NCBI GenBank assembly: GCA_037142195.1 | Contig: JBAXBA010000002.1 | Coordinates: 11,005-75,004 of the forward strand | Direction of reading: 5' to 3' | DNA length: 64,000 nucleotides | From: Pseudomonadota bacterium | Lineage (GTDB): Bacteria; Bdellovibrionota_B; Oligoflexia; Oligoflexales; CAIMVM01 | Part shown: piece by piece, positions 1 to 64,000 of the stretch | Layout: each line of letters starts with the position of its first letter | Position numbering within the stretch: the first letter of the stretch is position 1 | The notes under the pieces: model-generated | Seen by the model: only the letters and a program-made list of their open reading frames with translations | What the model was told of the DNA's origin: nothing | Database searches by the model: none | Program-made: the position numbers and the translations under genes

Positions 1-174
1 CCGCCCGCCATCAAAAAGAATCCTTCAGTATACTTTTAGGGTGAAAAAATGACTAGTTTCAGTGGAAAGTATACTAAAGGCTACATTTAGCCTAGACGAC
101 TACTCGAGAAGTATGGAGGCAAAGCAAAATGAAAGTTTGTGAAGATCCGAAAGCTCAAAACTCTCGTGAAGAAT

Positions 175-470
175 CTAGGGCACCATGGCACTTGCGGCGA
201 TCTCATTAGAATCCACTTGAATCATATTTGGTACTTTTGCAGCCAATCCAGATATCATTTTTACTCGTTCAACGGCATCAGGATGGAACTTGATTATTCT
301 GGAGTAAACTCTCTCACTATGCACATCGAAAACATCAGATTTAAGCAGATCTATCCAAACTCCGTCGGGAAATTGATCCCGCCGCAAAGTAGTCTTGCCA
401 GTCTGACGAGGCCACAAAGAAATAAAGATCTTTGACTATTGTTTAATAAAAGCCGGCGTTTATAACTCAA
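175..470 (-). pseudogene. Truncated, frameshifted 5' fragment of a COG1373/DUF4143-type AAA+ ATPase gene
   Basis: TTG at 470 gives MSYKRRLLLNNSQ. After a 1-nt deletion the track frame (WPRQTGKTTLRRDQFPDGVWIDLLKSDVF) matches the N-terminus and Walker A of the intact paralogue 26529..27677 (GPRQTGKTTLLRDQFPDGVWIDLLKSDVF). Similarity fades after ~60 codons and the frame stops at 175. Confidence 0.7.
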
Positions 471-600
471 AATACCTCCACTTGAAAATTACATGTATAT
501 TTAAGACGATATTTACTAAACAGGCAACCTTCCTCAAATACTAGACTTTTTCCACTATGTGCCCTTATTTTAAATAGTTGTGATTTCTGCAGCAGATTCC
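338..600. repeat. Copy of the 5' end plus upstream region of the ATPase gene 26529..27677 (matches ~27538..27805)
   Basis: Long shared runs are read directly in both places: tccaaactccgtcgggaaattgatcccgc, agtagtcttgccagtctgacgaggcc, aatacctccacttgaaaattacatgtatattt, gtgcccttattttaaa and agttgtgatttctgcagca. Confidence 0.85.
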
Positions 601-601
601 G

Positions 602-910
602 CTAGTGGAAACTCATGCCGCTCAGAGCCCGTGCAATTTCTACCATCAATTTATAGGCCAACTCTTCTTGAGCAAAGAAGCGCTGAAGAAATCCGTTCAG
701 CTTCTGGAGCAGATCCATAATTCTATGTCGCCAAAATTCGTTATCTTCGGCAACAGGGAAGGACTGAAATAGAAGAGATTTTAGTGCCAATTCGATCGCA
801 AAAAACGCATTCTCTACTGAATTATTAAAGTGCCTATTATTGGATAGAATGACTCCTGCCAACTTTTCTTTCGCATTTCTACTTAATTTCTCGCATTTTT
901 TGACTTCCCT
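602..910 (-). pseudogene. Truncated HEPN-domain gene (paralogue of 25046..25456)
   Basis: The translation EVKKCEKLSRNAKEKLAGVILSNNRHFNNSVENAFFAIELALKSLLFQSFP..FWRHRIMDLLQKLNGFLQ aligns with the 136-aa HEPN ORF. The GTG start of the paralogue is AGG here (908..910). The C-terminal third is replaced at the ~601-632 junction. Confidence 0.65.
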
Positions 911-1520
911 CCCCTGTTTCCTCCGGCGCCTTCGGCTATTATGCCTTATTTATATCCTGCATCTCCTTAGACTTCTGAAATCAGCACTCTAAGCTGTTTT
1001 AATTCGATTAAAAGTAAACACAATATTGCTTGCGAAGAACTTTCCAAATACGAATTCTCCAGTTCTACTTACGCCCACAAATTTTAGTTAGGTAATGTTT
1101 ACAAGTCCTTTTTTTTCTTAAAAGATAATGGAGATTGATAGGAATCTCCTTCCAGGAAAAGCCCCCAAATTTTGCTTCATCAATAAAAAGATGCCCTGGA
1201 CGCTGGTCTTGGCAATTTTGCAAGTTTAACACCCAGCAGAAAGCTACCAAGATCGTACCTGCGTGAGAAACTAATCGAAGGTAGCATAAAATCCATAGTT
1301 AAAATACTTCCGACTCTTGAAGGAATAGATCGACTTGAAACACGTCTTCATCCTGCCGATTCACCCGAAACTAGACCTACTATTTCGAAATTTTTTTCTG
1401 CTTCTTGATGAGGATTTGCTAAGTGTAATTCCGTCAAAAAACCGCAAAAATATTTCTTTGAGCATGATGCTTGTAGCTCTTTCAGTAGAATCTAGATCTT
1501 TGAGATTTGATAGATTTTGA
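633..1520. repeat. Diverged copy of ~25176..26100 (HEPN gene body and ~650 bp upstream of it)
   Basis: The two regions are colinear by eye, e.g. gcaatttctacca.caatttataggccaa, ctgaagaaatccgtt and gcagatccataattctatg. Further on, ttcgaaat..tttttctgcttcttga and gcatg.tg.ttgt...agatttgat also match. Identity is roughly 75-85%. Confidence 0.7.
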
Positions 1521-1765
1521 AATATTGAAAGCCGCAAATTGAATCTGAAATTTGCGAGCGGAACAAAAGCTACCAAAATGCACCAAACTCATCTCACCTC
1601 TCCCGCCTTTGGCAATCTGCCGCAAGAAGGTCTCTGGTTCCCATAGGAAAGTTTCTTAGTTAGCATTTACCAGAAAAAAGAAAGGCGTTTGGAAATAGAG
1701 TTATGCTTTGTCAAGATCCATAACTATCTGATGGAGTCGTTGGCTTGAATCGACATGGAACAGGT

Positions 1766-2635
1766 CTATGGAAGGTCAGAAGACGATTCTGTTATGCGGC
1801 CAACTGCAACCAGAAATAGATCTAAGTCCCAAGCCTCAAGGCGATCTGTGTCGAAAATAAATGGTCTAATGTCTTCTTTAAGTGCGTTCATGTCTATCGT
1901 CCTTAGCTTCTGATCTAAAAGATATTTGACTGCAGATAAGGTTAGTGGGTCACTTTCTAAATAGTGACCACTCTGTCTCATCCGCTTTTCAAGATGGAAA
2001 ATATTTGGTGCGACTCCTCGACCAACGTACCAAAGGACATCATACCAATCCCTTCCTTTTACATTCTGCACCCTTTGTCGACAAAGTGCGGCGTGCAATT
2101 TACCTGCAAACAGACTAGGCAGATCATAAGTCAAGACACTAAAAGGAATTGGCATAAGAAGCACATTTGCGATAAAGTTAGCCCCTTCTGGCGGATCCGT
2201 ATCCACCTCAAGTTTAATTTTAATCTGCCTATCTCTGTGAGTTTTTGATTTGGAGCCAATATGAATAAGGTGTGTCTGAGTATTACCTTTAATAAAAGCA
2301 GACTCAACGGATGAAAGAGTTGATTTAACTTTTTTTTCCACAGACACCATAAAACCATAGGATTGCAATTCGCTTTTGATGGCATTGAGATAGTCATCCA
2401 GCCGGAAATTCTCATGTTTTTTGGTCAGTGAGAAGTCAATATCTTCAGAGAATCTGTCAAGTCCATAAAAGATGCGAAGTGCAGTTTCTCCGTAAAAGGC
2501 TGCATGTTCAAAAAATTTTGATCGCCACAGACCAAGAAGAGCAACTTCTTGTATGACTTCTTTAAGTGCTCTTTCTTCCTCGTCTAGGCTTCTCGCTTTA
2601 TATTTGCTAAGCATAGATAAAATAGCTGAGTTCAT
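1766..2635 (-). CDS. abiEii: AbiEii/AbiGii-family nucleotidyltransferase toxin (type IV TA / abortive infection)
   Basis: This 289-aa ORF has the family hallmark FYGETALRIFYGLDRFSEDIDFSL. Its ATG overlaps the stop of the upstream antitoxin gene (ATGA). Confidence 0.85.
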   Translation of the reverse strand: MNSAILSMLSKYKARSLDEEERALKEVIQEVALLGLWRSKFFEHAAFYGETALRIFYGLDRFSEDIDFSLTKKHENFRLDDYLNAIKSELQSYGFMVSVEKKVKSTLSSVESAFIKGNTQTHLIHIGSKSKTHRDRQIKIKLEVDTDPPEGANFIANVLLMPIPFSVLTYDLPSLFAGKLHAALCRQRVQNVKGRDWYDVLWYVGRGVAPNIFHLEKRMRQSGHYLESDPLTLSAVKYLLDQKLRTIDMNALKEDIRPFIFDTDRLEAWDLDLFLVAVGRITESSSDLP

Positions 2636-3261
2636 TTCAGTTTCCTTATGCAGTTGGCAAGTTCGGCGCCTAAGGGCAACTTGCTTACAAGTGATAAGTC
2701 TTTTAGCTTCCCTAGGGAAAGCTTTTTTAGCGCGCTTTCATCCAATCGCAGATCTGTAATCAGAAGATCGAGAGTTGGCACCAAACTTTCTAGATTGCTA
2801 CCTAATCGATATTTTACAAAATCAAACAAAGCTTTTTCAGGAGTTGCCAAAAGGGCAAACCTCTCTTGATCTATCGCAATGCGACCCATCCCTGCGGCAT
2901 ACAAATTTGCATTTTGGAAAAAGTATTCAAATTCTCCAATTGGCGTTTTAAAGTGCTTTTTGCGCCCTGTCGTAACACTCCAAACCGCAACAGGAGCTTC
3001 AGGGATGAGCCCATAATGAGAAAGTGCTGATGCATAGGAAACATAAGATGGACCAAATATAAGATTGGCCAAAATAAGCCGTGAAAATGGCTTCTTAAAT
3101 TGGGGACCTGGAATATAGAGCCCTTTTTTTACCCTAACGATCTCCTCAGAGTTCAGCAACCTACGAATCCGTCCCCACGGATCAGAATACCCGGACAATT
3201 TATTCATCAAATAAACATAATCAAATTCGTTGGGTATGTCTTCACCGGGACTAAAAAGCAC
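2632..3261 (-). CDS. abiEi: AbiEi-family antitoxin / transcriptional regulator
   Basis: This 209-aa ORF has an N-terminal wHTH-like segment, RIRRLLNSEEIVRVKKGLYIP. Its GTG start lies 8 nt after GGAGGA. It has a 4-nt coupling overlap with abiEii. Confidence 0.75.
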   Translation of the reverse strand: MLFSPGEDIPNEFDYVYLMNKLSGYSDPWGRIRRLLNSEEIVRVKKGLYIPGPQFKKPFSRLILANLIFGPSYVSYASALSHYGLIPEAPVAVWSVTTGRKKHFKTPIGEFEYFFQNANLYAAGMGRIAIDQERFALLATPEKALFDFVKYRLGSNLESLVPTLDLLITDLRLDESALKKLSLGKLKDLSLVSKLPLGAELANCIRKLK

Positions 3262-3443
3262 AAGAAATATCCTCCAGTATCTGTTATTTTACACCAGATA
3301 CTGGAGATAAATCAATCCTTCTTTCGGCTTGCTTTATACTGACAAAAATGAGGCTGTCAGCCTCTTCCCCAAACTGCGTGACACTCTTTTTTCTAGCGGC
3401 CATTTAGCTTCCGACCTTACGGGCGAGATACTATCCTAGTTTA

Positions 3444-3746
3444 TTAAGATGACTTTTTCTTTGGCCGGCTTGATTTGACATGATCCAAAAGCACCATCCG
3501 CAGATACGGCTGGGAACCAAGGCCTTTCTCGCTAGCTAAACTTTTGAGCTGGGCGATAAGCTGCTTCGGTAATCGTACGGATATCACTTGAAGGCCCTTG
3601 GCCTCATCCATTTCTAGTTCCCTTTCGGAACTTATGGATTTAGCGTGTAGAGCGTCCGCACCTAACTCCCGCGACTCCCACTTCTCAACTGCATATTTCG
3701 GTGCAAGCCGGTCACTCAGGAAGGACCTTACTGAAGAAGGCCCCAA
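3444..3746 (-). CDS. CopG/RHH-type (BrnA-like) antitoxin, orphan copy; start uncertain
   Basis: EKWESRELGADALHAKSI..MDEAKGLQVISVRLPKQLIAQLKSLASEKGLGSQPYLRMVLLDHV is a close paralogue of 29972..30292. No toxin gene lies upstream. The 5' end runs into an AbiEi fragment. Confidence 0.5.
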   Translation of the reverse strand: MGPSSVRSFLSDRLAPKYAVEKWESRELGADALHAKSISSERELEMDEAKGLQVISVRLPKQLIAQLKSLASEKGLGSQPYLRMVLLDHVKSSRPKKKSS

Positions 3747-3783
3747 GCAAAACCTCGGGCAGATAATGACCTAACTATTCGTT
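3726..3783. repeat. Chimeric fragment of an abiEi 5' end found at module junctions
   Basis: 3742..3783 matches 12510..12551 (the 5' end of the abiEi gene 11959..12570) with about 3 mismatches. 3726..3770 matches ~29796..29840. The reverse translation ERIVRSLSARGFAWG compares with RIVRSISAQGFAWAF. Confidence 0.75.
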
Positions 3784-3948
3784 CGTATGAGGAATTAATC
3801 ACAAAAATATCGGCTATATTTGCAAGAATATATGAGATCATTTTTCTCTCACAGCTACACTAAAATGGACTACGTCGGAGAGCAACAAAAAGAGAGACGT
3901 TTGGACGTAGAGCTGAACTATGCCAAAATACAACTTTTCCAAAACTAC

Positions 3949-4449
3949 TTACGCAGCAGAGGAGAATCTTAAGTCACTCAGTTGCTTCAGGAAGAGTTCA
4001 TCGGAATCTATTACGAGAACGCTTTCATCACCCAACATCTTCCTAGTGGAACCAGCTTGGGCGAGCTCCATCGCCAAGCGCTCTAAAGCAAGCATAGCTT
4101 GAGATTTTGATATTTCCTGTTCCGAACGTAGAATCTTAGATACTTTTGATTTTTGACACCCCACAAGTAGGCCAAATTCAACTTGATTTACTTTAAGAAA
4201 GACCATAATCGCTCGGACTTTGCTGGCACTGATGGTAAAATCTGTCTCTTGAATTGCCTTACGATAATTTAGCTTTAAAAAACTAAGAACCGCCAATTGA
4301 TTTAAACGATGAATTTCTGATGCTGCAAGAGATCTACGACATTTTTCGGAAATCCCCACTTCTACATCATCCACGACAATCGTTCCAAGAGGATGCTTAT
4401 ACTCATATTTAGATTCTTTAACGCGCTTTAACATGTTCTCTTTCTCCAA
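3949..4449 (-). CDS. HTH (XRE-like) antitoxin candidate
   Basis: This 166-aa ORF has an HTH-like segment, QVEFGLLVGCQKSKVSKILRSEQEISKSQAMLAL. It overlaps the upstream small ORF by 32 nt in a two-gene TA-like layout. Confidence 0.45.
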   Translation of the reverse strand: MEKENMLKRVKESKYEYKHPLGTIVVDDVEVGISEKCRRSLAASEIHRLNQLAVLSFLKLNYRKAIQETDFTISASKVRAIMVFLKVNQVEFGLLVGCQKSKVSKILRSEQEISKSQAMLALERLAMELAQAGSTRKMLGDESVLVIDSDELFLKQLSDLRFSSAA

Positions 4450-4732
4450 CAGAAACTACGAGAATAAGCTGCCCTCTATCGTCTTCCTCAAACTGGACGA
4501 CAAGCCTAACCGCATTTCCAAGTACATCCTTAGTTCTCCAGTAAAACCTCTCGCCTAAAAAATTTAGATCCCTGGTATCCTGAAATCTTCCCGGCCCTTT
4601 AACAAGCGAAAAAACTTCGGCCACCGACCATGCACGCTCTGGATGGTCAAGCAAAACATGCTCTTCGCAGACTTCAATTCGGTTTTCAGCACGCAACTTA
4701 AAAAATAACCTTTTTGCTTCGGTAAGTTTCAC
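4418..4732 (-). CDS. Small toxin candidate (DUF4258-like)
   Basis: This 104-aa ORF sits upstream of, and overlaps, the HTH gene. The segment EEHVLLDHPERAWSVAEVFSLVKGPG ... LILVVSV resembles DUF4258-type toxins. The family assignment is tentative. Confidence 0.35.
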   Translation of the reverse strand: MKLTEAKRLFFKLRAENRIEVCEEHVLLDHPERAWSVAEVFSLVKGPGRFQDTRDLNFLGERFYWRTKDVLGNAVRLVVQFEEDDRGQLILVVSVGEREHVKAR

Positions 4733-4912
4733 CCTCTTCCCTTTCTACAAGAATCTCTTCGGAGTGTCCACAGGAAACCTTTAAATGCATGCTAATCTGC
4801 TGTCATAAAACGGCAAAAAACACTTGGAAGCGTCTTTCCTTCCAGCAATCGACCCTCCCTTTCGATGGATGCATTCAGATAAAAATTGGGAGGCTAAACC
4901 TGGACAAACTCA

Positions 4913-4936
4913 TCAAGTCGTCAAGTCGTCAAGTCG
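4913..4936. repeat. 3 x 8-bp perfect tandem repeat (tcaagtcg)
   Basis: Read directly as tcaagtcgtcaagtcgtcaagtcg. It is intergenic. Confidence 0.9.
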
Positions 4937-5216
4937 AGTAAAATATCGCTACCTGAGACCAGGTTAAATGATGAAAATTTTTAAAAAAAAGAGGCGGCAT
5001 TTATATCAAAAAGAAAAGAAGCGACGGTGAGTGAGTCTACCGCTATGACTTTAGTCAAGAGGGCCTGTTGGATAGGTGTTGCCCATTCAGATGCTCTTTC
5101 ATTCAAAGCGTTAGGTTGCCTCAATTCATTCGGCCCTTATTGAGGAGAATTTGATGATTCCATCACGGTGTTTGTTATCGTCTCCTAGGATAGGATTGCA
5201 CAGGCCCATCCGACTT

Positions 5217-5951
5217 TGCTCCGCCCAAAACCATCCCTTCCAAAATTTAGTTCCAAATTCGGAATCTTCACGCTCTAGAGACTGTAATCGAAGAAGCACC
5301 TATGATTTTTTAAAAACTCTAAAACCATCTTTTTTATATCCCAGAATCCCTCTCTTCATAAACAGTTAAAATATTTAGGAAGTCACTTTGGGAAATCTCG
5401 TGAGAATCTACGTCCCAAAGATTTGATGATTTTTTTAGTCATGGGTCGCCCCATCAAGACTCCTCAAACATCACCCGCTCGAAAGTTATTATTTTGGTCG
5501 AACGGCTTCTTACCTTCTCCGCTCAGTGCTGATTTAACTCCGACAAGCTCTCCCAGTCCCAAAAGAGTAACCACCATCAATGGGCATTCCCTCTCCCTCA
5601 TGAAATAACAATGCGATCCGTAAAATCATGTTAGAAGCTGCCATTAAACGCGGCGTTTTACCCTGGCAAATAAGCTTGAAAACCAAGGTCCAAACAATCA
5701 ATCACTACTCAAACCTTTGGCGATGCGAGAATATCTGTAAAGACAAAGTATATGCCTTTATGCTAGCGGCTATCGGCAACAAATTGGTAGGGAATCGTCC
5801 TGGTCGATCTGAGCCCAGAAAAAGGAAACGAAGACCAAAACCCTCTAAAATTCTACATTGCAAAAGAAATGCTACTCGGGTAGATGCAGTGCCTGTACGC
5901 AAAAACCTAGAAAACCTGCAGTTAAAATTCGCTCAAACCAATGCGCAGTAA
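5217..5951 (+). mobile_element. Decayed IS4-type DDE transposase remnant (copy R1, most complete; C-terminal ORF 5628..5951)
   Basis: The ORF 5628..5951 ends in VGNRPGRSEPRKRKRRPKPSKIL, a typical IS4-family C-terminal tail. The same frame upstream reads NAIRKIM just after a TGA. Further upstream, broken frames give LYPR..LF.N and F.GKS.EN..R-like pieces. Left-hand parts recur at 10776, 12701, 27878 and 30719. Confidence 0.5.
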
Positions 5952-6062
5952 AGACGACGCGCTTAACCTAGTGCCATTGAGTTAATAACTTAGTCACAAT
6001 TGAATAAAGAAGTCGCATTCCCGCAAACAAAAGTACGGAGCTAAATTCAGAGATTTCAAATT

Positions 6063-7394
6063 TTACTTCTTAATGTATTTCGTATTCTTGCCTTGTCCTA
6101 TTCGCTGAAGAATTCCCCGGCTTACGAGTTCAGACAAGGTGAAAGAAGCAGTTCGATCAGAAACTCCAGCAAGAACTAAATCGCGCTTATTTACTTCGAT
6201 TTTTTCCTGGAGAATCGCTAGAGCGGTTTCGACAGGCGATATCTGAGCTGAAAATACTTTTTTTCGGAACAGTATCACCTTAAAGCTCTTTGCCTGTTCC
6301 AAAAAGTTGGGATGCTGCAGATGGGCTGCTGCCAGGGCTCTTCTTGCTTCAAGAATTCCACTTCCAAGTTTTTCCATGAGCCTCAATTTACGTGCGAATT
6401 TTGTAATATGAATATTTCGAATCTGACTAGTACCATCACCTAAACTCTGAGCATAAATCGATGGCGGTAGCTCCCCTGGACTAAAGATTTCCAGTCGATC
6501 GTCGAAAATAGCAATTTTGACTGGACCAGCAATATTGTATTTTCTGTGAATTAGCGCGTTCAAAATCAGCCCCCTAAGCGCTAGCTCAGGAAAACATTCT
6601 TCTGGCCCGAATTTAACATGGTTCCTCAAGGTATAGTTAGAAGAGGTATATTCATTAATAAGCGAAATGGCCTCGTTCGACATCTTTCCCAAATTTCCAG
6701 ATAAATCATGTGACCTCACTATATCTCTGCCTGTGATTCCTCTAAATTTAGTGACAATAATTTCACTCTCGGGAACAAAACGTTGTGGCTCTAATCCGTA
6801 TACCATTAGCGCAGCCAGTGTCGGATAGTAGTCACCTGAAATGTCCTTGGCCAATACTCCCTCTCGTTCTAGATCTTTTTCAGAATACCCAGAGTAGATC
6901 TTTTTTAGCAGAGTCTGGTCTAAGTCTTTGATGCTTGCTTCATGAGAAGGAACTCGTGCGTCAAAGGGCTTCTCAAATGCTTGGAGCAGGAGGAGTTCTT
7001 TAAGGTCGTCCTCGGCTGGGCGAAGGGTTGAACGACCTGAACGAACATATACTCCTTGTGTAGATCCCTCGCTTTTCAAGAAATAGGGCTTGGCATTTCC
7101 CTGACTGACTTGTACTTCGAGAATATTTTTTCCCTATATATTTCTTACCAAAAGATTAGGAATAAGAAATGGATAAATAGATTGCGCGATTGTATTGCTG
7201 AACTCTTCCAAGAAATGATTTAGATCGTCATCACCTATCCCAACAATCTCACCGTCGTCCGAGACGCCTATAAATATGCTGCCACCTGATGTATTTGCAA
7301 ATGCGGCACAAGTCTTAAGGATTCCAGCTGAGGGCGTAAAATCTCGTTTGAATTCGCAATTTTTTCCCTCTGCATTAGGCATTAAAAATGTCAT
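6063..7394 (-). pseudogene. COG2865 'RecG-like' regulator (AlbA_2/Schlafen-like + HATPase_c_4 + wHTH) interrupted by one in-frame TAG
   Basis: The two track ORFs (7134..7394 and 6063..7079) are in the same frame. Read-through gives ..LLVRNI*GKNILEVQVSQGNAKPYFLKSEGSTQGVYVRSG.., colinear with the intact paralogue 22548..23897. The TAG is at 7134..7136. Family motifs are ILKTCAAFANTSGGSIFIGV and LRGLILNALIHRKY. Confidence 0.8.
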
Positions 7395-7437
7395 AGTCTG
7401 TTCTCCGAGAAATAGAGATTTTTTTTGTACGCGAGGC

Positions 7438-7495
7438 CATACCCCGGATCGCGCAATTCACGCAAGCATACCCCGGATCGCGCAATTCACGTAAG
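7438..7495. repeat. 2 x 29-bp tandem direct repeat 44-101 nt upstream of the COG2865 gene start
   Basis: cataccccggatcgcgcaattcacgcaag is followed by cataccccggatcgcgcaattcacgtaag, with 1 mismatch. Confidence 0.9.
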
Positions 7496-7678
7496 TATGC
7501 CCGCAGGGTAAAATCGGACTTTTTAAAATATCAATGGTTTCAGTATATTAAACCATCTTAAACTAAGTTCTTTACACTCGGTAGATTGCCATTCGATATT
7601 TGGCCGCATTTAAATGCTAATTCTTAAATCGCGATGGATGGCTTTTGCGCGGCGCTGAGACCGAACGTTTGAGGCGTC

Positions 7679-8851
7679 TCAGAAATATTTATCAAATCCA
7701 CCTTTCCACAAGACTTCGATAAAATCTCGGTAATAGTAGTTTTCTACATCTCCATAGGGACTGAGCTTTGTGATAGTATCTCGAGATACAACTATTGCCT
7801 TTCTTATTTTTGGCTCTATTTTTAAAAGCGAGCTGATGCTTTTAAAATGCCTGCTATTGAGGCGTTCGCTTGATTTTACCTCGATAGCAAAGGTCTCACC
7901 TAAAATAAAATCTACTTCTGATCCAGATTTCGTCCTCCAATAATTCAAACTAAGATTCAATTTTCTCGTATATGAAATGTAAGCTCGGAGCTCTAGTGCA
8001 ATAAGTTGCTCAAATTGATCGCCAAATTCCTTTGATTCTAGTTCGAGTGTAGAAAAACCTGCTAGATAATAGGAGACTCCACAATCAAAAAAATAGAATT
8101 TTGCCGTTGCTACTTGCTTTCGGCTTTTTAAACTATGTGCCGGCTCAACTTCAAATGCGATTAAAGTGTCTTTAAGAATCTGAAAATACTCTTTCGCCGT
8201 TGGACCACTAACCCCAGCGTCCGATGCAAATTGGGCATAGTTGACTTGTTGTCCATTGCAGAGAGCCGCACTTTTTAAAAATCGAGAAAAGGATTGTAGC
8301 TGTCGAATCTCGGATTCTCTTTGAATTTCTTCTTTCAAATACTCGCCACAATAGGCAGCAAGCTCTTCAAGAGGTTCGTCGGATAAGAAAGTCATGGGAA
8401 GACTTCCAAACTGTAATACTCGATTCAAGTCAAAATCATTTCCAACCTCATGTATAGTCAAGGGGAAAAGTTCGGCTCTTCTTGCTCTCCCACCAAGTAA
8501 ATTAGATTGATTTTTAAATAGCTTTCGAGCACTGCTACCTGTTAATAGAAAATGAAGCTTTGAGTCGATAGAGACTAATCGATGCACCTCATTGAGAATA
8601 TCAGGGATTCTTTGTACCTCATCAATGACCACTAATTTTTTGTCCGCTATCATTTGGCTAAGGTAAGTATTGTCTTGGAGTAGCCTCTGGTAAACTCTAT
8701 CGTCCAAAAGATTTATAAGACAAAAGTCTTCACCGGCGAAACAATCTGCGATGAGCGTGGATTTGCCAGTACCTCTTGCACCAAAAAGAAAGTGGCTTCT
8801 TTTTTTCAATAGTTCAAGTAGGTTAACGGACCTTTGGAATTTTCTAGTCAT
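7679..8851 (-). CDS. COG1373/DUF4143-type AAA+ ATPase with PD-(D/E)xK-like C-terminus
   Basis: This 390-aa ORF has Walker A GARGTGKST, Walker B VVIDEVQ, TGSSARKL and the C-terminal segment GSEVDFILGETFAIEVKSS. Confidence 0.85.
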   Translation of the reverse strand: MTRKFQRSVNLLELLKKRSHFLFGARGTGKSTLIADCFAGEDFCLINLLDDRVYQRLLQDNTYLSQMIADKKLVVIDEVQRIPDILNEVHRLVSIDSKLHFLLTGSSARKLFKNQSNLLGGRARRAELFPLTIHEVGNDFDLNRVLQFGSLPMTFLSDEPLEELAAYCGEYLKEEIQRESEIRQLQSFSRFLKSAALCNGQQVNYAQFASDAGVSGPTAKEYFQILKDTLIAFEVEPAHSLKSRKQVATAKFYFFDCGVSYYLAGFSTLELESKEFGDQFEQLIALELRAYISYTRKLNLSLNYWRTKSGSEVDFILGETFAIEVKSSERLNSRHFKSISSLLKIEPKIRKAIVVSRDTITKLSPYGDVENYYYRDFIEVLWKGGFDKYF

Positions 8852-9049
8852 ATATAAACCTCTACTTTAGATTATAGGGCAAATAATAAACTTTGGGTTT
8901 ACTATTTTGCAAGATCATAAATGAGAACCTCTAATTCTTGGTTGATTATCAGGCAAGTACATGAATTTACTTAGTTTTTTATAGGCCCTGCTTTGAAGAC
9001 AATCAGTTGGGTAAAGCATGAGTAGAATCCTTATGGACTACCAAGATTT

Positions 9050-9089
9050 AAAAAGTCCCGACCTTTTTGGAGTACGGTGTAAAATAGGC
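9050..9089. repeat. Half-copy of the 62-bp palindromic element at 29606..29667
   Basis: aaaaagtcccgacctttttggagtacggtgtaaaataggc compares with aaaaagtcgcgacttttttggagtacggtgtaaaataggc at 29628..29667. It lies 213 nt upstream of the ATPase start. Confidence 0.85.
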
Positions 9090-9222
9090 GTATTGGGTTT
9101 TAAATCCCGTTAAATAAAAAGCTATTTGCGCTATATAGCGGTTCAAACCTATCGAAATCGCCACATGAAACTTATACAAACCTTTGTATGTGCTTTTTGT
9201 ACATTTCCCACTTCTTCGATGC

Positions 9223-9409
9223 TAGGGACAATGCTTCAGAGCCAATAAATACATCACACCAGAATCTATGTAGTCCGGCCATGCGGCGCCACTGAAACGA
9301 AAGTTGTTCAACTAGGCGAGAGAACTCGAAAATTAGGTTCGTCTCCGGCTTATGCATTCTTGTGCAATTAGCCTTGCCTTGTGCATTCTTGTGCAATTAG
9401 CCTTGCCTT
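9223..9409. repeat. ~190-bp repeat Q (copy 1), ending in 2 x 29-bp tandem units (9352..9380 and 9381..9409)
   Basis: It is colinear with 22311..22505 (cttcagagccaa.aaatacatcacaccagaatcta...ggcgccactgaaa...ttcgtctccggctt.tgcattcttgtgcaatt). The tandem unit is (a/g)tgcattcttgtgcaattagccttgcctt. Confidence 0.85.
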
Positions 9410-10141
9410 ACAGTCGCGCGTATCATGCAAGAACAAGCAGATGTTATAATAATCGCCGACTGCTGATTTAAACCTGATGCCGTCCGTATTTTCAGGTGCA
9501 TTTTTCCTAAGCCAATGGGCCAGTATTTGGCTTGGTGCCGGATACTTAATATCAACCCATGTACCTGCCATGCTGGACATAGGCACGAGGTTAGCTATGT
9601 TGGGGATTGCTGAGGAAAGACTTATCAAAACCGTATCTATATCAATAAGATTGAGAGCATCTGTTGTTGCGGCTTTTATTTCATAAGTGACTGCGGTTGA
9701 CTTTGCCATACCCTCATCGCCGTATTCTTTGCGAACTCCATTTAAATCCTCGCATATATAAAGAGCAGATTTCTTGCGTCCCATATTGCCAAATTCTTTT
9801 ACGGCCGTGGACGATGTTTGCGCTCCCCCAATATTGTAGCGACCACCATCACTTAAGGAGCCAGCCGTATCGAGAACATCGATAAGTCTACCAACCCTAC
9901 GATAATACGTTTGACGGAAATATTGTTTAATCCAGTCGCTTTCAAAAGTCAGAGGTTCAAGAAGTTTAAAGAGATAGTTACTCTGCGACTGATTAAGTTT
10001 TGCTTCAGACTTCGTTACTTTTTCGACTCTTGTGAGTAGGATTCTGAAATATCGATAGTCCTTAAAAATATGATCACCACTGATTCCAGCGACGATCAGG
10101 TCTTTCCCCGATATAAAAGCTTTTACAAGTTTACGAATCAT
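9368..10141 (-). CDS. RES-domain toxin
   Basis: This 257-aa ORF contains GGRYNIGGAQT ... ALYICED ... DGIRFKSAV, the R/E/S signature context. It sits immediately downstream of an Xre/DUF2384-type gene. The last ~14 codons are encoded by repeat Q. Confidence 0.75.
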   Translation of the reverse strand: MIRKLVKAFISGKDLIVAGISGDHIFKDYRYFRILLTRVEKVTKSEAKLNQSQSNYLFKLLEPLTFESDWIKQYFRQTYYRRVGRLIDVLDTAGSLSDGGRYNIGGAQTSSTAVKEFGNMGRKKSALYICEDLNGVRKEYGDEGMAKSTAVTYEIKAATTDALNLIDIDTVLISLSSAIPNIANLVPMSSMAGTWVDIKYPAPSQILAHWLRKNAPENTDGIRFKSAVGDYYNICLFLHDTRDCKARLIAQECTRQG

Positions 10142-10153
10142 AGCTCCTTATTT

Positions 10154-10552
10154 TTAAGCTGTCATTTCTTGTAGTTTAGCAATGACGCTTTCCGCTTCAC
10201 CTGCCAATGCCTTCTCAAAAGGGGAGCGGCCAAAAAAGAGATGATTAGGAGACATGACCCAAAGAATGGTTTTCTCTTTGTCACCATCATGCAATTGAAA
10301 TGCAAGGTCACTTATCATGACGAGACTAATGAGTCGTTCGCGAACCTTTTTGTCTATGATTGCTGATGGCTGATAAAGTTTAGGGCGCGAAATTTCAAGT
10401 GTCTCTGCAAGTTCTGTTAAAGGAAGACTTGTTAGTTCTGCTATCCGCTTAAACATATCTGTATTGATTTTGGTGAACGCAGAGTTTGTAGCAAACCATT
10501 TGAGATGGTCGCTGACTTGTCCCGTATGTTCGATATAACTGGCATTTCTCAT
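10154..10552 (-). CDS. Xre-type antitoxin with DUF2384-like toxin-binding C-terminus (partner of the RES toxin)
   Basis: This 132-aa ORF has the HTH-like segment LTELAETLEISRPKLYQ. Its C-terminal segment ILWVMSPNHLFFGRSPFEKALAGEAESVIAKL is typical of RES partners. Confidence 0.7.
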   Translation of the reverse strand: MRNASYIEHTGQVSDHLKWFATNSAFTKINTDMFKRIAELTSLPLTELAETLEISRPKLYQPSAIIDKKVRERLISLVMISDLAFQLHDGDKEKTILWVMSPNHLFFGRSPFEKALAGEAESVIAKLQEMTA

Positions 10553-10775
10553 GTGAACCTCTCAAAGGCAAAATCACCCTCTTATCCCACTATACTCTAA
10601 GATCGGAATAATTCTCAATAACTTAAGTAAATCTAGTTAGTTGACACTATAAGTACATATTTTTACAGAAATAAAACATTTTGTGACATCAAGGAATTAA
10701 TGACCTTTTTTGGGATCGCGCCTCAAAACCTGTTAGTTCCACTTAGACTATGCCTTAGGGCAAAACCCCTTTTTA

Positions 10776-10940
10776 CACCCATGATTTTTGAGAACTATAA
10801 AACCTTCCTTTTTGTATCCCAGAATCTATCTCTTCAAAAATAGGTAAAATATTTGGAATGCCATAGCATTAGTAGCAATCTCGTGAGAATCCACGTCCCA
10901 AAGATTTGATGATTTTTGAAGTCATGGGAGATCCCATCTT
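10776..10940 (+). repeat. IS4-type remnant, copy R2
   Basis: cacccatgatttttgaga.ct.taaaacc.tcctttttgtatcccagaatct.tctcttcaaaaa.aggtaaaatattt ... gtcccaaagatttgatgattttt is shared with R1, R4 and R5. Confidence 0.7.
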
Positions 10941-10969
10941 TACTCATTCACCAGCACTCGATCAAATGC

Positions 10970-11959
10970 TCAAGGTAAGGAGAGCCCATTAATCTTAAAT
11001 TCAAGAGTTTTGATTTGGCTCAGGAGATCGGAGAAATCAGGAATTTCGCCATAGATCATGACTTGCATTTCTCTGTAGTCTCTTTCTAGCGAAGAACGTA
11101 TGTGTTCAGGGGGCAAGAGCCGCATAGTTCCAGGTTTGGCGAGATCATATCGGGCCCAGCCGCGAGGATAAAATCGCTCTTTGGACGCGACAACAGATGC
11201 AAGTAAACTGAGATCGCTAAAAGCTGCCTCCTTTACGGGGGATTGGGCTAAACGCGCAAGATCATAGTAATGGCGCGAATAGCGATCCGGTTGAGTGTTT
11301 CCCTCTGGACGAAAGGCTTCATGGTGAAGAATAGTTGCCTTTTCCCAGAAAGTTCGTTCGGCCTTTATGCACTGCACATGGCATGTCTTCCTGTTGAATA
11401 CATTCGGGAATTCCTCAGCACAGTAAGGTGTAATTTCATATTTTTCATTTGGTGTCCATATCGCCAATGGTCCGATTTCTAATCGTATCTCAGGCCTGAT
11501 GTAAGTCTCAGCGAAAGAAGCTGGGTATTTCACAGAAATGACATTTGGGTCTTTTGGGTCAAGTTCAACCTTGACAACCGGCGCAAGGAGCTGAATACAT
11601 AACGGTAGTAGCTGGTCCCGAATATAATCCTGTGCTGCTACTTGTAACTGTTTGTTGAATTGATCCTGTTTTGTTCTTGATCTCTTTGCCTCAGGGTCTT
11701 CGTTGGTTATTTCCTTCCAATCGAGGATGAGGTCTATATCTTCAGAGAAACGCTCGATAAGTCCAAACACTTTGGAAAGTGAAGTGCCGCCCTTGAACAA
11801 GATTTTTCGTGCGAGGCTAGGATCGTCAAAGAGTTTCGCAATTGACCAGCACACCCAGAAGTCTTTTTCAGCGATGGCATTCGATAGGCCACGTCGGGTG
11901 GCGGTTTCACGAAAAAGTTCAGCACGATCTTTAGCTGGTAATGTCGCTATTTTATCCAT
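10970..11959 (-). CDS. abiEii: AbiEii-family nucleotidyltransferase toxin
   Basis: The start is taken at MDKIATLPAKDRAELF (ATG 11959), which overlaps the abiEi stop (TGATG). Family motifs are AIAEKDFWVCW and FKGGTSLSKVFGLIERFSEDIDLIL. Confidence 0.85.
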   Translation of the reverse strand: MDKIATLPAKDRAELFRETATRRGLSNAIAEKDFWVCWSIAKLFDDPSLARKILFKGGTSLSKVFGLIERFSEDIDLILDWKEITNEDPEAKRSRTKQDQFNKQLQVAAQDYIRDQLLPLCIQLLAPVVKVELDPKDPNVISVKYPASFAETYIRPEIRLEIGPLAIWTPNEKYEITPYCAEEFPNVFNRKTCHVQCIKAERTFWEKATILHHEAFRPEGNTQPDRYSRHYYDLARLAQSPVKEAAFSDLSLLASVVASKERFYPRGWARYDLAKPGTMRLLPPEHIRSSLERDYREMQVMIYGEIPDFSDLLSQIKTLEFKINGLSLP

Positions 11960-12570
11960 CAATCTCCCCCCTGGCATATCTTGACTATAGCCGCATGAAT
12001 CCATCCAGTTGTGATTTTGGTGTCAATTAAAACTTTTCTAGACAGGCGAGGATCAAGCCAGTTTCGTATGGTCTCGATGGTATTAGCGTTAATTCTATCA
12101 GAGCCAAGGGATTTTAGACCCTGAACTATGATCGAACTTTCTCTGTGGGCGAAGCCTGTTTCTTTTAAGGTCGTATGCTTGAAAACGATACTATTTTTTC
12201 CAATCTTAAACACGCGGTTTGGTCCGTCGGAAACATAGACAACCTGTCCTGGAACTTGGTCAGTAAGTCTCATAAGACTCAGTGCCGACGGGCCATTGAT
12301 TTGAATGCGCCATCCAAACTTTCGGGCAATAGCATTGGCTACTGCATCGAGATCGGGACTTAGCGGTTGTTTCAGTAATTCGCTGTATTGTGGCAAATCG
12401 TAAATGCCACGGACAACACGCCTAATGGTTCCATTTTCGGCCAGGCGATGTAGGGCGCTATCCACGCTAGATCGGATTCCGAGGTGGCCAAAGTCCTTGC
12501 TGGAGAACGCCCAAGCAAAACCTTGGGCTGATATTGACCTAACTATTCGTTTTTCTAAAGAAATATTCAT
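11959..12570 (-). CDS. abiEi: AbiEi-family (DUF6088-like) antitoxin
   Basis: The start is taken at the ATG at 12570 (MNISLEKRIVRSISAQGFAWAFSSKDF..ALHRLAENGTIRRVVRGIYDLP). The track ORF extends further upstream through non-homologous sequence. Confidence 0.8.
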   Translation of the reverse strand: MNISLEKRIVRSISAQGFAWAFSSKDFGHLGIRSSVDSALHRLAENGTIRRVVRGIYDLPQYSELLKQPLSPDLDAVANAIARKFGWRIQINGPSALSLMRLTDQVPGQVVYVSDGPNRVFKIGKNSIVFKHTTLKETGFAHRESSIIVQGLKSLGSDRINANTIETIRNWLDPRLSRKVLIDTKITTGWIHAAIVKICQGGD

Positions 12571-12700
12571 ATGTATACCACCATATCTTGCAAGAAATAT
12601 TATAACATTTTTCTTGCAACAATACAGCAAAATTGGCTCCCTTGGAGAATGCCCAAAGGAAAGACATTTGGGCGAAGACCTAAACAATCACAAAACGCAT

Positions 12701-13140
12701 TCTTTGATTTTTGTCTACTTTAAAACAATGCATTTTATATCCCAAAGCCGCCCTTTCCATAACAGGTAAAATATTTGTAAAGATATGACGCTTGTAGGGA
12801 TCTCATTTAAGCCAACTTCCATGATATTAATTAGTATTGCAATAGTGAGAGCTGAACCTTTAGTCTTTCAGTAGCATTCGATATAAAGTTACTATTTGGA
12901 CCAAACTCCGATCGTTCTCTACGCTCAGCAGTGATTTGGCATTAGCAAAATCCCTTTAATCTCAAAAAAGAACCACTATCAATGGGCATTCCCTCTCCCT
13001 CATGAAATAACTCATACTCCTTGGAATCACTCCACCCATCAGAGCAAAACCTGAAGACCTTCATCCATTGCCAGAGCTGCGGCTTTCAAAAGACTTTCCT
13101 CGTAGTTTGAAGATTGATTTCAGAATCGATAGTGTCAGCT
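12701..13140 (+). repeat. IS4-type remnant, copy R3 (diverged homologue of ~30800..31319)
   Basis: It is colinear with R5 at roughly 80% identity by eye (ttttatatcccaaa, aggtaaaatattt, aagttactatttgg, ccttggaatcactccacccatcagagcaaaacctgaa). Confidence 0.7.
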
Positions 13141-13521
13141 AGAGGGCATATAGTGGCCTTAAGTTCTGGGGGTGTCATGGAAGTGGTCCGTCAGAGCTGG
13201 CTTAGGATCTAGAAAAAGAGGAGGACATATGCCTTTTGGATCAGAAATTTTAGGCGGTATTTTAGTTGGCCTTGGCATGGCTATAACGCTCTTATATGAA
13301 AGTCAGATTTCAGGAGCGTCGGGCTATGCAGCGGCGAGCTTAAGACCAAGTCCTACCGGAAGAGCGGAGCTCTATTTTGTCGCAGGTCTCGTTTTGGCAG
13401 GGCTGATTTGGCGGTTTGCGGGAGGTCATCTGAGTGATGCTGATGAGAGTCATCTCGGAATTCCAGCCTGGATTCTTGCTGGGCTATTGGTGGGCTTTGG
13501 AGCCCGCTTAGGAGGAGGCTG
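13141..13521 (+). repeat. Near-perfect direct repeat of 31320..31699 (yeeE leader + first 98 codons)
   Basis: A base-by-base reading finds one extra G (ctggggg vs ctgggg) and two substitutions (ggaattcc/ggacttcc, ttcttgct/ttctagct) in 381 bp. Identity ends after ggaggaggctg. Confidence 0.95.
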
Positions 13522-13528
13522 TATTTAG
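13229..13528 (+). pseudogene. Truncated duplicate of the yeeE/yedE-like gene (first ~98 codons)
   Basis: It has the same RBS and ATG as 31407 (aggaggacatATG) and an identical protein up to ..GFGARLGGGC. It then diverges into I-stop instead of the conserved TSGHGVCG. Confidence 0.85.
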
Positions 13529-13574
13529 AAAATCTTCAATGATCAACAAAGCAAATCTAAACTGGCTTGCACTG

Positions 13575-15563
13575 CTAACTTATTTCGTTAATTCTAGGTA
13601 TCACTGTCTTCACAGCTGCTCCGGCTTGCAGAAGCAATCTAAGAAGCTGCGCATGCGCTATGGGTTTTGGTATGAAACTATCAGCTCCAGACTCAATTGC
13701 AAACTTGTTATCGGCAGCAACGATGCGGTTTGAATGGATACAAATAAGTGCCTTGGAGCCACGGCGCCTCAACTCGGCAACGAGTTCAAAGCCATTCAAA
13801 GACATTTTGCCCATGTCAACATCAGTGACTATGAAGTCATAGTCATGGTTTGTGATAGCTTGTAAAGCTTCAATCGAACCATCGGCCTGAGTCAATTCTA
13901 ACGCCTTACTTAGTTCCGGCGTTCTCATCATATGTGATGCAAGCGCACTTCGGTAGATGGGCTCATCGTCTACAATCAATACCCGCAAAGGACGACCGAT
14001 GGATGAATGCGCGAGCAAGACATCTTCTTCCAATGATAATTCACCCTTATCGATACTTGTTGAGGCTTGAATTTTTTCCGTAAGCAGTGTCAACTGCTTT
14101 GCTATGTCAGAACTGTGCTGCGGCAAACTTGCCGTGGTGGCATTGAGTTGGTTGGCAGTAGGCAACGTAAAGAAAAACTCAACCTTGCCCTCAGGGTGTT
14201 CTGACGTCTTACTCGATTCGCACCAAATCTTGCCACCGTGAGCATTTACTACCTTTTGTGCAATGGCCAGTCCAAGGCCTGTGCCGCCCTTTTTGCCGCT
14301 AGTAAAAAAAGTATCAAAAAGCTTAGCTAGATTTTCTTCTAGAATCACAGAGCCTTCATTACCAATACAAAAAGTAATCATTCCTTTTGATTCCAAAGTC
14401 TTAAACCACATCGATCCTTTGTACCTCATCTCCTGGAAAGCATTGTCCACGATGTTAGAGAACACGCGGCTGATTTTTTGGACATGAACGTATGCCAAGT
14501 GAGTGTGTTCAAAGTCGTAAGAGAATGAAATTTTAGCGTCAGGATAAATTCGAACAACGTCCCCAAGAGTCGATTCAATTATAGATTCAGGGCTTACTGC
14601 CTCTTGTATCAACTTAACCGAGGATGACCCAATCTCCATTACGTCAGCAAGCATACCATCAACACCAATCATAGCACTGTCAATCTGGGGAACGACGCGA
14701 GACATCACCTTTTTCACACTTTCAGGATCTTTGGCATTGCCAAGCATCGCAAGACCGATACGCAACATGGTTAAAGGCTTGCGGACGTCGTGGGCTAACA
14801 TTTGGGTGGTGCGGGCAATTGCCTCATCAGTGCGTGCTTGAAATTTAACTTCGGCCTTTTCAGCTTCGCTTAGGCGAATAGCAATTGCAAGCTCACCGAT
14901 TTCGCGAGCAAGTCTTCGAATGACTGTAACCAGGCGCATTTCTTCTGACGAGCTCGGATTCTTAGGGCTCTGTGCCGTCTTGACAGTCTCGTGATTTCTT
15001 ACAGGATCGCTAAGGATCTGATCAGCGAGAGCTTCAATAGCAGAGATAGCTCGATCCAGGTTCGAAAACTCATTTTTCATCGTGTGTCGTACTGAAATCA
15101 GTATCAAGGAACAAAGTACTAGCAAGCTAAGGCTAATCAAGCCAATAACGTGAATAGTTGGTTCCACCCAAGCAGATCTATCCACAAAAAGATGGATAAC
15201 ACCCCAGCTAGTTCCCATCTCATCAAGAACCGCTACGGTCTCATGGGGGCCTTCGGTGGCACCAATATTGCAAATTTCGACGCCTTGCTGATTATTGACC
15301 TTAACCCCAGTAAATAAACCAGTTTCCAGCGCCATACGCATTGTGTTTTTAATTGGCAAGCTATCGGATGATATTAAATGACTGACGATATTATTTGGAA
15401 GTGATGCCCGCCAGGTGACAATTTGGCGAGACTGAAACGACTGAACTGTGACCCCGATACTGAAACCAGCAATAATAATTACTAATATAGACCCTAGTAA
15501 TGCTTTAGGAGCGATGGCTCGCATTAATTTTGAATAAATGCTACTTAAGGAGTGAGAGCTCAT
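13575..15563 (-). CDS. Hybrid sensor histidine kinase (2 TM + periplasmic loop, HisKA, HATPase_c, C-terminal receiver)
   Basis: Motifs read: H-box MLAHDVRKPLTML, N-box NIVDNAFQE, G-box GGTGLGLAIAQKVVNAHGG. The receiver has VLIVDDEP ... FIVTDVDMG ... FIPKPI. Two hydrophobic segments flank a ~110-aa loop. Confidence 0.9.
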   Translation of the reverse strand: MSSHSLSSIYSKLMRAIAPKALLGSILVIIIAGFSIGVTVQSFQSRQIVTWRASLPNNIVSHLISSDSLPIKNTMRMALETGLFTGVKVNNQQGVEICNIGATEGPHETVAVLDEMGTSWGVIHLFVDRSAWVEPTIHVIGLISLSLLVLCSLILISVRHTMKNEFSNLDRAISAIEALADQILSDPVRNHETVKTAQSPKNPSSSEEMRLVTVIRRLAREIGELAIAIRLSEAEKAEVKFQARTDEAIARTTQMLAHDVRKPLTMLRIGLAMLGNAKDPESVKKVMSRVVPQIDSAMIGVDGMLADVMEIGSSSVKLIQEAVSPESIIESTLGDVVRIYPDAKISFSYDFEHTHLAYVHVQKISRVFSNIVDNAFQEMRYKGSMWFKTLESKGMITFCIGNEGSVILEENLAKLFDTFFTSGKKGGTGLGLAIAQKVVNAHGGKIWCESSKTSEHPEGKVEFFFTLPTANQLNATTASLPQHSSDIAKQLTLLTEKIQASTSIDKGELSLEEDVLLAHSSIGRPLRVLIVDDEPIYRSALASHMMRTPELSKALELTQADGSIEALQAITNHDYDFIVTDVDMGKMSLNGFELVAELRRRGSKALICIHSNRIVAADNKFAIESGADSFIPKPIAHAQLLRLLLQAGAAVKTVIPRINEIS

Positions 15564-16768
15564 AGTATACCTCTACGCCTTACCAATGCTGGAAACAATA
15601 CGAACATCTGCAAGACTCCTGCTGTTATAAAAAGTAAAGGAAGTGCGTTTAAAGAATAAGCGCCAATAACTACAAATGGAGATAAAGCCATTGCAATCCC
15701 TGATGCTACGCTGGTCATGGACACTGCCCTAACCTGTTCGCCTAGTGATGCTGCCTTTAGAATGAGGTCATCTCTTCGACTAAGAACACCTAGCTCCATG
15801 CCTATTCGCGCCAAAAGTATCATTAAAATTATGGTGACAATTTGATCCGAATCCCCAATCAGATAAAGTAGAAATCCGTTTGGAATCAAGAAAAAAGATG
15901 CAACAGCCCGAATAGATTTGATACCCCAAATATTCCTATATGCGAGGTTGGCTAAAAATATAGAGGTAGCCTCGATCGCCCAAAACGCCCCCCGGAAGGA
16001 ATCTGGCAGCACAGTAAGCGGGACAAAAAAGGAGTTGGAAGATGCAATCAGGGGGATAATAGCCACACATGCATATGACAATACGACGAATAATAGATAG
16101 ATCAGCATACTCGAGTCCGTGAATAGGCCAAATTTTTCTGCCGATTTGGAGCCGCCATCGCTCTTCGTCGCCTGGCTTCCCCAATCGCCATTCTTAAAGA
16201 ATTTGGTCTGCGGCAGCAAAATTGCGGCGACCAAATAGGTTGCTAAATCAAAGCAAAGCACGCCTTGCCATCCACCGAAGTGCTCAATGATTGGCCATGA
16301 TAGACCTGCAAGCAAAAAAGATATTGCCGCAATAGTACCGCGTAGTGCCTGCGACGATTTGAATTTATGCTCATCACTTTCAACTCGCCGAAAAATGACG
16401 GTGATAACATTGTTCAACACTACTGAAGGTATCGCTGAGGCAACTATCACAGCAACCGACAAGCCAGGTTGCTTGAACCATAGGGCTAAACCTAACAAGA
16501 CATTGCAAAGTACGCCGATAATTTGCGACCCCAATACAGAAGTCCGACCTCCTAAATGGAGCGACAAACCAGATCCAGCCAGGACCAAGGCAGACACACA
16601 AAGAGTTTTTAAACTTAATGCGATTGCCACCGCCTCAAGTCCGCCGCCTATGACCCCAACTGTTTTGAATCCTACAAAGGATGTTAAATTGGTGCCAAAA
16701 TTAGTCAATCCGAGAAGTAAAAGCATAGCCAAACGCTCATTATTTTTCACTTTATCATCCGCGTTCAT
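15560..16768 (-). CDS. MFS-type transporter
   Basis: This 402-aa ORF is almost entirely hydrophobic, with ~12 predicted helices. Its ends overlap the neighbouring genes by 4 nt and 14 nt. Confidence 0.7.
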   Translation of the reverse strand: MNADDKVKNNERLAMLLLLGLTNFGTNLTSFVGFKTVGVIGGGLEAVAIALSLKTLCVSALVLAGSGLSLHLGGRTSVLGSQIIGVLCNVLLGLALWFKQPGLSVAVIVASAIPSVVLNNVITVIFRRVESDEHKFKSSQALRGTIAAISFLLAGLSWPIIEHFGGWQGVLCFDLATYLVAAILLPQTKFFKNGDWGSQATKSDGGSKSAEKFGLFTDSSMLIYLLFVVLSYACVAIIPLIASSNSFFVPLTVLPDSFRGAFWAIEATSIFLANLAYRNIWGIKSIRAVASFFLIPNGFLLYLIGDSDQIVTIILMILLARIGMELGVLSRRDDLILKAASLGEQVRAVSMTSVASGIAMALSPFVVIGAYSLNALPLLFITAGVLQMFVLFPALVRRRGIL

Positions 16769-17999
16769 ATACTAGGAAGTGCCTTCCGACTTCTTTTGCT
16801 ACCAACTCAATCCTTTTCAGATTATGGGATTTCAATAGATCATCGTATTCGCTAAGTGTTCTCTCTTTGCCACCAGCTTGAAGTAACATATTGAAATCGT
16901 AACCTGCGTTCTTTATACGATCATCTTCTAAGGGGCGTTCTAAGACAATGATCTTTCCTCCTGGCTCAAGGTAAGCCAGAGCATTGCGAAGAATAGAATC
17001 GCAGGTTAAATCGTCCCAATCGTGCAAGATCCAGCCTAGGATAAGACAGTCAAAGGCTTCCAGTTGTGTTGAAGTTGAAGCTTTCTCGTGTTGAACTGTA
17101 AAATCCTGATAGAAACGCCGAATGTTCAAGTCATCCGCTCCACATACTGTAGTGCGAAGCTTTTGCAAAGAGAATTGGGTGGAGGGGTGATCCATTACCG
17201 TGAAGTCCGCTGGTCTCAAAAAAATTGACTTGCATGCCAACATCACTTGGCCTATGCCACCACCAACATCGAGAAATTTTGTCGATCCTGTTTTTTCCAA
17301 ATAATCCGCTAGCTCTAGGTTACTTTGCCAATTAGAGAATGCAAACGTCAAGGCATGAAGGGCCATCAGATCATCCGGTTTGTCGTAGTGATCAAAAAGT
17401 CGAGTTGAAGAAAGTTCAAAGGCAACATCAGCGACACTTCCACCACGCTCTAAACCGAGTAAAATACAGTCATTAGTCATTGCTCTGCGAACTACATGTC
17501 TGTAGAAAGTAAGCGTCATCAAATTTGAAGCCTCATAAAATAGATTTGGCTCGTTCTTATAAAGTAGACTTAGGGATCCTGCAAAAGAGATTATCTGATC
17601 GACATAGGATATGATCGCCCCCAGTGAGCTCTCACTTTCAATCTCAGATTTTAGCCATTGTATAAGTTCCGTTTGAGCATAAGTTTCGCGACGATGTTCA
17701 GTCATCTTAAAAGCTATTCCAGTTGAAGTTTTTTCGAGCATGCACATGCCTGATTCAACAAGAGCATTTAGCATTCTCTGGCATGCCTCCAATTTCCATC
17801 CGAAATGGGCGGCTAGATCTGATGCAAAAAAACGAGCCTGCACATAATCTCCCGCTGTTGCGGCCTTTAAGTACTTTTCAATTCGAGGTTTTGCAAAGTC
17901 TTCAATTCTAATAAGAACAAATATCCGCAAGTCATCGCGATCAAGTTTTTTACTCCATTTCTGGTAAGTCTCCAGAATAGGCTTATCTATTATTTGCAA
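16755..17999 (-). CDS. SAM-dependent O-methyltransferase, family 2 (COMT-like) with N-terminal wHTH/dimerisation region
   Basis: Motif I is FLDVGGGIGQV. The C-terminal part ILGWILHDWDD...YLEPGGKIIVLE...FNMLLQAGGKERTLSEYDDLL is typical of Methyltransf_2. The TTG start follows GAGGTG. Confidence 0.8.
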   Translation of the reverse strand: MQIIDKPILETYQKWSKKLDRDDLRIFVLIRIEDFAKPRIEKYLKAATAGDYVQARFFASDLAAHFGWKLEACQRMLNALVESGMCMLEKTSTGIAFKMTEHRRETYAQTELIQWLKSEIESESSLGAIISYVDQIISFAGSLSLLYKNEPNLFYEASNLMTLTFYRHVVRRAMTNDCILLGLERGGSVADVAFELSSTRLFDHYDKPDDLMALHALTFAFSNWQSNLELADYLEKTGSTKFLDVGGGIGQVMLACKSIFLRPADFTVMDHPSTQFSLQKLRTTVCGADDLNIRRFYQDFTVQHEKASTSTQLEAFDCLILGWILHDWDDLTCDSILRNALAYLEPGGKIIVLERPLEDDRIKNAGYDFNMLLQAGGKERTLSEYDDLLKSHNLKRIELVAKEVGRHFLVYERG

Positions 18000-19522
18000 G
18001 CATCACCTCGAGAAATTTTTTCAAGATAAGAAAATGAATTGGGACTAATGAGCACCCCGGAGAGACTATTTGGAATTTGAATACAGCTCTTTACGAAATT
18101 TACATGCCCTACATGATACATCGGTATCATGATAGATTCCTCGAAAATATCCCGGTCAAGTTCGCGATAGATCTCAAAGCGATCACTTAGATTAGGCAGT
18201 CCCATAGCGCGATGCAATAAATCAACATATAGAGGCTTAGTGTAAAAAAAGAATAGATTACCATCGCCTGGCAAAAATCTTCTAAAAACGGCGCCAGCAT
18301 CCCTAGATGGAAATAGAAAAAGTTCAATGTATGCAGCAGTTTTTGGGTGACCTTCTCTAGGACTCATCTCTGCATAGCTCTTCTCATATTGAAAATTTGC
18401 CTGAAGCCCCACACTTGCCATGGCCTTTGTAATACGCTCTTGATCACATGTGGATGCACGTCCTATGTGTTCGTAAATGGTTACAATTGAGTCTGCCGCC
18501 GACAACTTGGGAAAACTAAGAGCCTTTTGTGTAGACGATATATTAGGTTTTTTGTTAAGGCTTCCACCTATACCGGGTGGGATAAAGCCAATTGCAGATG
18601 TGGTCCCTGGGGAGCACTGTTCGATCTTTTGTATGTCGCTAATTTGGCGGTGAAGCTCCTGCCTTCTATTTTTGTCTTTAAATGCTGCAAATTTTGGGTT
18701 GACCACAAGAGTTTGGGTAACAGACGCAGAGTGAAAGTGCTTATTATAGGCTGCAGAGTGAATTTTAGCTCCCGTGGAGGATAGATACATAGCCGCGACA
18801 TCGACCGTGCCTGCGTCTAATGTTTGGGCAATATTTTTTTCATCGTAATAGCGAAAAGTAATTTTATCATGTTTCGCTTCTTTGGGGGTTCTCTTCATGA
18901 ATTCGTTGGGCACGACTGTAGCCTCATTGGCTAATTTGGAGTCGACCCGGTAGGGACCACTTCCAATAGTTGATCCATTTGAAGCAATTTTGAATACAGA
19001 AACGTTCAGAGATGCTATTCGATACAAAAAACTACTTGGATCAAACTTTAATTGAAAAATCACCGAAGTTCGGTCCGTAGACTCCCTGATTCCCACAGCA
19101 TTTGAATTGCCCTCAATACACCCAGCCAAATCATCTAGAAGGTCACGAATGCGACTTTCCTTCGAGCACAGAATCTGAAATGAACGAACGATGTCTGCAG
19201 TGGTAACATTACTGCCATCAGAAAATTTATGCTTAGGGCGAATGACAACGCTCAATTCCTTATGTGATCGATCGAATGTCCATGATTCAGCTAATTCAGG
19301 GGCAATCGCACCATCCTCATTCAACTTAAAAAGTCCTTCATAGATGAGTGACAAAATAAAACGTTCCTGAGCGATAGCAACTTTTTGCGGCTCAGTATTT
19401 AGGATAGGATTTGGTATGGCAACAAGCAAATTGTCTTGACCTTGTTTTTTAGCCAACGCAGCGCTGGAAATAAAATAGAATACCCAAATCACGAACAATT
19501 TTTTTCGGCTAAACATCCTCAT
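17990..19522 (-). CDS. Periplasmic solute-binding protein, family 5 (OppA/DppA/NikA-like), orphan
   Basis: It has a Sec signal peptide (MRMFSRKKLFVIWVFYFISSAALA). The family-5-like body includes LVAIPNPILNTEPQK, LFKLNEDGAIAPELAESW and GSGPYRV. No permease or ATPase genes are nearby. Confidence 0.75.
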   Translation of the reverse strand: MRMFSRKKLFVIWVFYFISSAALAKKQGQDNLLVAIPNPILNTEPQKVAIAQERFILSLIYEGLFKLNEDGAIAPELAESWTFDRSHKELSVVIRPKHKFSDGSNVTTADIVRSFQILCSKESRIRDLLDDLAGCIEGNSNAVGIRESTDRTSVIFQLKFDPSSFLYRIASLNVSVFKIASNGSTIGSGPYRVDSKLANEATVVPNEFMKRTPKEAKHDKITFRYYDEKNIAQTLDAGTVDVAAMYLSSTGAKIHSAAYNKHFHSASVTQTLVVNPKFAAFKDKNRRQELHRQISDIQKIEQCSPGTTSAIGFIPPGIGGSLNKKPNISSTQKALSFPKLSAADSIVTIYEHIGRASTCDQERITKAMASVGLQANFQYEKSYAEMSPREGHPKTAAYIELFLFPSRDAGAVFRRFLPGDGNLFFFYTKPLYVDLLHRAMGLPNLSDRFEIYRELDRDIFEESIMIPMYHVGHVNFVKSCIQIPNSLSGVLISPNSFSYLEKISRGDACK

Positions 19523-20811
19523 GCCAATGCACCCTCGACTGTTTTAGTCTCGTCTTCATCAAGTTGTTCGCGTAGTTCAGGGTTTTCTATTATCATAAGT
19601 GCAATTTCCCTCTCCTTGGATATCTGTTTTGACTCACCATATAGCCTAGTCAGCTCGATAAGTGGACTTAAAGCTAAATTGTCAGCTTTTGCAGATGCTA
19701 GAAATGACCGTTCAGCAGCGCCCAGGTCTCCTAAGTTTTTTTCACATTGCCCCTGTAGATGTAAGTTCATGGCCGTGGCAGGAGGACCTAATGATGCTGC
19801 TTGTTTAAAATGAACGAGTGCTTTTTCGTGATTTTTTATTTTGCAAAAATGCAAACCTAATTCGCTATGGGACGTTGAGTCATAGGGATCCAAATGAGAC
19901 ATTTGTGAAAAGGCTGCGACCGCTTGATCTGTATCATTACGTGAGAGGTAGAGCTTAGCAAATGATTGCCACAAAGTGGCTTGTAACTCATCTCGAAGTG
20001 TGGACCAAGGTTTATTCTCAGTGTTGATCATTTGAGAGGCTTGTAGAGCACGATCCATTAACTTTAGGACTGAGTCGTACGACAATCCTGGTGTCATGGC
20101 AAGACCCCTTAAAGCTGTCGACCACTTGAGGGCTTGCCCCCAATCTTTTGGCGAAAATTTGAGCCAACTGTCGAGATTGGAAAGAATCGCAGCTGCGTGT
20201 TTACGAGCGTGAATCTGGCCGCGTTCGAATCGGGATGACACGACTACAATGCGTGCTATAAGCGAAATATGTTCGAGCAGTAAGGCATTATCAACGGTGG
20301 AAGCCATCTCGGCAAGATTTTCAAGTTTGCTAAACGAAGCTGAAATGCCAAGATCTAAATCTAGTATTTGGAAAAGAAGTGCTCGTTGGCTTTCGTATTT
20401 GAAGAATATAGTTGAACTTGCATCTGTGGACTTAAAAGCTCGAATTTCTTCTATAAGTCCATATCGAGCAAGCACAGCCATCAAAGGAATTAGAACGGAA
20501 TCTACGTGATAAGAGTCACAAGGTAAATGTGCTACAGATGATGCAGCATCCGCCAGTCGCTTTCGAAATGACTTTAGTTCGGTGGCAGCTTCCGCATTTT
20601 CTAATCGATCTATTTCGTGAAAAAATTCCGGGTTTGGAATTCTTTGGGGAAATGAAATGTCTTTTGCGCGCCCAGCAAGTAATCCCTCGATTCCATTTAC
20701 GTGAGACCAAAACCAGGCAAAGAACTCGGAATTCCGAGTGGAATAGGAGCTCGAATATCCGCAATATCCAGGCGTAATATTTGAAAAATTCGCATTTATT
20801 AAAGGCAACAA
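19519..20811 (-). CDS. TPR-repeat protein, first gene of the operon
   Basis: This 430-aa ORF has C-terminal TPR-like repeats (AVAAFSQMSHLDPYDSTSHSELGLHFCKIKNHEKALVHFKQAASLGP...). The TTG start lies 6 nt after GGAGAG. The stop overlaps the SBP start. Confidence 0.6.
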   Translation of the reverse strand: MLPLINANFSNITPGYCGYSSSYSTRNSEFFAWFWSHVNGIEGLLAGRAKDISFPQRIPNPEFFHEIDRLENAEAATELKSFRKRLADAASSVAHLPCDSYHVDSVLIPLMAVLARYGLIEEIRAFKSTDASSTIFFKYESQRALLFQILDLDLGISASFSKLENLAEMASTVDNALLLEHISLIARIVVVSSRFERGQIHARKHAAAILSNLDSWLKFSPKDWGQALKWSTALRGLAMTPGLSYDSVLKLMDRALQASQMINTENKPWSTLRDELQATLWQSFAKLYLSRNDTDQAVAAFSQMSHLDPYDSTSHSELGLHFCKIKNHEKALVHFKQAASLGPPATAMNLHLQGQCEKNLGDLGAAERSFLASAKADNLALSPLIELTRLYGESKQISKEREIALMIIENPELREQLDEDETKTVEGALA

Positions 20812-21225
20812 ATACTCTCCATTTAGTCTTCAGTCTATGAGAGGAATTTTGGGTTCAGGAAGGGGGACTGTAGTCCCCCTCTTGGCTATTGCCATGCTCC
20901 TACCGGTATTACTTTTAAGTACCTGCGTAGTTTGCGCCGGCAGCTTTCCGTTTAGACTTAAACATTATCATTCTCCTTTCTGTTTTCCCATTGTTTGACT
21001 TGAGGTCTTTCATGCACTGAGCTGGTGTTTCGCTGGCCCATAAATTGAGGCCTTTGAAAGCTGAGTACTTTGAAAAACCGCAAAAACTCACAACGATCCA
21101 AAGGCAATCTCCGTGCCACTAGTTTTTTCACTGGCAACCCCTCGAAACCACGTCCAAACCTAGTATAGCGGGTGCTCCAAAACTCTAAATTCGTCCCGGC
21201 CGTGGTACAAAATCTTTTCATTTGC

Positions 21226-21468
21226 CTAGAATATGGGCAAAAGTGGTAAATAAATGGACCCACAGGGATAAGCGAGGCCATCAAAGACTAGGCGATCCGA
21301 TATGTCTTTCGGAGAATCCTCAAGCAAGGCCTTTAAAACTCCAAACACGGCGTAATCTTTCCATACTATTTCACTGGAAATCCCCAGCGCATCTGCAGTA
21401 TTCAAAGTGGCATCATGGATTTTTTCATCTAAAAAGAGTGAGCCAAAGTTGGACATTAGGGACTCCAT
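21226..21468 (-). pseudogene. N-terminal fragment (~65 codons) of an AbiEii toxin gene
   Basis: SSEIVWKDYAVFGVLKALLEDSPKDISDRLVFDG matches the AbiEii N-terminal pattern (EKDF..L..L.....LVFKGGT). It then breaks off, and the NTase core (SEDIDF) is absent. Confidence 0.55.
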
Positions 21469-21483
21469 CCGGAAGATATTTGG

Positions 21484-22146
21484 TCAATTCAAATGAAAAA
21501 CAAATTCCAGATTCCTAATGGCTTTCCGCCCCTTCTGACCACCAAGACGTGTACATATATCGCGCAAGCAACTTCGACTTATGAAGTTGATTTTAAGGAA
21601 GCGCTTAAAGCCAAGAGCTACCTCAGCACTCGATTCATTGCCTATTTTGTCAAGAGAGACGAGTGCTAGATATGACTTGAGCTCGCTATCGCTTAAATCC
21701 TGGTACTTCTCCATTGGCACCGTAACAACCTTCAAGGCTTTCGAATTTCCAGGAAAACGCACGGGAGCTATAAATGATTTCTGTACTGGAACTTGGGTGG
21801 TTAAAGCCATCTCATAGAAAAGCGTTGCTCCCACGGGTATCAATCGGTTGATTCGAATACGCTCATTCCCAAACGATGCTTGATCACGGGCCCGCTTCTC
21901 CAAAAGAAGCTTTTGCAAAACCGCCTCATCCGAAGCACGACTTGGGCCTACCAACGTCTCCTTAGGAAGGTAATACATTCCCCTGGAGTAGCGCTTGATC
22001 TTCGACTGAGCCTCCAAGCGGGAAAGTGCCCGCTGCACTGTGCCTGCTGAAAAGCGAGGAATCGCCACATCCCTCCAGCTGAAAACTGACCCTGATTTAA
22101 ATTCTCTTATTTTATTGAGGACTTGACGAGAACACAAACCGCGCAT
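21484..22146 (-). CDS. AbiEi-family antitoxin-like protein (partner toxin truncated)
   Basis: The N-terminus VFSWRDVAIPRFSAGTVQRALSRLEAQSKIKRYSRGMYYLP fits the AbiEi wHTH pattern. It lies 15 nt upstream of the AbiEii fragment. Confidence 0.6.
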   Translation of the reverse strand: MRGLCSRQVLNKIREFKSGSVFSWRDVAIPRFSAGTVQRALSRLEAQSKIKRYSRGMYYLPKETLVGPSRASDEAVLQKLLLEKRARDQASFGNERIRINRLIPVGATLFYEMALTTQVPVQKSFIAPVRFPGNSKALKVVTVPMEKYQDLSDSELKSYLALVSLDKIGNESSAEVALGFKRFLKINFISRSCLRDICTRLGGQKGRKAIRNLEFVFHLN

Positions 22147-22310
22147 GTTAAATTCCCCTATACTCTTATATATCCGAATAGTTACTATCGGTTTTGTCTA
22201 AAAATAATTTAATTAGATTCAGTCAAAAAGTGAGATAATATATTATTTTTATTGATTTATTAGTCTCGTTCAAAAGAGAGAACGTTGTTCCAGATAACTG
22301 GTTAATTATT

Positions 22311-22505
22311 TAGGGGCAATACTTCAGAGCCAACAAATACATCACACCAGAATCTAAGCAGTCCGGCTATGGGGCGCCACTGAAAGAAAGTTTTTCAACT
22401 AAGCGCGAACTCGAAAATGAGCTTCGTCTCCGGCTTGTGCATTCTTGTGCAATTGGCCTTGCCTTGTGCATTCTTGTGCATTATGATCTCCCTTGTGCAA
22501 TTAGC
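22311..22505. repeat. ~190-bp repeat Q (copy 2), forming the upstream region of the intact COG2865 gene
   Basis: It is colinear with 9223..9409. It contains three cttgtgca(a)tt-type direct repeats at ~22435-22505. Confidence 0.85.
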
Positions 22506-22547
22506 AGTGACGAATTTCTAGAAGGGCATACTGGAAAGGAATCTTCG

Positions 22548-23897
22548 ATGTTTGGAAAAGAGATGCTTGGAAAAGAGATGCTTGACCGAGAGTCAAAAAC
22601 ACTGGAGTACAAGCGGGAATTACCCTCGAATCTGGCGGGCATAATTAAGACATGCGTCGCATTTTCTAATACTGCCGGCGGCCGCATTGTTCTAGGGGTT
22701 GAAGATGAAAACCGGAGTGTGATTGGCCTGACCGATAGGGAGATGGAAAAGGCGCTCGAGATCTTAGCTTCAGCTATTTACGAGGCAGTAACGCCAGCTG
22801 TTGTAGCCGAGGTGTTTAACCTGACCATTGATGAAAAGCATCTGATCATTGTTGACGTCGCTCGGGGCAGCAGTCCTCCTTATTTTGTCAAACGGCTTGG
22901 ATCGACGAAAGGTGTTTTTGTTCGAGTAGGACCAACAACTCGACCCGCCTCACTGGAACACATTCACGAGTTAATGAGTTTTCGAAGTCGATACTCTTTT
23001 GATGAGGAATCCCTCCAGGGCTCAATGGATGAAATTGATGCAGGACTCATAGAGCAGGCATATGGCCGTTCTCCAAGTCGTGAGCTCTTGATGTCGGAAA
23101 AGGTGTTGTTAAAATCCGTTCAGAATCAGCCCGCCTTGTCGCTGGCAGCCATGGTCGCTTTCGGAAAACGACCTGACAGACAAATCCCGGAAGCGGCGGT
23201 TATCTGCACGCGATTTCAAGGAACATCGGGACGAGACATTATCGAGTCCAGCGAGATCCACGGGCCAATCTCCGATTTGACATCGCGTGTACTCGATTTT
23301 CTTCAGCGGCATTTGGAAAGAAACTTTAAATTGCGCGGCGCAAAGCTCAGCGGAATGGAATTGATACCTTTAGCCGCTTTACGCGAGGCGGTTGTCAACG
23401 CATTGATTCATCGAAAATACAATGTTCCCTCTCCTGTTAAGGTGGCAGTCTTTGACAATCGTGTAGAGATTTTTAGCCCGGGAGGACTTCCAGGCCTGAT
23501 CACGTTAAAGCAGCTGGGTGACGGGAGCAGCCATTTGCGCAACCCTCTTCTTGCAAAGTTCGCAAGACGCCTCAGGATCATGGAAAAACTTGGCTCCGGA
23601 GTTCGCGTGATGCTTGAAGAGTGTCAAAAACGGGGCATCGTGCCGCCCGAGTTTTTTGAAGATGGCGATTACGTAAAAGTTGTGTTCGGCACCGAGCGGA
23701 GTCAGCAAAACGCCCATGAGCTATCAAGCGTTATCGCGGACTTGTTCCTAAGGCAGCAAATAGTTCGAGTGAGCGAAATCTCAAAATGTGTAAAGGTATC
23801 TCGAAATACAATTACCAATGCTCTAAATCGGTTGCTCGAGGAGGGCAAGATATCAAGGCATGGCAAAGGCGCGGGCACCTACTACACGCGAACGTGA
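22548..23897 (+). CDS. COG2865 'RecG-like' regulator: AlbA_2/Schlafen-like domain + HATPase_c_4 + C-terminal wHTH (intact)
   Basis: Family motifs are ESKTLEYKRELP, IIKTCVAFSNTAGGRIVLGVED, LREAVVNALIHRKY, RNPLLAKFARRLRIMEKLGSGV and the C-terminal VSRNTITNALNRLLEEGKISRHGKGAGTYY. The start is chosen at ATG 22548 (the upstream part of the track ORF is repeat Q). ATGs at 22563 and 22578 are also possible. Confidence 0.85.
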   Translation: MFGKEMLGKEMLDRESKTLEYKRELPSNLAGIIKTCVAFSNTAGGRIVLGVEDENRSVIGLTDREMEKALEILASAIYEAVTPAVVAEVFNLTIDEKHLIIVDVARGSSPPYFVKRLGSTKGVFVRVGPTTRPASLEHIHELMSFRSRYSFDEESLQGSMDEIDAGLIEQAYGRSPSRELLMSEKVLLKSVQNQPALSLAAMVAFGKRPDRQIPEAAVICTRFQGTSGRDIIESSEIHGPISDLTSRVLDFLQRHLERNFKLRGAKLSGMELIPLAALREAVVNALIHRKYNVPSPVKVAVFDNRVEIFSPGGLPGLITLKQLGDGSSHLRNPLLAKFARRLRIMEKLGSGVRVMLEECQKRGIVPPEFFEDGDYVKVVFGTERSQQNAHELSSVIADLFLRQQIVRVSEISKCVKVSRNTITNALNRLLEEGKISRHGKGAGTYYTRT

Positions 23898-24069
23898 CGG
23901 TAATGGTGCCAGCTGCCAAAAAAATCTCGCCTTGCAATCGCGTATATCATGGGCGAACAAGTAATCTTTAGCGACTTCTGAAACGACATGACGTTTCCGG
24001 CTGCTTTTAGAAAGTGGGGAAATGGCGACACGCCTAAAGGGATTATTAAGATAATATGAGGTGAAAAAT

Positions 24070-24498
24070 ATGATACGAAGTGAAACAGAATATCAAAAAG
24101 CTATTGGGCGAGTTAAGAATGAAAAAGAACTCATTGAAAAAGCCAAAAAAAATCTAAAAAACAAAGGGTTAAAATCAAAAGAAATAGAGAGAGCTTTAAA
24201 CCCCTTGCTGTCTTTCACAGCGCAGTTAGAAGAAGAAATAGAAACCTACGAAAAAATTAAAAGAGGTGATTTCGAAACCATTGAAAACTTCGATGGATTA
24301 GGTCGATCTTTGATTGCCTTACGTATAAACAAAAATATGTCCCAAAAAGATCTGGCGGATAAACTAAAAATTGCAGAGTCGCAGATTTCTCGTTATGAAA
24401 AGAATGAGTACCGAGGCATTTCCATGGAACGAGTCAACGAAATATTAAACGCTCTTCATGCAAAAGCGGTTACAAAATTTGAAATTCTTGTGGCTTGA
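24070..24498 (+). CDS. HigA-like XRE-family HTH antitoxin, apparently orphan
   Basis: The ATG lies 6 nt after GAGGTG. The N-terminal IRSETEYQKAIGRV helix and the C-terminal HTH (NKNMSQKDLADKLKIAESQISRYEKNEY) fit the family. Only short broken ORFs lie upstream. Confidence 0.65.
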   Translation: MIRSETEYQKAIGRVKNEKELIEKAKKNLKNKGLKSKEIERALNPLLSFTAQLEEEIETYEKIKRGDFETIENFDGLGRSLIALRINKNMSQKDLADKLKIAESQISRYEKNEYRGISMERVNEILNALHAKAVTKFEILVA

Positions 24499-24698
24499 AA
24501 TGGGGCGCGGGAATTCACCGGGACGCTTTAGATCAGAATATTTTTGTTGATTCCACTATTTATGTTCCTATAGCTGCCTGAAGATGTGCTGGTTGCGGCA
24601 CTGCAGAAGCTGTGTATGCCACCAAGGTGATAGATACGCAAGTTTCCAAGTTCACTGGTTAGAGCCAGCCTTGCCTTTTTAAGTCCATTGGCACCTGT

Positions 24699-25088
24699 TC
24701 AAATCATTTGCTTGTCTTGTTTTGCTAACTTAGTTTCGATAGTGGAACTTAATATCCCGCTTGCAGATTGGTCTAAGGACTTTTCTGGGAAAGAGTCCAG
24801 GTCCTCTCCATCCATCGCTGGCATCATCAGAAATTCTGACTCGGTAAGCGCCGAGCCAATAATAAGTGTATCGAAGAACTCTCCGCCAAAAATCTCTTGG
24901 TTTTTGCTAACCATGTAGTGCATTCTCTGGGCTCGGGACATCCCCTGAAAGGAAGAGGATGTGACTATAAATTCGACGCCTGTCGGAAGCCTGTCTCTCA
25001 AGATACGGACTTGAGCATCGGAAAAGTCCTGAGAAAAACCCATTTTTATTCGTTCCAATAGTTTAATTCTATCCATTTCAACAACCAT
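24699..25088 (-). CDS. Hypothetical protein with BolA-like core; start uncertain (25088, 25076 or 25043)
   Basis: GVEFIVTSSSFQGMSRAQRMHYMVSKNQEIFGGEFFDTLIIGSALTESEF parallels the BolA pattern F.V.vvS..F.G.s...RHR.vy..L..E....iHAL.i.t.T..E, but with RHR and HAL degenerate. It overlaps or abuts the HEPN gene. Confidence 0.4.
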   Translation of the reverse strand: MVVEMDRIKLLERIKMGFSQDFSDAQVRILRDRLPTGVEFIVTSSSFQGMSRAQRMHYMVSKNQEIFGGEFFDTLIIGSALTESEFLMMPAMDGEDLDSFPEKSLDQSASGILSSTIETKLAKQDKQMI

Positions 25089-25456
25089 TCCGATGAGTTA
25101 CAGTATTTGTCAGCTAATGCCCTATCGGCATCTCCATAATATCTATCCCTTGGGGCCCAAACATTAGCATCCCCAGCAATTTCTACCAGCAATTTATAGG
25201 CCAAGACATCTTGAACAAAGAGGCTCTGAAGAAATCCGTTCCGCTTCTGAAGCAGATCCATAATTCTATGCCCCCAAAATTCGCTATCTTCGGCATCTGG
25301 GAAGGTCTGAAATAAAAGAGATTTTAGTGCCAGTTCGATTGCAAAAAAAGCATTTTCTACCGAATTATTAAAATGCATGTTCTTATTGGAAAGAATGGCT
25401 CCCGCCAACTTTTCTTTTGCATTTCTACTTAATTTCTCCCATTTTTTGACTTCCAC
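25046..25456 (-). CDS. HEPN-domain protein
   Basis: This 136-aa ORF has the motifs ENAFFAIELALKSLL, GHRIMDLLQK and APRDRYYGDADRALADKYCNSSEWLLKWIE. The GTG start lies 7 nt after GGAGGA. Confidence 0.75.
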   Translation of the reverse strand: MEVKKWEKLSRNAKEKLAGAILSNKNMHFNNSVENAFFAIELALKSLLFQTFPDAEDSEFWGHRIMDLLQKRNGFLQSLFVQDVLAYKLLVEIAGDANVWAPRDRYYGDADRALADKYCNSSEWLLKWIELNYWNE

Positions 25457-26528
25457 CCCCTATTTCCTCCAGCGCCGTCGACTTCGATGCAAAATTTATA
25501 TCCTGCTTCTCCTCAGATAGACTTCTGAATCAGGACTCCAAGCCGTTTCAACTCGATTTAAAGCAAACACAAGTACTACTGAGAAAAGCTTTCCAAATAC
25601 CAACTCTCCTGATCTCCTTGTGCCGATCGACTTTACGCAAATGGTCGATACCAGCCCTTTTATTCCTTAAATGCCAGTGGGTATCAAAAAGGAGCTTCTT
25701 CAAGGAAAAAACCCCAATTTCTAGCCCATCTATAAATAGAGGCTTAGACGCCACAAGACCGGTCTACGCAATTTTACAGGTTATGCGCCCACAGGAATTT
25801 ACTAAGATAGAGCCGTGTGAGAAATTAATCTAAGTCACCATAAAAGCCACAGTTAAAATAGGTTCGCTGGTAGAACGGGTAGATTGATATAGCCCTATGA
25901 TCTTGGAAGAAGTCCTCATCGTGGCAGTTCATCAGATCCTAAGCAGACTAGTTCGAAATGGTTTTTTTCTGCTTCTTGAAGAGCCTTTGACGACTCCAAA
26001 CTCTTTTTTATTTTGGTTGCACTAGATTCTTACGCCTCTCAAGTCGCATGCTGTTGCTTGTCCAATACTCAGTGACAGATTTGATGTAGCCATCTCGATC
26101 AATCTCAAAAAATGAAACTACAAAAAGATCTCGCGCATTGCCGTAATGCTTTATTGGCTCGAAAAAAAATTTAAAAATTTTGCAAATACCTTATCCCATT
26201 GATCATAGTCATAAATACTATTTTGAATTCGAATATTGTAGTCACTAATATGGCGATGACCTCCTTCAATGAAATTATCGGCTCCTACGATAATCTCTTC
26301 TGATTGGGGCCAGTATGCTTAAAAATCTTCAGAAAGGCTTGCTCCGAAATATGCAATTAGCCATTAAGGCTAAATCAACGGTCGTTAATTTTGGATTCCT
26401 AATAATTGATTCCAATGCCATTTTCTGAGACGTATTCAGCATGTATTTATATTTTTCTCTGATCTTTTCTCTGACTTTGAGTTCGAGTCAGTCGGATAAC
26501 TGGTAACCAATACAATCCTCATTTTTTA

Positions 26529-27677
26529 TTAAGATCCCAACTCACCATTCCAGAGGGCCTGTACAAACTCTCGCCATGGCCAGACTTCAATCCCATCGTC
26601 AAGACGTCGTCTAGAGCTATCAAGACTCACGATGATGCGCCTTTTACAATGGGGATAGTCTTGATAGAGAGCACGGAGACCGCCAAGATGATTGCTATTC
26701 ACACTTTTTGTTGCCTTTGCTTCAATTGCCAACTCCATGTCATTGACAATGAAGTCTACTTCGGGACCATTGGCCACGGACCAAAAGCTCATGTCCCAAA
26801 AGCATCCGCGATACTCGTTGTAGCAACATAGCTCATGAAAAATCCAGTTTTCAAATGCTTTACCAAAAAGCTCCGATTGAGGTTCCAGTGATCGACGCTT
26901 TCCCAGAAAATTTACAACTCCAACATCATGGAAGTAAAACTTAGGTAACATGCGTTGTCTTCTCTTCGGCCTCAAAGTATAGGCATTCAGCCAACTCCCA
27001 AGTAAAGTGTCCTCCAGTATTTGATAGTGATCACGAATCGTCTGACTGGCGACCCCTACATCGCGAGCGAAGGTTGACATATTCACAGATTCCGTGTCTG
27101 ATAAAGCGGCCATGCGCAAGAACTCGCTAAAAGCAGGAATGCTGCGTACGGCAGACTCAGCGGCAATTTCTTCCTTAAGATAATTGCCACAGTAGCTTGC
27201 TAAGTCAGGCCAGACATCCTGACTCGAATAGTGAGGCGGCAAATAGCCTTGGTTGAGTGCTCTTACTAAGTTAAACTCGGGACCTACTTCAGCAGCAGAT
27301 AGTCCATAAATTTGTCGGCGGTGCGCTCGTCCTCCTAGAAGATTGGCGTGTGTTCGTTTTACCTTCCGCGCGCTAGATCCGCTCAATGCGAAATGGATCC
27401 TATGGTTCTCTATGAGATAATGTACTTCATCTAATAACTCAGGTACTTTTTGAATCTCATCGATGACCACCCAAGACGGTTTGGATTCGGAGATTTCTTC
27501 TCGCAAAAGATGAGGCATAGCCGCATACTTCCCGAAAACATCAGATTTGAGCAAATCTATCCAAACTCCGTCGGGAAATTGATCCCGCAGCAAAGTAGTC
27601 TTGCCAGTCTGACGAGGCCCCCAAAGAAAAAAAGATTTTTGACTATTATTCAATAAAAGCAGACGTTTATAACTCAC
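26529..27677 (-). CDS. COG1373/DUF4143-type AAA+ ATPase with PD-(D/E)xK-like C-terminus
   Basis: This 382-aa ORF has Walker A GPRQTGKTT, Walker B VVIDEIQ, SGSSARKV and the C-terminal GPEVDFIVNDMELAIEAKAT. The GTG start lies 5 nt after GGAGG. Confidence 0.85.
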   Translation of the reverse strand: MSYKRLLLLNNSQKSFFLWGPRQTGKTTLLRDQFPDGVWIDLLKSDVFGKYAAMPHLLREEISESKPSWVVIDEIQKVPELLDEVHYLIENHRIHFALSGSSARKVKRTHANLLGGRAHRRQIYGLSAAEVGPEFNLVRALNQGYLPPHYSSQDVWPDLASYCGNYLKEEIAAESAVRSIPAFSEFLRMAALSDTESVNMSTFARDVGVASQTIRDHYQILEDTLLGSWLNAYTLRPKRRQRMLPKFYFHDVGVVNFLGKRRSLEPQSELFGKAFENWIFHELCCYNEYRGCFWDMSFWSVANGPEVDFIVNDMELAIEAKATKSVNSNHLGGLRALYQDYPHCKRRIIVSLDSSRRRLDDGIEVWPWREFVQALWNGELGS

Positions 27678-27877
27678 AATACCTCCACTTGAAAATTACA
27701 TGTATATTTCAGGCACTAGTTATTATATAGACAACCGGTTTCAAATACTAGACTTTTTCCACCATGTGCCCTTATTTTAAACAGTTGTGATTTCTGCAGC
27801 AACTTTTACTTTATGACCTTCGTAGGCTCTTGGTTTCTTTTCGTTTATGAAGCTGCCAAGTAATGAACTTAACGTTA

Positions 27878-28066
27878 GCTGAACAACCCATGCCCTCTAT
27901 AATTTGGATCCAAATTCGAAGTCTTCACACTTCGGGGGTTAGTCTATAGCACCCATGATTTTTTTGACGACTCTAAAACCATCTTTTTTGTATCCCAGAA
28001 ACCATCTCTTCAAAAACAGGTAAAATATTTATGAAGGTATGGCACTTGTAGGAATATCGTGAAATC
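27878..28066 (+). repeat. IS4-type remnant, copy R4
   Basis: tctataatttggatccaaattcgaagtcttc.cact.cgggg..tagtctatagcacccatgattttt ... ttgtatccca...aaaaaca.gtaaaatatttatg..g.atggcacttgtaggaat is nearly identical to 30735..30900. Confidence 0.8.
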
Positions 28067-28101
28067 CCCCAGCTAAAGATGCAGCAAGTATTTTTTTAAT
28101 A

Positions 28102-28354
28102 CTACGGCCCCAGGACGCTATCATTCCAACTAAAGAAAGGCGTTGGCCATCTTTGGTTAAATGGCCGAGACTGGTGTTTGATTAACAGCTTTCCCACTGT
28201 CAAGTGGTCAGGCCATACGCCAGGATTCCAAACTTAGTTTTATCTTCATATAGCTCACTTGAATGGGTGCAGCATTACATTAGTCCTTATGGGTGACCGC
28301 GTTTAAAAGGGCCTCACGAAGAGCTTGATCAGGAACAGACGAGGAGGGATTCAT
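28102..28354 (-). pseudogene. Internal fragment of a COG2865 (HATPase_c_4) gene directly downstream of the ATPase gene
   Basis: MNPSSSVPDQALREALLNAVTHKD-stop carries the family signature REA..NA..H.DY, with Tyr replaced by TAA. Frameshifted pieces follow, APIQV...LSLESW and VWPDHLTVGKLLIKHQSRPFN (compare IEI.NPGgLp...t...l....S..RN). Confidence 0.55.
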
Positions 28355-28396
28355 GTCTTCCCCGCGTTTACCTCAAAACTCAAAATTAACTTTTAG

Positions 28397-29578
28397 TTAT
28401 CTCTCCCGAAGTGTGGAACTCAGAATACTAGAACATTTTTCTGGCAAAGACTGCAGCACATTCAAGGCAAAAGCCTCACCTATCGATAGGTGAGCAACGC
28501 CTCGAATAATCGATAAAGGTTGAGATTTGACCGAAAGCTGCCAAAGGTTGGTTACCGCCAACTTGCTACCAAAATATTGCAATGATTTATGGGACTCTGC
28601 ACGGGCATATTTACATTCTATCAGATCGAGTACTAAGCCATTTCGAACGACAGCAAAGTCAACTTCACGCTTTTCCTTATCTCGAATGTAACAAAGCTCA
28701 TATCGAAATCCATCTCGATCAGACAAAAATTGCAGACGTTTTAGGAGCGCACAGGCCAAAAGATTTTCTGAACGCGAACCAAGATCATCTACTCCATCTG
28801 CAACATCAAAGAAGTAAATTTTAGATTGCTTCTGTAAGGATCGAGAAATTTTATTTGAAAAAGGATAGACTCGAAATATAATATACATCCGCTCCAAGAC
28901 TTCTATCCAATGCTGAATCGTCTTATGGCTGACTTGAATCTCTTCAGCTAAATTATTGATCGAAATGGGACTTCCTACTCGCTCTCGAAGAAGTTCCAAA
29001 AGTAAATTGAGCCTTGAGATATCACGAACAGCTTCTAAGTCCCTAATGTCTTCCTTAATAACTTTTTCTGACCTTTCTAGTCGCCAGCGACGTGCCTCCC
29101 TTTCGTCATTTTGAAGGAATGGCTCAGGAAATCCTCCTAATAACATGATTCTTTCCACAACTTCTTGGGGAGAAAGTTTATCCACAATCTCATCTGGGGT
29201 AATGGGATGAAGACGCCAATGATGATAACGCCCCATTAAAGAGTCGCCACCCCGACGGTAGACATCTAAACGAGCGCTGCCAGTGACAAGAAAATTCTGA
29301 TGGGCAAGGCGTGTGTCGAATAGCCCTTTAACTTTGTTTTTCCAGTTTCGAAATTTGTGAATTTCATCAAATACGATAAGATTAGCAGATTCATCAATCT
29401 CTTCCTTAAGAATAGCTCGCTTTCCAGGAGTACTATCCCAATTGAGGTAGAGGCTAGTGGGGTAAAAGGCCATGATCTGCTTTGCCAGTGTGGTCTTGCC
29501 ACACTGCCTAGGACCAGAAAGAAAGACCATTTTCTTTTGCAAATCTTTTGTAATCTCTTTTTCTAGGTACCTTTTCAT
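28397..29578 (-). CDS. COG1373/DUF4143-type AAA+ ATPase with PD-(D/E)xK-like C-terminus (divergent subfamily)
   Basis: This 393-aa ORF has Walker A GPRQCGKTT, Walker B IVFDEIH, TGSARLDV and the C-terminal KREVDFAVVRNGLVLDLIECKYA. Confidence 0.85.
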   Translation of the reverse strand: MKRYLEKEITKDLQKKMVFLSGPRQCGKTTLAKQIMAFYPTSLYLNWDSTPGKRAILKEEIDESANLIVFDEIHKFRNWKNKVKGLFDTRLAHQNFLVTGSARLDVYRRGGDSLMGRYHHWRLHPITPDEIVDKLSPQEVVERIMLLGGFPEPFLQNDEREARRWRLERSEKVIKEDIRDLEAVRDISRLNLLLELLRERVGSPISINNLAEEIQVSHKTIQHWIEVLERMYIIFRVYPFSNKISRSLQKQSKIYFFDVADGVDDLGSRSENLLACALLKRLQFLSDRDGFRYELCYIRDKEKREVDFAVVRNGLVLDLIECKYARAESHKSLQYFGSKLAVTNLWQLSVKSQPLSIIRGVAHLSIGEAFALNVLQSLPEKCSSILSSTLRER

Positions 29579-29605
29579 GGTGAAATGCCCTCACTTAGGA
29601 GTTTG

Positions 29606-29667
29606 CCTATTTTACACCGTACTCCAAAAAAGTCGCGACTTTTTTGGAGTACGGTGTAAAATAGGCT
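29606..29667. repeat. Perfect 62-bp palindrome (31-bp arms, no loop, centre tcgcga)
   Basis: gcctattttacaccgtactccaaaaaagtcg|cgacttttttggagtacggtgtaaaataggc. All 31 pairs were checked by hand. It lies 28 nt upstream of the ATPase start and 10 nt downstream of the preceding ORF. Confidence 0.95.
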
Positions 29668-29676
29668 GATTTTGCC

Positions 29677-29931
29677 TTAACTCACTTTAAATAATGAGCT
29701 TTTTGACCTAGGTAACAACTCAAACTCCCAAAAAAATACCGCTAGGCTAAGGGGGCAGCATCCGAAAAAACTCGGTTTTCGGGGATGGGGCCCGGCCTTA
29801 CTGAAGAAAGCCCAAGTAAAACCCCGGGCTGAAATTATGTTTTGGTCGAGGACATCGGCGTAAGCATCACGCAGCCATTCAAAGTCTTCGATTTCATCCG
29901 AGCCTCTGCTCCCCTTTTTTCTACGAACCAT
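29677..29931 (-). pseudogene. ORF carrying an AbiEi N-terminal fragment; probably not functional
   Basis: IISARGFTWAF matches the AbiEi N-terminus (SISAQGFAWAF). The remainder has no recognisable domain and is low-complexity. Confidence 0.3.
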
Positions 29932-29971
29932 TTTGCTCCTAATGTCAAATACAAGACCTTACCGAAATTCA

Positions 29972-30292
29972 TTAAGACGACTTTTTCTTTGGGCTGCTTG
30001 ATTTGACATGATCCAAAAGCACCATCCGAAGATACGGCTGGTAACCTAGTCCCTTCTCGCCAGCTAAACTTTTGAGCTGGGCGATAAGCTGCTTCGGTAA
30101 TCGTACGGATATCACTTGAAGGCCCATGGCCTCATCCATTTCTAGTTCACTTTCGGAATTTATGGGTTTAGCGTGTTGAGCGTCCGCACCTAGCTCCCGC
30201 GACTCCCACTTCTCCACATCGTGGAGATTGTCAGGTTTGGTATCCCGGGAAATTCGTCGCATAAATCTTCTCCTCTTGCATGTTAGGCTCAT
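29972..30292 (-). CDS. CopG/RHH-type (BrnA-like) antitoxin; start uncertain
   Basis: EKWESRELGADAQHAKPINSESELEMDEAMGLQVISVRLPKQLIAQLKSLAGEKGLGYQPYLRMVLLDHV. It overlaps the upstream BrnT-like gene. Confidence 0.55.
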   Translation of the reverse strand: MSLTCKRRRFMRRISRDTKPDNLHDVEKWESRELGADAQHAKPINSESELEMDEAMGLQVISVRLPKQLIAQLKSLAGEKGLGYQPYLRMVLLDHVKSSSPKKKSS

Positions 30293-30533
30293 AAGCTGTC
30301 TTTAAGACAAACTGTTTGAACTTCTTGTCGAACAAAAAAACCACTTTAAGTTTTCGACCAGAGTCCGTTTCTGCAATGAACCACCGCGTCGGCGGGAAGG
30401 TTCGATTCTCCGCACGGTCATCAATTAGGCTGCCATATAGTTTATTCTGAAAGCATTCCAGAACCTCACCAGGCATAACTCCATGCTTTTTTTGCAGCTT
30501 TTTCTAGGCTGTGGGATCGATATGGAGATTCAT
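30231..30533 (-). pseudogene. BrnT/DUF497-like toxin gene with an in-frame TAG at codon 10 (or an N-terminally shortened CDS 30231..30476)
   Basis: ATG 30533 gives MNLHIDPTA-TAG-KKLQKKHGVMPGEVLECF... in the same frame as the track ORF. KHGV and the C-terminal KTAYEPNMQEEKIY resemble BrnT hallmarks (N..KHGV; ISAR.A...E...Y). Confidence 0.5.
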
Positions 30534-30718
30534 ACGCGACCCCTATTCCACTTGTAATACAAGAGAAATATATAAGCAATACAATGTATATTTGAAGAAC
30601 CGGTCAAAATATTAGCGATATTTCATATCCTATTGATTTTAATCATTTTTTGTAAATCCCCAGAGGGTAAGTGATAAGAAAAATTACTGCTTTATTAAAA
30701 AATTGAATGCCTCTCTAT

Positions 30719-31319
30719 GCTGGTACCAAAACCCATTCCTTCTATAATTTGGATCCAAATTCGAAGTCTTCGCACTCCGGGGGGTAGTCTATAGCACCCA
30801 TGATTTTTGAGAGCTTTACAACCTTCCATTTTGTATCCCAAATACAGCCATTGCAAAAACAAGTAAAATATTTATGGCGGCATGGCACTTGTAGGAATCA
30901 CGTGAAAATCCACATCCCTAAGTTTTGATGATTTTTTTAGTCATGAGTGGCCCCATCAAGACTCCTCCAACATCACACGCTCGAAAGTTACTATTTTGGC
31001 CGAACGTCCTCTCGCCCTCTCCGCTCGGTGCTGATTTATCTCGGTCAAGCTCTTCCAGTCCCTCTCCTTGGACTCGCGCGTATCATGGGGGAACAACCAT
31101 TCGGGTAGCGATTGGCAACCGCAAGTTCCCACAATCATCAAAAGATGAACCACCATCAAATGTCCTTCCATCTGATTCATGAAAGAGTTCGCTCCCCCCT
31201 TGGAATCACTCCACCCATCAGAGCAAAACCTGAAAACCTCCATCCATTACCAGAGCTACAGCTTTCAAAGGACTTGGCTCTTTTTTTGGAGTTTGATTTC
31301 ATAATCGACAGTGTCAGCT
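30719..31319 (+). repeat. IS4-type remnant, copy R5, immediately upstream of yeeE
   Basis: It shares its left part with R4 and R1, its middle with R1 (gtcatg.gtg.ccccatcaagactcct.caacatcac.cgctcgaaagtta.tattttgg) and its right part with R3. Confidence 0.75.
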
Positions 31320-31406
31320 AGAGGGCATATAGTGGCCTTAAGTTCTGGGGTGTCATGGAAGTGGTCCGTCAGAGCTGGCTTAGGATCTAGAAAAAGAGGA
31401 GGACAT

Positions 31407-31817
31407 ATGCCTTTTGGATCAGAAATTTTAGGCGGTATTTTAGTTGGCCTTGGCATGGCTATAACGCTCTTATATGAAAGTCAGATTTCAGGAGCGTCGG
31501 GCTATGCAGCGGCGAGCTTAAGACCAAGTCCTACCGGAAGAGCGGAGCTCTATTTTGTCGCAGGTCTCGTTTTGGCAGGGCTGATTTGGCGGTTTGCGGG
31601 AGGTCATCTGAGTGATGCTGATGAGAGTCATCTCGGACTTCCAGCCTGGATTCTAGCTGGGCTATTGGTGGGCTTTGGAGCCCGCTTAGGAGGAGGCTGC
31701 ACCAGCGGACACGGTGTCTGTGGACTTGGCCGGCTTTCTCACCGCTCCCTAGCAGCTGTACTTATTTTTATGGCCTTCGCTTTTTTAACGGCAGCCGTCA
31801 TGAGGATTTATTTATGA
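31407..31817 (+). CDS. YeeE/YedE-family membrane protein (sulfur-compound transport), first half-size subunit
   Basis: The ATG lies 4 nt after AGGAGG. The body is hydrophobic, with the family motif GARLGGGCTSGHGVCG. Confidence 0.8.
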   Translation: MPFGSEILGGILVGLGMAITLLYESQISGASGYAAASLRPSPTGRAELYFVAGLVLAGLIWRFAGGHLSDADESHLGLPAWILAGLLVGFGARLGGGCTSGHGVCGLGRLSHRSLAAVLIFMAFAFLTAAVMRIYL

Positions 31818-32221
31818 GACAAGGCGTCTATTTAGCTTCTGGTCTTATTTTTGGTTTAGGACTCGCCATCTCCCAGATGGTCGATCCTCTCAAGGTAAAA
31901 AGTTTTTTAGCATTAGGGACTCCCGACTGGAACCCAGCTCTGATGTTTGTTTTAGGATCCGCGGCACCTACCTATTACCTGGCTTTTTTATACTTAAACC
32001 GGCGCCAGAAATCGTTTGACGGGAAACCCTTTCCTCATCCGACTCCTAGGCCCATCGATAAAAAACTTGTGGCGGGTTCGGTGCTGTTTGGGATCGGTTG
32101 GGGGATAGCAGGGGTTTGTCCTGGACCAGCTCTTTTTCACTTAGCTTACCTGGATGAGCAGTTTTTTCTCTTTATCGTCATGATGGTTCTAGGCTTCGAA
32201 CTTCAAAGGAAACTCATTTGA
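31814..32221 (+). CDS. YeeE/YedE-family membrane protein, second half-size subunit
   Basis: This 135-aa hydrophobic ORF is coupled by a 4-nt overlap. The motif GSVLFGIGWGIAGVCPGPA is typical of the paired subunit. Confidence 0.7.
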   Translation: MRQGVYLASGLIFGLGLAISQMVDPLKVKSFLALGTPDWNPALMFVLGSAAPTYYLAFLYLNRRQKSFDGKPFPHPTPRPIDKKLVAGSVLFGIGWGIAGVCPGPALFHLAYLDEQFFLFIVMMVLGFELQRKLI

Positions 32222-33027
32222 CTCTAGAAACCTTAGGATATTTAGCCTCCCTGGTGATGGGACTTGTTCTTGGACTCACAGGCGGGGGCGGGTCTCTGCT
32301 GGCCCTCCCTATTTTGGTCTATCTCTTTGGGATCAGTGCCCTCGATGCTACGAGTTATTCTTTAGGGATCATTGGGATCATTAGTCTTTGGGGAGCGTTG
32401 GGAGCCTATAGAAACGGTGACTTAAAACTAGGCCATGCCCTCTTTTTTGGAATTCCAGGAATCATGGGGGTTCTTCTTTCAAGAAGAATTCTTTTACCCG
32501 CGGTTCCAGCTCAAATCCACTTTTTGAGTTCCGTGATTTCCAAAGACTCCCTACTCTTGATTTCCTTCGCACTTTTAATGCTTTTTACCTCTCTTTCCAT
32601 GCTGAAATCTCTTGCTCAAAAAAGAAACTTTACCCCTCCTCCTAGTACCCATCCGGTTGCCATGGGCTACCTGGTGGTTCTAGGTCTTGGTGTCGGGATG
32701 CTTTCTGGATTTGTAGGAGCAGGGGGAGGGTTTTTAATCGTTCCTGCCCTTCTCTCCCTTGGCAAGCTGGACATGAAACAGACGGTCGGAACCTCTCTTC
32801 TGATTATCGGCATGCAATCTAGTTTTGGGGTTCTGAGCGATCTTCATCGCTTAGACGTCTTAGACTTAAAACTCTTTTTAGCGATTGTGTCTTTAGCAAG
32901 CATCGGCATGAGTATAGGGAGCAGGGCCAGGTCTTTTATCTCAGATAGCAAATTGAAGTTTGGATTTGCGGTGCTGGTGCTGGTTTTAGCGGTGGGGATA
33001 CTTTGGGATCAGGTGGGGCGGGTTTAA
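32218..33027 (+). CDS. TauE/SafE-family anion exporter-like membrane protein
   Basis: This 269-aa ORF has the two-fold repeat GLTGGGGSLLALPILVY ... GFVGAGGGFLIVPALL. Confidence 0.8.
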   Translation: MTLETLGYLASLVMGLVLGLTGGGGSLLALPILVYLFGISALDATSYSLGIIGIISLWGALGAYRNGDLKLGHALFFGIPGIMGVLLSRRILLPAVPAQIHFLSSVISKDSLLLISFALLMLFTSLSMLKSLAQKRNFTPPPSTHPVAMGYLVVLGLGVGMLSGFVGAGGGFLIVPALLSLGKLDMKQTVGTSLLIIGMQSSFGVLSDLHRLDVLDLKLFLAIVSLASIGMSIGSRARSFISDSKLKFGFAVLVLVLAVGILWDQVGRV

Positions 33028-34067
33028 GACAAATGAAATTTTAAAGTGCGGCGAATTGCTTCTTCCAATCCAATGTTACACTTTAACCCTAATTCATTGC
33101 GAGCTCTTGCAACATCTGGTAGATATCTAGAAGGATTGGCACCTGGAATTTCTTTGCCAACTATGTCGACTTTGGGACTAAAAGACCCAGAAAAAAAATC
33201 TCTGGTATAGACTTGAGTGACTTTATTTGCGAAGTCTTTCATGGAAACAGGCTCATCATTTCCGACATTATATGCTTCACCAACTCGTCCATTTAGTAAA
33301 ATAGTCCAGAGCCAAACAGCCAAGTCTGCCGCGTACAAATATCCTCTTAGGGCATTGCCATCTCCAGAAACGTTAATATCGCGACCACTTGAAACATCTG
33401 CAATGAAGCTCTCTGCAGCAAACGCACCACCACCAGAAAGATATGGACCAATGAACGCAAAGCACCTTGCAACCTTAACTGGCAAACCATAAATATCCTT
33501 GTAGATAGAGCCCAGTGTCTCAGCTAATCTCTTACTTTCACCGTAAATGCTTTTTGAGTTTAAAAAATCTGGACCTCCATAAAAAGCCTCTGGAATTTTA
33601 TCCATGTCCTGAGACTGAGTCCCGTAAACAGCACCTGAACTAACTAATAGGAATCCTTTTAATTTTTGATCTTTGACTAACTCAAGAATATTTTTAGTAC
33701 CAAGTACTACCGTTTCAAATGTCTTTAAATGATTGTCTAAATTCCTATCTATGCCGACAGATGTTGCGGCATGAATAACATAATCTACTTTCGGGATAGA
33801 ACTTAAATGAACTACATTTTCATTGATGAATACAATATTTGAGCTGACAAACTCAGGAAAATTGTCAACAAATTGTTTTGAATTTCTAGCAACTACGTAA
33901 ACCTTAATTTCAGTCATATAAATCTTATTTAACAAAGATATAGACTGCAAAAGCCACTTTCCAAAAAAACCTGTGCCGCCAGTAATTAAAATCGATACAC
34001 CCATGAGTCGATCTTTAAATGGCATCATTTTTTCTGACAAATAACTAACATCTTCATCAATTAACAT
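33024..34067 (-). CDS. Extended SDR NAD(P)-dependent epimerase/reductase
   Basis: It has the Rossmann motif ITGGTGFFGKWLL and the catalytic YGESKRLAE (YxxxK). It is the last gene of the CDP-sugar operon. Confidence 0.8.
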   Translation of the reverse strand: MLIDEDVSYLSEKMMPFKDRLMGVSILITGGTGFFGKWLLQSISLLNKIYMTEIKVYVVARNSKQFVDNFPEFVSSNIVFINENVVHLSSIPKVDYVIHAATSVGIDRNLDNHLKTFETVVLGTKNILELVKDQKLKGFLLVSSGAVYGTQSQDMDKIPEAFYGGPDFLNSKSIYGESKRLAETLGSIYKDIYGLPVKVARCFAFIGPYLSGGGAFAAESFIADVSSGRDINVSGDGNALRGYLYAADLAVWLWTILLNGRVGEAYNVGNDEPVSMKDFANKVTQVYTRDFFSGSFSPKVDIVGKEIPGANPSRYLPDVARARNELGLKCNIGLEEAIRRTLKFHLS

Positions 34068-34094
34068 TTATAGCTCTTAATCGTTGGCTGTTAA

Positions 34095-35009
34095 CTAGCT
34101 TTCAAGAAAAGAAAGTATTCGAGTTTTTACAGAGCCAACATCCAATTTATGCTCCAAAATAGCATAATCATAACTACCGCAGCTCTCAGTAAATCGATTG
34201 TTTATTCCTATTCGTAATAGACGAGACGAAACAATTGCGGACTCAGCTACCATTTCTGCGACTATAGACCCAATGCCCCCATTGACCGAATGCTCTTCTA
34301 AGGTAACTACAGTTTTTGCAGAACCCAAAATCGTCAATAGTTCGTGCCTATCAAAAGTCGATAAAGAAAATAATGAAATGACAAGCGCATCAATGTCCTT
34401 CGAAACTTCAAGGGCAGTGCTCACCATAGAGCCTGTCGCTATAAAACAAACACTAGACTTTGAAGAATTTACCTTACTAAATCCCCTAGTCATGTCCACG
34501 TCTTGTGGCCCCTTATGAATGGAGGGTTTATCGCTCTTTCCAATTCTTATATAAGAAGCATTTCTTGAATTAGCCGCTGCTTTCAAGCACAAGTCCATTT
34601 CAAACTTATCAGCTGGGCTATAAATATCTAAATTTGCTAAGCTTCTTAACATGGATATATCTTCGGCGCACTGATGACTAGCACCTAACGTGTTATATAC
34701 AAGCCCTGCCCCGTCACCTAACATGATAACGGGCAGATGGTCATAACAAATATCCATTTTAATAAACTCGAATACTCGAGTCGGCAAAAAAGCAGATAAG
34801 CCATAAACGACTACCTTAAAGCCATTTTTGGAAAGCCCTGCAGCATATCCGATCATTGCTTGTTCGCATACGCCCACGTTTATAAATTTAGACGGTGATT
34901 CGCTTCTAAGCCCGTCAAAAAGCGCATAGCCATGATCTCCAGACAAAACGACAAAATCCTCGATGGTAGCCGCCTGTTCAATCAAGAAATTAGATAGGAC
35001 TTGTCTCAT
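34095..35009 (-). CDS. Transketolase-like, C-terminal (pyrimidine-binding) subunit
   Basis: Motifs are FINVGVCEQAMIGYAAGLSKNGF ... LPVIMLGDGAG. A 4-nt overlap couples it to the N-terminal subunit gene. Confidence 0.85.
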   Translation of the reverse strand: MRQVLSNFLIEQAATIEDFVVLSGDHGYALFDGLRSESPSKFINVGVCEQAMIGYAAGLSKNGFKVVVYGLSAFLPTRVFEFIKMDICYDHLPVIMLGDGAGLVYNTLGASHQCAEDISMLRSLANLDIYSPADKFEMDLCLKAAANSRNASYIRIGKSDKPSIHKGPQDVDMTRGFSKVNSSKSSVCFIATGSMVSTALEVSKDIDALVISLFSLSTFDRHELLTILGSAKTVVTLEEHSVNGGIGSIVAEMVAESAIVSSRLLRIGINNRFTESCGSYDYAILEHKLDVGSVKTRILSFLES

Positions 35010-35818
35010 GGTTCAAGCTCGCTCAAACTTCTTTCCAAAGTTTCTTTGTCTAATCTTGAATAATGCCAAACGTTGTTGCTCTCCATAAAACTTATACCTT
35101 TACCTTTAACAGTTCTTGCAACCAGCGCCTTAGGAGTCTGTAATTTACTGGACAATAAGAAATTCAGCGTTTCTTCTATTGATGACTCGCTATGCCCATC
35201 TACTTCGCAGCACTCAAATCCAAAGGCTTCAAATTTTGCTTTTAACGGCTCTAGGTTTAGAACATCCTCAGACCTGCCCATAGCTTGGTAGCTGTTTGCA
35301 TCAACAATTACGACCAAATTTCTAAGGGAATGATGGGCGGCAAAAAGAAAACATTCCCAGGCGCTTCCTTCATTGATTTCTCCGTCGCCAACAATCACAA
35401 ATACGTTTCTTGTCCTAGAGCCCCTCAACTTATCAGCAAGCGCTATTCCAGTGGCCACTGTTATACCATGACCTAGTGAACCTCCGGATACTTCAATTCC
35501 TGGACAATGGACCGAAGATAGTCCTTTAAGTTTGGACCCATCTTGAAAGTAGGACTCTATCTCTTCAGAAGAGACAATGCCTTTTTGAAAGAGCGCTGCA
35601 TAGCAAGCCATAACTCCGTGGCCTTTGCTCAAAGCTAAAATATCGCGATCATTAGATTTTAAATTGTCCTTATCAATTCGGATGAACTTAGAATACAAAA
35701 CCGCAACCAACTCTACCAAAGAGAAGGCACAACCTATATGAACAGAGCTCCCTGAATAGGCCATCTTTAGTATGGTTTTACGCATCAAAATTGGGTCTAT
35801 TCTTGTTTTATCTTTCAT
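35006..35818 (-). CDS. Transketolase-like, N-terminal (ThDP-binding) subunit
   Basis: Motifs are SKGHGVMACYA, GGSLGHGITVATGIA and VIVGDGEINEGSAWE. Confidence 0.85.
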   Translation of the reverse strand: MKDKTRIDPILMRKTILKMAYSGSSVHIGCAFSLVELVAVLYSKFIRIDKDNLKSNDRDILALSKGHGVMACYAALFQKGIVSSEEIESYFQDGSKLKGLSSVHCPGIEVSGGSLGHGITVATGIALADKLRGSRTRNVFVIVGDGEINEGSAWECFLFAAHHSLRNLVVIVDANSYQAMGRSEDVLNLEPLKAKFEAFGFECCEVDGHSESSIEETLNFLLSSKLQTPKALVARTVKGKGISFMESNNVWHYSRLDKETLERSLSELEP

Positions 35819-35824
35819 ATTTTT

Positions 35825-36901
35825 TCAATTTTCCTTGGTAACTTTAATAAACCTTTGGATCTGATCCAATGTAAAGGCTCGGGAGTTCCGATGATTATTT
35901 TGGGTTTCAAGATACCACTTCGCTGTCCAATTCAATGCATCATTAAGATTTAAGGACGGATTCCATCCTAGTTGGTACCTCGCTTTAGATATATCTAACT
36001 TAAGCAACTCGGCCTCATGAAATGAGAGCGAGGAACCGAATGTCACTGAAGAAGATTTATTAAGAATCTCTTGAAAGGTCTCAACTACATATTTAACCGA
36101 AGTACAATCTTGATCGTTAGGGCCAAAATTCCAGCCTTCAGCAAACTTCTGTCCTCCCTCTTTAAAGAGGGACTCTGCCAACATCAAATAACCCGACAAT
36201 GGCTCTAAAACATGCTGCCATGGCCTGACCGCATTTGGATTTCTAATCTCAAGCGGATTTCGCTCAAACGTTGAGCGAACCAAATCAGGGATCAACCTAT
36301 CTTCCGCATAGTCCCCGCCGCCAATCACATTACCTGCCCTTGCAGTCGCAATATGAGTGGAGTTTTTATCTGAAAAAAAGGACTTTCTGTAAGAGCTAGT
36401 AATCAATTCAGCGCAGCCTTTAGAACACGAATATGGATCGAAGCCTCCCATGGGTTCATTCTCTCGGTAACCCCAGGGCCACTCCTTATTTTCATAGCAT
36501 TTATCCGATGTTACTACGACTGCCGCTTTGGATTCAGGACAAGCCCTTAGGGCTTCAAGAAAATTAACGGTTCCCATCAAATTTGTAGAATAAGTTTCAA
36601 CAGGGTCTTTATAGGAATGTCTGACTAGAGGTTGGGCTGCCAGGTGGAAAACAATTTCTGGTTCCGCGGTTTTCATTCTAGACTTTAGTAATGGCAGGTC
36701 TCTTATGTCACCTTCTATGTGAGTTATACCTGCTGAAACATCTGCCAATTGAAATAAGCTTGGGCTTGTTGGTGGAGCTAAAGAAAATCCTGTGACATGA
36801 GCTCCCATCTCTTTAAGCCATAAAGTCAGCCAACTTCCCTTGAACCCAGTATGCCCCGTAAGGAATACCCTTTTTCCTTTCCAGAAACTCTGAGTTACCA
36901 T
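35825..36901 (-). CDS. rfbG: CDP-glucose 4,6-dehydratase
   Basis: FWKGKRVFLTGHTGFKGSWLTLWL ... YSCSKGCAE is typical RfbG/DdhB. The start is chosen at ATG 36901 (MVTQSFW), just after the rfbF stop and 7 nt after GGAAGGA. Confidence 0.9.
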   Translation of the reverse strand: MVTQSFWKGKRVFLTGHTGFKGSWLTLWLKEMGAHVTGFSLAPPTSPSLFQLADVSAGITHIEGDIRDLPLLKSRMKTAEPEIVFHLAAQPLVRHSYKDPVETYSTNLMGTVNFLEALRACPESKAAVVVTSDKCYENKEWPWGYRENEPMGGFDPYSCSKGCAELITSSYRKSFFSDKNSTHIATARAGNVIGGGDYAEDRLIPDLVRSTFERNPLEIRNPNAVRPWQHVLEPLSGYLMLAESLFKEGGQKFAEGWNFGPNDQDCTSVKYVVETFQEILNKSSSVTFGSSLSFHEAELLKLDISKARYQLGWNPSLNLNDALNWTAKWYLETQNNHRNSRAFTLDQIQRFIKVTKEN

Positions 36902-36903
36902 AT

Positions 36904-37668
36904 TTAGTCCTTCCACTTTGCATTGCCGCTGGTCCAGAGGTCTTCAAGATAGTTCTTATCCCTCAAGGTATCCATGGGTTGCCAAAATCCATAATGCTTA
37001 AATGCATTCAGCTGTTTGTCTTTTGCAAGTTTCTCTAAAGGCTCTCGTTCCCAAATGGAGTCATCCCCAGATATCAATTCGATTACCTTTGGATTTAGAA
37101 CAAAAAAACCACCATTAATCCAAGCACCATCCCCTTTAGGTTTTTCCGCAAAGCTTGTAATGCTATCGCGATCTAAATCTAGAGCACCAAAACGCCCAGG
37201 AGGCTGCACTGCCGTTAAAGTCGCCATTTTTCCAGAAGATTTATGAAATTCAATGAGCTTAGCAATATTTACGTCAGATAGCCCATCGCCATAAGTTAAG
37301 CAAAAATCTTTTTCGCCCAGATACTTAGCAATTCGTTTTAGACGGCCGCCGGTCATCGTATCTGCACCGGTGTCTACAACAGTAACTTTCCAAGGTTCAC
37401 TAAAATTTTCGTGTACCTCTCTTTGATTGTTAGCAAAGTCAAAGGTCACGTCAGAGTTATGTAGAAAATAATTGGCAAAGTATTCTTTAATCATATACTG
37501 CTTATAACCGCAGCAGATAATAAATTCATTGATTCCATGTTTTGAATATAACTTCATGATGTGAAGCAGTATCGGCTTTCCACCAATTTCAATCATGGGT
37601 TTAGGTTTAACTCCCGATTCTTCGCTGATTCGAGTGCCGAGGCCCCCAGCTAAGATGACACATTTCAT
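36904..37668 (-). CDS. rfbF: Glucose-1-phosphate cytidylyltransferase
   Basis: [34 protein letters not shown] ... GGRLKR ... [12 protein letters not shown] is typical RfbF/DdhA. Confidence 0.9.
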
Positions 37669-39014
37669 TTCTTTTTGCCCTCACAGAACAGTGCCGCTTC
37701 TAATAATGAATGGCCGATATAAGCAATCATGTCCTTTTCTAAACCAGGCCAAATACCCACAAAAAAAGAGCTGTTCATAATTCGGTCTGTGTTTTTTAGG
37801 TCACCATGAATACTATGTGGAATATGAATATAGGCGGGCTGTTTAAGAAGATTGCCTCCAAACAAAAGTCTAGTTCCTATCTTTTTTTCACTTAGGAAAT
37901 TTAATATGTCTTTACGATTGATGTGAGGATCTTTGAGGGTTAAAAGATACCCGAACCAAGACGGGGTGGCTCCTGGAATTACTTCCGGAATTTCAAAGTA
38001 GCGTAAAGCCCCATTCTTCTCTAATTCCTGAGTAAGAAACTCGAAATTCTCATTTCGTTTCATAATAAAACCGGGAAGCTTCTTGAGTTGAGATAGACCG
38101 ATAGCAGCCTGCATATCTGTTACTTTAAGATTATAGCCAATATGAGAGTAGGTGTACTTGTGATCATAGCCCTTAGGAAGATTTCCTAACTGCCATTCAT
38201 AACGTTTACCACAGGTTCCCTCTTCTGCAGGAGCACAGTAACAATCTCTTCCCCAATCTCTAAAACTTTCAGCGAATTTCTTCACAGAAGGTGAGTTAGT
38301 CATGACTGCCCCGCCTTCGCCCATTGTGATATGGTGAGCTGGATAAAAACTACAAGTAGCCACATCTCCAAAGGTTCCGACGTTCTTGCCATTAATCTTA
38401 GCGCCCAATGCATCACAACAGTCTTCTATGAACCAAATGCCTCTCTTTTTGCAAAGAGCTGCAATACCCTCCGCATCAAATGGGTTCCCCAAGGTGTGGG
38501 CAATCATAACCAGTTTAGTGCGCGGAGTGATGGCGGCTTCGACTGCTTCCAAAGTTACATTATGAGTCGCCATATCCACATCAATAAATCTTGGAATCAT
38601 GCCAAATTGAAGCGCTGGATTTACTGTAGTCGGAAATGCGCAGGCTGGAGTAATAAACTCATCGCCTGGTTTAAGAGCTCTATCTTTAAAAAAAGGGCTT
38701 GTTAGAGCTGAAAAAGCTACTAGGTTTGCACTTGACCCAGAATTAACCAAAAGGCAATACTTGGTGCCAAAAAATTGCGCAAACTTCGACTCAAAATCTT
38801 TGGAAAACCTGCCTGATGTTAGCCACATATCTAGAGAAGCCTCGATCAATTGCCCAAGGTCTTCCGCGTCAAGAACCTTGCCATTGGCAGGAAGGAAATG
38901 CGCCCCAGGCTGAAAATTTTTTTCAGAATTTACAATAGAAAAATATCTAGCGCTGAGGGTCAATATCTGATTTTTAACTTCAGCGGCCTCTTTGGTATGC
39001 ATATTGAATCCCAT
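37665..39014 (-). CDS. rfbH: RfbH/DdhC-type PMP-dependent CDP-4-keto-6-deoxyglucose 3-dehydrase (DegT/DnrJ/EryC1 fold)
   Basis: This 449-aa ORF contains [25 protein letters not shown]...[13 protein letters not shown]. The length and N-terminal extension fit RfbH rather than simple aminotransferases. Confidence 0.8.
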
Positions 39015-39234
39015 TAAAACCTCATACTACAAAATAACTTAACTTAAGAACAGAGAAGCTTCGCCAGTGGCAGTTAGAAAATCAGCTTAAATTGGACTAA
39101 ACATGATCTGGGATATGCAGATGGCATAAAAATCCCAAATTCGAAGCAAAATAGACTGAGCCAGCATGGAGAAATCAAAATTACAACTTACCTAGGTTTC
39201 AAAAAATACATTGCATTCGAAATACAATGACAAT

Positions 39235-40203
39235 ATGCTACCAATCAAACATGCTGCGGGAAAGATAATGTTACATATTACAATACTTTCCCCATGCTTT
39301 AATGAAGAGTCTAATGTTGAAGAGTTCTTTCAAAGAGTTAGTACTCAATTTAAGACCCTAAATGAGTATAGTTTTGATGTATTGTTTATAGATAATTGCT
39401 CTACAGATAATACAGTTCAAATTATTACAAAGCTGATTGAATCGAATTCAAATATAAGGTTAATTGTAAATAGTCGAAACTTTGGTCATATCCGATCTCC
39501 GTATTACGGATTATTGCAAACAGATGCCGATGCGACAATTCTTTTGGCATCTGACCTACAAGACCCACCTGAGTTGATTCCATTACTGCTAAATAAATGG
39601 CGGCATGGGTTTCCCATTGTTAAGGCTGTAAAAAATAAGTCACACGAAACTGCATCTATGTATCTTATAAGAACGGCTTATTATAAGTTGTTAGCAAAAT
39701 TGACAAACCTTGTCCTGACTGAGCATTATACAGGTAGTGGACTCTACGACCGTTCGATAATTTCAATATTTAAAAAAATCAATGACCCTTATCCCTATTT
39801 TAGAGGCCTAGTTTCTGATATTGGATTTGATTTTGCAATAGTGGAATTTACCCAGCCAAAGAGAGTACGGGGACTTACCAAAAATAATTTTTATACACTG
39901 TATGATATGGCAATGTTAGGAATAACGAATCATTCAAAGGTACCCCTTAGAATCGCTACTTTTTTAGGATTTCTAATGAGCATTGGAAGCATATCAATAG
40001 GACTAGTTTATTTTGTTTTAAAGATAATTTATTGGGAAAGATTTCAAGCTGGAGTTCTTCCTATAATGCTCGGGATCTTTTTCTTTGGCTCAGTCCAACT
40101 TTTATTTTTAGGTATTATTGGCGAGTACATCGGAAATATTCACACTCAAGTACAAAACAGGCCGTTAGTTCTTGAGAAGAAGCGAGTCAATTTCGCCACA
40201 TGA
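39235..40203 (+). CDS. GT2 polyprenyl-phosphate glycosyltransferase (GtrB/ArnC-like) with two C-terminal TM helices; start 39211, 39235 or 39268
   Basis: ITILSPCFNEESNVEEF...LFIDNCSTDNT...SDLQDPPELIP is followed by two hydrophobic helices and IGEYIGNI. Confidence 0.8.
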   Translation: MLPIKHAAGKIMLHITILSPCFNEESNVEEFFQRVSTQFKTLNEYSFDVLFIDNCSTDNTVQIITKLIESNSNIRLIVNSRNFGHIRSPYYGLLQTDADATILLASDLQDPPELIPLLLNKWRHGFPIVKAVKNKSHETASMYLIRTAYYKLLAKLTNLVLTEHYTGSGLYDRSIISIFKKINDPYPYFRGLVSDIGFDFAIVEFTQPKRVRGLTKNNFYTLYDMAMLGITNHSKVPLRIATFLGFLMSIGSISIGLVYFVLKIIYWERFQAGVLPIMLGIFFFGSVQLLFLGIIGEYIGNIHTQVQNRPLVLEKKRVNFAT

Positions 40204-41486
40204 CTAAAATTTTTCGGCAAATTTCGCAAAAGAATCTTGGAATTTTGTCACCTAATATGTTTAGGGCTAGAATGCAATTTAAGTTGAATTTAGAAAAAAT
40301 TGATCTCTATAAACTCTTTTTTTCGACATTCTTTGTTTCTTTAACTATTGGATATGTTGCTTATTATTTTTTTTCAGGCTCATTTCAAGACACATCGACA
40401 GTCCCAGCTGGCAAAATTATAGGCGGTGATTTTGAGATAATCGCACGAGAAGGCCACAATTTTCTAATGGGATTACCATTTGTAGGGACCGGCCATCCCC
40501 CGCTTGAAAATATACTTCTCGGCCTATTTAAGCTACTTTTTGGCTCAAAACATGCGTATTTTATATTTATAACTTTTTCTCTGATGTGTTTTTTAGCTTC
40601 AATTTTTATCGCTAATAGAATTACTTCGGCGAAATCTTCATTTCACCTAATTTCATTTTTGCCATTTATATTTGTTTATCCTATTCTTTTCAACCTCGAG
40701 AGAGGCAATACCGATTCAATTTCATTACTATTTATTGTGTTATTCCTATTCTTTTCACAAAAGAAAAATATTTTTTTGGCATCTACAAGCATATTTATTG
40801 CGTACAACCTAAAAATATACCCAATAGTTTTTCTACCTATTTTCTTGATCCATTTCGGTCTTCTTAGGACTTGCGCGCTGGCCTTTATGATTCAGTTCGG
40901 CCTTATGACGTCGGGTATAGAAGGCCTCATAGAAATGATTAAATCTATAGGAGAACTGGCATCAAATCCGTATATATGGGATGGCAATCACTCTGCGATT
41001 TCCTTTGCTACGAAGCATTTTCCAAACAAAATTAACGAAGTTGCAAATTTGATAATTGTAGGCCTCACTATAAGCCTCATCGGGATAACTTTAGATCAAC
41101 TTTTTTACCGAAGAAGGCCTTCGAACCAAAATACGAGCGCCGGTGAAAGAATGGATCCTCTTTCAATACAAATAAAATCTTTGATCGGCCTAATGTTTAT
41201 TTCTTGCTCTTTGATTCCTGGAACAAGCCACGACTATAGACTTCTAATTCAAGTTGCGCCTTGGCTACTAATTTTACCAAACAGTCTCCAAATTGGTGAA
41301 AAATTCAACCAGCAGAGTTGGCTGCAGAATCTAGATAAAATTTGTATTTTTGGAATAACAATCGCAACTTCGTCGCTTTTCTTTCCTAGAAACTTCTTTC
41401 TTGATAAAACAGCATTGCTCTTAGTAATGGCGGGGTGCTATTTAACAATTTACTTAAGTCAAATCCTTCAAAGGAGAGTACAATAA
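40200..41486 (+). CDS. Polytopic membrane protein, possible GT-C-type glycosyltransferase (DUF2029-like)
   Basis: This 428-aa ORF has about 10 or more hydrophobic segments. It is coupled by a 4-nt overlap to the GtrB/ArnC-like gene. The family assignment is tentative. Confidence 0.4.
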   Translation: MTKIFRQISQKNLGILSPNMFRARMQFKLNLEKIDLYKLFFSTFFVSLTIGYVAYYFFSGSFQDTSTVPAGKIIGGDFEIIAREGHNFLMGLPFVGTGHPPLENILLGLFKLLFGSKHAYFIFITFSLMCFLASIFIANRITSAKSSFHLISFLPFIFVYPILFNLERGNTDSISLLFIVLFLFFSQKKNIFLASTSIFIAYNLKIYPIVFLPIFLIHFGLLRTCALAFMIQFGLMTSGIEGLIEMIKSIGELASNPYIWDGNHSAISFATKHFPNKINEVANLIIVGLTISLIGITLDQLFYRRRPSNQNTSAGERMDPLSIQIKSLIGLMFISCSLIPGTSHDYRLLIQVAPWLLILPNSLQIGEKFNQQSWLQNLDKICIFGITIATSSLFFPRNFFLDKTALLLVMAGCYLTIYLSQILQRRVQ

Positions 41487-41648
41487 ATCGCTTTTGCTAT
41501 TCAATACGCAGGTAACCATTGTCACGCTGAACTAAGAATTAAATGTTTTGAAAATCTATGGCTTGACAATTTTTTCAGCAATTCCTAGTATGCCCCTTAG
41601 AAAATATGTACTTCATCTGCTGAAGATTAGGAATTCTTGAGGGTAACA

Positions 41649-43460
41649 ATGTGTGGTTTCTTTGCGACTAATTATAAAGTTCAAGATGTAAATAAACTGT
41701 TAGAAGCTTGTAGCTATCGGGGCCCCGATTCTAGCAGCCATCTGCTCCTTGATGGGATAGTTTTCGGATTCAATAGACTGGCAATTATTGATTTAAACGA
41801 ACGAGCTAATCAACCTTTTTGGTCGAGCTGTGGCAGATACGTCCTGTTGTTCAATGGCGAAATTTATAATTGTGCCGAATTGAAAGGCCATCTCAAACTA
41901 CCCGAGGAATCTTATACCACAAGTTCAGACACAGAAGTATTGATGAATTACCTTATTAAGTTCGGCTTAGAAGGGGCTGAAAAACTAAATGGAATGTTTG
42001 CATTCGTATTTTATGACAAGGAAACTAAAAATATTATTGTAGCAAGAGACAGGTTTGGGGTTAAACCTTTATTTTATTCCGTTGATGGCGATAAGTTTCT
42101 ATTTACTTCTGATCCTAAAATTGCCCACTTAGTCACAGATCTCAAACCCAATCTGCCATTAGTACAAAACTATGTTGCATACCGCTTTCTTCCCACAAAA
42201 TTTAACCTATTTTCTAATTTGGTTTCCCTTCATCCGGGAACTGCTTTACTAAAAACCAAAATCAGTCAGTTTAAGACTCATTGTTGGACTGATTTAGGCC
42301 AGAATCTTGAGAAGAAAGACTACTCCAGCACAACTATCGAAAAATCTACGGAGTTTGTAGAGAGACTTCTAAAAAATTCTTTGATTTCGCAAATGAACGC
42401 TGATGTACCTGTTGGCTTTTTTTTGAGCGGTGGACTCGATTCAAGTTTATTGGTAGCCATTGCAGCCAAAGAATCCTCCGAAAGAATTAGGACCTTTTCG
42501 ATAACATTTTCAGACTATGAACATTCAGAAACTCAATACCAAAGATTAGTATCCTCTAAGTTTAACACAATACATGAAGAGATGGATGTCAGCCATGAGT
42601 CCTACTACAAGTCATACCTAGAATGTACTAGTAAAGGATTCCAACCAATCCTAATCCCCAATTATGTGTGTGTTTATCAACTAGCTCAAAATGCTAAAAG
42701 GAGCGTTAAGGTACTCCTTAGTGGAGAAGGAGCGGATGAGGTTTTCGGGGGATATCATAGATATTCTGATTTGCTCCTTGCTAAACACATTAAGACCATG
42801 AAGTTACAAGGTATTTTTAAAATTCTTGCTTTGATTAAGTCAAGTTTAGGAAGATTTTCTAATATTGAACAGCCAGATGAGTTCTTCAATAGCCAAAAGA
42901 CATACTTTCAAAAAACTGATCAAGTTCATTTTTTTAAACAACCACCGGTTCAATTCACTAATCAGTATGAATTATCTTGGAATGATTTGAATACCGCTCT
43001 TCTCGAAGATCAACAAACTTATATGTTAGGTTTACTTAATAGAGTCGATCAAATGACAATGCTTGCTAGCATCGAAAGTAGGGTGCCCTACCTCGACATT
43101 GATCTGGTTAATTATGTCAACAGCTTAAGGTTTGAGGACAAAGTAGGCATAAGAAGCCCAAAAAAGATTTTATATAATATTGGTCGAACTTATTTACCAA
43201 AAGAAATTCTGGAAAGACCCAAGATTGGGTTTTCAGTGCCCATTTCAGATTGGTTTACCGGGCAAAAATTGATGGGGGAATTGAAATATATTTTACTAGA
43301 AGAGAGAAGCAGGAAACGAAATTTGATCGATTATGTTAAACTGGAAGAAGTTTTTTCCTCGGCTGAGCTAACAAAAAAATATGGTGAATCCTTGATTTTC
43401 CCAATGCTAAGCATAGAGTTATGGCTTAGAAATTTAGAAGATTCACCAATTCTCAATTAG
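41649..43460 (+). CDS. Asparagine synthase (glutamine-hydrolysing)-family amidotransferase
   Basis: The start is taken at MCGFFA (N-terminal Cys nucleophile), 5 nt after GAGGG. Motifs are NGEIYN and the PP-loop FLSGGLDSS. Confidence 0.85.
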   Translation: MCGFFATNYKVQDVNKLLEACSYRGPDSSSHLLLDGIVFGFNRLAIIDLNERANQPFWSSCGRYVLLFNGEIYNCAELKGHLKLPEESYTTSSDTEVLMNYLIKFGLEGAEKLNGMFAFVFYDKETKNIIVARDRFGVKPLFYSVDGDKFLFTSDPKIAHLVTDLKPNLPLVQNYVAYRFLPTKFNLFSNLVSLHPGTALLKTKISQFKTHCWTDLGQNLEKKDYSSTTIEKSTEFVERLLKNSLISQMNADVPVGFFLSGGLDSSLLVAIAAKESSERIRTFSITFSDYEHSETQYQRLVSSKFNTIHEEMDVSHESYYKSYLECTSKGFQPILIPNYVCVYQLAQNAKRSVKVLLSGEGADEVFGGYHRYSDLLLAKHIKTMKLQGIFKILALIKSSLGRFSNIEQPDEFFNSQKTYFQKTDQVHFFKQPPVQFTNQYELSWNDLNTALLEDQQTYMLGLLNRVDQMTMLASIESRVPYLDIDLVNYVNSLRFEDKVGIRSPKKILYNIGRTYLPKEILERPKIGFSVPISDWFTGQKLMGELKYILLEERSRKRNLIDYVKLEEVFSSAELTKKYGESLIFPMLSIELWLRNLEDSPILN

Positions 43461-43476
43461 GCGCTTTGAAAATTTA

Positions 43477-45213
43477 ATGTTTTTAATTCATGATAGTTTT
43501 TTTGAAATTAGAATAGACAGGGGATGTGAGCTCCAACTACACATTCCAAATTCTTATACTGCTAACGTATTATTTAATCCCGACTTCTGCATAGTGGAGT
43601 TTTTTTTTAACACAGGAAATATTTTTCGGGTTTTTGAAATCAAACTTGTAGGAGTGGAAGAAAGATTTATTGTAGTTTCCCGGGGAAATCGCTTTATAGA
43701 ATTTGTGTCATCACAAGAGAAACTGACAGTAGCACAAATAATCGAATTTTCATTTTGGAACGATTGCGCTTTGTTTTCATTTGGGCAAAGATCACTAATA
43801 TTCAAGTCATACTGTAATCGGGCAGCTTCGATACCATTGTTTTGGACCAAGAGTTCTGAATCATTTATTTTGTCGAATTCACATGTTCCTTTATATTCGG
43901 CGAGTTCAAGAAAATTTTCAAGAGTAGGAATTTTAGAGTCACTTTTATTTGATCACACTTTAGGAAATCGAACGCTATTTGACGATATTTTTCAGCAATC
44001 GGCTGGACATTTCTTGTCGCTTGATCTAAAGTCCAACCAAGTGAGCTCAGCTCGCTATAACAGCATTTCACTATCACATAATCAAGCGCAAAAAGCTAAA
44101 TCTGACATTTTTGAGGGCACAAGTACATTAGAGAAAATACTTTTGTCCTCATTAACAAACATAGACAAAGACTTTAAGCTTGGAATTCCACTGTCTGGTG
44201 GATTAGATTCGCGAGCTATAGTTTACCAAAGCTATCAAAAATTTAAATTTGAAACACTGACCTATGGCCAAGAGCACTCTTTTGAGTTTTCCAATGCTGA
44301 TGCCGTTGCAAAAGCCTTGGATCTAGTGAACCACAAGTATATATTAGACAACAAACACTACTTGAATACTCATATAGAATCCTGTGTTTATTCCGGCGGA
44401 ATTTCACATCTTATGCATAGCCATTTATCCTCAGCAATAGCTTCAAATAGTTTTAAAGGAGTGGTTATTGGCTTTATGGGTGATCCCATTGCAGGCTCAG
44501 CGCAGCATATCAATTTCCAGGGAAAAGGTTTCGAAGACTTTGCTGACGCATTGTTGAAATATAGGAAGATTGGCCTTAAGGACCTAAAAAACATTTTCTC
44601 GACAAGTGATGAAGCTGAAATCGTTGAAGATTTGCGAGATCTATATATAGACATTAAGGATCTATGTCCCCACGAACGACTTCTTGAATATTATTTTATA
44701 GTCATCAGGCAGTCAAAACTGATTTCAAGTATTTTCAATAGCATCCTTTCTCAGAAAATTCAGATCTTCTATCCTTTTATGGATGATAGATTCGCTCGTT
44801 TTTTCCTGGAACTAGGATACGATGACCGATTAAATCGAAAGTTCTACAAGGAATGTATTAGGGAAATGGAATCAAAGTTTTTTTCTAATTTTGGTTTAGA
44901 TATAGCTTTTCCAAAAACAAGATTGTACGGGATGAACGCAAAAGCCGCTCGAACTTGCCAGTCGCTAGTTGAGTTAATTTCTATGGGAAAGTTTTCTTTA
45001 TCTAATCCATTTTTGACAGAAAATCCAAACTCCGTCCTTAATAATTGTCTAAAAAATATCTATAGTGAGTCACTTTCCGTCTGCGAAGCTAATGGTATTA
45101 TAAATCAGGAGCTTGCAAAAAAGATTCAAGGGCCATTTTTAACAACTGCCTGGACCCATTCAGCTTTCAGGATTATTAGCATTAAAAAAATGATTGACTA
45201 TTTCAGTATCTAA
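43477..45213 (+). CDS. AsnB-like synthetase-domain protein lacking the glutaminase Cys
   Basis: It has the PP-loop GIPLSGGLDSRAI. The N-terminal ~200 aa has no MCG nucleophile or recognisable Ntn motifs. Confidence 0.6.
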   Translation: MFLIHDSFFEIRIDRGCELQLHIPNSYTANVLFNPDFCIVEFFFNTGNIFRVFEIKLVGVEERFIVVSRGNRFIEFVSSQEKLTVAQIIEFSFWNDCALFSFGQRSLIFKSYCNRAASIPLFWTKSSESFILSNSHVPLYSASSRKFSRVGILESLLFDHTLGNRTLFDDIFQQSAGHFLSLDLKSNQVSSARYNSISLSHNQAQKAKSDIFEGTSTLEKILLSSLTNIDKDFKLGIPLSGGLDSRAIVYQSYQKFKFETLTYGQEHSFEFSNADAVAKALDLVNHKYILDNKHYLNTHIESCVYSGGISHLMHSHLSSAIASNSFKGVVIGFMGDPIAGSAQHINFQGKGFEDFADALLKYRKIGLKDLKNIFSTSDEAEIVEDLRDLYIDIKDLCPHERLLEYYFIVIRQSKLISSIFNSILSQKIQIFYPFMDDRFARFFLELGYDDRLNRKFYKECIREMESKFFSNFGLDIAFPKTRLYGMNAKAARTCQSLVELISMGKFSLSNPFLTENPNSVLNNCLKNIYSESLSVCEANGIINQELAKKIQGPFLTTAWTHSAFRIISIKKMIDYFSI

Positions 45214-45356
45214 AGTTCGACATTGTTGAGTTACAACTGTTGAGCGGCTGTTGAGCGACAATGAAAAACGGCAATTTTTCGATTTGAATTTTAACGCCTG
45301 GTTCATTGACTGTCTTAAAATAGCGCGCGGCACACAGTTCTTGCCACTTAAGTGCT

Positions 45357-46433
45357 CTACCTTGAAATGCCACCTAATAGTTCCATCACATACCTGCCTC
45401 GTGAATAGATATCATGCCCATCTGCCCAAACTCGACTAAGTATGCGCTCTCGCATTTTCCTAATTCGATTGGCATCACCCTTAAGACCGGTCACCTTTGC
45501 GACGAGTTCTTCAGGGCTAGAGAAAAAAAGTGCTTCCTCACCACTTTCAAACAATGACTCTAGATCACTAGTACGCTCTGAAACTAATATAGTGCCAGCG
45601 GCAGGAATTTCGAAACACCGTCTCGTATAGGTATCTCGATTAAGTTTAGATAGAAAACAAAGAGCCATTGGTGAGCAGTTTAAAGCCAAATTATATTCAT
45701 CTCCCCAAAGTGGGCGAACATCCTTCAATTTAGAAAAAACTTTATGTTTCGAAATGATCTTTCCCCAACCAGAACTACCACTTTCGATATGCCCAAACAA
45801 TCTTACGTTAATCCCTTGTTCTAACAATCTAGCTAACGCCTCATCTCTTCCGTCATCTTCAAAATGACCGATAAAGACAATATCCCCGCCGTATTTCTCG
45901 ACATCTTGATTCGAGGGACCAACTGGTCTGTTAACTTCCGGTATGAACCAACTTCGCAAAAGCTCTGATCTAGGGGATCCAGCGAGTTCAAAGTCTTTAA
46001 GATTTTTATGCCGATAAGCAAAGGCGATATCTAAAATTGGAAGAGACGCATTGAAATGCCTCCATAGTAGAGGACTCGCCTCAGGGCTAAATGGATCATC
46101 ATTATTGTATGCAACAACAATAATCTGGGGAAATATTTGTCTTATTTGGCGAATCGTAGCGGCCAAAATATGGGTGCCTCGGTATATAAACAAAACTTCC
46201 GGCAAATGTTCTCTAACTAATTCAACCAGGTCATCGTTAAGTTTACTGACAATGGGACCTATCAAATATTTATTTTGGAACCTTCTACAAAATTTATGGA
46301 TTGGGCGAGAGCCGCCTGAAAAGTAAGGGTACCACTTGAAAGGGATAACATTTGCACCTGCCTTTTCCAAAGCAATTGCTAAAGGAACCTCATGTATTTT
46401 TGAATGCCAGTCGCCCGCTAATACTACTTTCAT
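45357..46433 (-). CDS. CgeB-family / DUF3880-type glycosyltransferase-like protein
   Basis: The C-terminal part FLSKLNRDTYTRRCFEIPAAGTILVSERTSDLESLFESGEEALFFSSPEEL fits the Glyco_trans_1_2/CgeB pattern. Confidence 0.6.
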   Translation of the reverse strand: MKVVLAGDWHSKIHEVPLAIALEKAGANVIPFKWYPYFSGGSRPIHKFCRRFQNKYLIGPIVSKLNDDLVELVREHLPEVLFIYRGTHILAATIRQIRQIFPQIIVVAYNNDDPFSPEASPLLWRHFNASLPILDIAFAYRHKNLKDFELAGSPRSELLRSWFIPEVNRPVGPSNQDVEKYGGDIVFIGHFEDDGRDEALARLLEQGINVRLFGHIESGSSGWGKIISKHKVFSKLKDVRPLWGDEYNLALNCSPMALCFLSKLNRDTYTRRCFEIPAAGTILVSERTSDLESLFESGEEALFFSSPEELVAKVTGLKGDANRIRKMRERILSRVWADGHDIYSRGRYVMELLGGISR

Positions 46434-46441
46434 AAACCAGC

Positions 46442-47464
46442 CTATAATTTGGGGGTGTATCCCAATCTATTTTTTATCAAAAGAATTAAACGATTTGTCC
46501 TCTTAGGGCCCAAAAAAGAAAGTACAATAAAGTAGAACCAGAAATAAATACTGGTCGCAAAACCTAATTTAGCTAATTTAATAGTATAACCTAGAAAAAC
46601 TAAAAAACTCTGGTTAGCCTGAATTGAAAGTAGTGGGTAAGAATACGCTCTCATGTCTTTCATTATTATTGAAAATAAATTTGGATAGTCTTGACTAATA
46701 TCTTTTGCAATCCTGATTAGACCCTCAATGAAATGGATGCTGCTTTCAGGTGTCTGAACTCCTGGAACAAACTTGCCTTTCTCCAATTCGGAATTTCCAA
46801 AATCAGGCGTTCCTCCTGTCCTGTAGAGAGCGACGGACCTTGGTGAATACACTCCTTCTCGTTGTAGCAGAACTTTAGAAACTAAATAAAGCTGATAGAG
46901 GAGAGTGCCATCAAATCGATCTGTTGCTACTAAATTAGCTGTCTCTCTATGAATACCGAGGCCGGATATAACCACAAAACGTCTAAAAAAAACGCCGACT
47001 GTCTCTATTCCTGGTGGGAACACTTGAAAATTAGGGAAATATCTAAACAACTCGCCAGGAGAATCTTTAGAGCCAGAAAAACTTCTATAGGTTCTTAAAA
47101 AAGCCCCAGGATTCTCTGCCTTATTTAAACAATCAGCTATATGGCTTAACGCTCCAACTTCAAGTAGATCGTCATTACCAACAAAAACACAAAAATCTCC
47201 TTGAGATTTAGATACAAGTTCCCTAAAATTTCTGTCGTATCCGAAGTTTTTATAGTTTTCGAAATACCTTATTTTCGATGGGTTTGAAATAAGATACTCT
47301 TGTGTAATTAATCTGATACTCTCTCGCTGGGGAGAGAAGTCTTCACATATGACAATCTCAAAATCCTCAAAATCTTGGCTCAGAATGGATTCCAAGAGTT
47401 CTGTCAAGTTCTCAGCTCTATTGTATGCTGGAATACATACGGAAATCAGGGGATGACTTTTCAA
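46442..47464 (-). CDS. GT2 glycosyltransferase
   Basis: Motifs are ISVCIPAYNRAENLTELLESILSQDFEDFEIVICEDFS and FVGNDD. Confidence 0.8.
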   Translation of the reverse strand: MKSHPLISVCIPAYNRAENLTELLESILSQDFEDFEIVICEDFSPQRESIRLITQEYLISNPSKIRYFENYKNFGYDRNFRELVSKSQGDFCVFVGNDDLLEVGALSHIADCLNKAENPGAFLRTYRSFSGSKDSPGELFRYFPNFQVFPPGIETVGVFFRRFVVISGLGIHRETANLVATDRFDGTLLYQLYLVSKVLLQREGVYSPRSVALYRTGGTPDFGNSELEKGKFVPGVQTPESSIHFIEGLIRIAKDISQDYPNLFSIIMKDMRAYSYPLLSIQANQSFLVFLGYTIKLAKLGFATSIYFWFYFIVLSFLGPKRTNRLILLIKNRLGYTPKL

Positions 47465-47487
47465 AATGACTCCAAGTTATACAATTT

Positions 47488-48501
47488 TTAAATTGCTCTA
47501 ATCCTATCAAGTAACTCTGCATTAACAATCTGCCAACCAAATTTAAATTGATCAAATTTATAGGAATCTATTGTTTCCAAAATACCATCTTTCGTTGAAT
47601 ACTTAATGCAATTAAGGTCCAAAAATTCCCGGTGGGAGGCAATATCAGAAACAACTAGCTTTTTATTGAACTGCGCGGCCTCTGCTAAGGCATTTGAAGA
47701 ATTTTCGATTTCAGAAAATGAAATGTAGGCAAAACTATTCTTCAGAACTCCTAAGACTTCAGTATGTGGCAAAACACCCATCCATTCCAGAGACTTATGT
47801 TTTAAAGCCGCCAGCTCGGGGACCTCACCGATAATTTTCAATTTTAAATCTTTGTATAAATTAGAATTGTCTAAAAACCACGATATCAACAAATCTAGTC
47901 TCTTATAAGAATAAGTGCCTATAGCCACAAAATAACGATTACTATCGTTAGATGGCGCTATAATATTGGGTTTCTCATTTTCTAATCCATTCTTCGATAT
48001 GTGAATTATATCAGAACTAACATCCAATTTAGTAATCAGAGACATAGTAAACTTAGATTCACACGACCACAAATCAACAAATTTAACGCTTCTTTTGAAA
48101 AAAAATCCGAGTATAAAAAATCGAACTCTATCAAAAAAAGAAAGTACAATTCCATCGGTTTTAAGGCTCAATGCGTTACTGACATGCAAAATTTGAATAC
48201 GCGCGAACCTTTTATTCAATGGAATGCCGTAGCTATACCAAATATCTACATTTCCAACCATTTTCAAAATTCGGGATTTGTAAGACTCTAAGTTGCAAAT
48301 TTTAGCAAATTTAGTTTTTTCGATTTTCAAGACTCTATTTTGGGGCCAATTTTCAAGATCGGCAGCACTTGGAACCAAAAATAAAACATTCTCCCAATCA
48401 CTGAAGTAATCCAAATATGCCCGCAATCTCTTTAAACCACCCCCAACGGGACTTGACGAAAAATCAAAGACTATTGAAGTGGAGCTGTCAATCTTCATCA
48501 T
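47488..48501 (-). CDS. GT1/GT4-like glycosyltransferase
   Basis: The C-terminal segment EIENSSNALAEAAQFNKKLVVSDIASHREFL carries an E-x7-E-type motif. Confidence 0.55.
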   Translation of the reverse strand: MMKIDSSTSIVFDFSSSPVGGGLKRLRAYLDYFSDWENVLFLVPSAADLENWPQNRVLKIEKTKFAKICNLESYKSRILKMVGNVDIWYSYGIPLNKRFARIQILHVSNALSLKTDGIVLSFFDRVRFFILGFFFKRSVKFVDLWSCESKFTMSLITKLDVSSDIIHISKNGLENEKPNIIAPSNDSNRYFVAIGTYSYKRLDLLISWFLDNSNLYKDLKLKIIGEVPELAALKHKSLEWMGVLPHTEVLGVLKNSFAYISFSEIENSSNALAEAAQFNKKLVVSDIASHREFLDLNCIKYSTKDGILETIDSYKFDQFKFGWQIVNAELLDRIRAI

Positions 48502-48505
48502 TGTC

Positions 48506-49528
48506 CTAGTAATGGAAGCCTTCCTTTAAGTACCAACTAACAAATTTCTCAACTCCATCTTCTAAACTTGTATTGGGGGCAAAATCTGAAACTGACCTCA
48601 ATGCTTGAGTATCTGCGGATGTTACGTGAACATCTCCCTGTTGCATCTCTCTGAAATTTATAATTGCTTTTTTTCCAAGGCTTTTTTCTATGGCAGCGAC
48701 TAGCTCTATAACTTGTCTCGGCTGATGATTCCCAATATTAAAAAAACTATGTTTGGAATTATCTGGATTGATGGGATAAGGTAACTCCGCAATTTTGTTA
48801 AAATTTTTGGCTAAACTAAGTATACCTGATACGATATCGTCGACAAAAGTAAAGTCGCGCCACAGCTTCCCTTCTCCATAAAGATCAATGGGCCTGTTTT
48901 CATTAATTGCCTTAGTAAATTTAAAGACAGCCATATCTGGCCTACCCCAAGGCCCATATACTGTGAAAAACCTTAGTCCTATACTTCTCAGCTCAAAAAG
49001 GTGGGAATAGGTATAAGCCATGAGCTCGTTTGCTTTTTTTGTAGCTGCATAGAGACTAATTGGAAAATCGGTTTTGTCATTTTCAGAAAAACGAGGATTG
49101 GGGTTCTCACCATATACACTGCTACTACTCGCGTACATCAGATTGAAATTTGAAAATTTTCTGCAGTATTCTAAAATCTCAAGAAAACCACTTACATTTG
49201 ACCGAATATAGGCCTGCGGTTTTTCTAGGCTAAATCGCACACCGGGCTGTGCAGCAAGGTGTAAAACCAGGTCAAATTTTTTATGAAATCGCACTCCCGA
49301 TAATGAGTTAATTTCATTGACATCAAAATCTTCAACTAATATTTCATGCCTATCTTTCAAGTATTTGCAGCGCGCTCTTTTTAACTCATTGGAGTAATAA
49401 GGATCAAAATTATCAATTGCTTCTACAGCATAACCCGCAGAATGAAATTTACTACATGCGTGCATGCCAATAAATCCCGCAGCGCCTGTAATCAATACAC
49501 TTGGCTTAGACACGTCTGCTCCAAACAA
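48506..49528 (-). CDS. NAD-dependent nucleotide-sugar 4-epimerase (UDP-glucuronate/UDP-GalNAcA epimerase-like)
   Basis: Motifs are VLITGAAGFIGMH, DNFDPYYS and YAATKKANE (YxxxK). Confidence 0.75.
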   Translation of the reverse strand: MFGADVSKPSVLITGAAGFIGMHACSKFHSAGYAVEAIDNFDPYYSNELKRARCKYLKDRHEILVEDFDVNEINSLSGVRFHKKFDLVLHLAAQPGVRFSLEKPQAYIRSNVSGFLEILEYCRKFSNFNLMYASSSSVYGENPNPRFSENDKTDFPISLYAATKKANELMAYTYSHLFELRSIGLRFFTVYGPWGRPDMAVFKFTKAINENRPIDLYGEGKLWRDFTFVDDIVSGILSLAKNFNKIAELPYPINPDNSKHSFFNIGNHQPRQVIELVAAIEKSLGKKAIINFREMQQGDVHVTSADTQALRSVSDFAPNTSLEDGVEKFVSWYLKEGFHY

Positions 49529-50639
49529 CTCTATTTATGTAATCAGTATAGCTTAAAATGATTTTAACAACTTTATCCGATACATTTGGCATGTGATAGT
49601 CAAAGACTGGTCTAGAATCCGAGAACTGGGTATTAGTCTCCAAAAGCAGAGCTTCTAGACACTGCAAAATACGTGCGCTGTTGACCCCAGGCATCATCAC
49701 AACACCCTCTTCCATCGCCTCTGGGCGCTCGTGAGCTTGGCGTATATTTAAAGCTTTAAATCCAAGTATATTTGCTTCTTCGCTGATAGTGCCGCTGTCG
49801 GAAAAAACAACTTTTGCATTCAATTGAAGATTAACATAGTCCATAAAGCCCAATGGTTTATGGAGATTTATGTTTCTATGCATCTGAATTTCTTCGGCTT
49901 CTATTCTTTTTCTAGTTCTAGGATGAGTAGAAACAATTACTGGAAGGCCGTATATTTCAGCGACGCTATTCAATGTAGAAAAAATTGATTTTAAATTTTC
50001 CAAATTATCAACGTTTTCCTCTCTATGAGTGCTAACCAAAAAATAATTATCTTTTGTCACTCCTAAACAAGAAAGTACGTCTGACTGCAATATTTTCGGC
50101 TTAAAATATGAAAGCACTTCAAACATGGGACTGCCAGTTTTAATAATCCGGTCAGGCGGAATTCCCTCCCTAAGCAAATACTCTCTTGCTATATCACTAT
50201 AAGGCAAATTTATGTCTGAAATATGATCTACTATTTTTCTATTTATTTCTTCAGGAACTCGTTGATCGAAACAACGATTTCCAGCTTCCATGTGAAAAAC
50301 TGGAATCTTTCTTCTCTTGGCTGGAATCGCTGCCAAGCAGCTGTTCGTATCACCCAGGATCAGCACAGCATCTGGAGCTTCTTTTGCTAAAACCTTATCG
50401 ACTTCAATGATTATATTTCCAATAGTTTCGGCAGCTGAACCTGATGCCACACTGAGAAAATAGTCCGGCTTTTTTAGTTCTAGGTCTCGAAAAAAAATCT
50501 CATTCAATTCATAATCGTAATTTTGTCCAGTATGCACGATTATATGATTGCAAGTTTGATCCAAACGAGAAATTACCCTCGAAAGCCGAATTATCTCCGG
50601 CCTAGTGCCAACTACAGTTATTACCTTTAATTTATTCAT
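49506..50639 (-). CDS. fnlC: UDP-N-acetylglucosamine 2-epimerase, FnlC/CapG type
   Basis: MNKLKVITVVGTRPEIIRLS...HTGQNYDYELNEIFF...ILGDTNSCLAA...VFHMEAGNRCFDQRVPEEINR. Confidence 0.9.
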   Translation of the reverse strand: MNKLKVITVVGTRPEIIRLSRVISRLDQTCNHIIVHTGQNYDYELNEIFFRDLELKKPDYFLSVASGSAAETIGNIIIEVDKVLAKEAPDAVLILGDTNSCLAAIPAKRRKIPVFHMEAGNRCFDQRVPEEINRKIVDHISDINLPYSDIAREYLLREGIPPDRIIKTGSPMFEVLSYFKPKILQSDVLSCLGVTKDNYFLVSTHREENVDNLENLKSIFSTLNSVAEIYGLPVIVSTHPRTRKRIEAEEIQMHRNINLHKPLGFMDYVNLQLNAKVVFSDSGTISEEANILGFKALNIRQAHERPEAMEEGVVMMPGVNSARILQCLEALLLETNTQFSDSRPVFDYHMPNVSDKVVKIILSYTDYINRVVWSRRV

Positions 50640-51745
50640 ATCAGCTCCGCGGAGATTGTATCTGGCAAATCTCGATTAAAGATCTCATTCGCCCAAAGCA
50701 TTACTACAAGTTTGTCGTCACCAATATTTGTAATATCGTGGGCCCATCCTGGAATTGTATCTACGATCTCAGGAACATTGCCATCTGTGATAAGCGTGTA
50801 CTTTTCATTCGTCAAAATATTTCTAAATCTAAATTCCGCTTTTCCTGAAATCACTAGAAATTTCTCAGTTTTGGTATGGTGATAGTGCCCACCTCTAGTA
50901 ACTCCACAAAGTGCCGTAAAATAGGAAAATTGTCCCGCGTCGGAGGTTTTGAGCATCTCAACAAAATCGCCTCTCGCATCAGCATACTTCTTAACCTTCA
51001 AAGAAAATTTAGACGGTGGCAAAAAGCTGATATAAGTCGAATACAAAGCACGGATCAGACCATTTCCAACTCTTCCAATCTCCAAGGTTTGAGGGAATAA
51101 TTTGAAACCTTCAAGTATATCGGACACATCTCCTACTGAAGTAGAATACACATGTTGATCAATTTCAGGAAACGACCCGCCATTCATTGATGCCAGCACC
51201 GCCTTAATAAGTACGTTTACGACGTCATCAATATAAATAAGCGTTAATGGCATATTTCGATCGTGCACTGTATATGCTTTATCATTTGCAATCGAGTGGC
51301 AAAAAGTTGCTACTGCAGAATTATAATTGGGTTTTGACCATTTCCCAAAAACATTTGGAAATCTGTAAATTTTGGTTAAGGCTTTTGTTTCCGCGGCATA
51401 GTCGGAAATTACTTTCTCGGCGTTGAATTTGGATTTACCATAGGGATTGTCTAAATTGGCTTGAACCGAAGAAGAATAAATAATCGGTATCTTCCGACCA
51501 ATTCTAAGTATTGTATCGCACAATTTCTTGGTTAGTTCAACATTCCCTTCATGAAACTCCTTAATATCATTTGGGCGGTTAATGCCAGCAAGGTGCACCA
51601 CTGCATCAGAGACTCTGAGACCTTCAATCATATCAACTTCAGATGTGTCTCTAAAAATTTCGACAACTTCATGGTTAAGTTCTCTGCAGGCCAAAACTAA
51701 ATTCTTCCCAATAAATCCACGTGAACCCGTTACTAAAATTTTCAT
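50636..51745 (-). CDS. fnlB: FnlB/CapF-type bifunctional reductase/epimerase (SDR N-domain + cupin C-domain)
   Basis: It starts MKILVTGSRGFIGKNL. The C-terminal segment is GVTRGGHYHHTKTEKFLVISGKA...MLWANE. It lies between fnlA and fnlC. Confidence 0.85.
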   Translation of the reverse strand: MKILVTGSRGFIGKNLVLACRELNHEVVEIFRDTSEVDMIEGLRVSDAVVHLAGINRPNDIKEFHEGNVELTKKLCDTILRIGRKIPIIYSSSVQANLDNPYGKSKFNAEKVISDYAAETKALTKIYRFPNVFGKWSKPNYNSAVATFCHSIANDKAYTVHDRNMPLTLIYIDDVVNVLIKAVLASMNGGSFPEIDQHVYSTSVGDVSDILEGFKLFPQTLEIGRVGNGLIRALYSTYISFLPPSKFSLKVKKYADARGDFVEMLKTSDAGQFSYFTALCGVTRGGHYHHTKTEKFLVISGKAEFRFRNILTNEKYTLITDGNVPEIVDTIPGWAHDITNIGDDKLVVMLWANEIFNRDLPDTISAELI

Positions 51746-51757
51746 AGCTCCACCTAT

Positions 51758-52771
51758 CTATTTACGGAGTTCTTCTTGAACGAGTGGAAGCTGCAATAGA
51801 ATTTCTTTTATTTCTTTTACATTTAATCGCCTAGTATTAGAAGAATTATAATCTTCTTGCTCGGTAACTCTGCGATCTCCGTCTGAATAATATAAGCTGT
51901 AATTTAGATCTCGGTCGTCAGGTGCTACCCGGTAATAATCCCCAAGGTCTACAGACCGTAATCTTTCCTCTCGACTTAGCAAGGTTTCATGCTTTTTTTC
52001 ACCGTGCCGAGTGCCGATTATCTTGATTTCATTTTTTGAATTAAAAATCTCGCAAACTGCAATGGCCAAGTCATGAATTGTTGAGGCTGGGGACTTTTGA
52101 ACGAAAATATCCCCTCCTTCAGCATTCTTAAAAGCGAAAAAAACCAAATGCATCGCTTGATCCAAAGTCATTAAAAATCTGGTCATTTCGGGGTCTGTTA
52201 TTGTAATTGATTTATTTTCTTTAATTTGCTTTATAAACAACGGAACCACGGAACCTCTAGACGCCAAAACGTTTCCATAGCGTGTTGCGGAAATAGTAAT
52301 CACTTTTGGGTCTACTGCTCGCCCTTTAGCAACAGAGACTTTTTCCATCATTGCTTTTGATATTCCCATTGCATTGATGGGGTATACGGCTTTATCGGTG
52401 CTCAACACTACAACGTTTTTTACCGAACTAGCTATACATGCATTTAAAACATTTTCAGTCCCAAGAATATTTGTTTTTACTGCTTCCATTGGATAGAATT
52501 CACACGAAGGGACTTGTTTTAAAGCTGCAGCTGAAAATACATAGTCCACCCCTCTCAGAGCATTTTCAATGGAACTATAGTCCCTAACATCTCCGATATG
52601 GTATTTTACTCGAGTACTGTTTAAGTCTAGTCGCATATCCTCTTGCTTTTTTTCGTCACGACTAAAAATCCTAATTTCTTTAATATCAGTACTATTTAGA
52701 AAATGCCGGGCCACAACGTTACCAAAGGATCCTGTTCCGCCCGTTACTAGAACTGTTTTATTTTTGAACAC
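51758..52771 (-). CDS. fnlA: UDP-GlcNAc 4,6-dehydratase/5-epimerase, FnlA/CapE type
   Basis: The N-terminal half, TVLVTGGTGSFGN...EIRIFSRDEKKQEDM...AAALKQVPSCEFYPMEAVKTNILGTENVL...LSTDKAVYPINAMGISKAMMEK, has near-CapE signature blocks. Confidence 0.9.
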   Translation of the reverse strand: MFKNKTVLVTGGTGSFGNVVARHFLNSTDIKEIRIFSRDEKKQEDMRLDLNSTRVKYHIGDVRDYSSIENALRGVDYVFSAAALKQVPSCEFYPMEAVKTNILGTENVLNACIASSVKNVVVLSTDKAVYPINAMGISKAMMEKVSVAKGRAVDPKVITISATRYGNVLASRGSVVPLFIKQIKENKSITITDPEMTRFLMTLDQAMHLVFFAFKNAEGGDIFVQKSPASTIHDLAIAVCEIFNSKNEIKIIGTRHGEKKHETLLSREERLRSVDLGDYYRVAPDDRDLNYSLYYSDGDRRVTEQEDYNSSNTRRLNVKEIKEILLQLPLVQEELRK

Positions 52772-52783
52772 GCTAAGCCTTCC

Positions 52784-53980
52784 CTATTTTGTGCAAGCCT
52801 GTATATATTTTTCAACTAGCTTGGTTTTATCAAAAAATTGCCGATAAATATCTTGGTTTTTTGTTCCTAAATCTCTGATTTCATTTTCACTCAATTTCGA
52901 AACGGCAATGATATTGTTGACAATAGCATCAACATTGCCAGATTCAAATGTAAAAACGCTTGAATAGCCCTCAAACATTCTATTGGCCTCACCATCAATA
53001 CCACACAAAAAGGGTGTTCCACATGCTAAGCAAGATGAGAGTTTTGAGGGCAAAGTCATTTGGAACTGGGGAGATGGAACTAAATGCGCAATTACTGCCC
53101 TTGAGTTTTGCATAAACTCAAGGGCTGCATCAGGGGTATGCCTGCCCAAAAAAGACACATTACCCATTCCATCGGCCAACGACCTGAGACTTTCCATTTC
53201 ATTTCCCACGCCAATAAAACATAACTCTAGGCCAGTAGAGATTACTTCTTGCGTTCTAAATGCGAAAATAAAAGAATCTAAGCCCTGGGCCAAACCCAAA
53301 TTTCCAGCATAAACTATTCTTTTTGGGTGCCTTCTATTTAGTTGGGCCGCGGCCAAGGAGCCTGGAATCCCATCTACCCAAACAGGCAAGAAATGAACTT
53401 TCGCGGGATCTATACCGTCATTTATATAGCGCTGCCTCATTCCGTTGGTGGAAACTACAAGAGTTTTTGCGAATCTATTGATCCACCTGGAGTATTTATA
53501 GAGAAATTCAATTAAGAAACCTTTTCTTGCAGTGCGGGCAGCAAGCAGACTTTCAGGCCAAAGATCAACGCAAATATAGACCGCAGGAATACGAAAAAAT
53601 TTATAGGGGAGCGTGGCAAGAGCCGCAAAAAAAGGTGTTTGATAGACTATAAGGCGGCGCGGGACAAAGAAAGGTACAACAAATAAACTAGCGATGAAAG
53701 AACTTAAAACGAACGACATATAAGAAACTAAACGAAGAACCATGTTCTTTGAATGGTCAGGGAAATGGGGCACTCGTATAATGGATACACCATTTTCATT
53801 TTTTAAAGTTGGATAGAAACGAAAATATCCCTTAAAAAACTTGCCGCCTGGATAATTTGGATACGCCGTAATTACAGCAACTTTGAATCCTTTATTGACC
53901 AGGCCTTCAGCCAAGGCTTGATTAATAAAATTTGCTTCAGGCGAATAATGTAACGTAATAAAAAGTATTGACTCTGGCAT
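52784..53980 (-). CDS. GT4 glycosyltransferase, WbuB/WbjE-like (candidate L-FucNAc transferase)
   Basis: ILFITLHYSPEANF...VAVITAYPNYPGGKFFKGY fits the family. It is positioned directly upstream of fnlABC, as in known L-FucNAc loci. The start is chosen at ATG 53980. Confidence 0.7.
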   Translation of the reverse strand: MPESILFITLHYSPEANFINQALAEGLVNKGFKVAVITAYPNYPGGKFFKGYFRFYPTLKNENGVSIIRVPHFPDHSKNMVLRLVSYMSFVLSSFIASLFVVPFFVPRRLIVYQTPFFAALATLPYKFFRIPAVYICVDLWPESLLAARTARKGFLIEFLYKYSRWINRFAKTLVVSTNGMRQRYINDGIDPAKVHFLPVWVDGIPGSLAAAQLNRRHPKRIVYAGNLGLAQGLDSFIFAFRTQEVISTGLELCFIGVGNEMESLRSLADGMGNVSFLGRHTPDAALEFMQNSRAVIAHLVPSPQFQMTLPSKLSSCLACGTPFLCGIDGEANRMFEGYSSVFTFESGNVDAIVNNIIAVSKLSENEIRDLGTKNQDIYRQFFDKTKLVEKYIQACTK

Positions 53981-54187
53981 TTTATCCCTGCACACTAATA
54001 CGATTTACATACTACAGCACCTACGCATTATGTGAAATCAAATTCGCCCTGTCGGGACCGTATCAGTAATTAAAACAACTACTTTCATAGATAAGGTCGG
54101 CTGAAAGGACCTTGGCTAAAGTCTGTTAGTAATCATTTTACCAGCCTAACAGCGCACCAACAAACATCTGATTCGATAGGAAAGAAA

Positions 54188-54418
54188 TTAGAGTTTAATG
54201 ATGTAATGAGCAAATAATATACGCCGTGTAATTTCATCTATCACAGCAACAATCCACTTGGAACCGAAATGCCGGGGCATGCGACTTAAGGGATAAAACT
54301 CGATTAAATCCAGAAAACTCCAATCGAGATTCAGAATATACTCCTCTAGCAGAATATAGTGCAAAAAAGCGGCATCTGATGCTTTAAAGGCGAGCGAGCG
54401 AGCAAGGTGCCCAGGCAA
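54188..54418 (-). pseudogene. Fragment of a DDE integrase-core (rve) transposase, IS3/IS481-like
   Basis: LNLDWSFLDLIEFYPLSRMPRHFGSKWIVAVIDEITRRILFAHY fits pn..W..D.T.......g..Yl..viD..sR.ivg. It is truncated by a stop and surrounded by broken frames. Confidence 0.4.
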
Positions 54419-54870
54419 AGCCTAGGATTCCTCTGCCAGTAGACTTAAAGTCCCTCGTTGGTTTGATTCTATTGATTGAGATCGAATGAAACCCATAACA
54501 ACTTAGACTAGACCACTCATCGGCGGGGCGAAGAACTCTAATCACTGAGTTTTCAGTTTGGCAGAAGCTGCAAAATTTTAGAGAGGCTTCCTTGGACAAC
54601 GAATAAGTTAAGGTTGAAAAAATGATACAAATGATACTAAACTAGCCGTAAGTCTCCTGCGCTAGGATGTTTGCTTAGAATAAGCGTCTTTTGTTCTAAC
54701 TACTTTATTTTTAGTGTTTTTACTAAGATCGGATTGAGTGAATTTATATAATACCTTAACTCTAAAATCGATCGCTGTTCATGTCACCTTTTAGGCTTAA
54801 TTCTCTAACTCATTGGCGCTATGAAAGTGGCCACTGCAGATTTAGACCTGTCTTTACGGAAAGCTATTGA

Positions 54871-56157
54871 ATGGACCTAGTACGCCTTTACTCAAAAATT
54901 TTGCATCATTTTCATAGCATTTTTTGGACGATCCTAGCTCAAGGATTCGTAGTTTTATCTTCGTTTGTTACTTTTAAAGTTATATCGTCAAAACTTGGCC
55001 CTTTTGAATTTGGACAGTTCTCACTTCAAATGGCATATACATCTATTTTAATGATATTACTGTTTAACCCAGCACAAAATTCTTTATTAAGATTTTTTGC
55101 CGAGATTTACAAAAATCGAAATCTTAAAATTGCTTCTAGATTTGTCTTAGCAATTGGATCTATTGGCATTGTCGGGTCCAATATCATTTTCTATTTCCAG
55201 GATTATTTATCTCTTTTTGCTCGGGGCTTTGTCCCGATCAAGTATTATTCTATGGCCCTAAGCGCTGTTATTTTTTTCTCATTTGTTCCTATTTCGATGC
55301 TACAATCCATTCGGAAATTTAGGTCTGTTGCGGTCGTCCAAGGCTTTGATTTTGTGATTAAATTGATAGTTTTTTTGAACCTATTTCCGGGGGTTTCAGA
55401 TTCCAAACAAGCTTTGGCTCTGCTCATTCTCTCAGGCTTGTTAACGTTTATTTTCGGTACAATCGTTTTTCTTTTGAATTATAGAACACAAATCGATCGA
55501 CCTGCCGATGCTGTTCTTACAATTTCTGGCAAGGACCTTTATAGATATATGGCGCCATTCATTTTTTCAGGACTCATTACATGGGCTGCAACATTTCTAG
55601 ATAGATTTATCGTTGAAAGCAAACTAGGGTCTCAAGAATTAGGACTCTATGCAGCGACTATGCAAATAGCAAGTTTTCCTTCTAATTTTCTCGCATCAGT
55701 CGTATCTCAATTGATAGTACCTAAAGTATTCATTGCTTCTTCGAATGGCCAGAATAATAGTCAGGTTATAGCAACTTTTCGAAAGGAAGTTTTTTTGGCT
55801 TTTTTATTGATTTGGCCCCTATTGCTTCTTTACTCTTTCTTCGGCGAGAAAATCGTCGGATTCGTAAGTTCAAAAGAATTTTACATCGATAGGGTAAGTC
55901 TAGTCTTTGCGACATTTGGATGTCTATTTTTACAAATAGGCAACCTTCTAGGCACTGAAGGGATGCTATACAAAAGAGCCGAAATTTATCTCATACCAAA
56001 GATCCTTCATGTAATTGTCGTCTTTCTTACGCTTGTCTACTTCACAAGCCATTTTAGTATTCACGGTGCTTTGTTTTCGATGTTTATCTCGGGAATAGTC
56101 TTCTGTTCTCTGATTGCAGCAACCAATTGGCAAGTTCTAAAATCTAAGAATATGTAG
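54871..56157 (+). CDS. wzx: Wzx-type polysaccharide flippase (MOP/PST family)
   Basis: This 428-aa ORF has ~12 hydrophobic helices, and its size and context are typical of O-unit flippases. Confidence 0.65.
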   Translation: MDLVRLYSKILHHFHSIFWTILAQGFVVLSSFVTFKVISSKLGPFEFGQFSLQMAYTSILMILLFNPAQNSLLRFFAEIYKNRNLKIASRFVLAIGSIGIVGSNIIFYFQDYLSLFARGFVPIKYYSMALSAVIFFSFVPISMLQSIRKFRSVAVVQGFDFVIKLIVFLNLFPGVSDSKQALALLILSGLLTFIFGTIVFLLNYRTQIDRPADAVLTISGKDLYRYMAPFIFSGLITWAATFLDRFIVESKLGSQELGLYAATMQIASFPSNFLASVVSQLIVPKVFIASSNGQNNSQVIATFRKEVFLAFLLIWPLLLLYSFFGEKIVGFVSSKEFYIDRVSLVFATFGCLFLQIGNLLGTEGMLYKRAEIYLIPKILHVIVVFLTLVYFTSHFSIHGALFSMFISGIVFCSLIAATNWQVLKSKNM

Positions 56158-56600
56158 GCAGGCAATTTAAATCTTGGCGTTTTTAGGATTGGCGCTACTT
56201 CAAAACTGAATATTCTGATGTAAACAATCCCGAAAAAATCTTGACCTTTTTGCAGTTATTACAAGAAGAAATGAACAAACTTCGTAGCTAGTATGCTTTA
56301 GAAAACTTTACAAAGGAGGTGAACCCAAGTCTTGATCAATTTCTTCTATTGCTACTACATTTAAGCACAACGCCACGCTCTTCATGCTGAACTAAATCAA
56401 GTTCTTCTGCAGGTGCTTCTTACTTGGCTAGGATGTCCTCAATGCCACTCATATAAGTTCCATTGTGTGTTGCATAAATTGACTTTTGACTGCGCATAAG
56501 GCACATTAATCTATCATTATCTTGTAGAATGAAAAGCTGAGCGGGTGTACCAAAAAGCATTCACTTGTACGCGGCACTGTCAGAACACTAAGGGCAACGA

Positions 56601-58715
56601 TTGATTAAGAGAACTTTTAAGAATTTAGATGGCAAAAAACGTAAGGATGACGGTGTTAGCATTGGTACTAAAAAAATTCATTTATCTCACCCAAAATACC
56701 GTCCAGATATCGATGGATTAAGAGCTGTTGCTGTTCTTTCTGTTGTGGCATTCCACGCATTTCCTAGTTGGATCAAAGGCGGCTTTATAGGCGTTGATAT
56801 CTTCTTTTTTATTTCTGGCTATCTCATATCAACTATTATTTTTGAGAATTTAGATAGGGGTACGTTCAGTTTTTCTGAGTTTTATGCTCGTCGTATTAAG
56901 CGTATCTTTCCAGCACTGCTTCTAGTATTGATTTCCTGTTTTGCTTTTGGTTGGTTCGCCTTGCTAGCAGATGAATACAAACAGTTAGGTAGACATATAG
57001 CGGCAGGTGCTGGTTTTATATCAAACTTCATTTTATGGAATGAATCTGGTTACTTTGATAACTCTGCTGAATCTAAGCCATTGCTTCATCTTTGGAGTTT
57101 AGGTATTGAAGAGCAATTTTATATAGTTTGGCCGCTATTGTTATGGTTTGCTAGAAAACGTAAACTTAATCTTTTAATAATCACTTTTGTTATTGCTATC
57201 GCCTCTTTTCTTTTGAATATAAAGGTCATAAAGCATGATATGGTTGCTACCTTTTATTCTCCACAGACACGTTTCTGGGAATTGTTAAGCGGAAGCTTAT
57301 TGGCTTGGGTTACGCTATACAAGAAGGATGCTTTCTCCAATTTCAAATGCAAAGTGGATTATTGTTTATCACGCATAGTTTATAGCGAAAAGCAAGAGGC
57401 TGATTGTAAGATATTATCAAATGTTATTTCGGTTTTTGGGTTGTTGCTACTGGTGTATGGGTTTTGGACAATCAATAAAGAGTTAAGCTTTCCTGGTAAG
57501 TGGGCATTAGTCCCAGTTCTAGGTGCTGTACTAATTATTACCGCAGGTTCTAAATCTTGGGTAAATCGCATATTACTCTCTAATAAGGTTGCTGTTTGGA
57601 TTGGCTTAATCAGTTATCCTTTGTATTTGTGGCACTGGCCAATACTGTCTTTTGCTCGTATTATTGAAGGCGAAGCGCCTAGTCGCAACATACGCATAGC
57701 GGCGGTAATCCTTTCCATTGTCCTTGCTTGGCTTACATATAAGCTTGTAGAACGCCCTTTTCGATTTGGTAAGTACAGCAAGACTAAGGTAACCATACTT
57801 GTCTTTCTTATGGCAATAGTAGGGTTTGTTGGTTACAACACATTTGAAAGAGATGGGTTAATGTTTAGAGTAGTTCAAAAAAATAACAGTTTTACAAAAA
57901 ATTTGGGCTGGCGGTTTTGGGACAATGAAAGTTGTAGTAAAAAATTTAATATTTCACCCTGTCAAATTTCTAATCAAAAAATACGTTTGATGATTTTTGG
58001 TGACAGTCATGGAAATCATTTATATCCAGGGTTGGTAAGCGCACTACCAGATAACGTAGGTGTATTTTCTGGAGGAACATGTACCCCTTTAAGGGAGATA
58101 ACATTATATGTAAGTAAAAATCAAAAATCACATCCATGCGCTTCGATTGATTACTTATCTATGAATTTTAATATTCTAGATTCAAATCCAACAGTTGAAG
58201 CAATTCTTATTTCTACTTTTTTGAGGCCTGTATTAACTCCTGATATCAAAGAGAGAGATTTTTATGGCGCAATGCGTTTAGAATCTAAGTTGTCTACTGA
58301 GAAAAAATTGCCACCAGAAGAACTGGTTTATATGGGCCTTAATCGCACTATAAATGACATATTAAATCGAAAAAAAGAGGTTGTTTTAGTTCGTGATACC
58401 CCAGACTTTGAAAAAGATATCCGTGATGAGTGTTTGAGGCGGTTTTCTTTTTCAAATTCTCAAGTATGTGGTCTTCCTCGTGCTAAGTTTGATCAGCAAA
58501 GGGGAATAGAAAACACATTAATTGATAAACTTAAGCTCGATTTTCCTGGGCTAAGGGTTTTTGATCCGTTTGATGTTTTATGTAGTCAATCAGAATGCTA
58601 CTTAATTAGAAATAATATGCCTTTGTATAGAGATCAACATCATCTATCTGTGTATGGAAGTGAATTGTTAGGAAAAGCCATTGTTGACAAATATTTTGTT
58701 AATTTGAAAAAATAA
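56601..58715 (+). CDS. Acyltransferase-3 membrane domain fused to a C-terminal SGNH domain (OafA/OafB-type O-acetyltransferase)
   Basis: Motifs are YRPDIDGLRAVAVLSVVAFH, SGYL and LHLWSLGIEEQFY, followed by a ~280-aa soluble C-terminal domain containing FGDSHGNH. Confidence 0.85.
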   Translation: MIKRTFKNLDGKKRKDDGVSIGTKKIHLSHPKYRPDIDGLRAVAVLSVVAFHAFPSWIKGGFIGVDIFFFISGYLISTIIFENLDRGTFSFSEFYARRIKRIFPALLLVLISCFAFGWFALLADEYKQLGRHIAAGAGFISNFILWNESGYFDNSAESKPLLHLWSLGIEEQFYIVWPLLLWFARKRKLNLLIITFVIAIASFLLNIKVIKHDMVATFYSPQTRFWELLSGSLLAWVTLYKKDAFSNFKCKVDYCLSRIVYSEKQEADCKILSNVISVFGLLLLVYGFWTINKELSFPGKWALVPVLGAVLIITAGSKSWVNRILLSNKVAVWIGLISYPLYLWHWPILSFARIIEGEAPSRNIRIAAVILSIVLAWLTYKLVERPFRFGKYSKTKVTILVFLMAIVGFVGYNTFERDGLMFRVVQKNNSFTKNLGWRFWDNESCSKKFNISPCQISNQKIRLMIFGDSHGNHLYPGLVSALPDNVGVFSGGTCTPLREITLYVSKNQKSHPCASIDYLSMNFNILDSNPTVEAILISTFLRPVLTPDIKERDFYGAMRLESKLSTEKKLPPEELVYMGLNRTINDILNRKKEVVLVRDTPDFEKDIRDECLRRFSFSNSQVCGLPRAKFDQQRGIENTLIDKLKLDFPGLRVFDPFDVLCSQSECYLIRNNMPLYRDQHHLSVYGSELLGKAIVDKYFVNLKK

Positions 58716-58867
58716 TGTTTGTCGCAATTTGTATAGATTAATTTCTTTAAGTATTCATTTCGACGAATAGTTTTTATCTCGGAGGGGCTATCAGATCCGC
58801 AGTCGCTAGGTAAAGTGGCTCAATCTTGGTGAAATCAGGTGGCTCAACTTAGGTGAGATCCAGCAAT

Positions 58868-60121
58868 CTATAGCTTGTCGAGAGATTTTGATGTCCAATT
58901 TTTATCAAATCTAATTGAAACAATGAACAATGCTAAAAATATCAACGGCAGTCTAATCAGCGAATTCATCATGCCTATCGTGGACATCCAAAATAACGTC
59001 ATCGTCGTAGGTATAACGATAAAAATATACAAAATTAAGCCGAGTCTGGATCTGGAAATATGGCTTATTATGCCGTATAGAGCACCCAAAAAGGACACAT
59101 AAAATAACCCGCCAAATAGTCCGAAATTTGCATACCCTTCTCCAATCATAGTCACTGCGCTTTGTGAGTATGGATTCAAATTCATAACATTGTTGATTTG
59201 TTGAATTCCATACCATTCTGGCTTGGCTTCCCAAAATAGTCTTGGAATAGGCAACGCAAATGACTGAAATACTGTAACTCCATGCAAATAATCAGCTTTA
59301 GAAGGAAAATAGTGGACTACATTAGCTATTCCTTCAAGACCAGAACCTCCAAAAAGAGAAGTCAACATATCATAAAGAGCCATGCCATCTTCACTTGGAC
59401 TTTTATAATATTCAATCATCTGAATATTTCTAAACCATCCATAGACCAAAAAAGATAGTGCGCCAAAAAAAATTATCCCTAAGGCAAGCATGTGCGAATT
59501 TACTACCTTTACACCTAAAGTAATTTTTGGCTTAACAATAAGAAATAGAATGGTTAATCCTATGAAAAGCCCAAATGTAGTTCCTCTTGAAAGAGTTAAG
59601 AAAGAGCAAATAAAGGCAGGAAATACTATGCAGAACAATGAGACTACAGTAAGTCTGTGACGTTTTGCAAAAAGAAGGAGACCCGTGCAAACAAACAACA
59701 ACTCTAAAGCGATTTGATTCGCAGTCGACTGAATCACTTGAATCGTGGAACTTGCGCTTGGAGTCCATCTATTTGCATAAAGACCACCTAGGTCCCAATT
59801 AGCGCCCCAAAGCTTATATGCAAAACAAAATAGCAATATGAGAAAACAAACCCATTGCATTGAAACGACATTAAAAATATTAATTTTAAACTCATTTACT
59901 ATCGCAAATTTTCGTCGTGAAAACATTTTCCATCCAGCGTAGAAAGCGATACAAGAAAACAGATATAGAAAAAAAGCAAAAAGATATCGCCCTAGAAAAT
60001 CTTGTGTTTGCATGGAGAAGAACTTCAAAAGAAAGGGCACAAAGCCGTCAATTAGAAAAAAAACCGCAAGCCAAAATGGGACAGCAAGTAAAAAAAGCGG
60101 CTCCTTAATGAAGTTTCTCAA
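58868..60121 (-). CDS. Polytopic membrane protein, candidate O-antigen polymerase (Wzy) / O-antigen ligase-like
   Basis: This 417-aa ORF has about 10 or more helices, no soluble domains and a locus context that fits. No family motif could be verified by eye. Confidence 0.45.
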   Translation of the reverse strand: MRNFIKEPLFLLAVPFWLAVFFLIDGFVPFLLKFFSMQTQDFLGRYLFAFFLYLFSCIAFYAGWKMFSRRKFAIVNEFKINIFNVVSMQWVCFLILLFCFAYKLWGANWDLGGLYANRWTPSASSTIQVIQSTANQIALELLFVCTGLLLFAKRHRLTVVSLFCIVFPAFICSFLTLSRGTTFGLFIGLTILFLIVKPKITLGVKVVNSHMLALGIIFFGALSFLVYGWFRNIQMIEYYKSPSEDGMALYDMLTSLFGGSGLEGIANVVHYFPSKADYLHGVTVFQSFALPIPRLFWEAKPEWYGIQQINNVMNLNPYSQSAVTMIGEGYANFGLFGGLFYVSFLGALYGIISHISRSRLGLILYIFIVIPTTMTLFWMSTIGMMNSLIRLPLIFLALFIVSIRFDKNWTSKSLDKL

Positions 60122-60494
60122 CAGGGCTCCTTAGTCATTATTTTATATAACTATCTGAAAAATCAAGTGCACATGTTGTTAGGGATTCCATATAGTTTCG
60201 GTTTTGAAATCGCCACCTGCAATGAAATCACTTGTGTTTATAGATAGCAATAGAATATTTCTATATTATCGGACGATTTGACTTTGAGAAAGAAATATAT
60301 TTTAGAGTTACCATCCTTGCCGAATTAACTCACCTTAATTAGACGGTAGGTAAAACCCGGGTAACCGTTAACCCGCGAGTGCACGGCTAATGCAGTTTGT
60401 CTTTGGTTCCCTAATTTTTTCTAACTGTTTCCATAGAACTTTAGGACCGATCCCAATTCTTGTTTAAAACTTCTTGCCGCATAGATTGGGGAGA

Positions 60495-61388
60495 TTACTT
60501 AATTGGAACAAAGTTATCTGAGGTAAGAAAAGCTTTTAATTTATAATTACAAACAGTGCAATTCAGAAAGTCCCCAGTTCTAAGAAATGCTGAGCTATTG
60601 CAATTAGGACACTGCAATATGCTTGAAATATTCAACTTCCTGTTCCTTGAAGTTTGAGATGTAATTCGCCGCAACAAATCTAAAATAAATTTTCGAGCTA
60701 TCATGGATATACTCATTCTCACAACTTTCTTAGTCCCCCCCTCAGGAGCCGTCCAGCTGCAATCTACTTCAGGGTTTAAAATCTTGTATTCAATCCTATC
60801 TGTCCAGAAATGCCTTACATGAAAGCAAAAAGGCTTATTTGGCATCAAATACTTAACTAAATTTGGTTTAACCCTATGCTCGTACAAATCTACAAGTTCA
60901 TGGTCGGGTCGCCAAGAAATCTTCTTTTTAATGATCAGCTGATCATTTCGCTCAGTTATCTCAAGCCTATGATCTAGATATGGATTAATCCTTTCAAAAA
61001 AAGCATCCGGCACCTCGATATAACCCGCCTTTGCTATTCTTTGAAGTTCAGAAATAAATCCCACAGGATCGCTTGTGTGTTCCAAAACATGAGCAGCAAT
61101 TACAAAGTCAAAAGATTTAGATTTAAAGGGAAGCTTCTCCGCAAAACAAATCAAGGCAGGACGATCATGTACAAATTTTTCGAAGTGACGTTCTCTTGTT
61201 TCTTCGTAAGCATCTACTAAAACATTTGATCTCGGAAAAGGGTTGCCTCCTGACCCCACTTCTAAAACTAACGCATCTTCCCCTACAAATCGGCAATATC
61301 GTCTAACAGCCCAAGCTAATTTTTGAGCATCAAACCTCAAAAACAACCTCATTAGACTGCTATTTTTCTCAATTCCAGCCACTTTCAT
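60495..61388 (-). CDS. Class I SAM-dependent methyltransferase with C-terminal CxxC...CxxC zinc-ribbon
   Basis: Motifs are VLEVGSGGNP ... FDFVIAAHVLEH, with a C-terminal CPNCNSSAFLRTGDFLNCTVCNYK. The start is taken at ATG 61388 rather than the TTG at 61451. Confidence 0.75.
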   Translation of the reverse strand: MKVAGIEKNSSLMRLFLRFDAQKLAWAVRRYCRFVGEDALVLEVGSGGNPFPRSNVLVDAYEETRERHFEKFVHDRPALICFAEKLPFKSKSFDFVIAAHVLEHTSDPVGFISELQRIAKAGYIEVPDAFFERINPYLDHRLEITERNDQLIIKKKISWRPDHELVDLYEHRVKPNLVKYLMPNKPFCFHVRHFWTDRIEYKILNPEVDCSWTAPEGGTKKVVRMSISMIARKFILDLLRRITSQTSRNRKLNISSILQCPNCNSSAFLRTGDFLNCTVCNYKLKAFLTSDNFVPIK

Positions 61389-61506
61389 TACTGCGACTCC
61401 AATTATTATAAAACTAATACCATTTAAATTTAGTAAATTATCTGAATGCAATATACACTATGGAACCCGGTTCGATTTTAATCTGGAGATTAGGAGGCAT
61501 TTTTCA

Positions 61507-62652
61507 ATGCAGTCGAATCAAAAAAAAGAACCCTACAAGCCAAATATTTTGATACTGTATATTTTTTTTGGACTTGCGGCATCTTTTTTCTCTATTTTTT
61601 GGACGGAATTTTGGAGTTATTTTTTAGGCCTTTTCCAGCTAAGGGATTTCTCTCGTTTATTCCTTCCAGATAGCGCATTATATTCTGATTTAATTGGTAG
61701 ATTTGCCCAAGGCGGGGATCTAGAAGTTCTTTTCCATTCATATAGTAAATCTACAATTGTTTTCGCTTTTTTTTGTTATCAACTCTCAAAAATATTCGAA
61801 GTTTCTACTTTTTCAAACCTAATCCTGCTTTTTGGGGGAATGTTTCGCTACTATTTTGATCTTAGGCATTACGGTCGAGGCAGTCATTTTTTAGTTCTGG
61901 TTTTACTCTTGAGTCCACTGACCATATATCTGGCTCAAGGTCCAAGTAAAGAAATTTTTATAATTTCATCATTACCATGGCTCATTTATGGCTTAGATCA
62001 AAGGAAGTTTAGTTGGGTGATTTTGTCATTGCTTGTTATTGCATGTGTGAGAACGACGTTTCTTCTACCACTCATTTTATCGACTTTTAGCATGTTTTGG
62101 CTAAAATCGTACAAATCAAGGGCAATTCTTTTATTTGGAACTGTTTTTCTCTCGCCTTTGCTTTTAAGTTTCGATTTTATTTCAGGGACAAGAGAGTCTG
62201 CGTTAGCTTTTAACGCCTCTCGAATAGGGTTGACCTATTATTATCTACATAGCATGGGGGTTCCCTTTCTAGGTGGGTTGTTCATTCCCTTGAGAGCCTT
62301 ACAAAACATTTTAGAACCGTTTATTGCATTCCAATTCTTTAGCGATGGGCCTAGTATTTTGAATGTTTATTATCTTGCGTCGTTTATAAGTGCAGGGTTA
62401 TTTTTTGCTTGCATTGTATATGCTGCATTTGCCTTGCGATTAAGCAAGCGACTTCGTCCGAAGATCAATTTAGAAATTGTTGTGTTTACATTTAGTGCAA
62501 TTGTTGTCGCTGCGATTCCTTTTATACACTTCCGCTATATATATCCCGTACTCCCCACCTTACTGATAGGAATCATTAAACTCAGGGCTCCTGATAGAGG
62601 GGACAATTCCGATCTGTTGGACGACATTGAAAAACAGAATCGGATCATCTAA
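61507..62652 (+). CDS. Polytopic membrane protein of unknown function (second Wzy/EpsG-like candidate)
   Basis: This 381-aa ORF has about 9 or more hydrophobic helices. An A8 tract (61520..61527) and a T8 tract (61562..61569) lie within its first 21 codons. Confidence 0.4.
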   Translation: MQSNQKKEPYKPNILILYIFFGLAASFFSIFWTEFWSYFLGLFQLRDFSRLFLPDSALYSDLIGRFAQGGDLEVLFHSYSKSTIVFAFFCYQLSKIFEVSTFSNLILLFGGMFRYYFDLRHYGRGSHFLVLVLLLSPLTIYLAQGPSKEIFIISSLPWLIYGLDQRKFSWVILSLLVIACVRTTFLLPLILSTFSMFWLKSYKSRAILLFGTVFLSPLLLSFDFISGTRESALAFNASRIGLTYYYLHSMGVPFLGGLFIPLRALQNILEPFIAFQFFSDGPSILNVYYLASFISAGLFFACIVYAAFALRLSKRLRPKINLEIVVFTFSAIVVAAIPFIHFRYIYPVLPTLLIGIIKLRAPDRGDNSDLLDDIEKQNRII

Positions 62653-63004
62653 GGACATAGATAGTCACAGAATGGGCATTGTATCAAAATTGATCTAGCT
62701 TCATACTTAGTTTTACGGGCTAGTGTATTGGTGTCATCTTTTCAACCGTGAGACGAACTCTAAATCATGATTTTGTCTCATTTAAAAATTAATTACGCGT
62801 CTAAGAAAAGACTTTTAATTTAGATAATTTAGGTGTTATCATTGAACTCAAAAGTGACATTTTCTTTTATATTTTTAGACGCATAATTTGCGAGCTCTTT
62901 TTTACAGGTATATCTTATGAATTTCCCCACGCCAATATCTAGCTTGAAAATTCTTCGTCAAGAGCTGATTTCGGGTTCTCCTATCTACAATTTAGGAGAA
63001 TGCG

Positions 63005-64000
63005 ATGAACGCTGATTTCTTAAAGAAGTTGGTCAAAAGCAGCTCAGTTTGCCAGGCGATAAATGCAAATTTGAAATCTCAGGCACTAATTAGGAAATAT
63101 AGATCTATTTGTCGTAAGTACGAGAGTCTTCCTGAAAGTTCGCTTCATGACTCAGAGGTCTCATGGAAAGCAGACTTACCAAAGGGGGCAATTCCTAAGA
63201 TTTTGTGGATAGGTGCTGATAAATCACAGGATTTTACTGGTTTTTATCAGGATCTAAGTTCCGATTTTGATTGTAAGTACTTCACGCGGTCAGATGGGTC
63301 ATATGGGCAGTACCCATGGCTAGGCGGAAGTGACGATGTTCGAGAGCTTAATCTATTGCGTTTGGAGGAACTTCTTTCGGACTTTAAATTGAATGGCTGG
63401 GAGCCTGATTATATTTTAACCCAGTGCTGGGGATTTTCATTTAATACCCAAGATTTTCTGAAATTGAAGTCAAAATCTAAATTTAAGCTTATTAATATTA
63501 GTATGGATGATCGGTTAAATTTCGTTGAGTATAGCCGAAAACTTGGTGCGGAAGTTGGACTTTTAGAATTTGGAAAGATTTGCGACCTAGTTTTAACTAC
63601 AACCAAAGAAGCCAGCCACTGGTATCATTGTGAGGGCGTAAGGGCTATGTATCTTCCTCTCGCATCGTCAACAGAGTTTTATCATCCCTTAGAAGTAGTT
63701 AAGCGCTATGACGTAGGCTTTATCGGTAATTGTTACGGATATAGAAAAACTTTGGTGGAGTTTTTACAGCGTAGTGGAATTTCTATCGTAGCTCATGGGA
63801 AGGGTTGGCCTGATGGTATGTTGCAGTTTGTTGATAATAATAAGTTTTTTAATGAATGCAAAATAGTTTTAGGGATTGGAACAGTTGGGCATACAAAGAA
63901 TTTCTTTACACTTAAGCTTCGAGATTTTGATGCACCAATGAGCGGAGCTTGCTATGTCACACACCACAATGAAGATCTGTTAGAATTTTTTGAGCCGAAT
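63005..64000 (+). CDS. CgeB-family / DUF3880-type glycosyltransferase-like protein, 3' end beyond the window
   Basis: The frame is open from the ATG at 63005 (6 nt after AGGAG) to the window end, 332 codons, and is not in the ORF track because no stop is reached. It ends ..LKLRDFDAPMSGACYVTHHNEDLLEFFEPN, the same pattern as 45357..46433. Confidence 0.6.
   Translation, partial: MNADFLKKLVKSSSVCQAINANLKSQALIRKYRSICRKYESLPESSLHDSEVSWKADLPKGAIPKILWIGADKSQDFTGFYQDLSSDFDCKYFTRSDGSYGQYPWLGGSDDVRELNLLRLEELLSDFKLNGWEPDYILTQCWGFSFNTQDFLKLKSKSKFKLINISMDDRLNFVEYSRKLGAEVGLLEFGKICDLVLTTTKEASHWYHCEGVRAMYLPLASSTEFYHPLEVVKRYDVGFIGNCYGYRKTLVEFLQRSGISIVAHGKGWPDGMLQFVDNNKFFNECKIVLGIGTVGHTKNFFTLKLRDFDAPMSGACYVTHHNEDLLEFFEPN

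Follow-up and report, generated by a model that had tools for sequence, protein, structure and literature searches.

The window, by which we mean the whole 64-kb stretch of DNA analyzed, holds two copies of the 5' region of a yeeE gene, a truncated one on the left and an intact one on the right. The intact yeeE (31407 to 31817, plus strand; 136 amino acids, MEI8024955.1) encodes a member of the YeeE/YedE family, named by NCBI as a YeeE/YedE thiosulfate transporter family protein. Its Pfam Sulf_transp match (E = 2.2e-7, 31.2 bits) is just over the 27-bit cut-off, and the protein carries the CTSGHGVCG motif and is adjoined by a Pfam DUF6691 match, the features of the small two-gene YeeE/YedE form. 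With the genes for DUF6691 (31814 to 32221) and TauE/SafE (32218 to 33027), which together occupy 31814 to 33027 on the plus strand, it constitutes a complete and conserved yeeE operon. Sugar-nucleotide and polysaccharide genes identified by Pfam lie to the right, and the rightward order yeeE-DUF6691-TauE-epimerase-transketolase halves-epimerase-NTP transferase-DegT recurs in a 79-kb JGI contig; two other relatives, L083 and L087, confirm only the yeeE-DUF6691-TauE part of it. Exact-protein look-ups of the window yeeE, yeeE', and DUF6691 products returned no matches, and the proteins do occur in the cluster database. A scan of genome contigs with the universal motif CTSGHGVC gave, among the matches listed, only relatives of at most 52% identity, which carry no empty-site information, and a DNA-pattern scan of metagenomes turned up L087 as the one close relative, together with five that are distant.

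To the left of the operon, the first 31 kb or so of the window is dense in toxin-antitoxin and defense-type genes, mostly on the minus strand, among them AbiEii/DUF6088, CopG, RES/Xre, HEPN, Schlafen-AlbA_2, and three AAA_14/DUF4143 ATPases. Within it is a minus-strand operon of five genes (13575 to 20811), identified by Pfam as encoding a hybrid histidine kinase, an unknown protein of 402 amino acids, an O-methyltransferase, SBP_bac_5, and a TPR protein. The truncated yeeE copy, yeeE' (13229 to 13528, plus strand, with its ATG at 13229), abuts this operon and is linked to it as a block in differing contexts. It encodes 99 amino acids ending in ..RLGGGCI-stop and is annotated as MEI8024939.1 on the 94.7-kb contig of the source metagenome-assembled genome (MAG). 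The left copy stops after GGAGGAGGCTG, whereas the right copy goes on with GGGCTSGHGVCG into the intact gene; the truncation (..GGGC-I-stop) and the continuation that the first-pass annotation had described are both seen in the sequence and its translation. The orthologous fragments of L090, L091, and L092 have an in-frame stop at codon 23 that is absent in L093, and that of L082 has one at codon 78, so the fragment is not maintained as a gene. It is a nonfunctional 5' piece with no evident function. A sigma-70 promoter-like match at 13126 to 13154 was no better than matches in shuffled controls and was dropped.

Pairwise alignment, self-BLAST, and a mismatch map all showed a direct repeat between 12958 to 13521 and 31133 to 31699, with 93% identity over 568 bp (E = 0) and a copy spacing of 18,178 to 18,179 bp. 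Identity is far from even along the repeat. Its near-identical part comprises 13131 to 13521 on the left and 31310 to 31699 on the right (391 and 390 bp, both plus strand), covering in each copy 98 bp of yeeE 5' untranslated or promoter region, 97 codons, and two bases of codon 98. Only 3 of 391 positions differ there (99.2% identity): one G in the G-run at 13164 to 13168, A/C at 13460, and T/A at 13477. The stretch of about 290 bp from 13169 to 13459 is 100% identical to 31347 to 31637, and both left-specific substitutions fall within the final 62 bp of the tract, a mildly nonrandom placement for which we have no explanation. The direct repeat with one G and two substitutions that had been noted earlier is thus real, and it is slightly longer than first described, beginning at 13131 instead of 13141.

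The change in identity at 13130/13131 is abrupt, with 15 differences in 13056 to 13130 against 3 in 13131 to 13521 (Fisher p = 2e-10). Upstream of that border, 13019 to 13055 is identical in the two copies, 13056 to 13130 is 80% identical, and 12958 to 13018 is 67% identical (20 differences); in this tier the right copy has an insertion of 76 bp. The adjoining upstream tier, which the first-pass annotation had put at about 80%, is indeed less similar than the 99% tier; it is not uniform, being a mosaic of segments of 100%, 80%, and 67% identity and, at its outer end, a dispersed repeat of about 73%. The left yeeE-proximal upstream region (13019 to 13130, plus strand) represents a third allele, 86.6% identical to its right counterpart (31198 to 31309, plus strand; the upstream region of the intact yeeE) and 82.1% to L090, while the right counterpart is 90.2% identical to L090. 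Comparison of the two regions yielded seven left-specific and three right-specific states, and a region matching 31198 to 31309 occurs twice in L081. The allele at 13019 to 13130 agrees with neither L090 nor its right counterpart, so that one or more additional recombination events upstream have to be assumed to account for it.

The outermost part of this upstream tier (12705 to 13011, plus strand; nhmmer E = 5e-43) is a copy of a dispersed, island-specific intergenic repeat of about 190 bp, of which another copy was located at 30726 to 31062 (plus strand) by repeat scan and self-BLAST; 12705 to 12802 and 30801 to 30899 are only about 73% identical. Seven copies of the repeat occur in the window, five of them strong and two weak, all in one orientation and all in the first 31 kb. 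Pfam searches of its three minus-strand frames gave no match, and RNAalifold found no convincing structure, the consensus energies being -4.3 and -0.4 kcal/mol on the two strands. There is also a second direct-repeat pair, interleaved with the yeeE pair, in which the region upstream of Schlafen/AlbA_2 at 9223 to 9395 is 90% identical to that at 22311 to 22480 (both plus strand). L083 lacks the 12.9 kb between these copies, which includes yeeE' and the kinase operon; there, an AAA_14 gene (92% identical to 7552 to 9148) abuts a Schlafen gene (94% identical to 22371 to 23922) and the two directly precede an intact yeeE. As the first-pass annotation had stated, the hybrid histidine-kinase operon and several toxin-antitoxin or defense-type modules do lie between the yeeE repeats. 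Cassette order varies among the window, L081, L082, L083, L090, and the JGI contig, and the 18 kb between the yeeE repeats is a patchwork of cassettes whose arrangement is different in each relative.

The junction at 13521/13522, where yeeE codon 98 meets the 3' flank of the kinase operon, is not peculiar to this genome. It occurs base for base in L090, L091, L092, and L093, from four different samples or assemblies, as ..CGCTTAGGAGG(A/C)GGCTG joined to TATTTAGAAAATCTTCAAT.., which can also be written as ..CGCTTAGGAGGCGGCTG joined to TATTTAGAAAATCTTCAAT.. or, in short form, as ..GGCTG joined to TATTTAGAAAATC.. The exact break is ambiguous by up to 3 nucleotides, as L083 and L087 have TGT-ACC and the GTA can be assigned to either side. 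L090 (GCA_040396915.1) and L091 were found through the closest kinase homolog (97% amino acid identity), and L092 to L094 were found through a cluster-mate. L090 is collinear with 12705 to 22125 of the window at 95% identity overall. Beyond this block the flanks differ: in L090 the block is preceded by sequence like 4618 to 5609 of the window and followed by an AbiEii module like 10778 to 11927, and in contig ERZ1426826 the flanks of the yeeE'-kinase block differ as well. On the left, the rearrangement breakpoint that separates the window from L090 lies within the dispersed-repeat copy at 12705 to 13011. Because it is shared with L090 to L093, the junction was inherited or shared and not newly made in this genome; judged from these sequences, it evidently predates the split of this genome from the lineage of those four relatives. 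The first-pass annotation had held that the same structure with independent divergence in related yeeE loci would speak against a recent insertion, and for the left junction this is what the four relatives showed. A Chi-like motif at the break (GCACCAGC) was dropped, as it does not match the Chi of Escherichia coli; Chi sequences vary among species.

The age of the junction stands in sharp contrast to the near identity of the repeat that ends on it. To the right of the junction, the window is 95.0% identical to L090 in 13522 to 13900 and 97.3% identical in 13901 to 16000, while across the 391-bp tier the two are only 82.5% identical, with 69/395 differences against 19/379 in the flank (Fisher p = 3e-8). 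The two window copies, in turn, are less divergent from each other (3/391) than is the flank between the window and L090 (19/379; p = 3e-4). Synonymous divergence gave the same picture. Between the window and the L090 type, dS for the kinase, SBP, and TPR genes was 0.055 to 0.088, against 0.34 for the fragment compared with the window yeeE and 0.013 between the two window copies. The left copy is thus closer to its paralog in the window (99.2%) than to its positional ortholog, the L090 fragment with the same junction (82.5%), as in concerted evolution, and the divergence of the tract is discordant with that of the immediately flanking orthologous DNA, a second mark of gene conversion. If a duplication predates the lineage split and its copies are nonetheless younger than the split, one of the two must have been replaced by the sequence of the other since then, which is the hallmark of gene conversion. 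The dN/dS values of the truncated fragments against the window yeeE were 0.10 to 0.19 (0.18 for the L090 fragment) and equaled those of intact orthologs (0.19 for L083, 0.16 for L087), so the divergence of the fragments accumulated in functional genes. Window-type bases persist up to 6 bp from the junction (GGAGGAGGCTG compared with GGAGGCGGCTG in L090), meaning that the conversion tract reaches the end of homology. Both window copies also have in common a 3-bp deletion that is absent in all relatives; as a shared, lineage-specific change, it favors an intragenomic origin of the tract, which we would prefer. The yeeE' sequence appears to follow the resident functional allele and not the DNA to which it is linked, a pattern seen directly in the window and suggested for the other genomes. 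Recent gene conversion of the proximal part had been one of two alternatives offered from the sequence at first sight, and it is borne out by the abrupt border at 13131, by the discordance of 82.5% and 95 to 97% identity, and by dS values of 0.34 against 0.055 to 0.088. The best explanation, and in our judgment the probable one, is that yeeE' is the scar of an old illegitimate rearrangement that was recently overwritten by the intact yeeE through gene conversion, with no new mobile element involved.

The other alternative offered at first sight was that 13522 to 31699 is a site-specific integrative element, inserted in the 5' part of yeeE and bringing a replacement promoter and 5' coding region, so that the two copies would be attL and attR. 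The geometry of a truncated left and an intact right copy fits, the repeat ends sharply at 13521, and relatives have two independent junction types only 9 to 12 bp apart in yeeE. That proximity lends weak support to some site preference, the coincidence for a 411-bp gene being mild at about 6%. We nevertheless regard such an element as highly improbable, and this first-pass suggestion was abandoned. Pfam searches of all sizeable open reading frames in 1 to 41 kb and of six frames of the largest gap (25440 to 26540) found no integrase, transposase, or excisionase gene; no tRNA gene was found in the region, and Rfam families gave no match in the window. The junction is common to a lineage, at 3 to 5% flank divergence, that has other DNA in place of the last 9 kb of the supposed element on its right: within the element, collinearity with L090 is limited to 13522 to 22125, and the 9 kb beyond differs in arrangement in L083, L090, and the JGI contig, so that the 18 kb forms no conserved unit. 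An att site would place one short core at every insertion, and 391 bp of identity far exceeds the length of an att core. The relatives contain four or more further partial copies of the yeeE locus, and the differing positions of their breaks speak against an att site. In L081 and L082 the partial yeeE breaks off at codon 95, beyond which lies an unrelated HipBA-containing module; L081 has a second piece, whose break is in the yeeE promoter region; in L095 yeeE is intact and the DUF6691 gene is cut after codon 28, with island-type DNA and a gene for an IS630-family transposase beyond the cut; and the JGI contig has, by gene calls only, a 111-amino-acid open reading frame and a 59-amino-acid DUF6691 fragment 6 kb upstream of the intact, syntenic yeeE-DUF6691-TauE, apparently a break near DUF6691 codon 59. 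The junctions thus lie at yeeE codons 98 and 95, in the promoter, and at DUF6691 codons 28 and about 59. The DNA that follows the break is unrelated between the codon 98 and codon 95 types, a homology search of one against the other giving nothing. No contig joining the left flank to an intact yeeE, that is, an empty site, was found among the relatives, and the available data showed neither a deletion product nor a circle. A related proposal takes the 99% identity as a sign of youth and has both copies made by a recent tandem duplication or a single-crossover (Campbell-type) insertion. This mechanism gives exactly a truncated left and an intact right copy, and the interleaved pair at 9223 to 9395 and 22311 to 22480 brackets DNA that is absent from L083. 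A recent date is very unlikely, however, as the junction is present in four assemblies with a kinase-operon dS of 0.06 to 0.09 and is hence older than the 0.8% divergence of the tract, and as self-BLAST showed that the left region is not a copy of the right region. As the origin of the ancient junction itself, tandem duplication or Campbell-type insertion is reasonable.

Everything to the left of the junction differs from L090 (about 82% identity in 13019 to 13521, and other cassettes further left), which would be expected had the whole left flank, including the fragment, been imported by homologous recombination from a strain in which AbiE-DUF6088 immediately preceded an intact yeeE, of the same allele, with one crossover at the end of the yeeE' homology. 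The JGI contig does have AbiEii-DUF6088 immediately upstream of a copy of the yeeE locus. Such an allelic replacement is nonetheless unlikely. Its donor would have to carry the resident yeeE allele unchanged, down to the lineage-specific 3-bp deletion, plus an abrupt change at 13131 in the upstream region; the breakpoint is merely shifted into the history of the donor, and intragenomic conversion requires fewer assumptions. The source being a MAG, one may also ask if the contig threads two strain haplotypes, or a circle and an empty site, through the 290 bp or so of perfect identity, a stretch that exceeds typical assembly k-mers. We find an assembly artifact of this kind scarcely credible: the left-side order of dispersed repeat, upstream region, yeeE', and kinase operon is reproduced independently in L090 and L092, the yeeE'-kinase junction is also present in L091 and L093, and window-type bases within 6 bp of the break mean that reads spanning the converted junction must exist.

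Under gene conversion of an old scar, the explanation that we prefer, the history of the locus most likely ran as follows. An old illegitimate rearrangement would have brought yeeE codon 98 up against the 3' flank of the kinase operon, presumably through tandem duplication or the single-crossover insertion of a circle carrying a 5' piece of yeeE, and left a 3'-truncated yeeE copy behind. Homologous recombination between dispersed repeats could then have moved and reshuffled cassettes, with the yeeE'-kinase block traveling as a unit into varied neighborhoods. More recently, RecA-type pairing of the fragment with the intact yeeE 18 kb away would have led to a nonreciprocal transfer that homogenized 13131 to 13521. 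The shared sequence is a good open reading frame, and from this we infer that the functional gene most likely served as the source and the fragment as the target, making 31310 to 31699 the putative donor and 13131 to 13521 the putative recipient; that the exchange took place within one genome is likewise our reading of the alignments. DNA upstream of 13131 would have remained unconverted and kept its older, separate history, including the dispersed repeat.

The locus adds one more case to a familiar type of event, in which an ordinary rearrangement scar undergoes concerted evolution. Dispersed bacterial repeats such as tufA/tufB in Salmonella and the rRNA operons undergo ectopic gene conversion and concerted evolution that depend on RecA and on no dedicated element. 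As in those cases, two dispersed stretches are near identical in one chromosome while their orthologs have diverged, and the tract ends are sharp. The yeeE pair differs in that one partner is a dead 5' fragment and in that homology and tract both end at a rearrangement junction. Scars of tandem duplication or Campbell-type insertion consist of a 3'-truncated upstream copy and an intact downstream copy in direct orientation, and the original yeeE'-kinase junction and the Schlafen-upstream pair are probably of that kind, although, in contrast to a fresh Campbell-type scar, the yeeE' event is old and the duplicated unit is unrecognizable after cassette replacement and reshuffling. In Neisseria, silent pilS copies donate diversity to the expressed pilE. 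A truncated and an expressed copy exchange sequence by nonreciprocal recombination at the yeeE locus too, but here a single yeeE' fragment is homogenized by the expressed gene, and the locus gives no sign of a variation system. With the SXT/R391 elements at the 5' end of prfC, the resemblance is one of geometry only, namely, insertion in the 5' part of a conserved gene that is kept functional. Those elements use the tyrosine recombinase Int, which acts on nearly identical attP and attB sites (PMC2791158), whereas at the yeeE locus an integrase, a conserved element content, and a common core are all missing.

In practical terms, a near-identical direct repeat around accessory genes can mimic a fresh att-flanked insertion, and the yeeE locus calls for caution on this point, as an old junction was here rejuvenated by gene conversion. 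Because conversion renewed the repeat on an old junction, repeat identity is unfit for dating or classifying such islands. The locus also offers a clean, small case, from an uncultured bacterium, of a gene and a dead fragment of itself evolving in concert, and an example of a toxin-antitoxin-rich region in which homologous recombination between short dispersed repeats, and no recognizable mobile element, does the rebuilding.

The run of small, mostly co-oriented toxin-antitoxin and defense cassettes at a fixed boundary, with a recurring intergenic repeat and a strain-variable order, is reminiscent of chromosomal integron arrays. Unlike the cassettes of such arrays, several of those at the yeeE locus are multigene operons with their own promoters; there is no IntI in the 64-kb window and no attC-like hairpin in the repeat of about 190 bp. 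A more speculative proposal, which we consider improbable, is that the boundary between yeeE and the cassettes is a dedicated hotspot. There, one duplicative insertion after another at the 5' edge of the neighboring gene would bring in cassettes and leave truncated copies (yeeE', the Schlafen-upstream copy, and a 5' fragment of AAA_14), and the cassettes would be shuffled through the oriented 190-bp repeat by a recombinase encoded elsewhere. Were that the case, it would be an integron-like cassette system without IntI or attC. For the locus as it now stands, a RecA-dependent deletion of 18.2 kb between the 391-bp repeats, as the first-pass annotation had proposed, is a plausible prediction from the sequence, and the repeat is a plausible substrate through which the kinase operon, along with several toxin-antitoxin modules, could be lost or amplified.

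The block formed by the truncated left yeeE fragment, yeeE', and its adjoining kinase operon (window 13575-22125) was found in at least three different neighborhoods when the window was compared with the related assemblies L090 and L092 and the ERZ1426826 contig. The operon includes genes for a hybrid histidine kinase, an O-methyltransferase, an SBP_bac_5 protein, and a TPR protein, and despite having no mobility gene, the block behaves as a movable multigene cassette. Inside the operon lies a 402-amino-acid open reading frame (15560-16768), without a Pfam match, that was found in the window, L090, and L091. L092 to L094 lack window positions 15639-16750, and in these assemblies the kinase gene directly adjoins the methyltransferase gene. 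The locus of the 402-amino-acid frame is an insertion/deletion polymorphism.

Compared with every relative examined, 3 bp are absent from both yeeE copies of the window, at 31407-31817 (intact) and 13229-13521 (fragment). The window protein is 136 amino acids long and reads ..RPSPTGRA.., whereas the examined relatives have 137 amino acids and read ..RPNNPSGRA... This in-frame deletion is lineage specific, and it is common to both copies via the inferred gene conversion of yeeE' by intact yeeE. Farther to the left of each copy are paralogous partial segments: an AAA_14 5' fragment (327-594 versus 27533-27801, 90% identity), a HEPN-type module (633-1418 versus 25176-25989, 75%), and a CopG segment (3440-3689 versus 29968-30217, 93%). 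Because these segments occur in roughly matching order left of yeeE' and left of intact yeeE, they hint at an old segmental duplication that was later overwritten.

A roughly 190-bp intergenic repeat is confined to the toxin-antitoxin cassette region, with zero copies in the 31- to 64-kb part of the window. The main copies (5297-5483, 10776-10966, 12705-12885, 27950-28109, and 30795-30985) and the weak copies (172-279 and 1434-1545) all share one orientation, and the repeat is also present in L081, L082, L090, L091, and L092. Every copy has a minus-strand operon 20 to 250 bp downstream, and one copy contains the breakpoint of the rearrangement between the window and L090 (GCA_040396915.1). Three minus-strand frames of the repeat gave no Pfam match, and a conserved hairpin was not found. 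The repeat may act as a common promoter or leader or serve as a recombination substrate, or it may be what is left of a decayed small gene.

A second direct-repeat pair (9223-9395 and 22311-22480, 90% identity) is interleaved with the yeeE pair. It corresponds to the upstream region of a Schlafen/AlbA_2 gene and includes a 29-bp tandem unit, TTGTGCATTCTTGTGCAATTAGCCTTGCC. The related assembly L083 lacks the 12.9 kb separating the two repeats, and there an AAA_14 gene abuts the Schlafen gene. Another Schlafen-like gene is in two minus-strand pieces (6063-7079 and 7134-7394), comprising HATPase_c_4 (338 amino acids) and AlbA_2 (86 amino acids) parts. A frameshift in a paralogue of the intact Schlafen gene (22437-23897) probably accounts for the split.

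Between an 84-amino-acid open reading frame and the AAA_14/DUF4143 gene at 28397-29578 sits a perfect 62-bp palindrome centered on TCGCGA (29605-29666), which could be a bidirectional terminator or an operator. Half copies occur at window 9050-9089 and L083 2207-2246, where a single arm lies beside another AAA_14 gene.

GC content is 0.38 to 0.50 from the cassette region through the yeeE and sugar-nucleotide genes (1-39000) and 0.34 to 0.41, mostly below 0.39, in the downstream glycosyltransferase/polysaccharide cluster (39000-64000). The only transposase gene seen near any yeeE locus of the clade, of the IS630 family (DDE_3), is in L095, a related assembly whose YeeE is 96% identical; at 686-3884 there, only the first 28 codons of DUF6691 remain, with island-type DNA and the transposase gene coming next.

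Follow-up and report, generated by a model that had tools for sequence, protein, structure and literature searches.

We identified a module of five tightly packed genes, encoding a helical-repeat (TPR) protein, a periplasmic binding protein with no transporter genes next to it, a small-molecule O-methyltransferase, a divergent MFS-like membrane protein, and a hybrid sensor kinase, which is kept together in at least four distant bacterial lineages and for which we found no description in the literature. Our preferred reading, held tentatively and inferred from gene content, is that the module is a self-contained autoinducer-like circuit that makes, releases, and senses its own small chemical signal.

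Organization of the operon

The genes lie in a 64,000-nt stretch of a Pseudomonadota bacterium (GCA_037142195.1 JBAXBA010000002.1:11005-75004), hereafter the window, with positions counted from its first letter. The initial annotation described five overlapping minus-strand genes at 13575-20811, and this observation is correct. The stop/start overlaps are 4, 10, 14, and 4 nt. The features are as follows.

19519-20811, minus strand: first gene, cytoplasmic TPR protein of 430 aa, TTG start with a GGAGAG ribosome-binding site.
17990-19522, minus strand: orphan family-5 periplasmic solute-binding protein of 510 aa, proposed ligand-binding co-sensor of the kinase.
16755-17999, minus strand: cytoplasmic class I small-molecule O-methyltransferase of 414 aa, TTG start with a GAGGTGA ribosome-binding site, proposed maker or modifier of the ligand.
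15560-16768, minus strand: divergent MFS-like polytopic membrane protein of 402 aa, proposed exporter and/or co-sensor coupled to the kinase.
13575-15563, minus strand: hybrid histidine kinase of 662 aa.
21103-21118, minus strand: tentative sigma-54-type promoter element (TGGCAC-N5-TTGC), 307 nt upstream of the TPR start codon.
13019-13521: left copy of a direct repeat of about 500 bp.
31198-31699: right copy of the direct repeat.

The two repeat copies (353 nt at about 99% identity) bracket a 17.7-kb segment carrying the operon, as initially annotated, and the left copy ends 54 nt from the kinase stop codon. This left copy duplicates the upstream region and 5' part of the sulfur-transport-family gene at 31311-31817. 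In this genome the operon sits in an accessory island full of toxin–antitoxin and defense genes, but island location is not a general property of the module (see below). The core of the sigma-54-type element matches perfectly, against a background of 0.02 per kb for matches of at least 9 of 10 positions. However, the evidence is weak, as the element is present in the 95%-identical locus L001, but not upstream of the operon in the loci L183, L180, L182, or L021. All five genes are under purifying selection against L001 (dN/dS 0.13–0.32).

Properties of the encoded proteins

Pfam profile searches placed TPR_1, TPR_2, and TPR_12 hits at residues 279–370 of the first protein, below the curated per-family cut-offs except for TPR_2. 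The protein has no signal peptide and no catalytic domain. Its AlphaFold2 (AF2) model is all-alpha but of moderate quality (pLDDT 69, above 80 only for residues 240–430), and only two homologue clusters were found among 5.8 billion proteins. The proposal that it might bind peptides in the manner of RNPP receptors (Rap, NprR, PlcR, PrgX) finds no support, as no HTH or other domain was detected and the top 50 Foldseek matches are generic TPR superhelices (designed CTPR, OGT, APC/C, LGN) that include no RNPP protein.

The binding protein matches SBP_bac_5 at 84.3 bits against a cut-off of 32.4, and begins with a signal peptide read directly from the sequence, MRMFSRKKLFVIWVFYFISSAALA|KK; N-terminal signal peptides are present in all orthologues. 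Among solved structures it has only distant relatives, which are peptide, opine, and nickel binders. Unlike family-5 (cluster C) binding proteins encoded with a cognate ABC importer, it has no ABC permease or ATPase gene among the 35 larger window ORFs scanned, and no ABC genes are adjacent to it in the five other loci where it is present, including L021, L180, L182, and L183, although a distal importer elsewhere in the genome cannot be excluded. The same scan of window ORFs found no Hpt protein or response regulator. The best NCBIfam matches of the binding protein are nickel and opine-metallophore binders (NikA, E = 2.5e-16; CntA, E = 1e-3), and MFS exporters accompany opine metallophore systems, which raises the possibility that the protein reports a metal–chelate complex to the kinase while the methyltransferase and MFS-like protein make and export the chelator. 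We consider this very unlikely, since all of these matches lie far below the family cut-offs (59 bits against 393 for NikA), peptide and opine binders score as well or better among solved structures, and no nicotianamine-synthase-like, opine-dehydrogenase, or ABC permease genes were found among the ORFs scanned.

The methyltransferase matches Methyltransf_2 (PF00891) at 67.7 bits against a cut-off of 22.3, and retains the SAM motif LDVGGGIG and the catalytic His in ILHDWDD; H326, D327, and W328 are invariant in a 46-sequence alignment, although the L182 orthologue has Pro in place of the His. The AF2 model (pLDDT 79, pTM 0.82) aligns over its full length, about 400 columns, to MmcR, ASMT, TnmH, PhzM, and DnrK with probability 1.00. 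The wHTH-like N-terminal domain noted initially is thus the ordinary dimerization domain of this family, here longer than usual and with low-confidence inserts. The protein is 100% identical to MEI8024942.1, which is annotated only as a methyltransferase.

The MFS assignment could not be confirmed on the protein itself, which has no Pfam or NCBIfam hit even at E = 10. A hydropathy scan gave about 10–12 hydrophobic segments. Only 56 homologue clusters were found among 1.8 billion representatives; of 28 homologues examined 19 match MFS_1, as does the L183 orthologue.

The kinase has two hydrophobic segments near residues 22–40 and 139–157 enclosing a periplasmic loop of about 100 aa, followed by the H-box (H258 in LAHDVRKP, with a weak HisKA hit), HATPase_c (66 bits), and a receiver domain (Response_reg, 62 bits) with conserved D581 and K633. 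No Hpt domain was detected. The loop has no Pfam match and forms a family of its own, with a motif conserved in L017, L021, L180, L183, and the homologue P0113.

Conservation of the gene set

Conservation of the neighborhood had been proposed beforehand as the decisive test of the module, and it is met. All five components occur in the same order in three other lineages, with GC contents from 39% to 66% and identities of 26–51%. These are L183 (34/51/30/35/40% identity in operon order, junctions –4, –10, +4, and 0), L180 (30/36/33/29/33%), and L182 (32/36/28/28/26%, with the MFS-like protein and kinase fused). In each the TPR orthologue (30–34% identity) is the first gene. Orthologues of the binding protein were found at 30–53% identity in L183, L180, L182, and L021 and as homologues P0168–P0171. 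Partial sets comprise methyltransferase, MFS-like protein, and kinase in L017, and binding protein, methyltransferase, and kinase in L021 and L020. In L183 the operon sits among core genes, outside any island. The region surrounding the operon in the window is a shuffled array of cassettes differing between close relatives, but chance adjacency of the five genes within a mosaic island is already refuted by this conservation, by the overlapping junctions, and by the fusion of two components in some relatives.

The MFS and TPR genes are absent from L021 and were lost from L020, a close relative whose remaining genes are 91–96% identical in DNA to the window and in which the MFS gene is cleanly deleted while the binding protein, methyltransferase, and kinase genes are kept. 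However, the L020 binding protein gene has a frameshift and the L021 kinase a frameshift and a stop codon, so these may be decaying copies.

Evidence for coupling of the kinase to the MFS-like and binding proteins

In three distant relatives, P0113, P0129, and P0149, the MFS-like domain is fused to a histidine kinase carrying the same periplasmic sensor loop (kinase residues 25–446 align to P0113 426–839, E = 2e-30). Where separate, in the window, L017, L180, and L183, the MFS gene lies directly upstream of the kinase gene, with junctions ranging from a 4-nt overlap to abutting. The initial proposal that the MFS protein simply exports the signal is therefore too simple, and the protein appears to be part of the sensor, not just an exporter. 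It is possible that it is a non-transporting co-sensor, in the manner of UhpC with UhpB, and that the methyltransferase tunes the sensor or an intracellular ligand, so that the system perceives an external cue and releases nothing; the three independent MFS::kinase fusions, the constant position of the MFS gene directly upstream of the kinase gene, and the divergence of the protein, too great for it to match the MFS_1 model itself, are consistent with this. We consider it unlikely, as the fusions are equally compatible with a working transporter that reports flux, as described for the SLC5-kinase CbrA (PMC7096432), PF00891 enzymes act on small molecules rather than, as far as is known, on receptor proteins, and the L020 and L021 kinases exist without the MFS gene.

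The cytoplasmic core of the kinase defines a paralogue family, surveyed here on metagenome contigs of unknown taxonomy. All 10 distinct paralogues with a 2-TM periplasmic loop and readable upstream sequence have an SBP_bac_5 or Peripla_BP_6 gene in the operon, whereas none of about 8 with polytopic or soluble N-termini has one, supporting the initial suggestion that the binding protein is a co-sensor of the kinase. These paralogous operons often carry a biosynthetic enzyme in the same slot, namely AfsA with CMD (locus L106), a YcaO-like protein (L102, L104, L122, and L123), or radical SAM plus GNAT with an EamA-family transporter (L115). The nearest other methyltransferases (P0005–P0007, among the top 7 of 5.8 billion proteins) lie in analogous clusters of 2-TM kinase, methyltransferase, Biopterin_H hydroxylase, LysE exporter, and Peripla_BP_6. 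LysE is an efflux-only family, which fits a make, export, and sense-outside arrangement. These contexts lend indirect support to the idea that the enzyme makes the signal.

Proposed function

The initial interpretation of a signaling system in which the methyltransferase makes a molecule that is exported and then sensed is partly supported. The analysis establishes that the five genes form one tightly coupled operon kept together across distant lineages, that the binding protein carries a secretion signal and has no transporter genes next to it, that the kinase has a family-specific periplasmic loop, and that the MFS-like protein is fused to the same kinase type in some relatives. The mechanism itself, including the signal, methyltransferase activity, transport and its direction, docking, and output, is inferred. 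In this view, the cytoplasmic O-methyltransferase would methylate an ordinary cellular metabolite to produce a small signal, which the MFS-like protein would move across the inner membrane while physically coupled to the kinase. The orphan binding protein would capture the signal in the periplasm and dock on the kinase loop, switching autophosphorylation and His-to-Asp transfer to the kinase's own receiver domain. From there the signal would have to pass to an unlinked Hpt protein and response regulator, one candidate type being the sigma-54-dependent regulator encoded next to the L182 version, and the TPR protein would be a cytoplasmic scaffold or adaptor. The circuit would work like a quorum-sensing-type loop, one of a set of parallel enzyme, binding protein, and hybrid kinase circuits sharing a conserved kinase core. 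We rate this the best explanation but short of an even likelihood, since, besides the gene losses and the L182 substitution noted above, the operon has no other biosynthetic gene, no Hpt protein or regulator is linked to it in the window, the sigma-54-type element is not conserved across lineages, some enzymes of the paralogous operons are equally typical of xenobiotic modification, and the paralogue survey rests on metagenome contigs of unknown taxonomy.

The main alternative, which we regard as possible but doubtful, is a sense-and-process module in which the binding protein and kinase detect a foreign small molecule (a toxin, another organism's signal, or a nutrient derivative), the MFS-like protein imports or effluxes it, and the methyltransferase inactivates or converts it, the operon being both detector and response. 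This would be comparable to uptake and modification of AI-2 by Lsr, or to drug-sensing efflux modules. O-methylation plus an MFS protein is a common detoxification pair, no precursor-forming enzyme accompanies the methyltransferase, the operon is in a defense-rich island in this genome, and paralogous operons also carry alpha/beta hydrolases, hexapeptide acyltransferases, GNAT, and thioesterases, families that include xenobiotic-modifying enzymes; the first three are equally typical of xenobiotic modification. Against it, AfsA, known only from signal-molecule biosynthesis, occupies the same slot in a paralogous operon, efflux-type LysE and EamA carriers rather than importers accompany the analogous clusters, no importer was found with the binding protein, and the L183 operon has a core chromosomal context. 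Even under this reading, the module would be a new, widely transferable way to couple periplasmic detection of a compound to its modification.

More speculatively, and in our view unlikely though not excluded, the operon may represent a previously unrecognized modular class of cell–cell signaling circuits in Silvanigrellaceae-like (Bdellovibrionota) and other bacteria. In each circuit an interchangeable signal-making enzyme (PF00891 methyltransferase, AfsA, YcaO-like, or radical SAM/GNAT) and an exporter would be paired with a dedicated transporter-less binding protein and a hybrid kinase, so that many chemically distinct autoinducers would converge on a single phosphorelay through the shared kinase core. 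In the present subfamily the exporter would itself be wired to the kinase, coupling secretion and perception.

Quorum-sensing chemistry is known from only a handful of bacterial groups, and nothing comparable has been described for Silvanigrellaceae, or in those papers on Oligoflexia and quorum sensing that we could search. If the autoinducer reading is right, the operon gives a compact and genetically tractable blueprint for finding new autoinducers, with enzyme, carrier, binding protein, and kinase in one operon, and a binding protein that can be used directly as bait for the signal. The MFS::kinase fusions would add a second transporter superfamily, besides SLC5, to the transporter-coupled sensor kinases.

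Comparison with known systems

In LuxP–LuxQ (the Vibrio AI-2 receptor) and TorT–TorS, a periplasmic binding protein serving no transporter is likewise encoded next to a 2-TM hybrid kinase lacking an output domain, and acts as its ligand-binding subunit (PMC8050422). Several such kinases can feed one Hpt protein and a sigma-54-dependent regulator (LuxU/LuxO), and the L182 version lies next to a regulator of this type. However, the binding protein here is SBP_bac_5, not Peripla_BP_1 or Peripla_BP_4 (the family of LuxP), the short loop does not resemble the tandem-PAS periplasmic domain of LuxQ in Pfam searches, and the only LuxN and TorS similarity in NCBIfam lies in the cytoplasmic core. The putative signal enzyme and a transporter-like protein are also in the same operon, whereas luxS is unlinked.

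CBP–ChiS, the Vibrio chitin sensor, is a documented pair of an SBP_bac_5 protein with a hybrid sensor kinase (PMC8050422), but CBP also delivers chitin oligosaccharides to an ABC transporter, the periplasmic domain of ChiS is dCache-like, and no methyltransferase, MFS, or TPR partner is known. In the methyl-ester quorum sensing of Ralstonia (PhcB–PhcS), a single SAM-dependent methyltransferase turns a primary metabolite into a diffusible signal sensed by a histidine kinase encoded in the same operon, but Phc is not known to have a binding protein, a transporter-like partner, or a TPR protein.

In UhpC–UhpB and the SLC5/STAC kinases (CbrA, CrbS, RpuS), a transporter-fold membrane protein acts with, or is fused to, a histidine kinase as its sensing part (PMC7096432, PMC5715377, PMC9100948), as in the MFS::kinase fusions found here. 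The fused domain is, however, MFS-like rather than SLC5, Pfam and NCBIfam searches found no SLC5 domain, STAC linker, or homology to UhpC, and the kinase in the fusions keeps its own 2-TM periplasmic loop. Finally, an AfsA-domain enzyme, the hallmark of butyrolactone and furan signal synthesis in actinomycetes, occupies the enzyme slot of the paralogous AfsA-CMD-Peripla_BP_6-hybrid kinase operon in L106 and L120, but known AfsA signals are read by cytoplasmic TetR-type receptors rather than by a binding protein plus kinase, and the window itself carries a methyltransferase, not AfsA.

Operon structure and protein families

The five overlapping minus-strand genes described in the initial annotation were confirmed by our reanalysis. 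The stop/start overlaps between successive genes are 4, 10, 14 and 4 nt, and the ORFs, in order of transcription, are as follows.

19519-20811, minus strand, TPR protein
17990-19522, minus strand, SBP_bac_5 binding protein (SBP) with a signal peptide
16755-17999, minus strand, Methyltransf_2 O-methyltransferase (OMT)
15560-16768, minus strand, divergent MFS-like protein
13575-15563, minus strand, hybrid histidine kinase (HK)

Pfam profile searches identified the TPR repeats, SBP_bac_5, Methyltransf_2, and HATPase_c plus Response_reg domains, with a weak HisKA hit in the kinase. The binding protein has an obvious signal peptide, and the kinase has two hydrophobic segments enclosing a loop of about 100 residues and retains the phospho-acceptor His (H258) and the receiver Asp (D581) and Lys (K633). 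The fourth protein matches no Pfam or NCBIfam model, and an exhaustive HMMER search recovered only 56 homologue clusters among 1.8 billion representatives; 19 of 28 aligned homologues match MFS_1, and we therefore refer to it as a divergent MFS-like protein. A search of a plasmid collection with this protein gave no match. The predicted structure of the methyltransferase (pLDDT 79) aligns over its full length with MmcR, ASMT, TnmH, PhzM and DnrK, so that the N-terminus initially annotated as wHTH-like is the usual dimerisation domain of this family. Relative to a 95%-identical locus (L001), all five genes are under purifying selection (dN/dS 0.13-0.32).

The TPR protein has only two homologue clusters in the word-indexed database searched. 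It lacks a signal peptide and has a conserved N-terminal motif (GYxG…LNS.F(F/Y)A..W), and its predicted structure is all-helical and matches only generic TPR superhelices. We found no catalytic or DNA-binding domain and no resemblance to the RNPP receptors suggested as an analogy in the initial annotation, leaving a scaffold or adaptor as the default inference. We also considered whether its conserved His (ALVHFKQAASLG) could be a hidden Hpt site, but rejected this possibility because the residue sits at a variable position of an ordinary TPR repeat, no Hpt profile hit exists, and the fold is predicted to be a TPR superhelix.

The methyltransferase is 100% identical to MEI8024942.1, and the MFS-like protein, from its residue 7 on, to MEI8024941.1. 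Both come from a metagenome-assembled genome (MAG) labelled 'Pseudomonadota bacterium' and are annotated only as 'methyltransferase' and 'hypothetical protein', respectively; an exact search with the binding protein returned nothing. Close relatives come from freshwater MAGs, namely Lake Erken bin-3819 and GCA_040396915.1, and a more distant version from a Lake Mendota MAG labelled Silvanigrellaceae, from which we infer a probable freshwater member of the Silvanigrellaceae or a near relative.

Regulatory elements

Rfam and tRNA scans of the window found nothing. A scan for consensus sigma-70 promoters found no more sites than shuffled sequence (12 against 14.3), and the terminator-like sites (15 against 7.4) are weak and scattered inside genes, none of them following the kinase gene on the strand of the operon. 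A perfect sigma-54 core element was found upstream of the TPR gene.

21103-21118, minus strand, TGGCAC-N5-TTGC, 307 nt upstream of the TPR start codon

This element is one of only two perfect cores in the 64 kb and is present in L001, but it is absent upstream of the operon in the more distant versions L183, L180, L182 and L021, and hence a sigma-54 promoter cannot be regarded as a conserved feature of the operon.

Conservation of the gene set

Lack of conservation of the neighbourhood had been named beforehand as a result that would refute the proposed unit, and the gene set was found to be conserved.

Table. Versions of the operon in other loci. Identities to the window are in percent and follow the order of the listed components.
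Locus; source and GC; gene content; identity to window (%)
L183; 189-kb JGI contig, 42%; TPR-SBP-OMT-MFS-hybrid HK, junctions -4, -10, +4, 0; 34/51/30/35/40
L180; GCA_043757325.1, 39%; same five genes, kinase lacks the receiver; 30/36/33/29/33
L182; Logan SRR22105544, 66%; TPR-SBP-OMT, then one 1106-aa MFS::kinase protein; 32/36/28/28/26
L017; metagenome contig cut upstream; OMT-MFS-HK; 34/35/48
L021; Silvanigrellaceae MAG; SBP-OMT-HK, kinase has one frameshift and one stop codon; 30/26/37
L020; Lake Erken MAG, 91-96% DNA identity; SBP (frameshifted)-OMT-HK; near-identical

The methyltransferase and kinase are present in every version, and the binding protein in every version whose upstream sequence is available, whereas the TPR and MFS genes are frequent but dispensable or lost in some copies. 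Chance adjacency of the five genes is excluded. In L020 (CAIMVM010000228.1, 1368-6272 against window 12717-19487) the MFS gene is cleanly deleted (window 15639-16750 is missing), leaving a 76-nt 3' remnant, the TPR gene is replaced by unrelated sequence, and the binding-protein gene carries a frameshift. In L021 the in-frame stop of the kinase lies inside the G-box. It is possible that these are decaying copies, or that the lesions are MAG assembly errors.

The L183 operon lies among core genes (flagellin, carD, rpsO, pnp, dut). The GC-rich L182 version is preceded by a sigma-54-dependent response regulator, an RpoN-like gene and a second, class I methyltransferase (274 aa), the last lying just upstream of the TPR gene. 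The OMT of L182 (6689-7876) has Pro in place of the catalytic His (WIFPDWDD instead of WILHDWDD) but keeps the SAM motif.

Genomic setting

A direct repeat of about 500 bp (353 nt at about 99% identity, preceded by about 150 nt at 90%) brackets a 17.7-kb insert carrying the operon.

13019-13521, left copy of the repeat
31198-31699, right copy of the repeat

The repeat duplicates the upstream region and 5' part of the sulfur-transport-family (PF04143) gene at 31311-31817, leaving a truncated copy at 13172-13528, and looks like the footprint of an element that integrated into, or recombined at, that gene. Besides the operon, the insert holds DUF6088, AlbA_2/HATPase_c_4, HTH, HEPN and two AAA_14/DUF4143 genes. 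The wider region (1-31000) is an array of toxin-antitoxin and defence-like cassettes comprising two full AbiEii genes plus a truncated remnant at 21226-21468, two DUF6088 genes, RES, HEPN, one AlbA_2/HATPase_c_4 and one HATPase_c_4 protein, and three AAA_14/DUF4143 paralogues at 7679-8851, 26529-27677 and 28397-29578. The cassettes are separated by recurring repeats, for example a 111-nt unit at 5307, 10785, 12707, 27961 and 30804, and their order differs in L001 and L020, window 5610-12704 being absent at the corresponding junction.

A perfect 31-nt palindrome was found at 29605-29635 / 29636-29666. One arm also forms a 40-nt inverted repeat (95%) with 9050-9089, and the sequence at 9050-9148 recurs as a 99-nt direct repeat (78% identity) at 29627-29725; these may be cassette boundary or recombination sites. 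Since the operon is not in such a cassette region in L183, mobility is a local circumstance and not a defining trait. Unrelated to the operon, window 33000-62700 is a long surface-polysaccharide biosynthesis region whose GC is lower from about 39 kb on (0.34-0.41 against 0.38-0.50 in the first 39 kb), with NDP-sugar epimerases/dehydratases, a split transketolase, a nucleotidyltransferase, a DegT aminotransferase, GT2 and GT87-like transferases, two asparagine-synthase paralogues and an AT3-SGNH acyltransferase.

Fusion of the MFS-like protein to the kinase

Three homologues of the MFS-like protein (P0113, P0129 and P0149) carry this domain at the N-terminus of a histidine kinase. The kinase part contains the same periplasmic loop family as the window kinase, residues 25-446 of the latter aligning to P0113 residues 426-839 with E = 2e-30, and the motifs W..S(L/F)P…SD..P and (D/K)DE.G..WG are shared. 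In the fusion, the two kinase membrane helices (near residues 419 and 534) follow the MFS-like helices, and we infer that the loop remains periplasmic if the MFS-like part has the usual twelve helices. This Rosetta-stone fusion shows that the two proteins act together and that the MFS-like protein belongs to the sensor. The initial proposal that it exports the methyltransferase product may still be true, but is incomplete. That it is instead a non-transporting co-sensor seems unlikely.

Kinase paralogues and their operons

A metagenome scan recovered about 35 loci with kinases 53-62% identical to that of the window over residues ~230-662 but with unrelated N-termini, and their operons were annotated with Pfam and local profiles. 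The periplasmic loops of these paralogues do not share the loop family of the window kinase (best profile match E > 1). All 10 distinct kinases with a 2-TM periplasmic loop and readable upstream sequence (L100/101, L102, L104, L106, L109, L114, L115, L118, L123 and L128) have an SBP_bac_5 or Peripla_BP_6 gene in the operon, whereas none of about 8 distinct kinases with polytopic or soluble N-termini has one.

Several kinds of enzyme are encoded between binding protein and kinase, or just upstream. Short YcaO-like proteins (296-330 aa, weak Pfam hits) sit directly upstream of the hybrid kinase in four sequence-distinct loci (L102, L104, L122 and L123), behind an SBP_bac_5 gene in L102, L104 and L123, the L122 contig being cut upstream. 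On sediment metagenome contigs (GC 55%), L106 (6641-11671) and L120 (4237-9267) have a tight operon of an AfsA-domain protein (butyrolactone-type signal synthase), a CMD-family protein, a Peripla_BP_6 protein and a hybrid kinase, which would represent an AfsA product read by a binding protein plus kinase instead of a TetR-type receptor. L115 has an EamA carrier, a radical SAM enzyme and a GNAT. Kinases without a binding protein follow a class I methyltransferase (L112), DUF455 plus a thioesterase (L113), or an alpha/beta hydrolase plus a hexapeptide transferase (L117, L121). The window operon is thus one instance of a general design with a variable enzyme slot. However, several of these enzyme families are ambiguous between biosynthesis and xenobiotic modification, and it remains possible, although we consider it doubtful, that the system detects a foreign compound, imports or effluxes it, and methylates it.

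A second design is built around a related methyltransferase. Outside the orthologues, the nearest methyltransferases among 5.8 billion proteins include P0005-P0007, which lie in recurrent clusters (loci L008-L015, for example L008 6749-12360) of 2-TM histidine kinase / PF00891 OMT / Biopterin_H aromatic amino-acid hydroxylase / LysE carrier / Peripla_BP_6 binding protein, found in at least three sequence-distinct versions and preceded by SnoaL-like and CN_hydrolase genes. Only the methyltransferase and the generic kinase core are homologous to the window proteins, the carrier and the binding protein being analogues from other families. LysE proteins are efflux carriers, and the cluster therefore reads naturally as one that would hydroxylate and methylate an amino-acid-like compound, export it and sense it outside, making it a candidate amino-acid-derived signalling circuit that is apparently undescribed.

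Proposed mechanism

The initial interpretation of a self-contained signalling system, in which the methyltransferase makes a small molecule, the MFS protein exports it, and the binding protein and kinase sense it, is supported in part. Our analysis establishes the operon structure and its conservation, a secreted binding protein without a transporter, a family-specific periplasmic loop, the coupling of MFS-like protein and kinase, and intact catalytic motifs, whereas the functions that follow are inferred. We infer that the methyltransferase converts a common metabolite into a signal, that the MFS-like protein carries it out while in contact with the kinase, and that the binding protein returns the information by docking on the loop. 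The kinase would then relay phosphate through its receiver domain to an unlinked Hpt protein and regulator, possibly sigma-54-dependent as suggested by L182.

The complete autocrine model is tentative, as there is no chemistry behind it at all, the MFS and TPR genes are lost in some copies, the catalytic His is replaced by Pro in L182, and several enzyme families in the paralogous operons are ambiguous between biosynthesis and xenobiotic modification. The narrower statement that this is a binding-protein-dependent kinase module working with the methyltransferase is far more secure, and metallophore sensing appears very unlikely. Literature searches for this gene set, for Silvanigrella or Oligoflexia signalling, and for AfsA with a kinase and binding protein found no description. 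We conclude that the operon is a real, conserved and undescribed module, with a signalling role inferred from sequence alone, and that it opens a wider, testable pattern in a poorly studied group of bacteria.

Comparison with known systems

In this view the module would work like LuxP-LuxQ or TorT-TorS, where an orphan binding protein serves a hybrid kinase. It shares its protein families with CBP-ChiS, an SBP_bac_5 protein paired with a hybrid kinase (PMC8050422), and resembles PhcB-PhcS in placing a methyltransferase with a kinase, and UhpC-UhpB and the SLC5/STAC kinases in coupling a transporter fold to a kinase (PMC7096432, PMC5715377). A binding-protein-dependent hybrid kinase with a linked signal enzyme is a known kind of system, but the operon is not a member of any of these families. 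The binding-protein family, the periplasmic loop and the transporter fold differ, and no known system combines the five parts.

Follow-up and report, generated by a model that had tools for sequence, protein, structure and literature searches.

A Perfect 62-bp Palindrome Upstream of a DUF4143 ATPase Gene: A Possible Symmetric Promoter/Operator Arisen by Inverted-Repeat Expansion

Introduction

What is the meaning of a perfect, loop-less 62-bp palindrome placed 26 nt upstream of the gene for an ATPase of an uncharacterised family, and how could such a symmetric sequence have originated? The question is posed by a 64-kb stretch of DNA (the window, as the whole of the analysed sequence is called below), which derives from a 94.7-kb contig of a metagenome-assembled genome named "Pseudomonadota bacterium". 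An initial annotation, made on the sequence of the window, had put forward three options, namely, a dimeric operator, a DNA structure recognised by a nuclease or recombinase, and the terminus of a mobile element. The first of these is the one favoured here: the arms of the palindrome are better conserved than the surrounding noncoding DNA, the best promoter-like site of the ATPase gene coincides with it, the adjacent ATPase contains a helix-turn-helix (HTH) segment, and long repeats of unrelated sequence are placed likewise in other DUF4143 genes; a mobile terminus or a recombinase site, on the other hand, finds no support. If the palindrome is an operator or a cognate site, it would provide a defined DNA ligand and, for this ATPase family, a simple model of autoregulation by way of the winged-helix domain within the protein.

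Sequence and Genomic Context of the Palindrome

The inverted repeat occupies positions 29605–29666 of the window and is composed of two arms of 31 nt each (29605–29635 and 29636–29666), 100% complementary, with 0 mismatches and a 0-nt spacer; its centre, GTCGCGAC, contains the tcgcga motif already noticed in the initial annotation, which had correctly described the repeat as perfect, 62 bp long, and loop-less, while placing it one base too far to the right (29606–29667). The window contains no other long perfect palindrome, the runner-up inverted repeats being 74–83% complementary, and by our own arithmetic the chance expectation of a perfect 62-bp palindrome in 64 kb is ~1e-14. Folded as single-stranded DNA, the palindrome reaches −33.2 kcal/mol, to be compared with −6.5 ± 2.0 kcal/mol for shuffled sequences (z = −13).

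The proximal arm (29605–29635, minus strand) adjoins the gene of the ATPase, hereafter ATPase3 (28397–29578, minus strand), the distance from the palindrome edge to the ATG being 26 nt and not 28 nt as first reported; this 26-nt leader (29579–29604, minus strand) carries a Shine-Dalgarno sequence GAGGG, read from the sequence at 29592–29588, and resembles the paralogue leader (CCTAAGTGAGGG versus CTAAAGTAGAGG). The distal arm (29636–29666, plus strand) mirrors the proximal one, points away from ATPase3, and is joined to a flank resembling that of a further arm copy at 9059–9150. An 84-aa ORF (29677–29931, minus strand) begins 10 nt beyond the distal arm, exactly as stated in the initial annotation, where it was counted as the preceding ORF; it has no match in Pfam or NCBIfam and is probably not a gene, because homology to related loci stops inside it, at 29836. 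The 170-nt block lying between the palindrome and this point (29667–29836) moves with the palindrome and ATPase3 in related genomes and diverges fast (15–20%); a conserved RNA structure was sought in the block and none was seen, the second of its GC-rich hairpins being disrupted in two of the related loci (L001 and L004). Small ORFs that cross the palindrome, and others that follow the arm copy at 9059, were considered and rejected, being unconserved between loci.

ATPase3 is a protein with AAA_14, HTH, and DUF4143 (PD-(D/E)xK) regions according to Pfam, 100% identical to NCBI entry MEI8024952.1 and matching the PADLOC candidate defence family PDC-S01. The gene next to the dyad thus encodes an HTH protein: the HTH_11 match of Pfam covers residues 189–231 (E = 1.4e-5), and the HTH-type matches of PADLOC cover residues 186–233 (WYL model) and, more broadly, 162–253 (Csa3 model). 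The translation contains the PD-(D/E)xK residues D307 and E321-x-K323, and an alignment of 26 homologues shows E305-V306-D307 without variation. DUF4143 has been placed in the PD-(D/E)xK superfamily, with function unknown (PMC3424549). The family DUF4143/COG1373 is extremely widespread, one homology search yielding close to 8,000 relatives at E ≤ 1e-20; a comparison by sequence of the DUF4143 ATPase with solved structures gave no match, and no functional study was found in the literature on DUF4143, COG1373, and PDC-S01. One homologue, from Spirosoma, carries the annotation "ArsR-family regulator", and the named homologues of the paralogous ATPase belong mostly to Legionellales, Coxiellaceae, and other Gammaproteobacteria.

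All of this is embedded in an island (window 1–31300) that is bordered by core genes (yedE-like, DUF6691, TauE) and by a polysaccharide cluster, and in which toxin-antitoxin and defence genes, almost all on the minus strand, form a mosaic. The island includes several AbiE-type toxin and antitoxin genes, a RES-Xre pair, an ORF with a weak HEPN domain, two COG2865/Schlafen-AlbA_2 genes, and three DUF4143 ATPases (ATPase1–3), which match PDC-S01 of PADLOC; by our own reading, it also includes a BrnA-like CopG antitoxin gene with a BrnT-like ORF upstream, the family match covering the CopG domain alone, as well as a fragment duplicated from the antitoxin region. An intergenic repeat of 100–300 nt ("RepA") occurs in five copies between the island modules; its interpretation as an attC-like site was rejected, the dyad not extending past 7 nt. 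A search of the whole window against Rfam at gathering thresholds gave 0 matches, and no tRNA or tmRNA was found.

Orthologous Palindromes and Copy Number

Orthologous loci from other samples were retrieved through the 98%-identical protein cluster of ATPase3. In at least three of these samples (L001, L002, and L004/L005), the palindrome stands 26 nt before the orthologous ATG, with small variants: in L001 the arms are perfect and the centre reads GTCATGAC; L004 and L005 have the same centre and, in the distal arm, a G in place of one A; L002 has the centre GTCGAGAC and, in the proximal arm, an A in place of one G, a change also found in the arm portion retained by L003. L001, L004, and L005 all have the palindrome between the same ATPase and the same 170-nt block, L002 having only 7 nt past the distal arm; the gene spacing of a 79-kb JGI contig also matches. 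Because the orthologous loci of at least three further samples show the same flanks together with variants of their own, the palindrome is real in nature and not an assembly artefact; the suspicion of such an artefact, raised in the initial annotation, is answered by independent loci that cross the palindrome into distinct flanks.

The block 27950–29836, comprising ATPase3, the palindrome, and the 170-nt block, is 94.8% identical in L001, where its neighbours differ and the island modules are shuffled with respect to the window, the breaks of synteny being located at 27950 and 29836 and not inside the palindrome.

Outside these loci the arm sequence is rare. An exact 20-mer of the arm occurs at one locus among 185,579 species genomes, which is the orthologue L001; exact-pattern scans of metagenome contigs and of viral contigs for the arm, and a blastn search of the arm against plasmid and phage collections, found nothing. 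The arm is low-copy and, in these collections, confined to orthologous loci, at variance with the genome-wide REP-like repeat that the initial annotation had considered. The REP/BIME class was rejected on these grounds (three arm copies in the window and one locus among the species genomes) and because an imperfect palindrome of ~20–40 nt would be expected, where a perfect one of 62 bp is found.

A Solitary Arm Upstream of a Paralogous ATPase

The three arm copies of the window are the two arms of the palindrome and a solitary one, 30/31 identical, located at 9059–9089 (plus strand), ~200 nt upstream of ATPase1 (7679–8851, minus strand), a paralogous DUF4143 ATPase 22% identical to ATPase3; its orientation is that of the distal arm. 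The initial annotation had reported the recurrence of one arm plus the centre at 9050–9089, upstream of another ATPase and nowhere else in the window, and a scan with a 24-mer agrees: TTTGGAGTACGGTGTAAAATAGGC is found exactly at 9066–9089, with no further site at ≤3 mismatches and 0 expected by chance. The flank of the solitary arm (9090–9150, plus strand) is ~70% similar to 29667–29726, the islands TTAAATAA, CTATTTG, and TCAAAC being common to both. Homology of this locus with that of the palindrome starts ~8 nt past the dyad centre, spans one arm, and continues for ~65 nt. At the inner end of the solitary arm a short inverted repeat, AAAAAGTC-CC-GACCTTTTT (9050–9068), is found, which is likely the seed of the palindrome; a search for a decayed second arm at the ATPase1 locus gave no similarity beyond GACTTTTT (P = 0.98 versus shuffles), and the boundary of the arm coincides with that of the conserved block.

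The orthologous loci L008 and L009 keep the solitary arm, with 31/31 identity to the palindrome arm; in L008 this identity holds although the adjoining flanks are only ~70% similar. Between the window and L008 the solitary arm differs at 1/37 positions and its flanks at 53/209 (P = 0.0006). Since the solitary arm is conserved without a long hairpin, the constraint acts on sequence and not on pairing, and one copy of the arm appears to be functional alone; the unit under constraint is the arm sequence, of which a single copy suffices. Nevertheless, part of the apparent constraint on the arms may reflect flanks that evolve fast or are recombinant. The start of ATPase1 has a promoter-like site of its own and an inverted repeat with 11-bp arms nearby. 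The solitary arm points away from ATPase1, 200 nt off, and its role there is not explained by the operator model described below.

Proposed Origin by Inverted-Repeat Expansion

The lone short inverted repeat at the ATPase1 locus points to an origin of the palindrome by inverted-repeat expansion, for which the two expected features are both found, that is, only AAAAAGTC..GACTTTTT at the centre of the ATPase1 locus and 100% complementary arms in the palindrome. The ancestral single copy would have ended in an 8-nt hairpin, a state still seen upstream of ATPase1; during replication the nascent strand would have folded back on this short hairpin and copied its own arm, a template switch lengthening the hairpin into the perfect palindrome with 31-nt arms before ATPase3. 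Template switching is known to homogenise and lengthen the arms of repeats, and the expansion of inverted repeats by this process, promoters included, has been described (PMC7202029; PMC13100816). As in those cases, the palindrome lies in a promoter region and a short seed hairpin is found at the paralogous locus; unlike them, the expansion and its direction are deduced here from a single paralogous comparison, and the alternative to be kept beside it is the reverse course, in which one arm was lost at the ATPase1 locus. The palindrome is probably a regulatory site doubled by a copying error, and the locus would represent a clean natural case of inverted-repeat expansion leading to a symmetric promoter region, with the unexpanded state preserved in the same genome.

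Promoter Geometry and the Operator Model

Promoters were searched with a crude, self-made sigma-70 weight matrix over the 95–397 nt upstream of the ATPase gene at the orthologous loci. In L001, L004, and L002 no site scores higher than the one formed by the dyad centre and a putative −10-like TAAAAT in the proximal arm (29614–29609, minus strand); in the window this site comes second. The TAAAAT terminates 30 nt upstream of the ATPase3 ATG and is separated by 16 nt from the −35-like hexamer picked by the matrix, GCGACT, which coincides with the dyad centre (29631–29636, minus strand); the corresponding hexamer is ATGACT in L001 and L004, while in L002 the best pairing is with TCGAGA, at 18 nt. 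These −35-like hexamers are weak, sharing 3–4/6 positions with the consensus. A comparable spacing is seen at the paralogues, the best site of ATPase1 ending 31 nt, and the second-best site of ATPase2 28 nt, before the start codon. The site at the palindrome is not listed by a stricter consensus promoter scan, and for this reason the promoter geometry is only suggestive. As a sigma-54 site (GG-N10-GC) the arm was rejected by inspection, matching only 4 of ~12 consensus positions.

The reading that we prefer, to which we give an even chance of being right, is that the palindrome is the symmetric promoter/operator of ATPase3, made of two inverted copies, generated by template switching, of a conserved cis element of ~35 nt whose core would be GCCTATTTTACACCGTACTCCAAAAAAGTCG. 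The proximal arm and the centre would constitute the core promoter of ATPase3, with the −35 element at the dyad centre and a leader of ~20–25 nt bearing the GAGGG ribosome-binding site; the distal arm would be, by symmetry, a mirror promoter or an operator half-site pointing away from the gene. The symmetric 62-bp site would act as the operator of ATPase3, its probable binder being a regulator in dimeric or oligomeric form, in the likeliest case the winged-helix domain (wHTH) of ATPase3 itself or else a partner regulator, and binding would result in the autoregulation of a potentially toxic ATPase-nuclease. That the wHTH domain of ATPase3 binds the palindrome is, judging from the sequence, a possibility.

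The comparison with known autoregulated palindromic operators (of antitoxin, controller-protein, and ArsR/MarR type) brings out several resemblances: as in those systems, the dyad would fall on the −35/−10 region of the adjacent gene, an HTH protein is encoded downstream, the arms are conserved and the centre is variable, and the setting is one of toxin-antitoxin and defence genes. The palindrome differs from them in its 62 bp, two to three times the usual length, in the conservation of a single arm at a second locus, and in the nature of the presumed binder, a large AAA+/wHTH/PD-(D/E)xK protein and not a small repressor. Symmetric bidirectional promoters offer a second term of comparison, given that −10 elements are predicted on both strands of the palindrome, at 29614–29609 (minus) and at 29657–29662 (plus). 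Bidirectional promoters with overlapping −10 elements and starts ~18 bp apart have reportedly been described by Warman and colleagues in 2021; unlike these, the palindrome has its putative −10 elements 42 nt apart, with a common −35 region and no divergent gene.

Conservation of the Arms and the Possibility of a Neutral By-Product

The foremost alternative, which we regard as unlikely but deserving serious attention, is that the palindrome is a young product of template switching with no function as a palindrome, still present only because decay or deletion has not yet had the time to act, any promoter activity being provided by one arm. Apart from the good documentation of the mechanism and the presence of a single arm at the paralogous locus, this explanation draws on the rate at which the palindrome changes: it differs at 1–4/62 positions between lineages, to be compared with 3.3–7.4% at the third codon positions of ATPase3. 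The divergence being comparable, a lineage with an unchanged perfect palindrome is unremarkable; by our own arithmetic, assuming ~2.5–5% change per lineage, an unmaintained 62-nt sequence would be expected to remain unchanged in ~5–20% of lineages, and the premise of the initial annotation that such palindromes are unstable unless maintained was overstated. In addition, the arm substitutions (distal in L004, proximal in L002 and L003) are uncompensated, which argues that strict symmetry is not under strong selection; the sole symmetric change is the central GC-to-AT, located in the would-be loop and counted as a single event because it is common to the sister lineages L001 and L004. The palindromes of the window and of L001 differ only at the two central positions, and these two bases vary freely (GC, AT, GA).

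Against neutrality, both arms, proximal and distal, are much better conserved than the neighbouring noncoding DNA: in the comparison of the window, L001, and L004, 1/58 arm sites vary, versus 64/491 sites of the other noncoding DNA of the module (Fisher P = 0.004), while the difference from third codon positions (27/394) is not significant (P = 0.10). Moreover, the arm edge and the edge of the block conserved at the paralogous locus coincide, and other genes of the family carry long inverted repeats of unrelated sequence in this position, both of which speak against a by-product. Finally, the cleavage of hairpins by SbcCD in vitro has a lower limit of 20–36 bp (PMC4245961), a length that the palindrome exceeds, so that some cost of carrying it is to be expected.

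Transcribed RNA as an Alternative

It is improbable, in our opinion, that the palindrome works as RNA, that is, as a hairpin of a read-through transcript from the BrnT/BrnA operon which would uncouple ATPase3 from upstream transcription, either through cleavage by RNase III, through a block to polymerase or ribosome, or as a stability element. Its predicted hairpin has 29 pairs and a 4-nt loop (the fold of a 301-nt segment has z = −8.6), the upstream genes are co-oriented, and in RNA of the ATPase sense the distal-arm change of L004 would still pair, as G-U; in the same sense, however, the change of L002 results in a C-A mismatch, the solitary arm is conserved without a long hairpin, the upstream neighbours vary among genomes, and neither an Rfam match nor covariation is found. 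RNAalifold, applied to the arm plus 100 nt of flank on both strands of five sequences, returned ~−6 to −7 kcal/mol with an unfavourable covariation term; the sole feature in that output is a small TTTGA..TCAAA hairpin.

A role in termination is not indicated either, and the initial annotation was right in setting aside a typical intrinsic terminator: a terminator scan of 28300–31300 omits the site, the stem is 29–31 bp long and A/T-rich, the T6 run is inside the stem, and what follows the stem is AAACTCC or TGATTTT, with no U-tract.

Inverted Repeats at Other DUF4143/COG1373 Genes

Repeats of unrelated sequence are found at the start of several other genes of the family. In L002, from the same population as the window, a second ATPase is preceded by a perfect 17+2+17 repeat 22 nt before its ATG; on a Spirosoma plasmid (L058), a 21+1+21 repeat overlaps the ATG of the gene annotated as "ArsR family regulator"; on two IMG/VR contigs, a 36-bp near-perfect palindrome with one mismatch (L038) and a 37-bp near-perfect repeat with 17-bp arms and a 3-nt spacer (L018) abut the ATG, as does a repeat with 13-bp arms on a Granulicella plasmid (L064). 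On three plasmids (L059, L061, and L063), the upstream region holds arrays of direct repeats instead. When L018 is compared with L056, whose protein is 74% identical, the repeat arms are kept, while the spacer and the sequence further upstream cannot be aligned.

The generality of this arrangement was surveyed by searching repeats between −80 and +3 in 43 nonredundant ATPase loci, each compared with 300 shuffles, and in 100 control genes of these loci whose upstream region is intergenic. A repeat exceeding all 300 shuffles is present in 8/43 ATPase loci versus 6/100 controls (Fisher P = 0.025), and one with p ≤ 0.05 in 13/43 versus 13/100 (Fisher P = 0.015), one of the control matches having its palindrome in common with an ATPase. 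Inverted repeats at the start codon are, therefore, modestly enriched at DUF4143 ATPases, about three-fold in these small samples.

A more ambitious view would couple the whole DUF4143/COG1373 family to cognate 5′ palindromes, on which the ATPase-nuclease would load, or where it would sense DNA, in the form of a duplex or of an extruded cruciform or hairpin acting, for instance, as a sensor of supercoiling or infection that licenses the nuclease. We consider this a long shot; were it true, the perfect 62-bp palindrome would be its clearest natural example.

Recombination Sites and Mobile-Element Ends

Still more doubtful is the proposal that the palindrome is a substrate by virtue of its DNA structure, either a hairpin or cruciform for a recombinase or for the PD-(D/E)xK ATPase, or a mobile-element end or junction, for instance two abutted terminal repeats, an attC-like site, or a site of telomere-resolvase type. 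The homology with the copy at 9050 ends ~8 nt past the dyad centre, in a breakpoint-like manner, the region is a shuffled mosaic of toxin-antitoxin and defence modules, and the nuclease motif of ATPase3 appears intact; yet both flanks are constant, the edges of the module (27950 and 29836) being away from the palindrome, and the arm is present at two sites of the window and, in public collections, only at orthologous loci. Neither a mobile-element terminus nor a recombinase site is supported: the same two flanks are found in every assembly containing both, with no target-site duplications and no further copies, and integrases, transposases, and protelomerases are absent from the ~40 ORFs scanned. 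In particular, for MITE or IS ends the flanks read ..gagttt/GCC..GGC/tgattt.. in the window and ..gtgtat/../gcattg.. in L001 (slashes marking the palindrome edges), with no direct repeat, and further copies of the element are absent. An integron attC site was rejected in the same way: the outer ends are GCCTATT/AATAGGC with no GTTRRRY core, the pairing is perfect without bulges or extrahelical bases, no recombinase domain is found in the ~40 ORFs scanned, and the gene has the site at its 5′ end. Like REP/BIME elements, attC sites, and terminators, the palindrome is an intergenic inverted repeat able to form a hairpin; unlike them, it is low-copy, lineage-restricted, and perfect, with no integrase nearby and no U-tract.

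Telomere resolvases cut perfect palindromes of 40–60 bp. The palindrome would fit a protelomerase site in its symmetry, but neither a protelomerase-like ORF nor one for a tyrosine recombinase is present in the window, and assemblies that cover both sides show the site in an internal position, between distinct flanks.

The Palindrome in Metagenome Assemblies

That an assembler made or perfected the palindrome is very improbable: the source is indeed a metagenome-assembled genome, some contigs fold or terminate at the palindrome, and bubble-popping is able to remove a single arm-to-arm mismatch, but L001, L002, and, from two more samples, L004 and L005 cross it with centre or arm variants of their own (L002 with a distal flank of only 7 nt), and the JGI contig has equal gene spacing. 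Mirrored or broken contigs at this palindrome (L003, L006, and L007) call for caution in assembling islands of this kind. Contigs L003 and L007 stop within the palindrome; L006, which also carries a copy of it, is an exact mirror of 4,340 nt with its fold at the palindrome; it agrees with its reverse complement at 0 mismatches and is best explained as a fold-back by the assembler.

Repeats, duplications and exchange in the island

The island of toxin-antitoxin and defence genes (window 1-31300) carries between its modules copies of an intergenic repeat (window 5225-5560, 10776-10966, 12705-12804, 27885-28080 and 30726-31062), which are 100-300 nt in size, share 73-84% mutual identity and lack an extended dyad. 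The breakpoints of module shuffling between the window and L001, a related genome, fall within this repeat, for example at 27950, and the repeat may have served as a recombination substrate in the assembly of the island; no integrase was found among the about 40 window ORFs scanned.

Duplicated segments are also present. Window 12958-13521 and 31133-31699, both spanning the 5' part of a yedE-like gene and its upstream region, are 93% identical; the second copy is stranded within the island, adjoining a copy of the intergenic repeat. This suggests that insertions or recombination events, recurring at the yedE junction, enlarged the island. The region of a BrnA-like (CopG antitoxin) gene is likewise duplicated (window 3440-3689 and 29968-30217, 93% identity, 26 kb apart), a further sign of recent duplication inside the island. 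Between the window and L001, the ATPase module (27950-29836) is about 95% and the RES-Xre module about 90% identical, whereas the yedE-like core gene (window 31430-31818, L001 1-392) is only about 86% identical; the exchange of defence modules between lineages may be more recent than the divergence of the core genome.

The DUF4143 ATPase genes and their surroundings

Exactly where the conserved ATPase module ends on its upstream side lies a hairpin rich in G+C, AGCCCGGGGTTTTACTTGGGCT, with TTCTTC after it (window 29810-29836, minus strand); it is a plausible candidate terminator, which would shield the module from upstream sequence, and was not called at this position by a consensus terminator scan. 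The perfect 62-bp palindrome of the module (29605-29666) also marks metagenome contigs: two of them (L003 and L007) have termini inside it, and a whole 4,340-nt public contig (L006, ena:ERZ19568283 scaffold_30166) is an exact mirror image centred on it, with 0 mismatches to its own reverse complement. This contig is an assembler fold-back, in which two genes are duplicated in inverted order.

COG2865-type genes (Schlafen AlbA_2, HATPase_c_4 and wHTH) repeatedly adjoin DUF4143 ATPase genes, downstream or divergent (window 6063-7394 and 7679-8851; L006 2228-4089; and, at the orthologue of the 7679-8851 ATPase locus, L008 551-5336), and the pair may constitute a two-gene system. The copy at window 6063-7394 is apparently split by a frameshift. 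A tandem motif, TAATTGCACAAGAATGCACAAGG, occurs twice at window 9340-9400, where it overlaps the 3' end of a RES toxin gene, and is conserved in L008 (1925-2000) before an intact divergent COG2865 gene; window 9223-9395, moreover, shares 90% identity with the 5' region (22311-22480) of the COG2865 gene that is intact in the window. The region resembles what remains of an operator or promoter, left stranded there.

Several of the distant DUF4143 ATPase genes have a long inverted repeat that overlaps the start codon or stops exactly there (L018 1467-1503, L038 1396-1431, L058 1456-1499, L064 1422-1452 and L043 ~1394-1416); since no space is left for a Shine-Dalgarno sequence, this arrangement points to initiation that is leaderless or unusual in another way, or to start codons that were mis-called.
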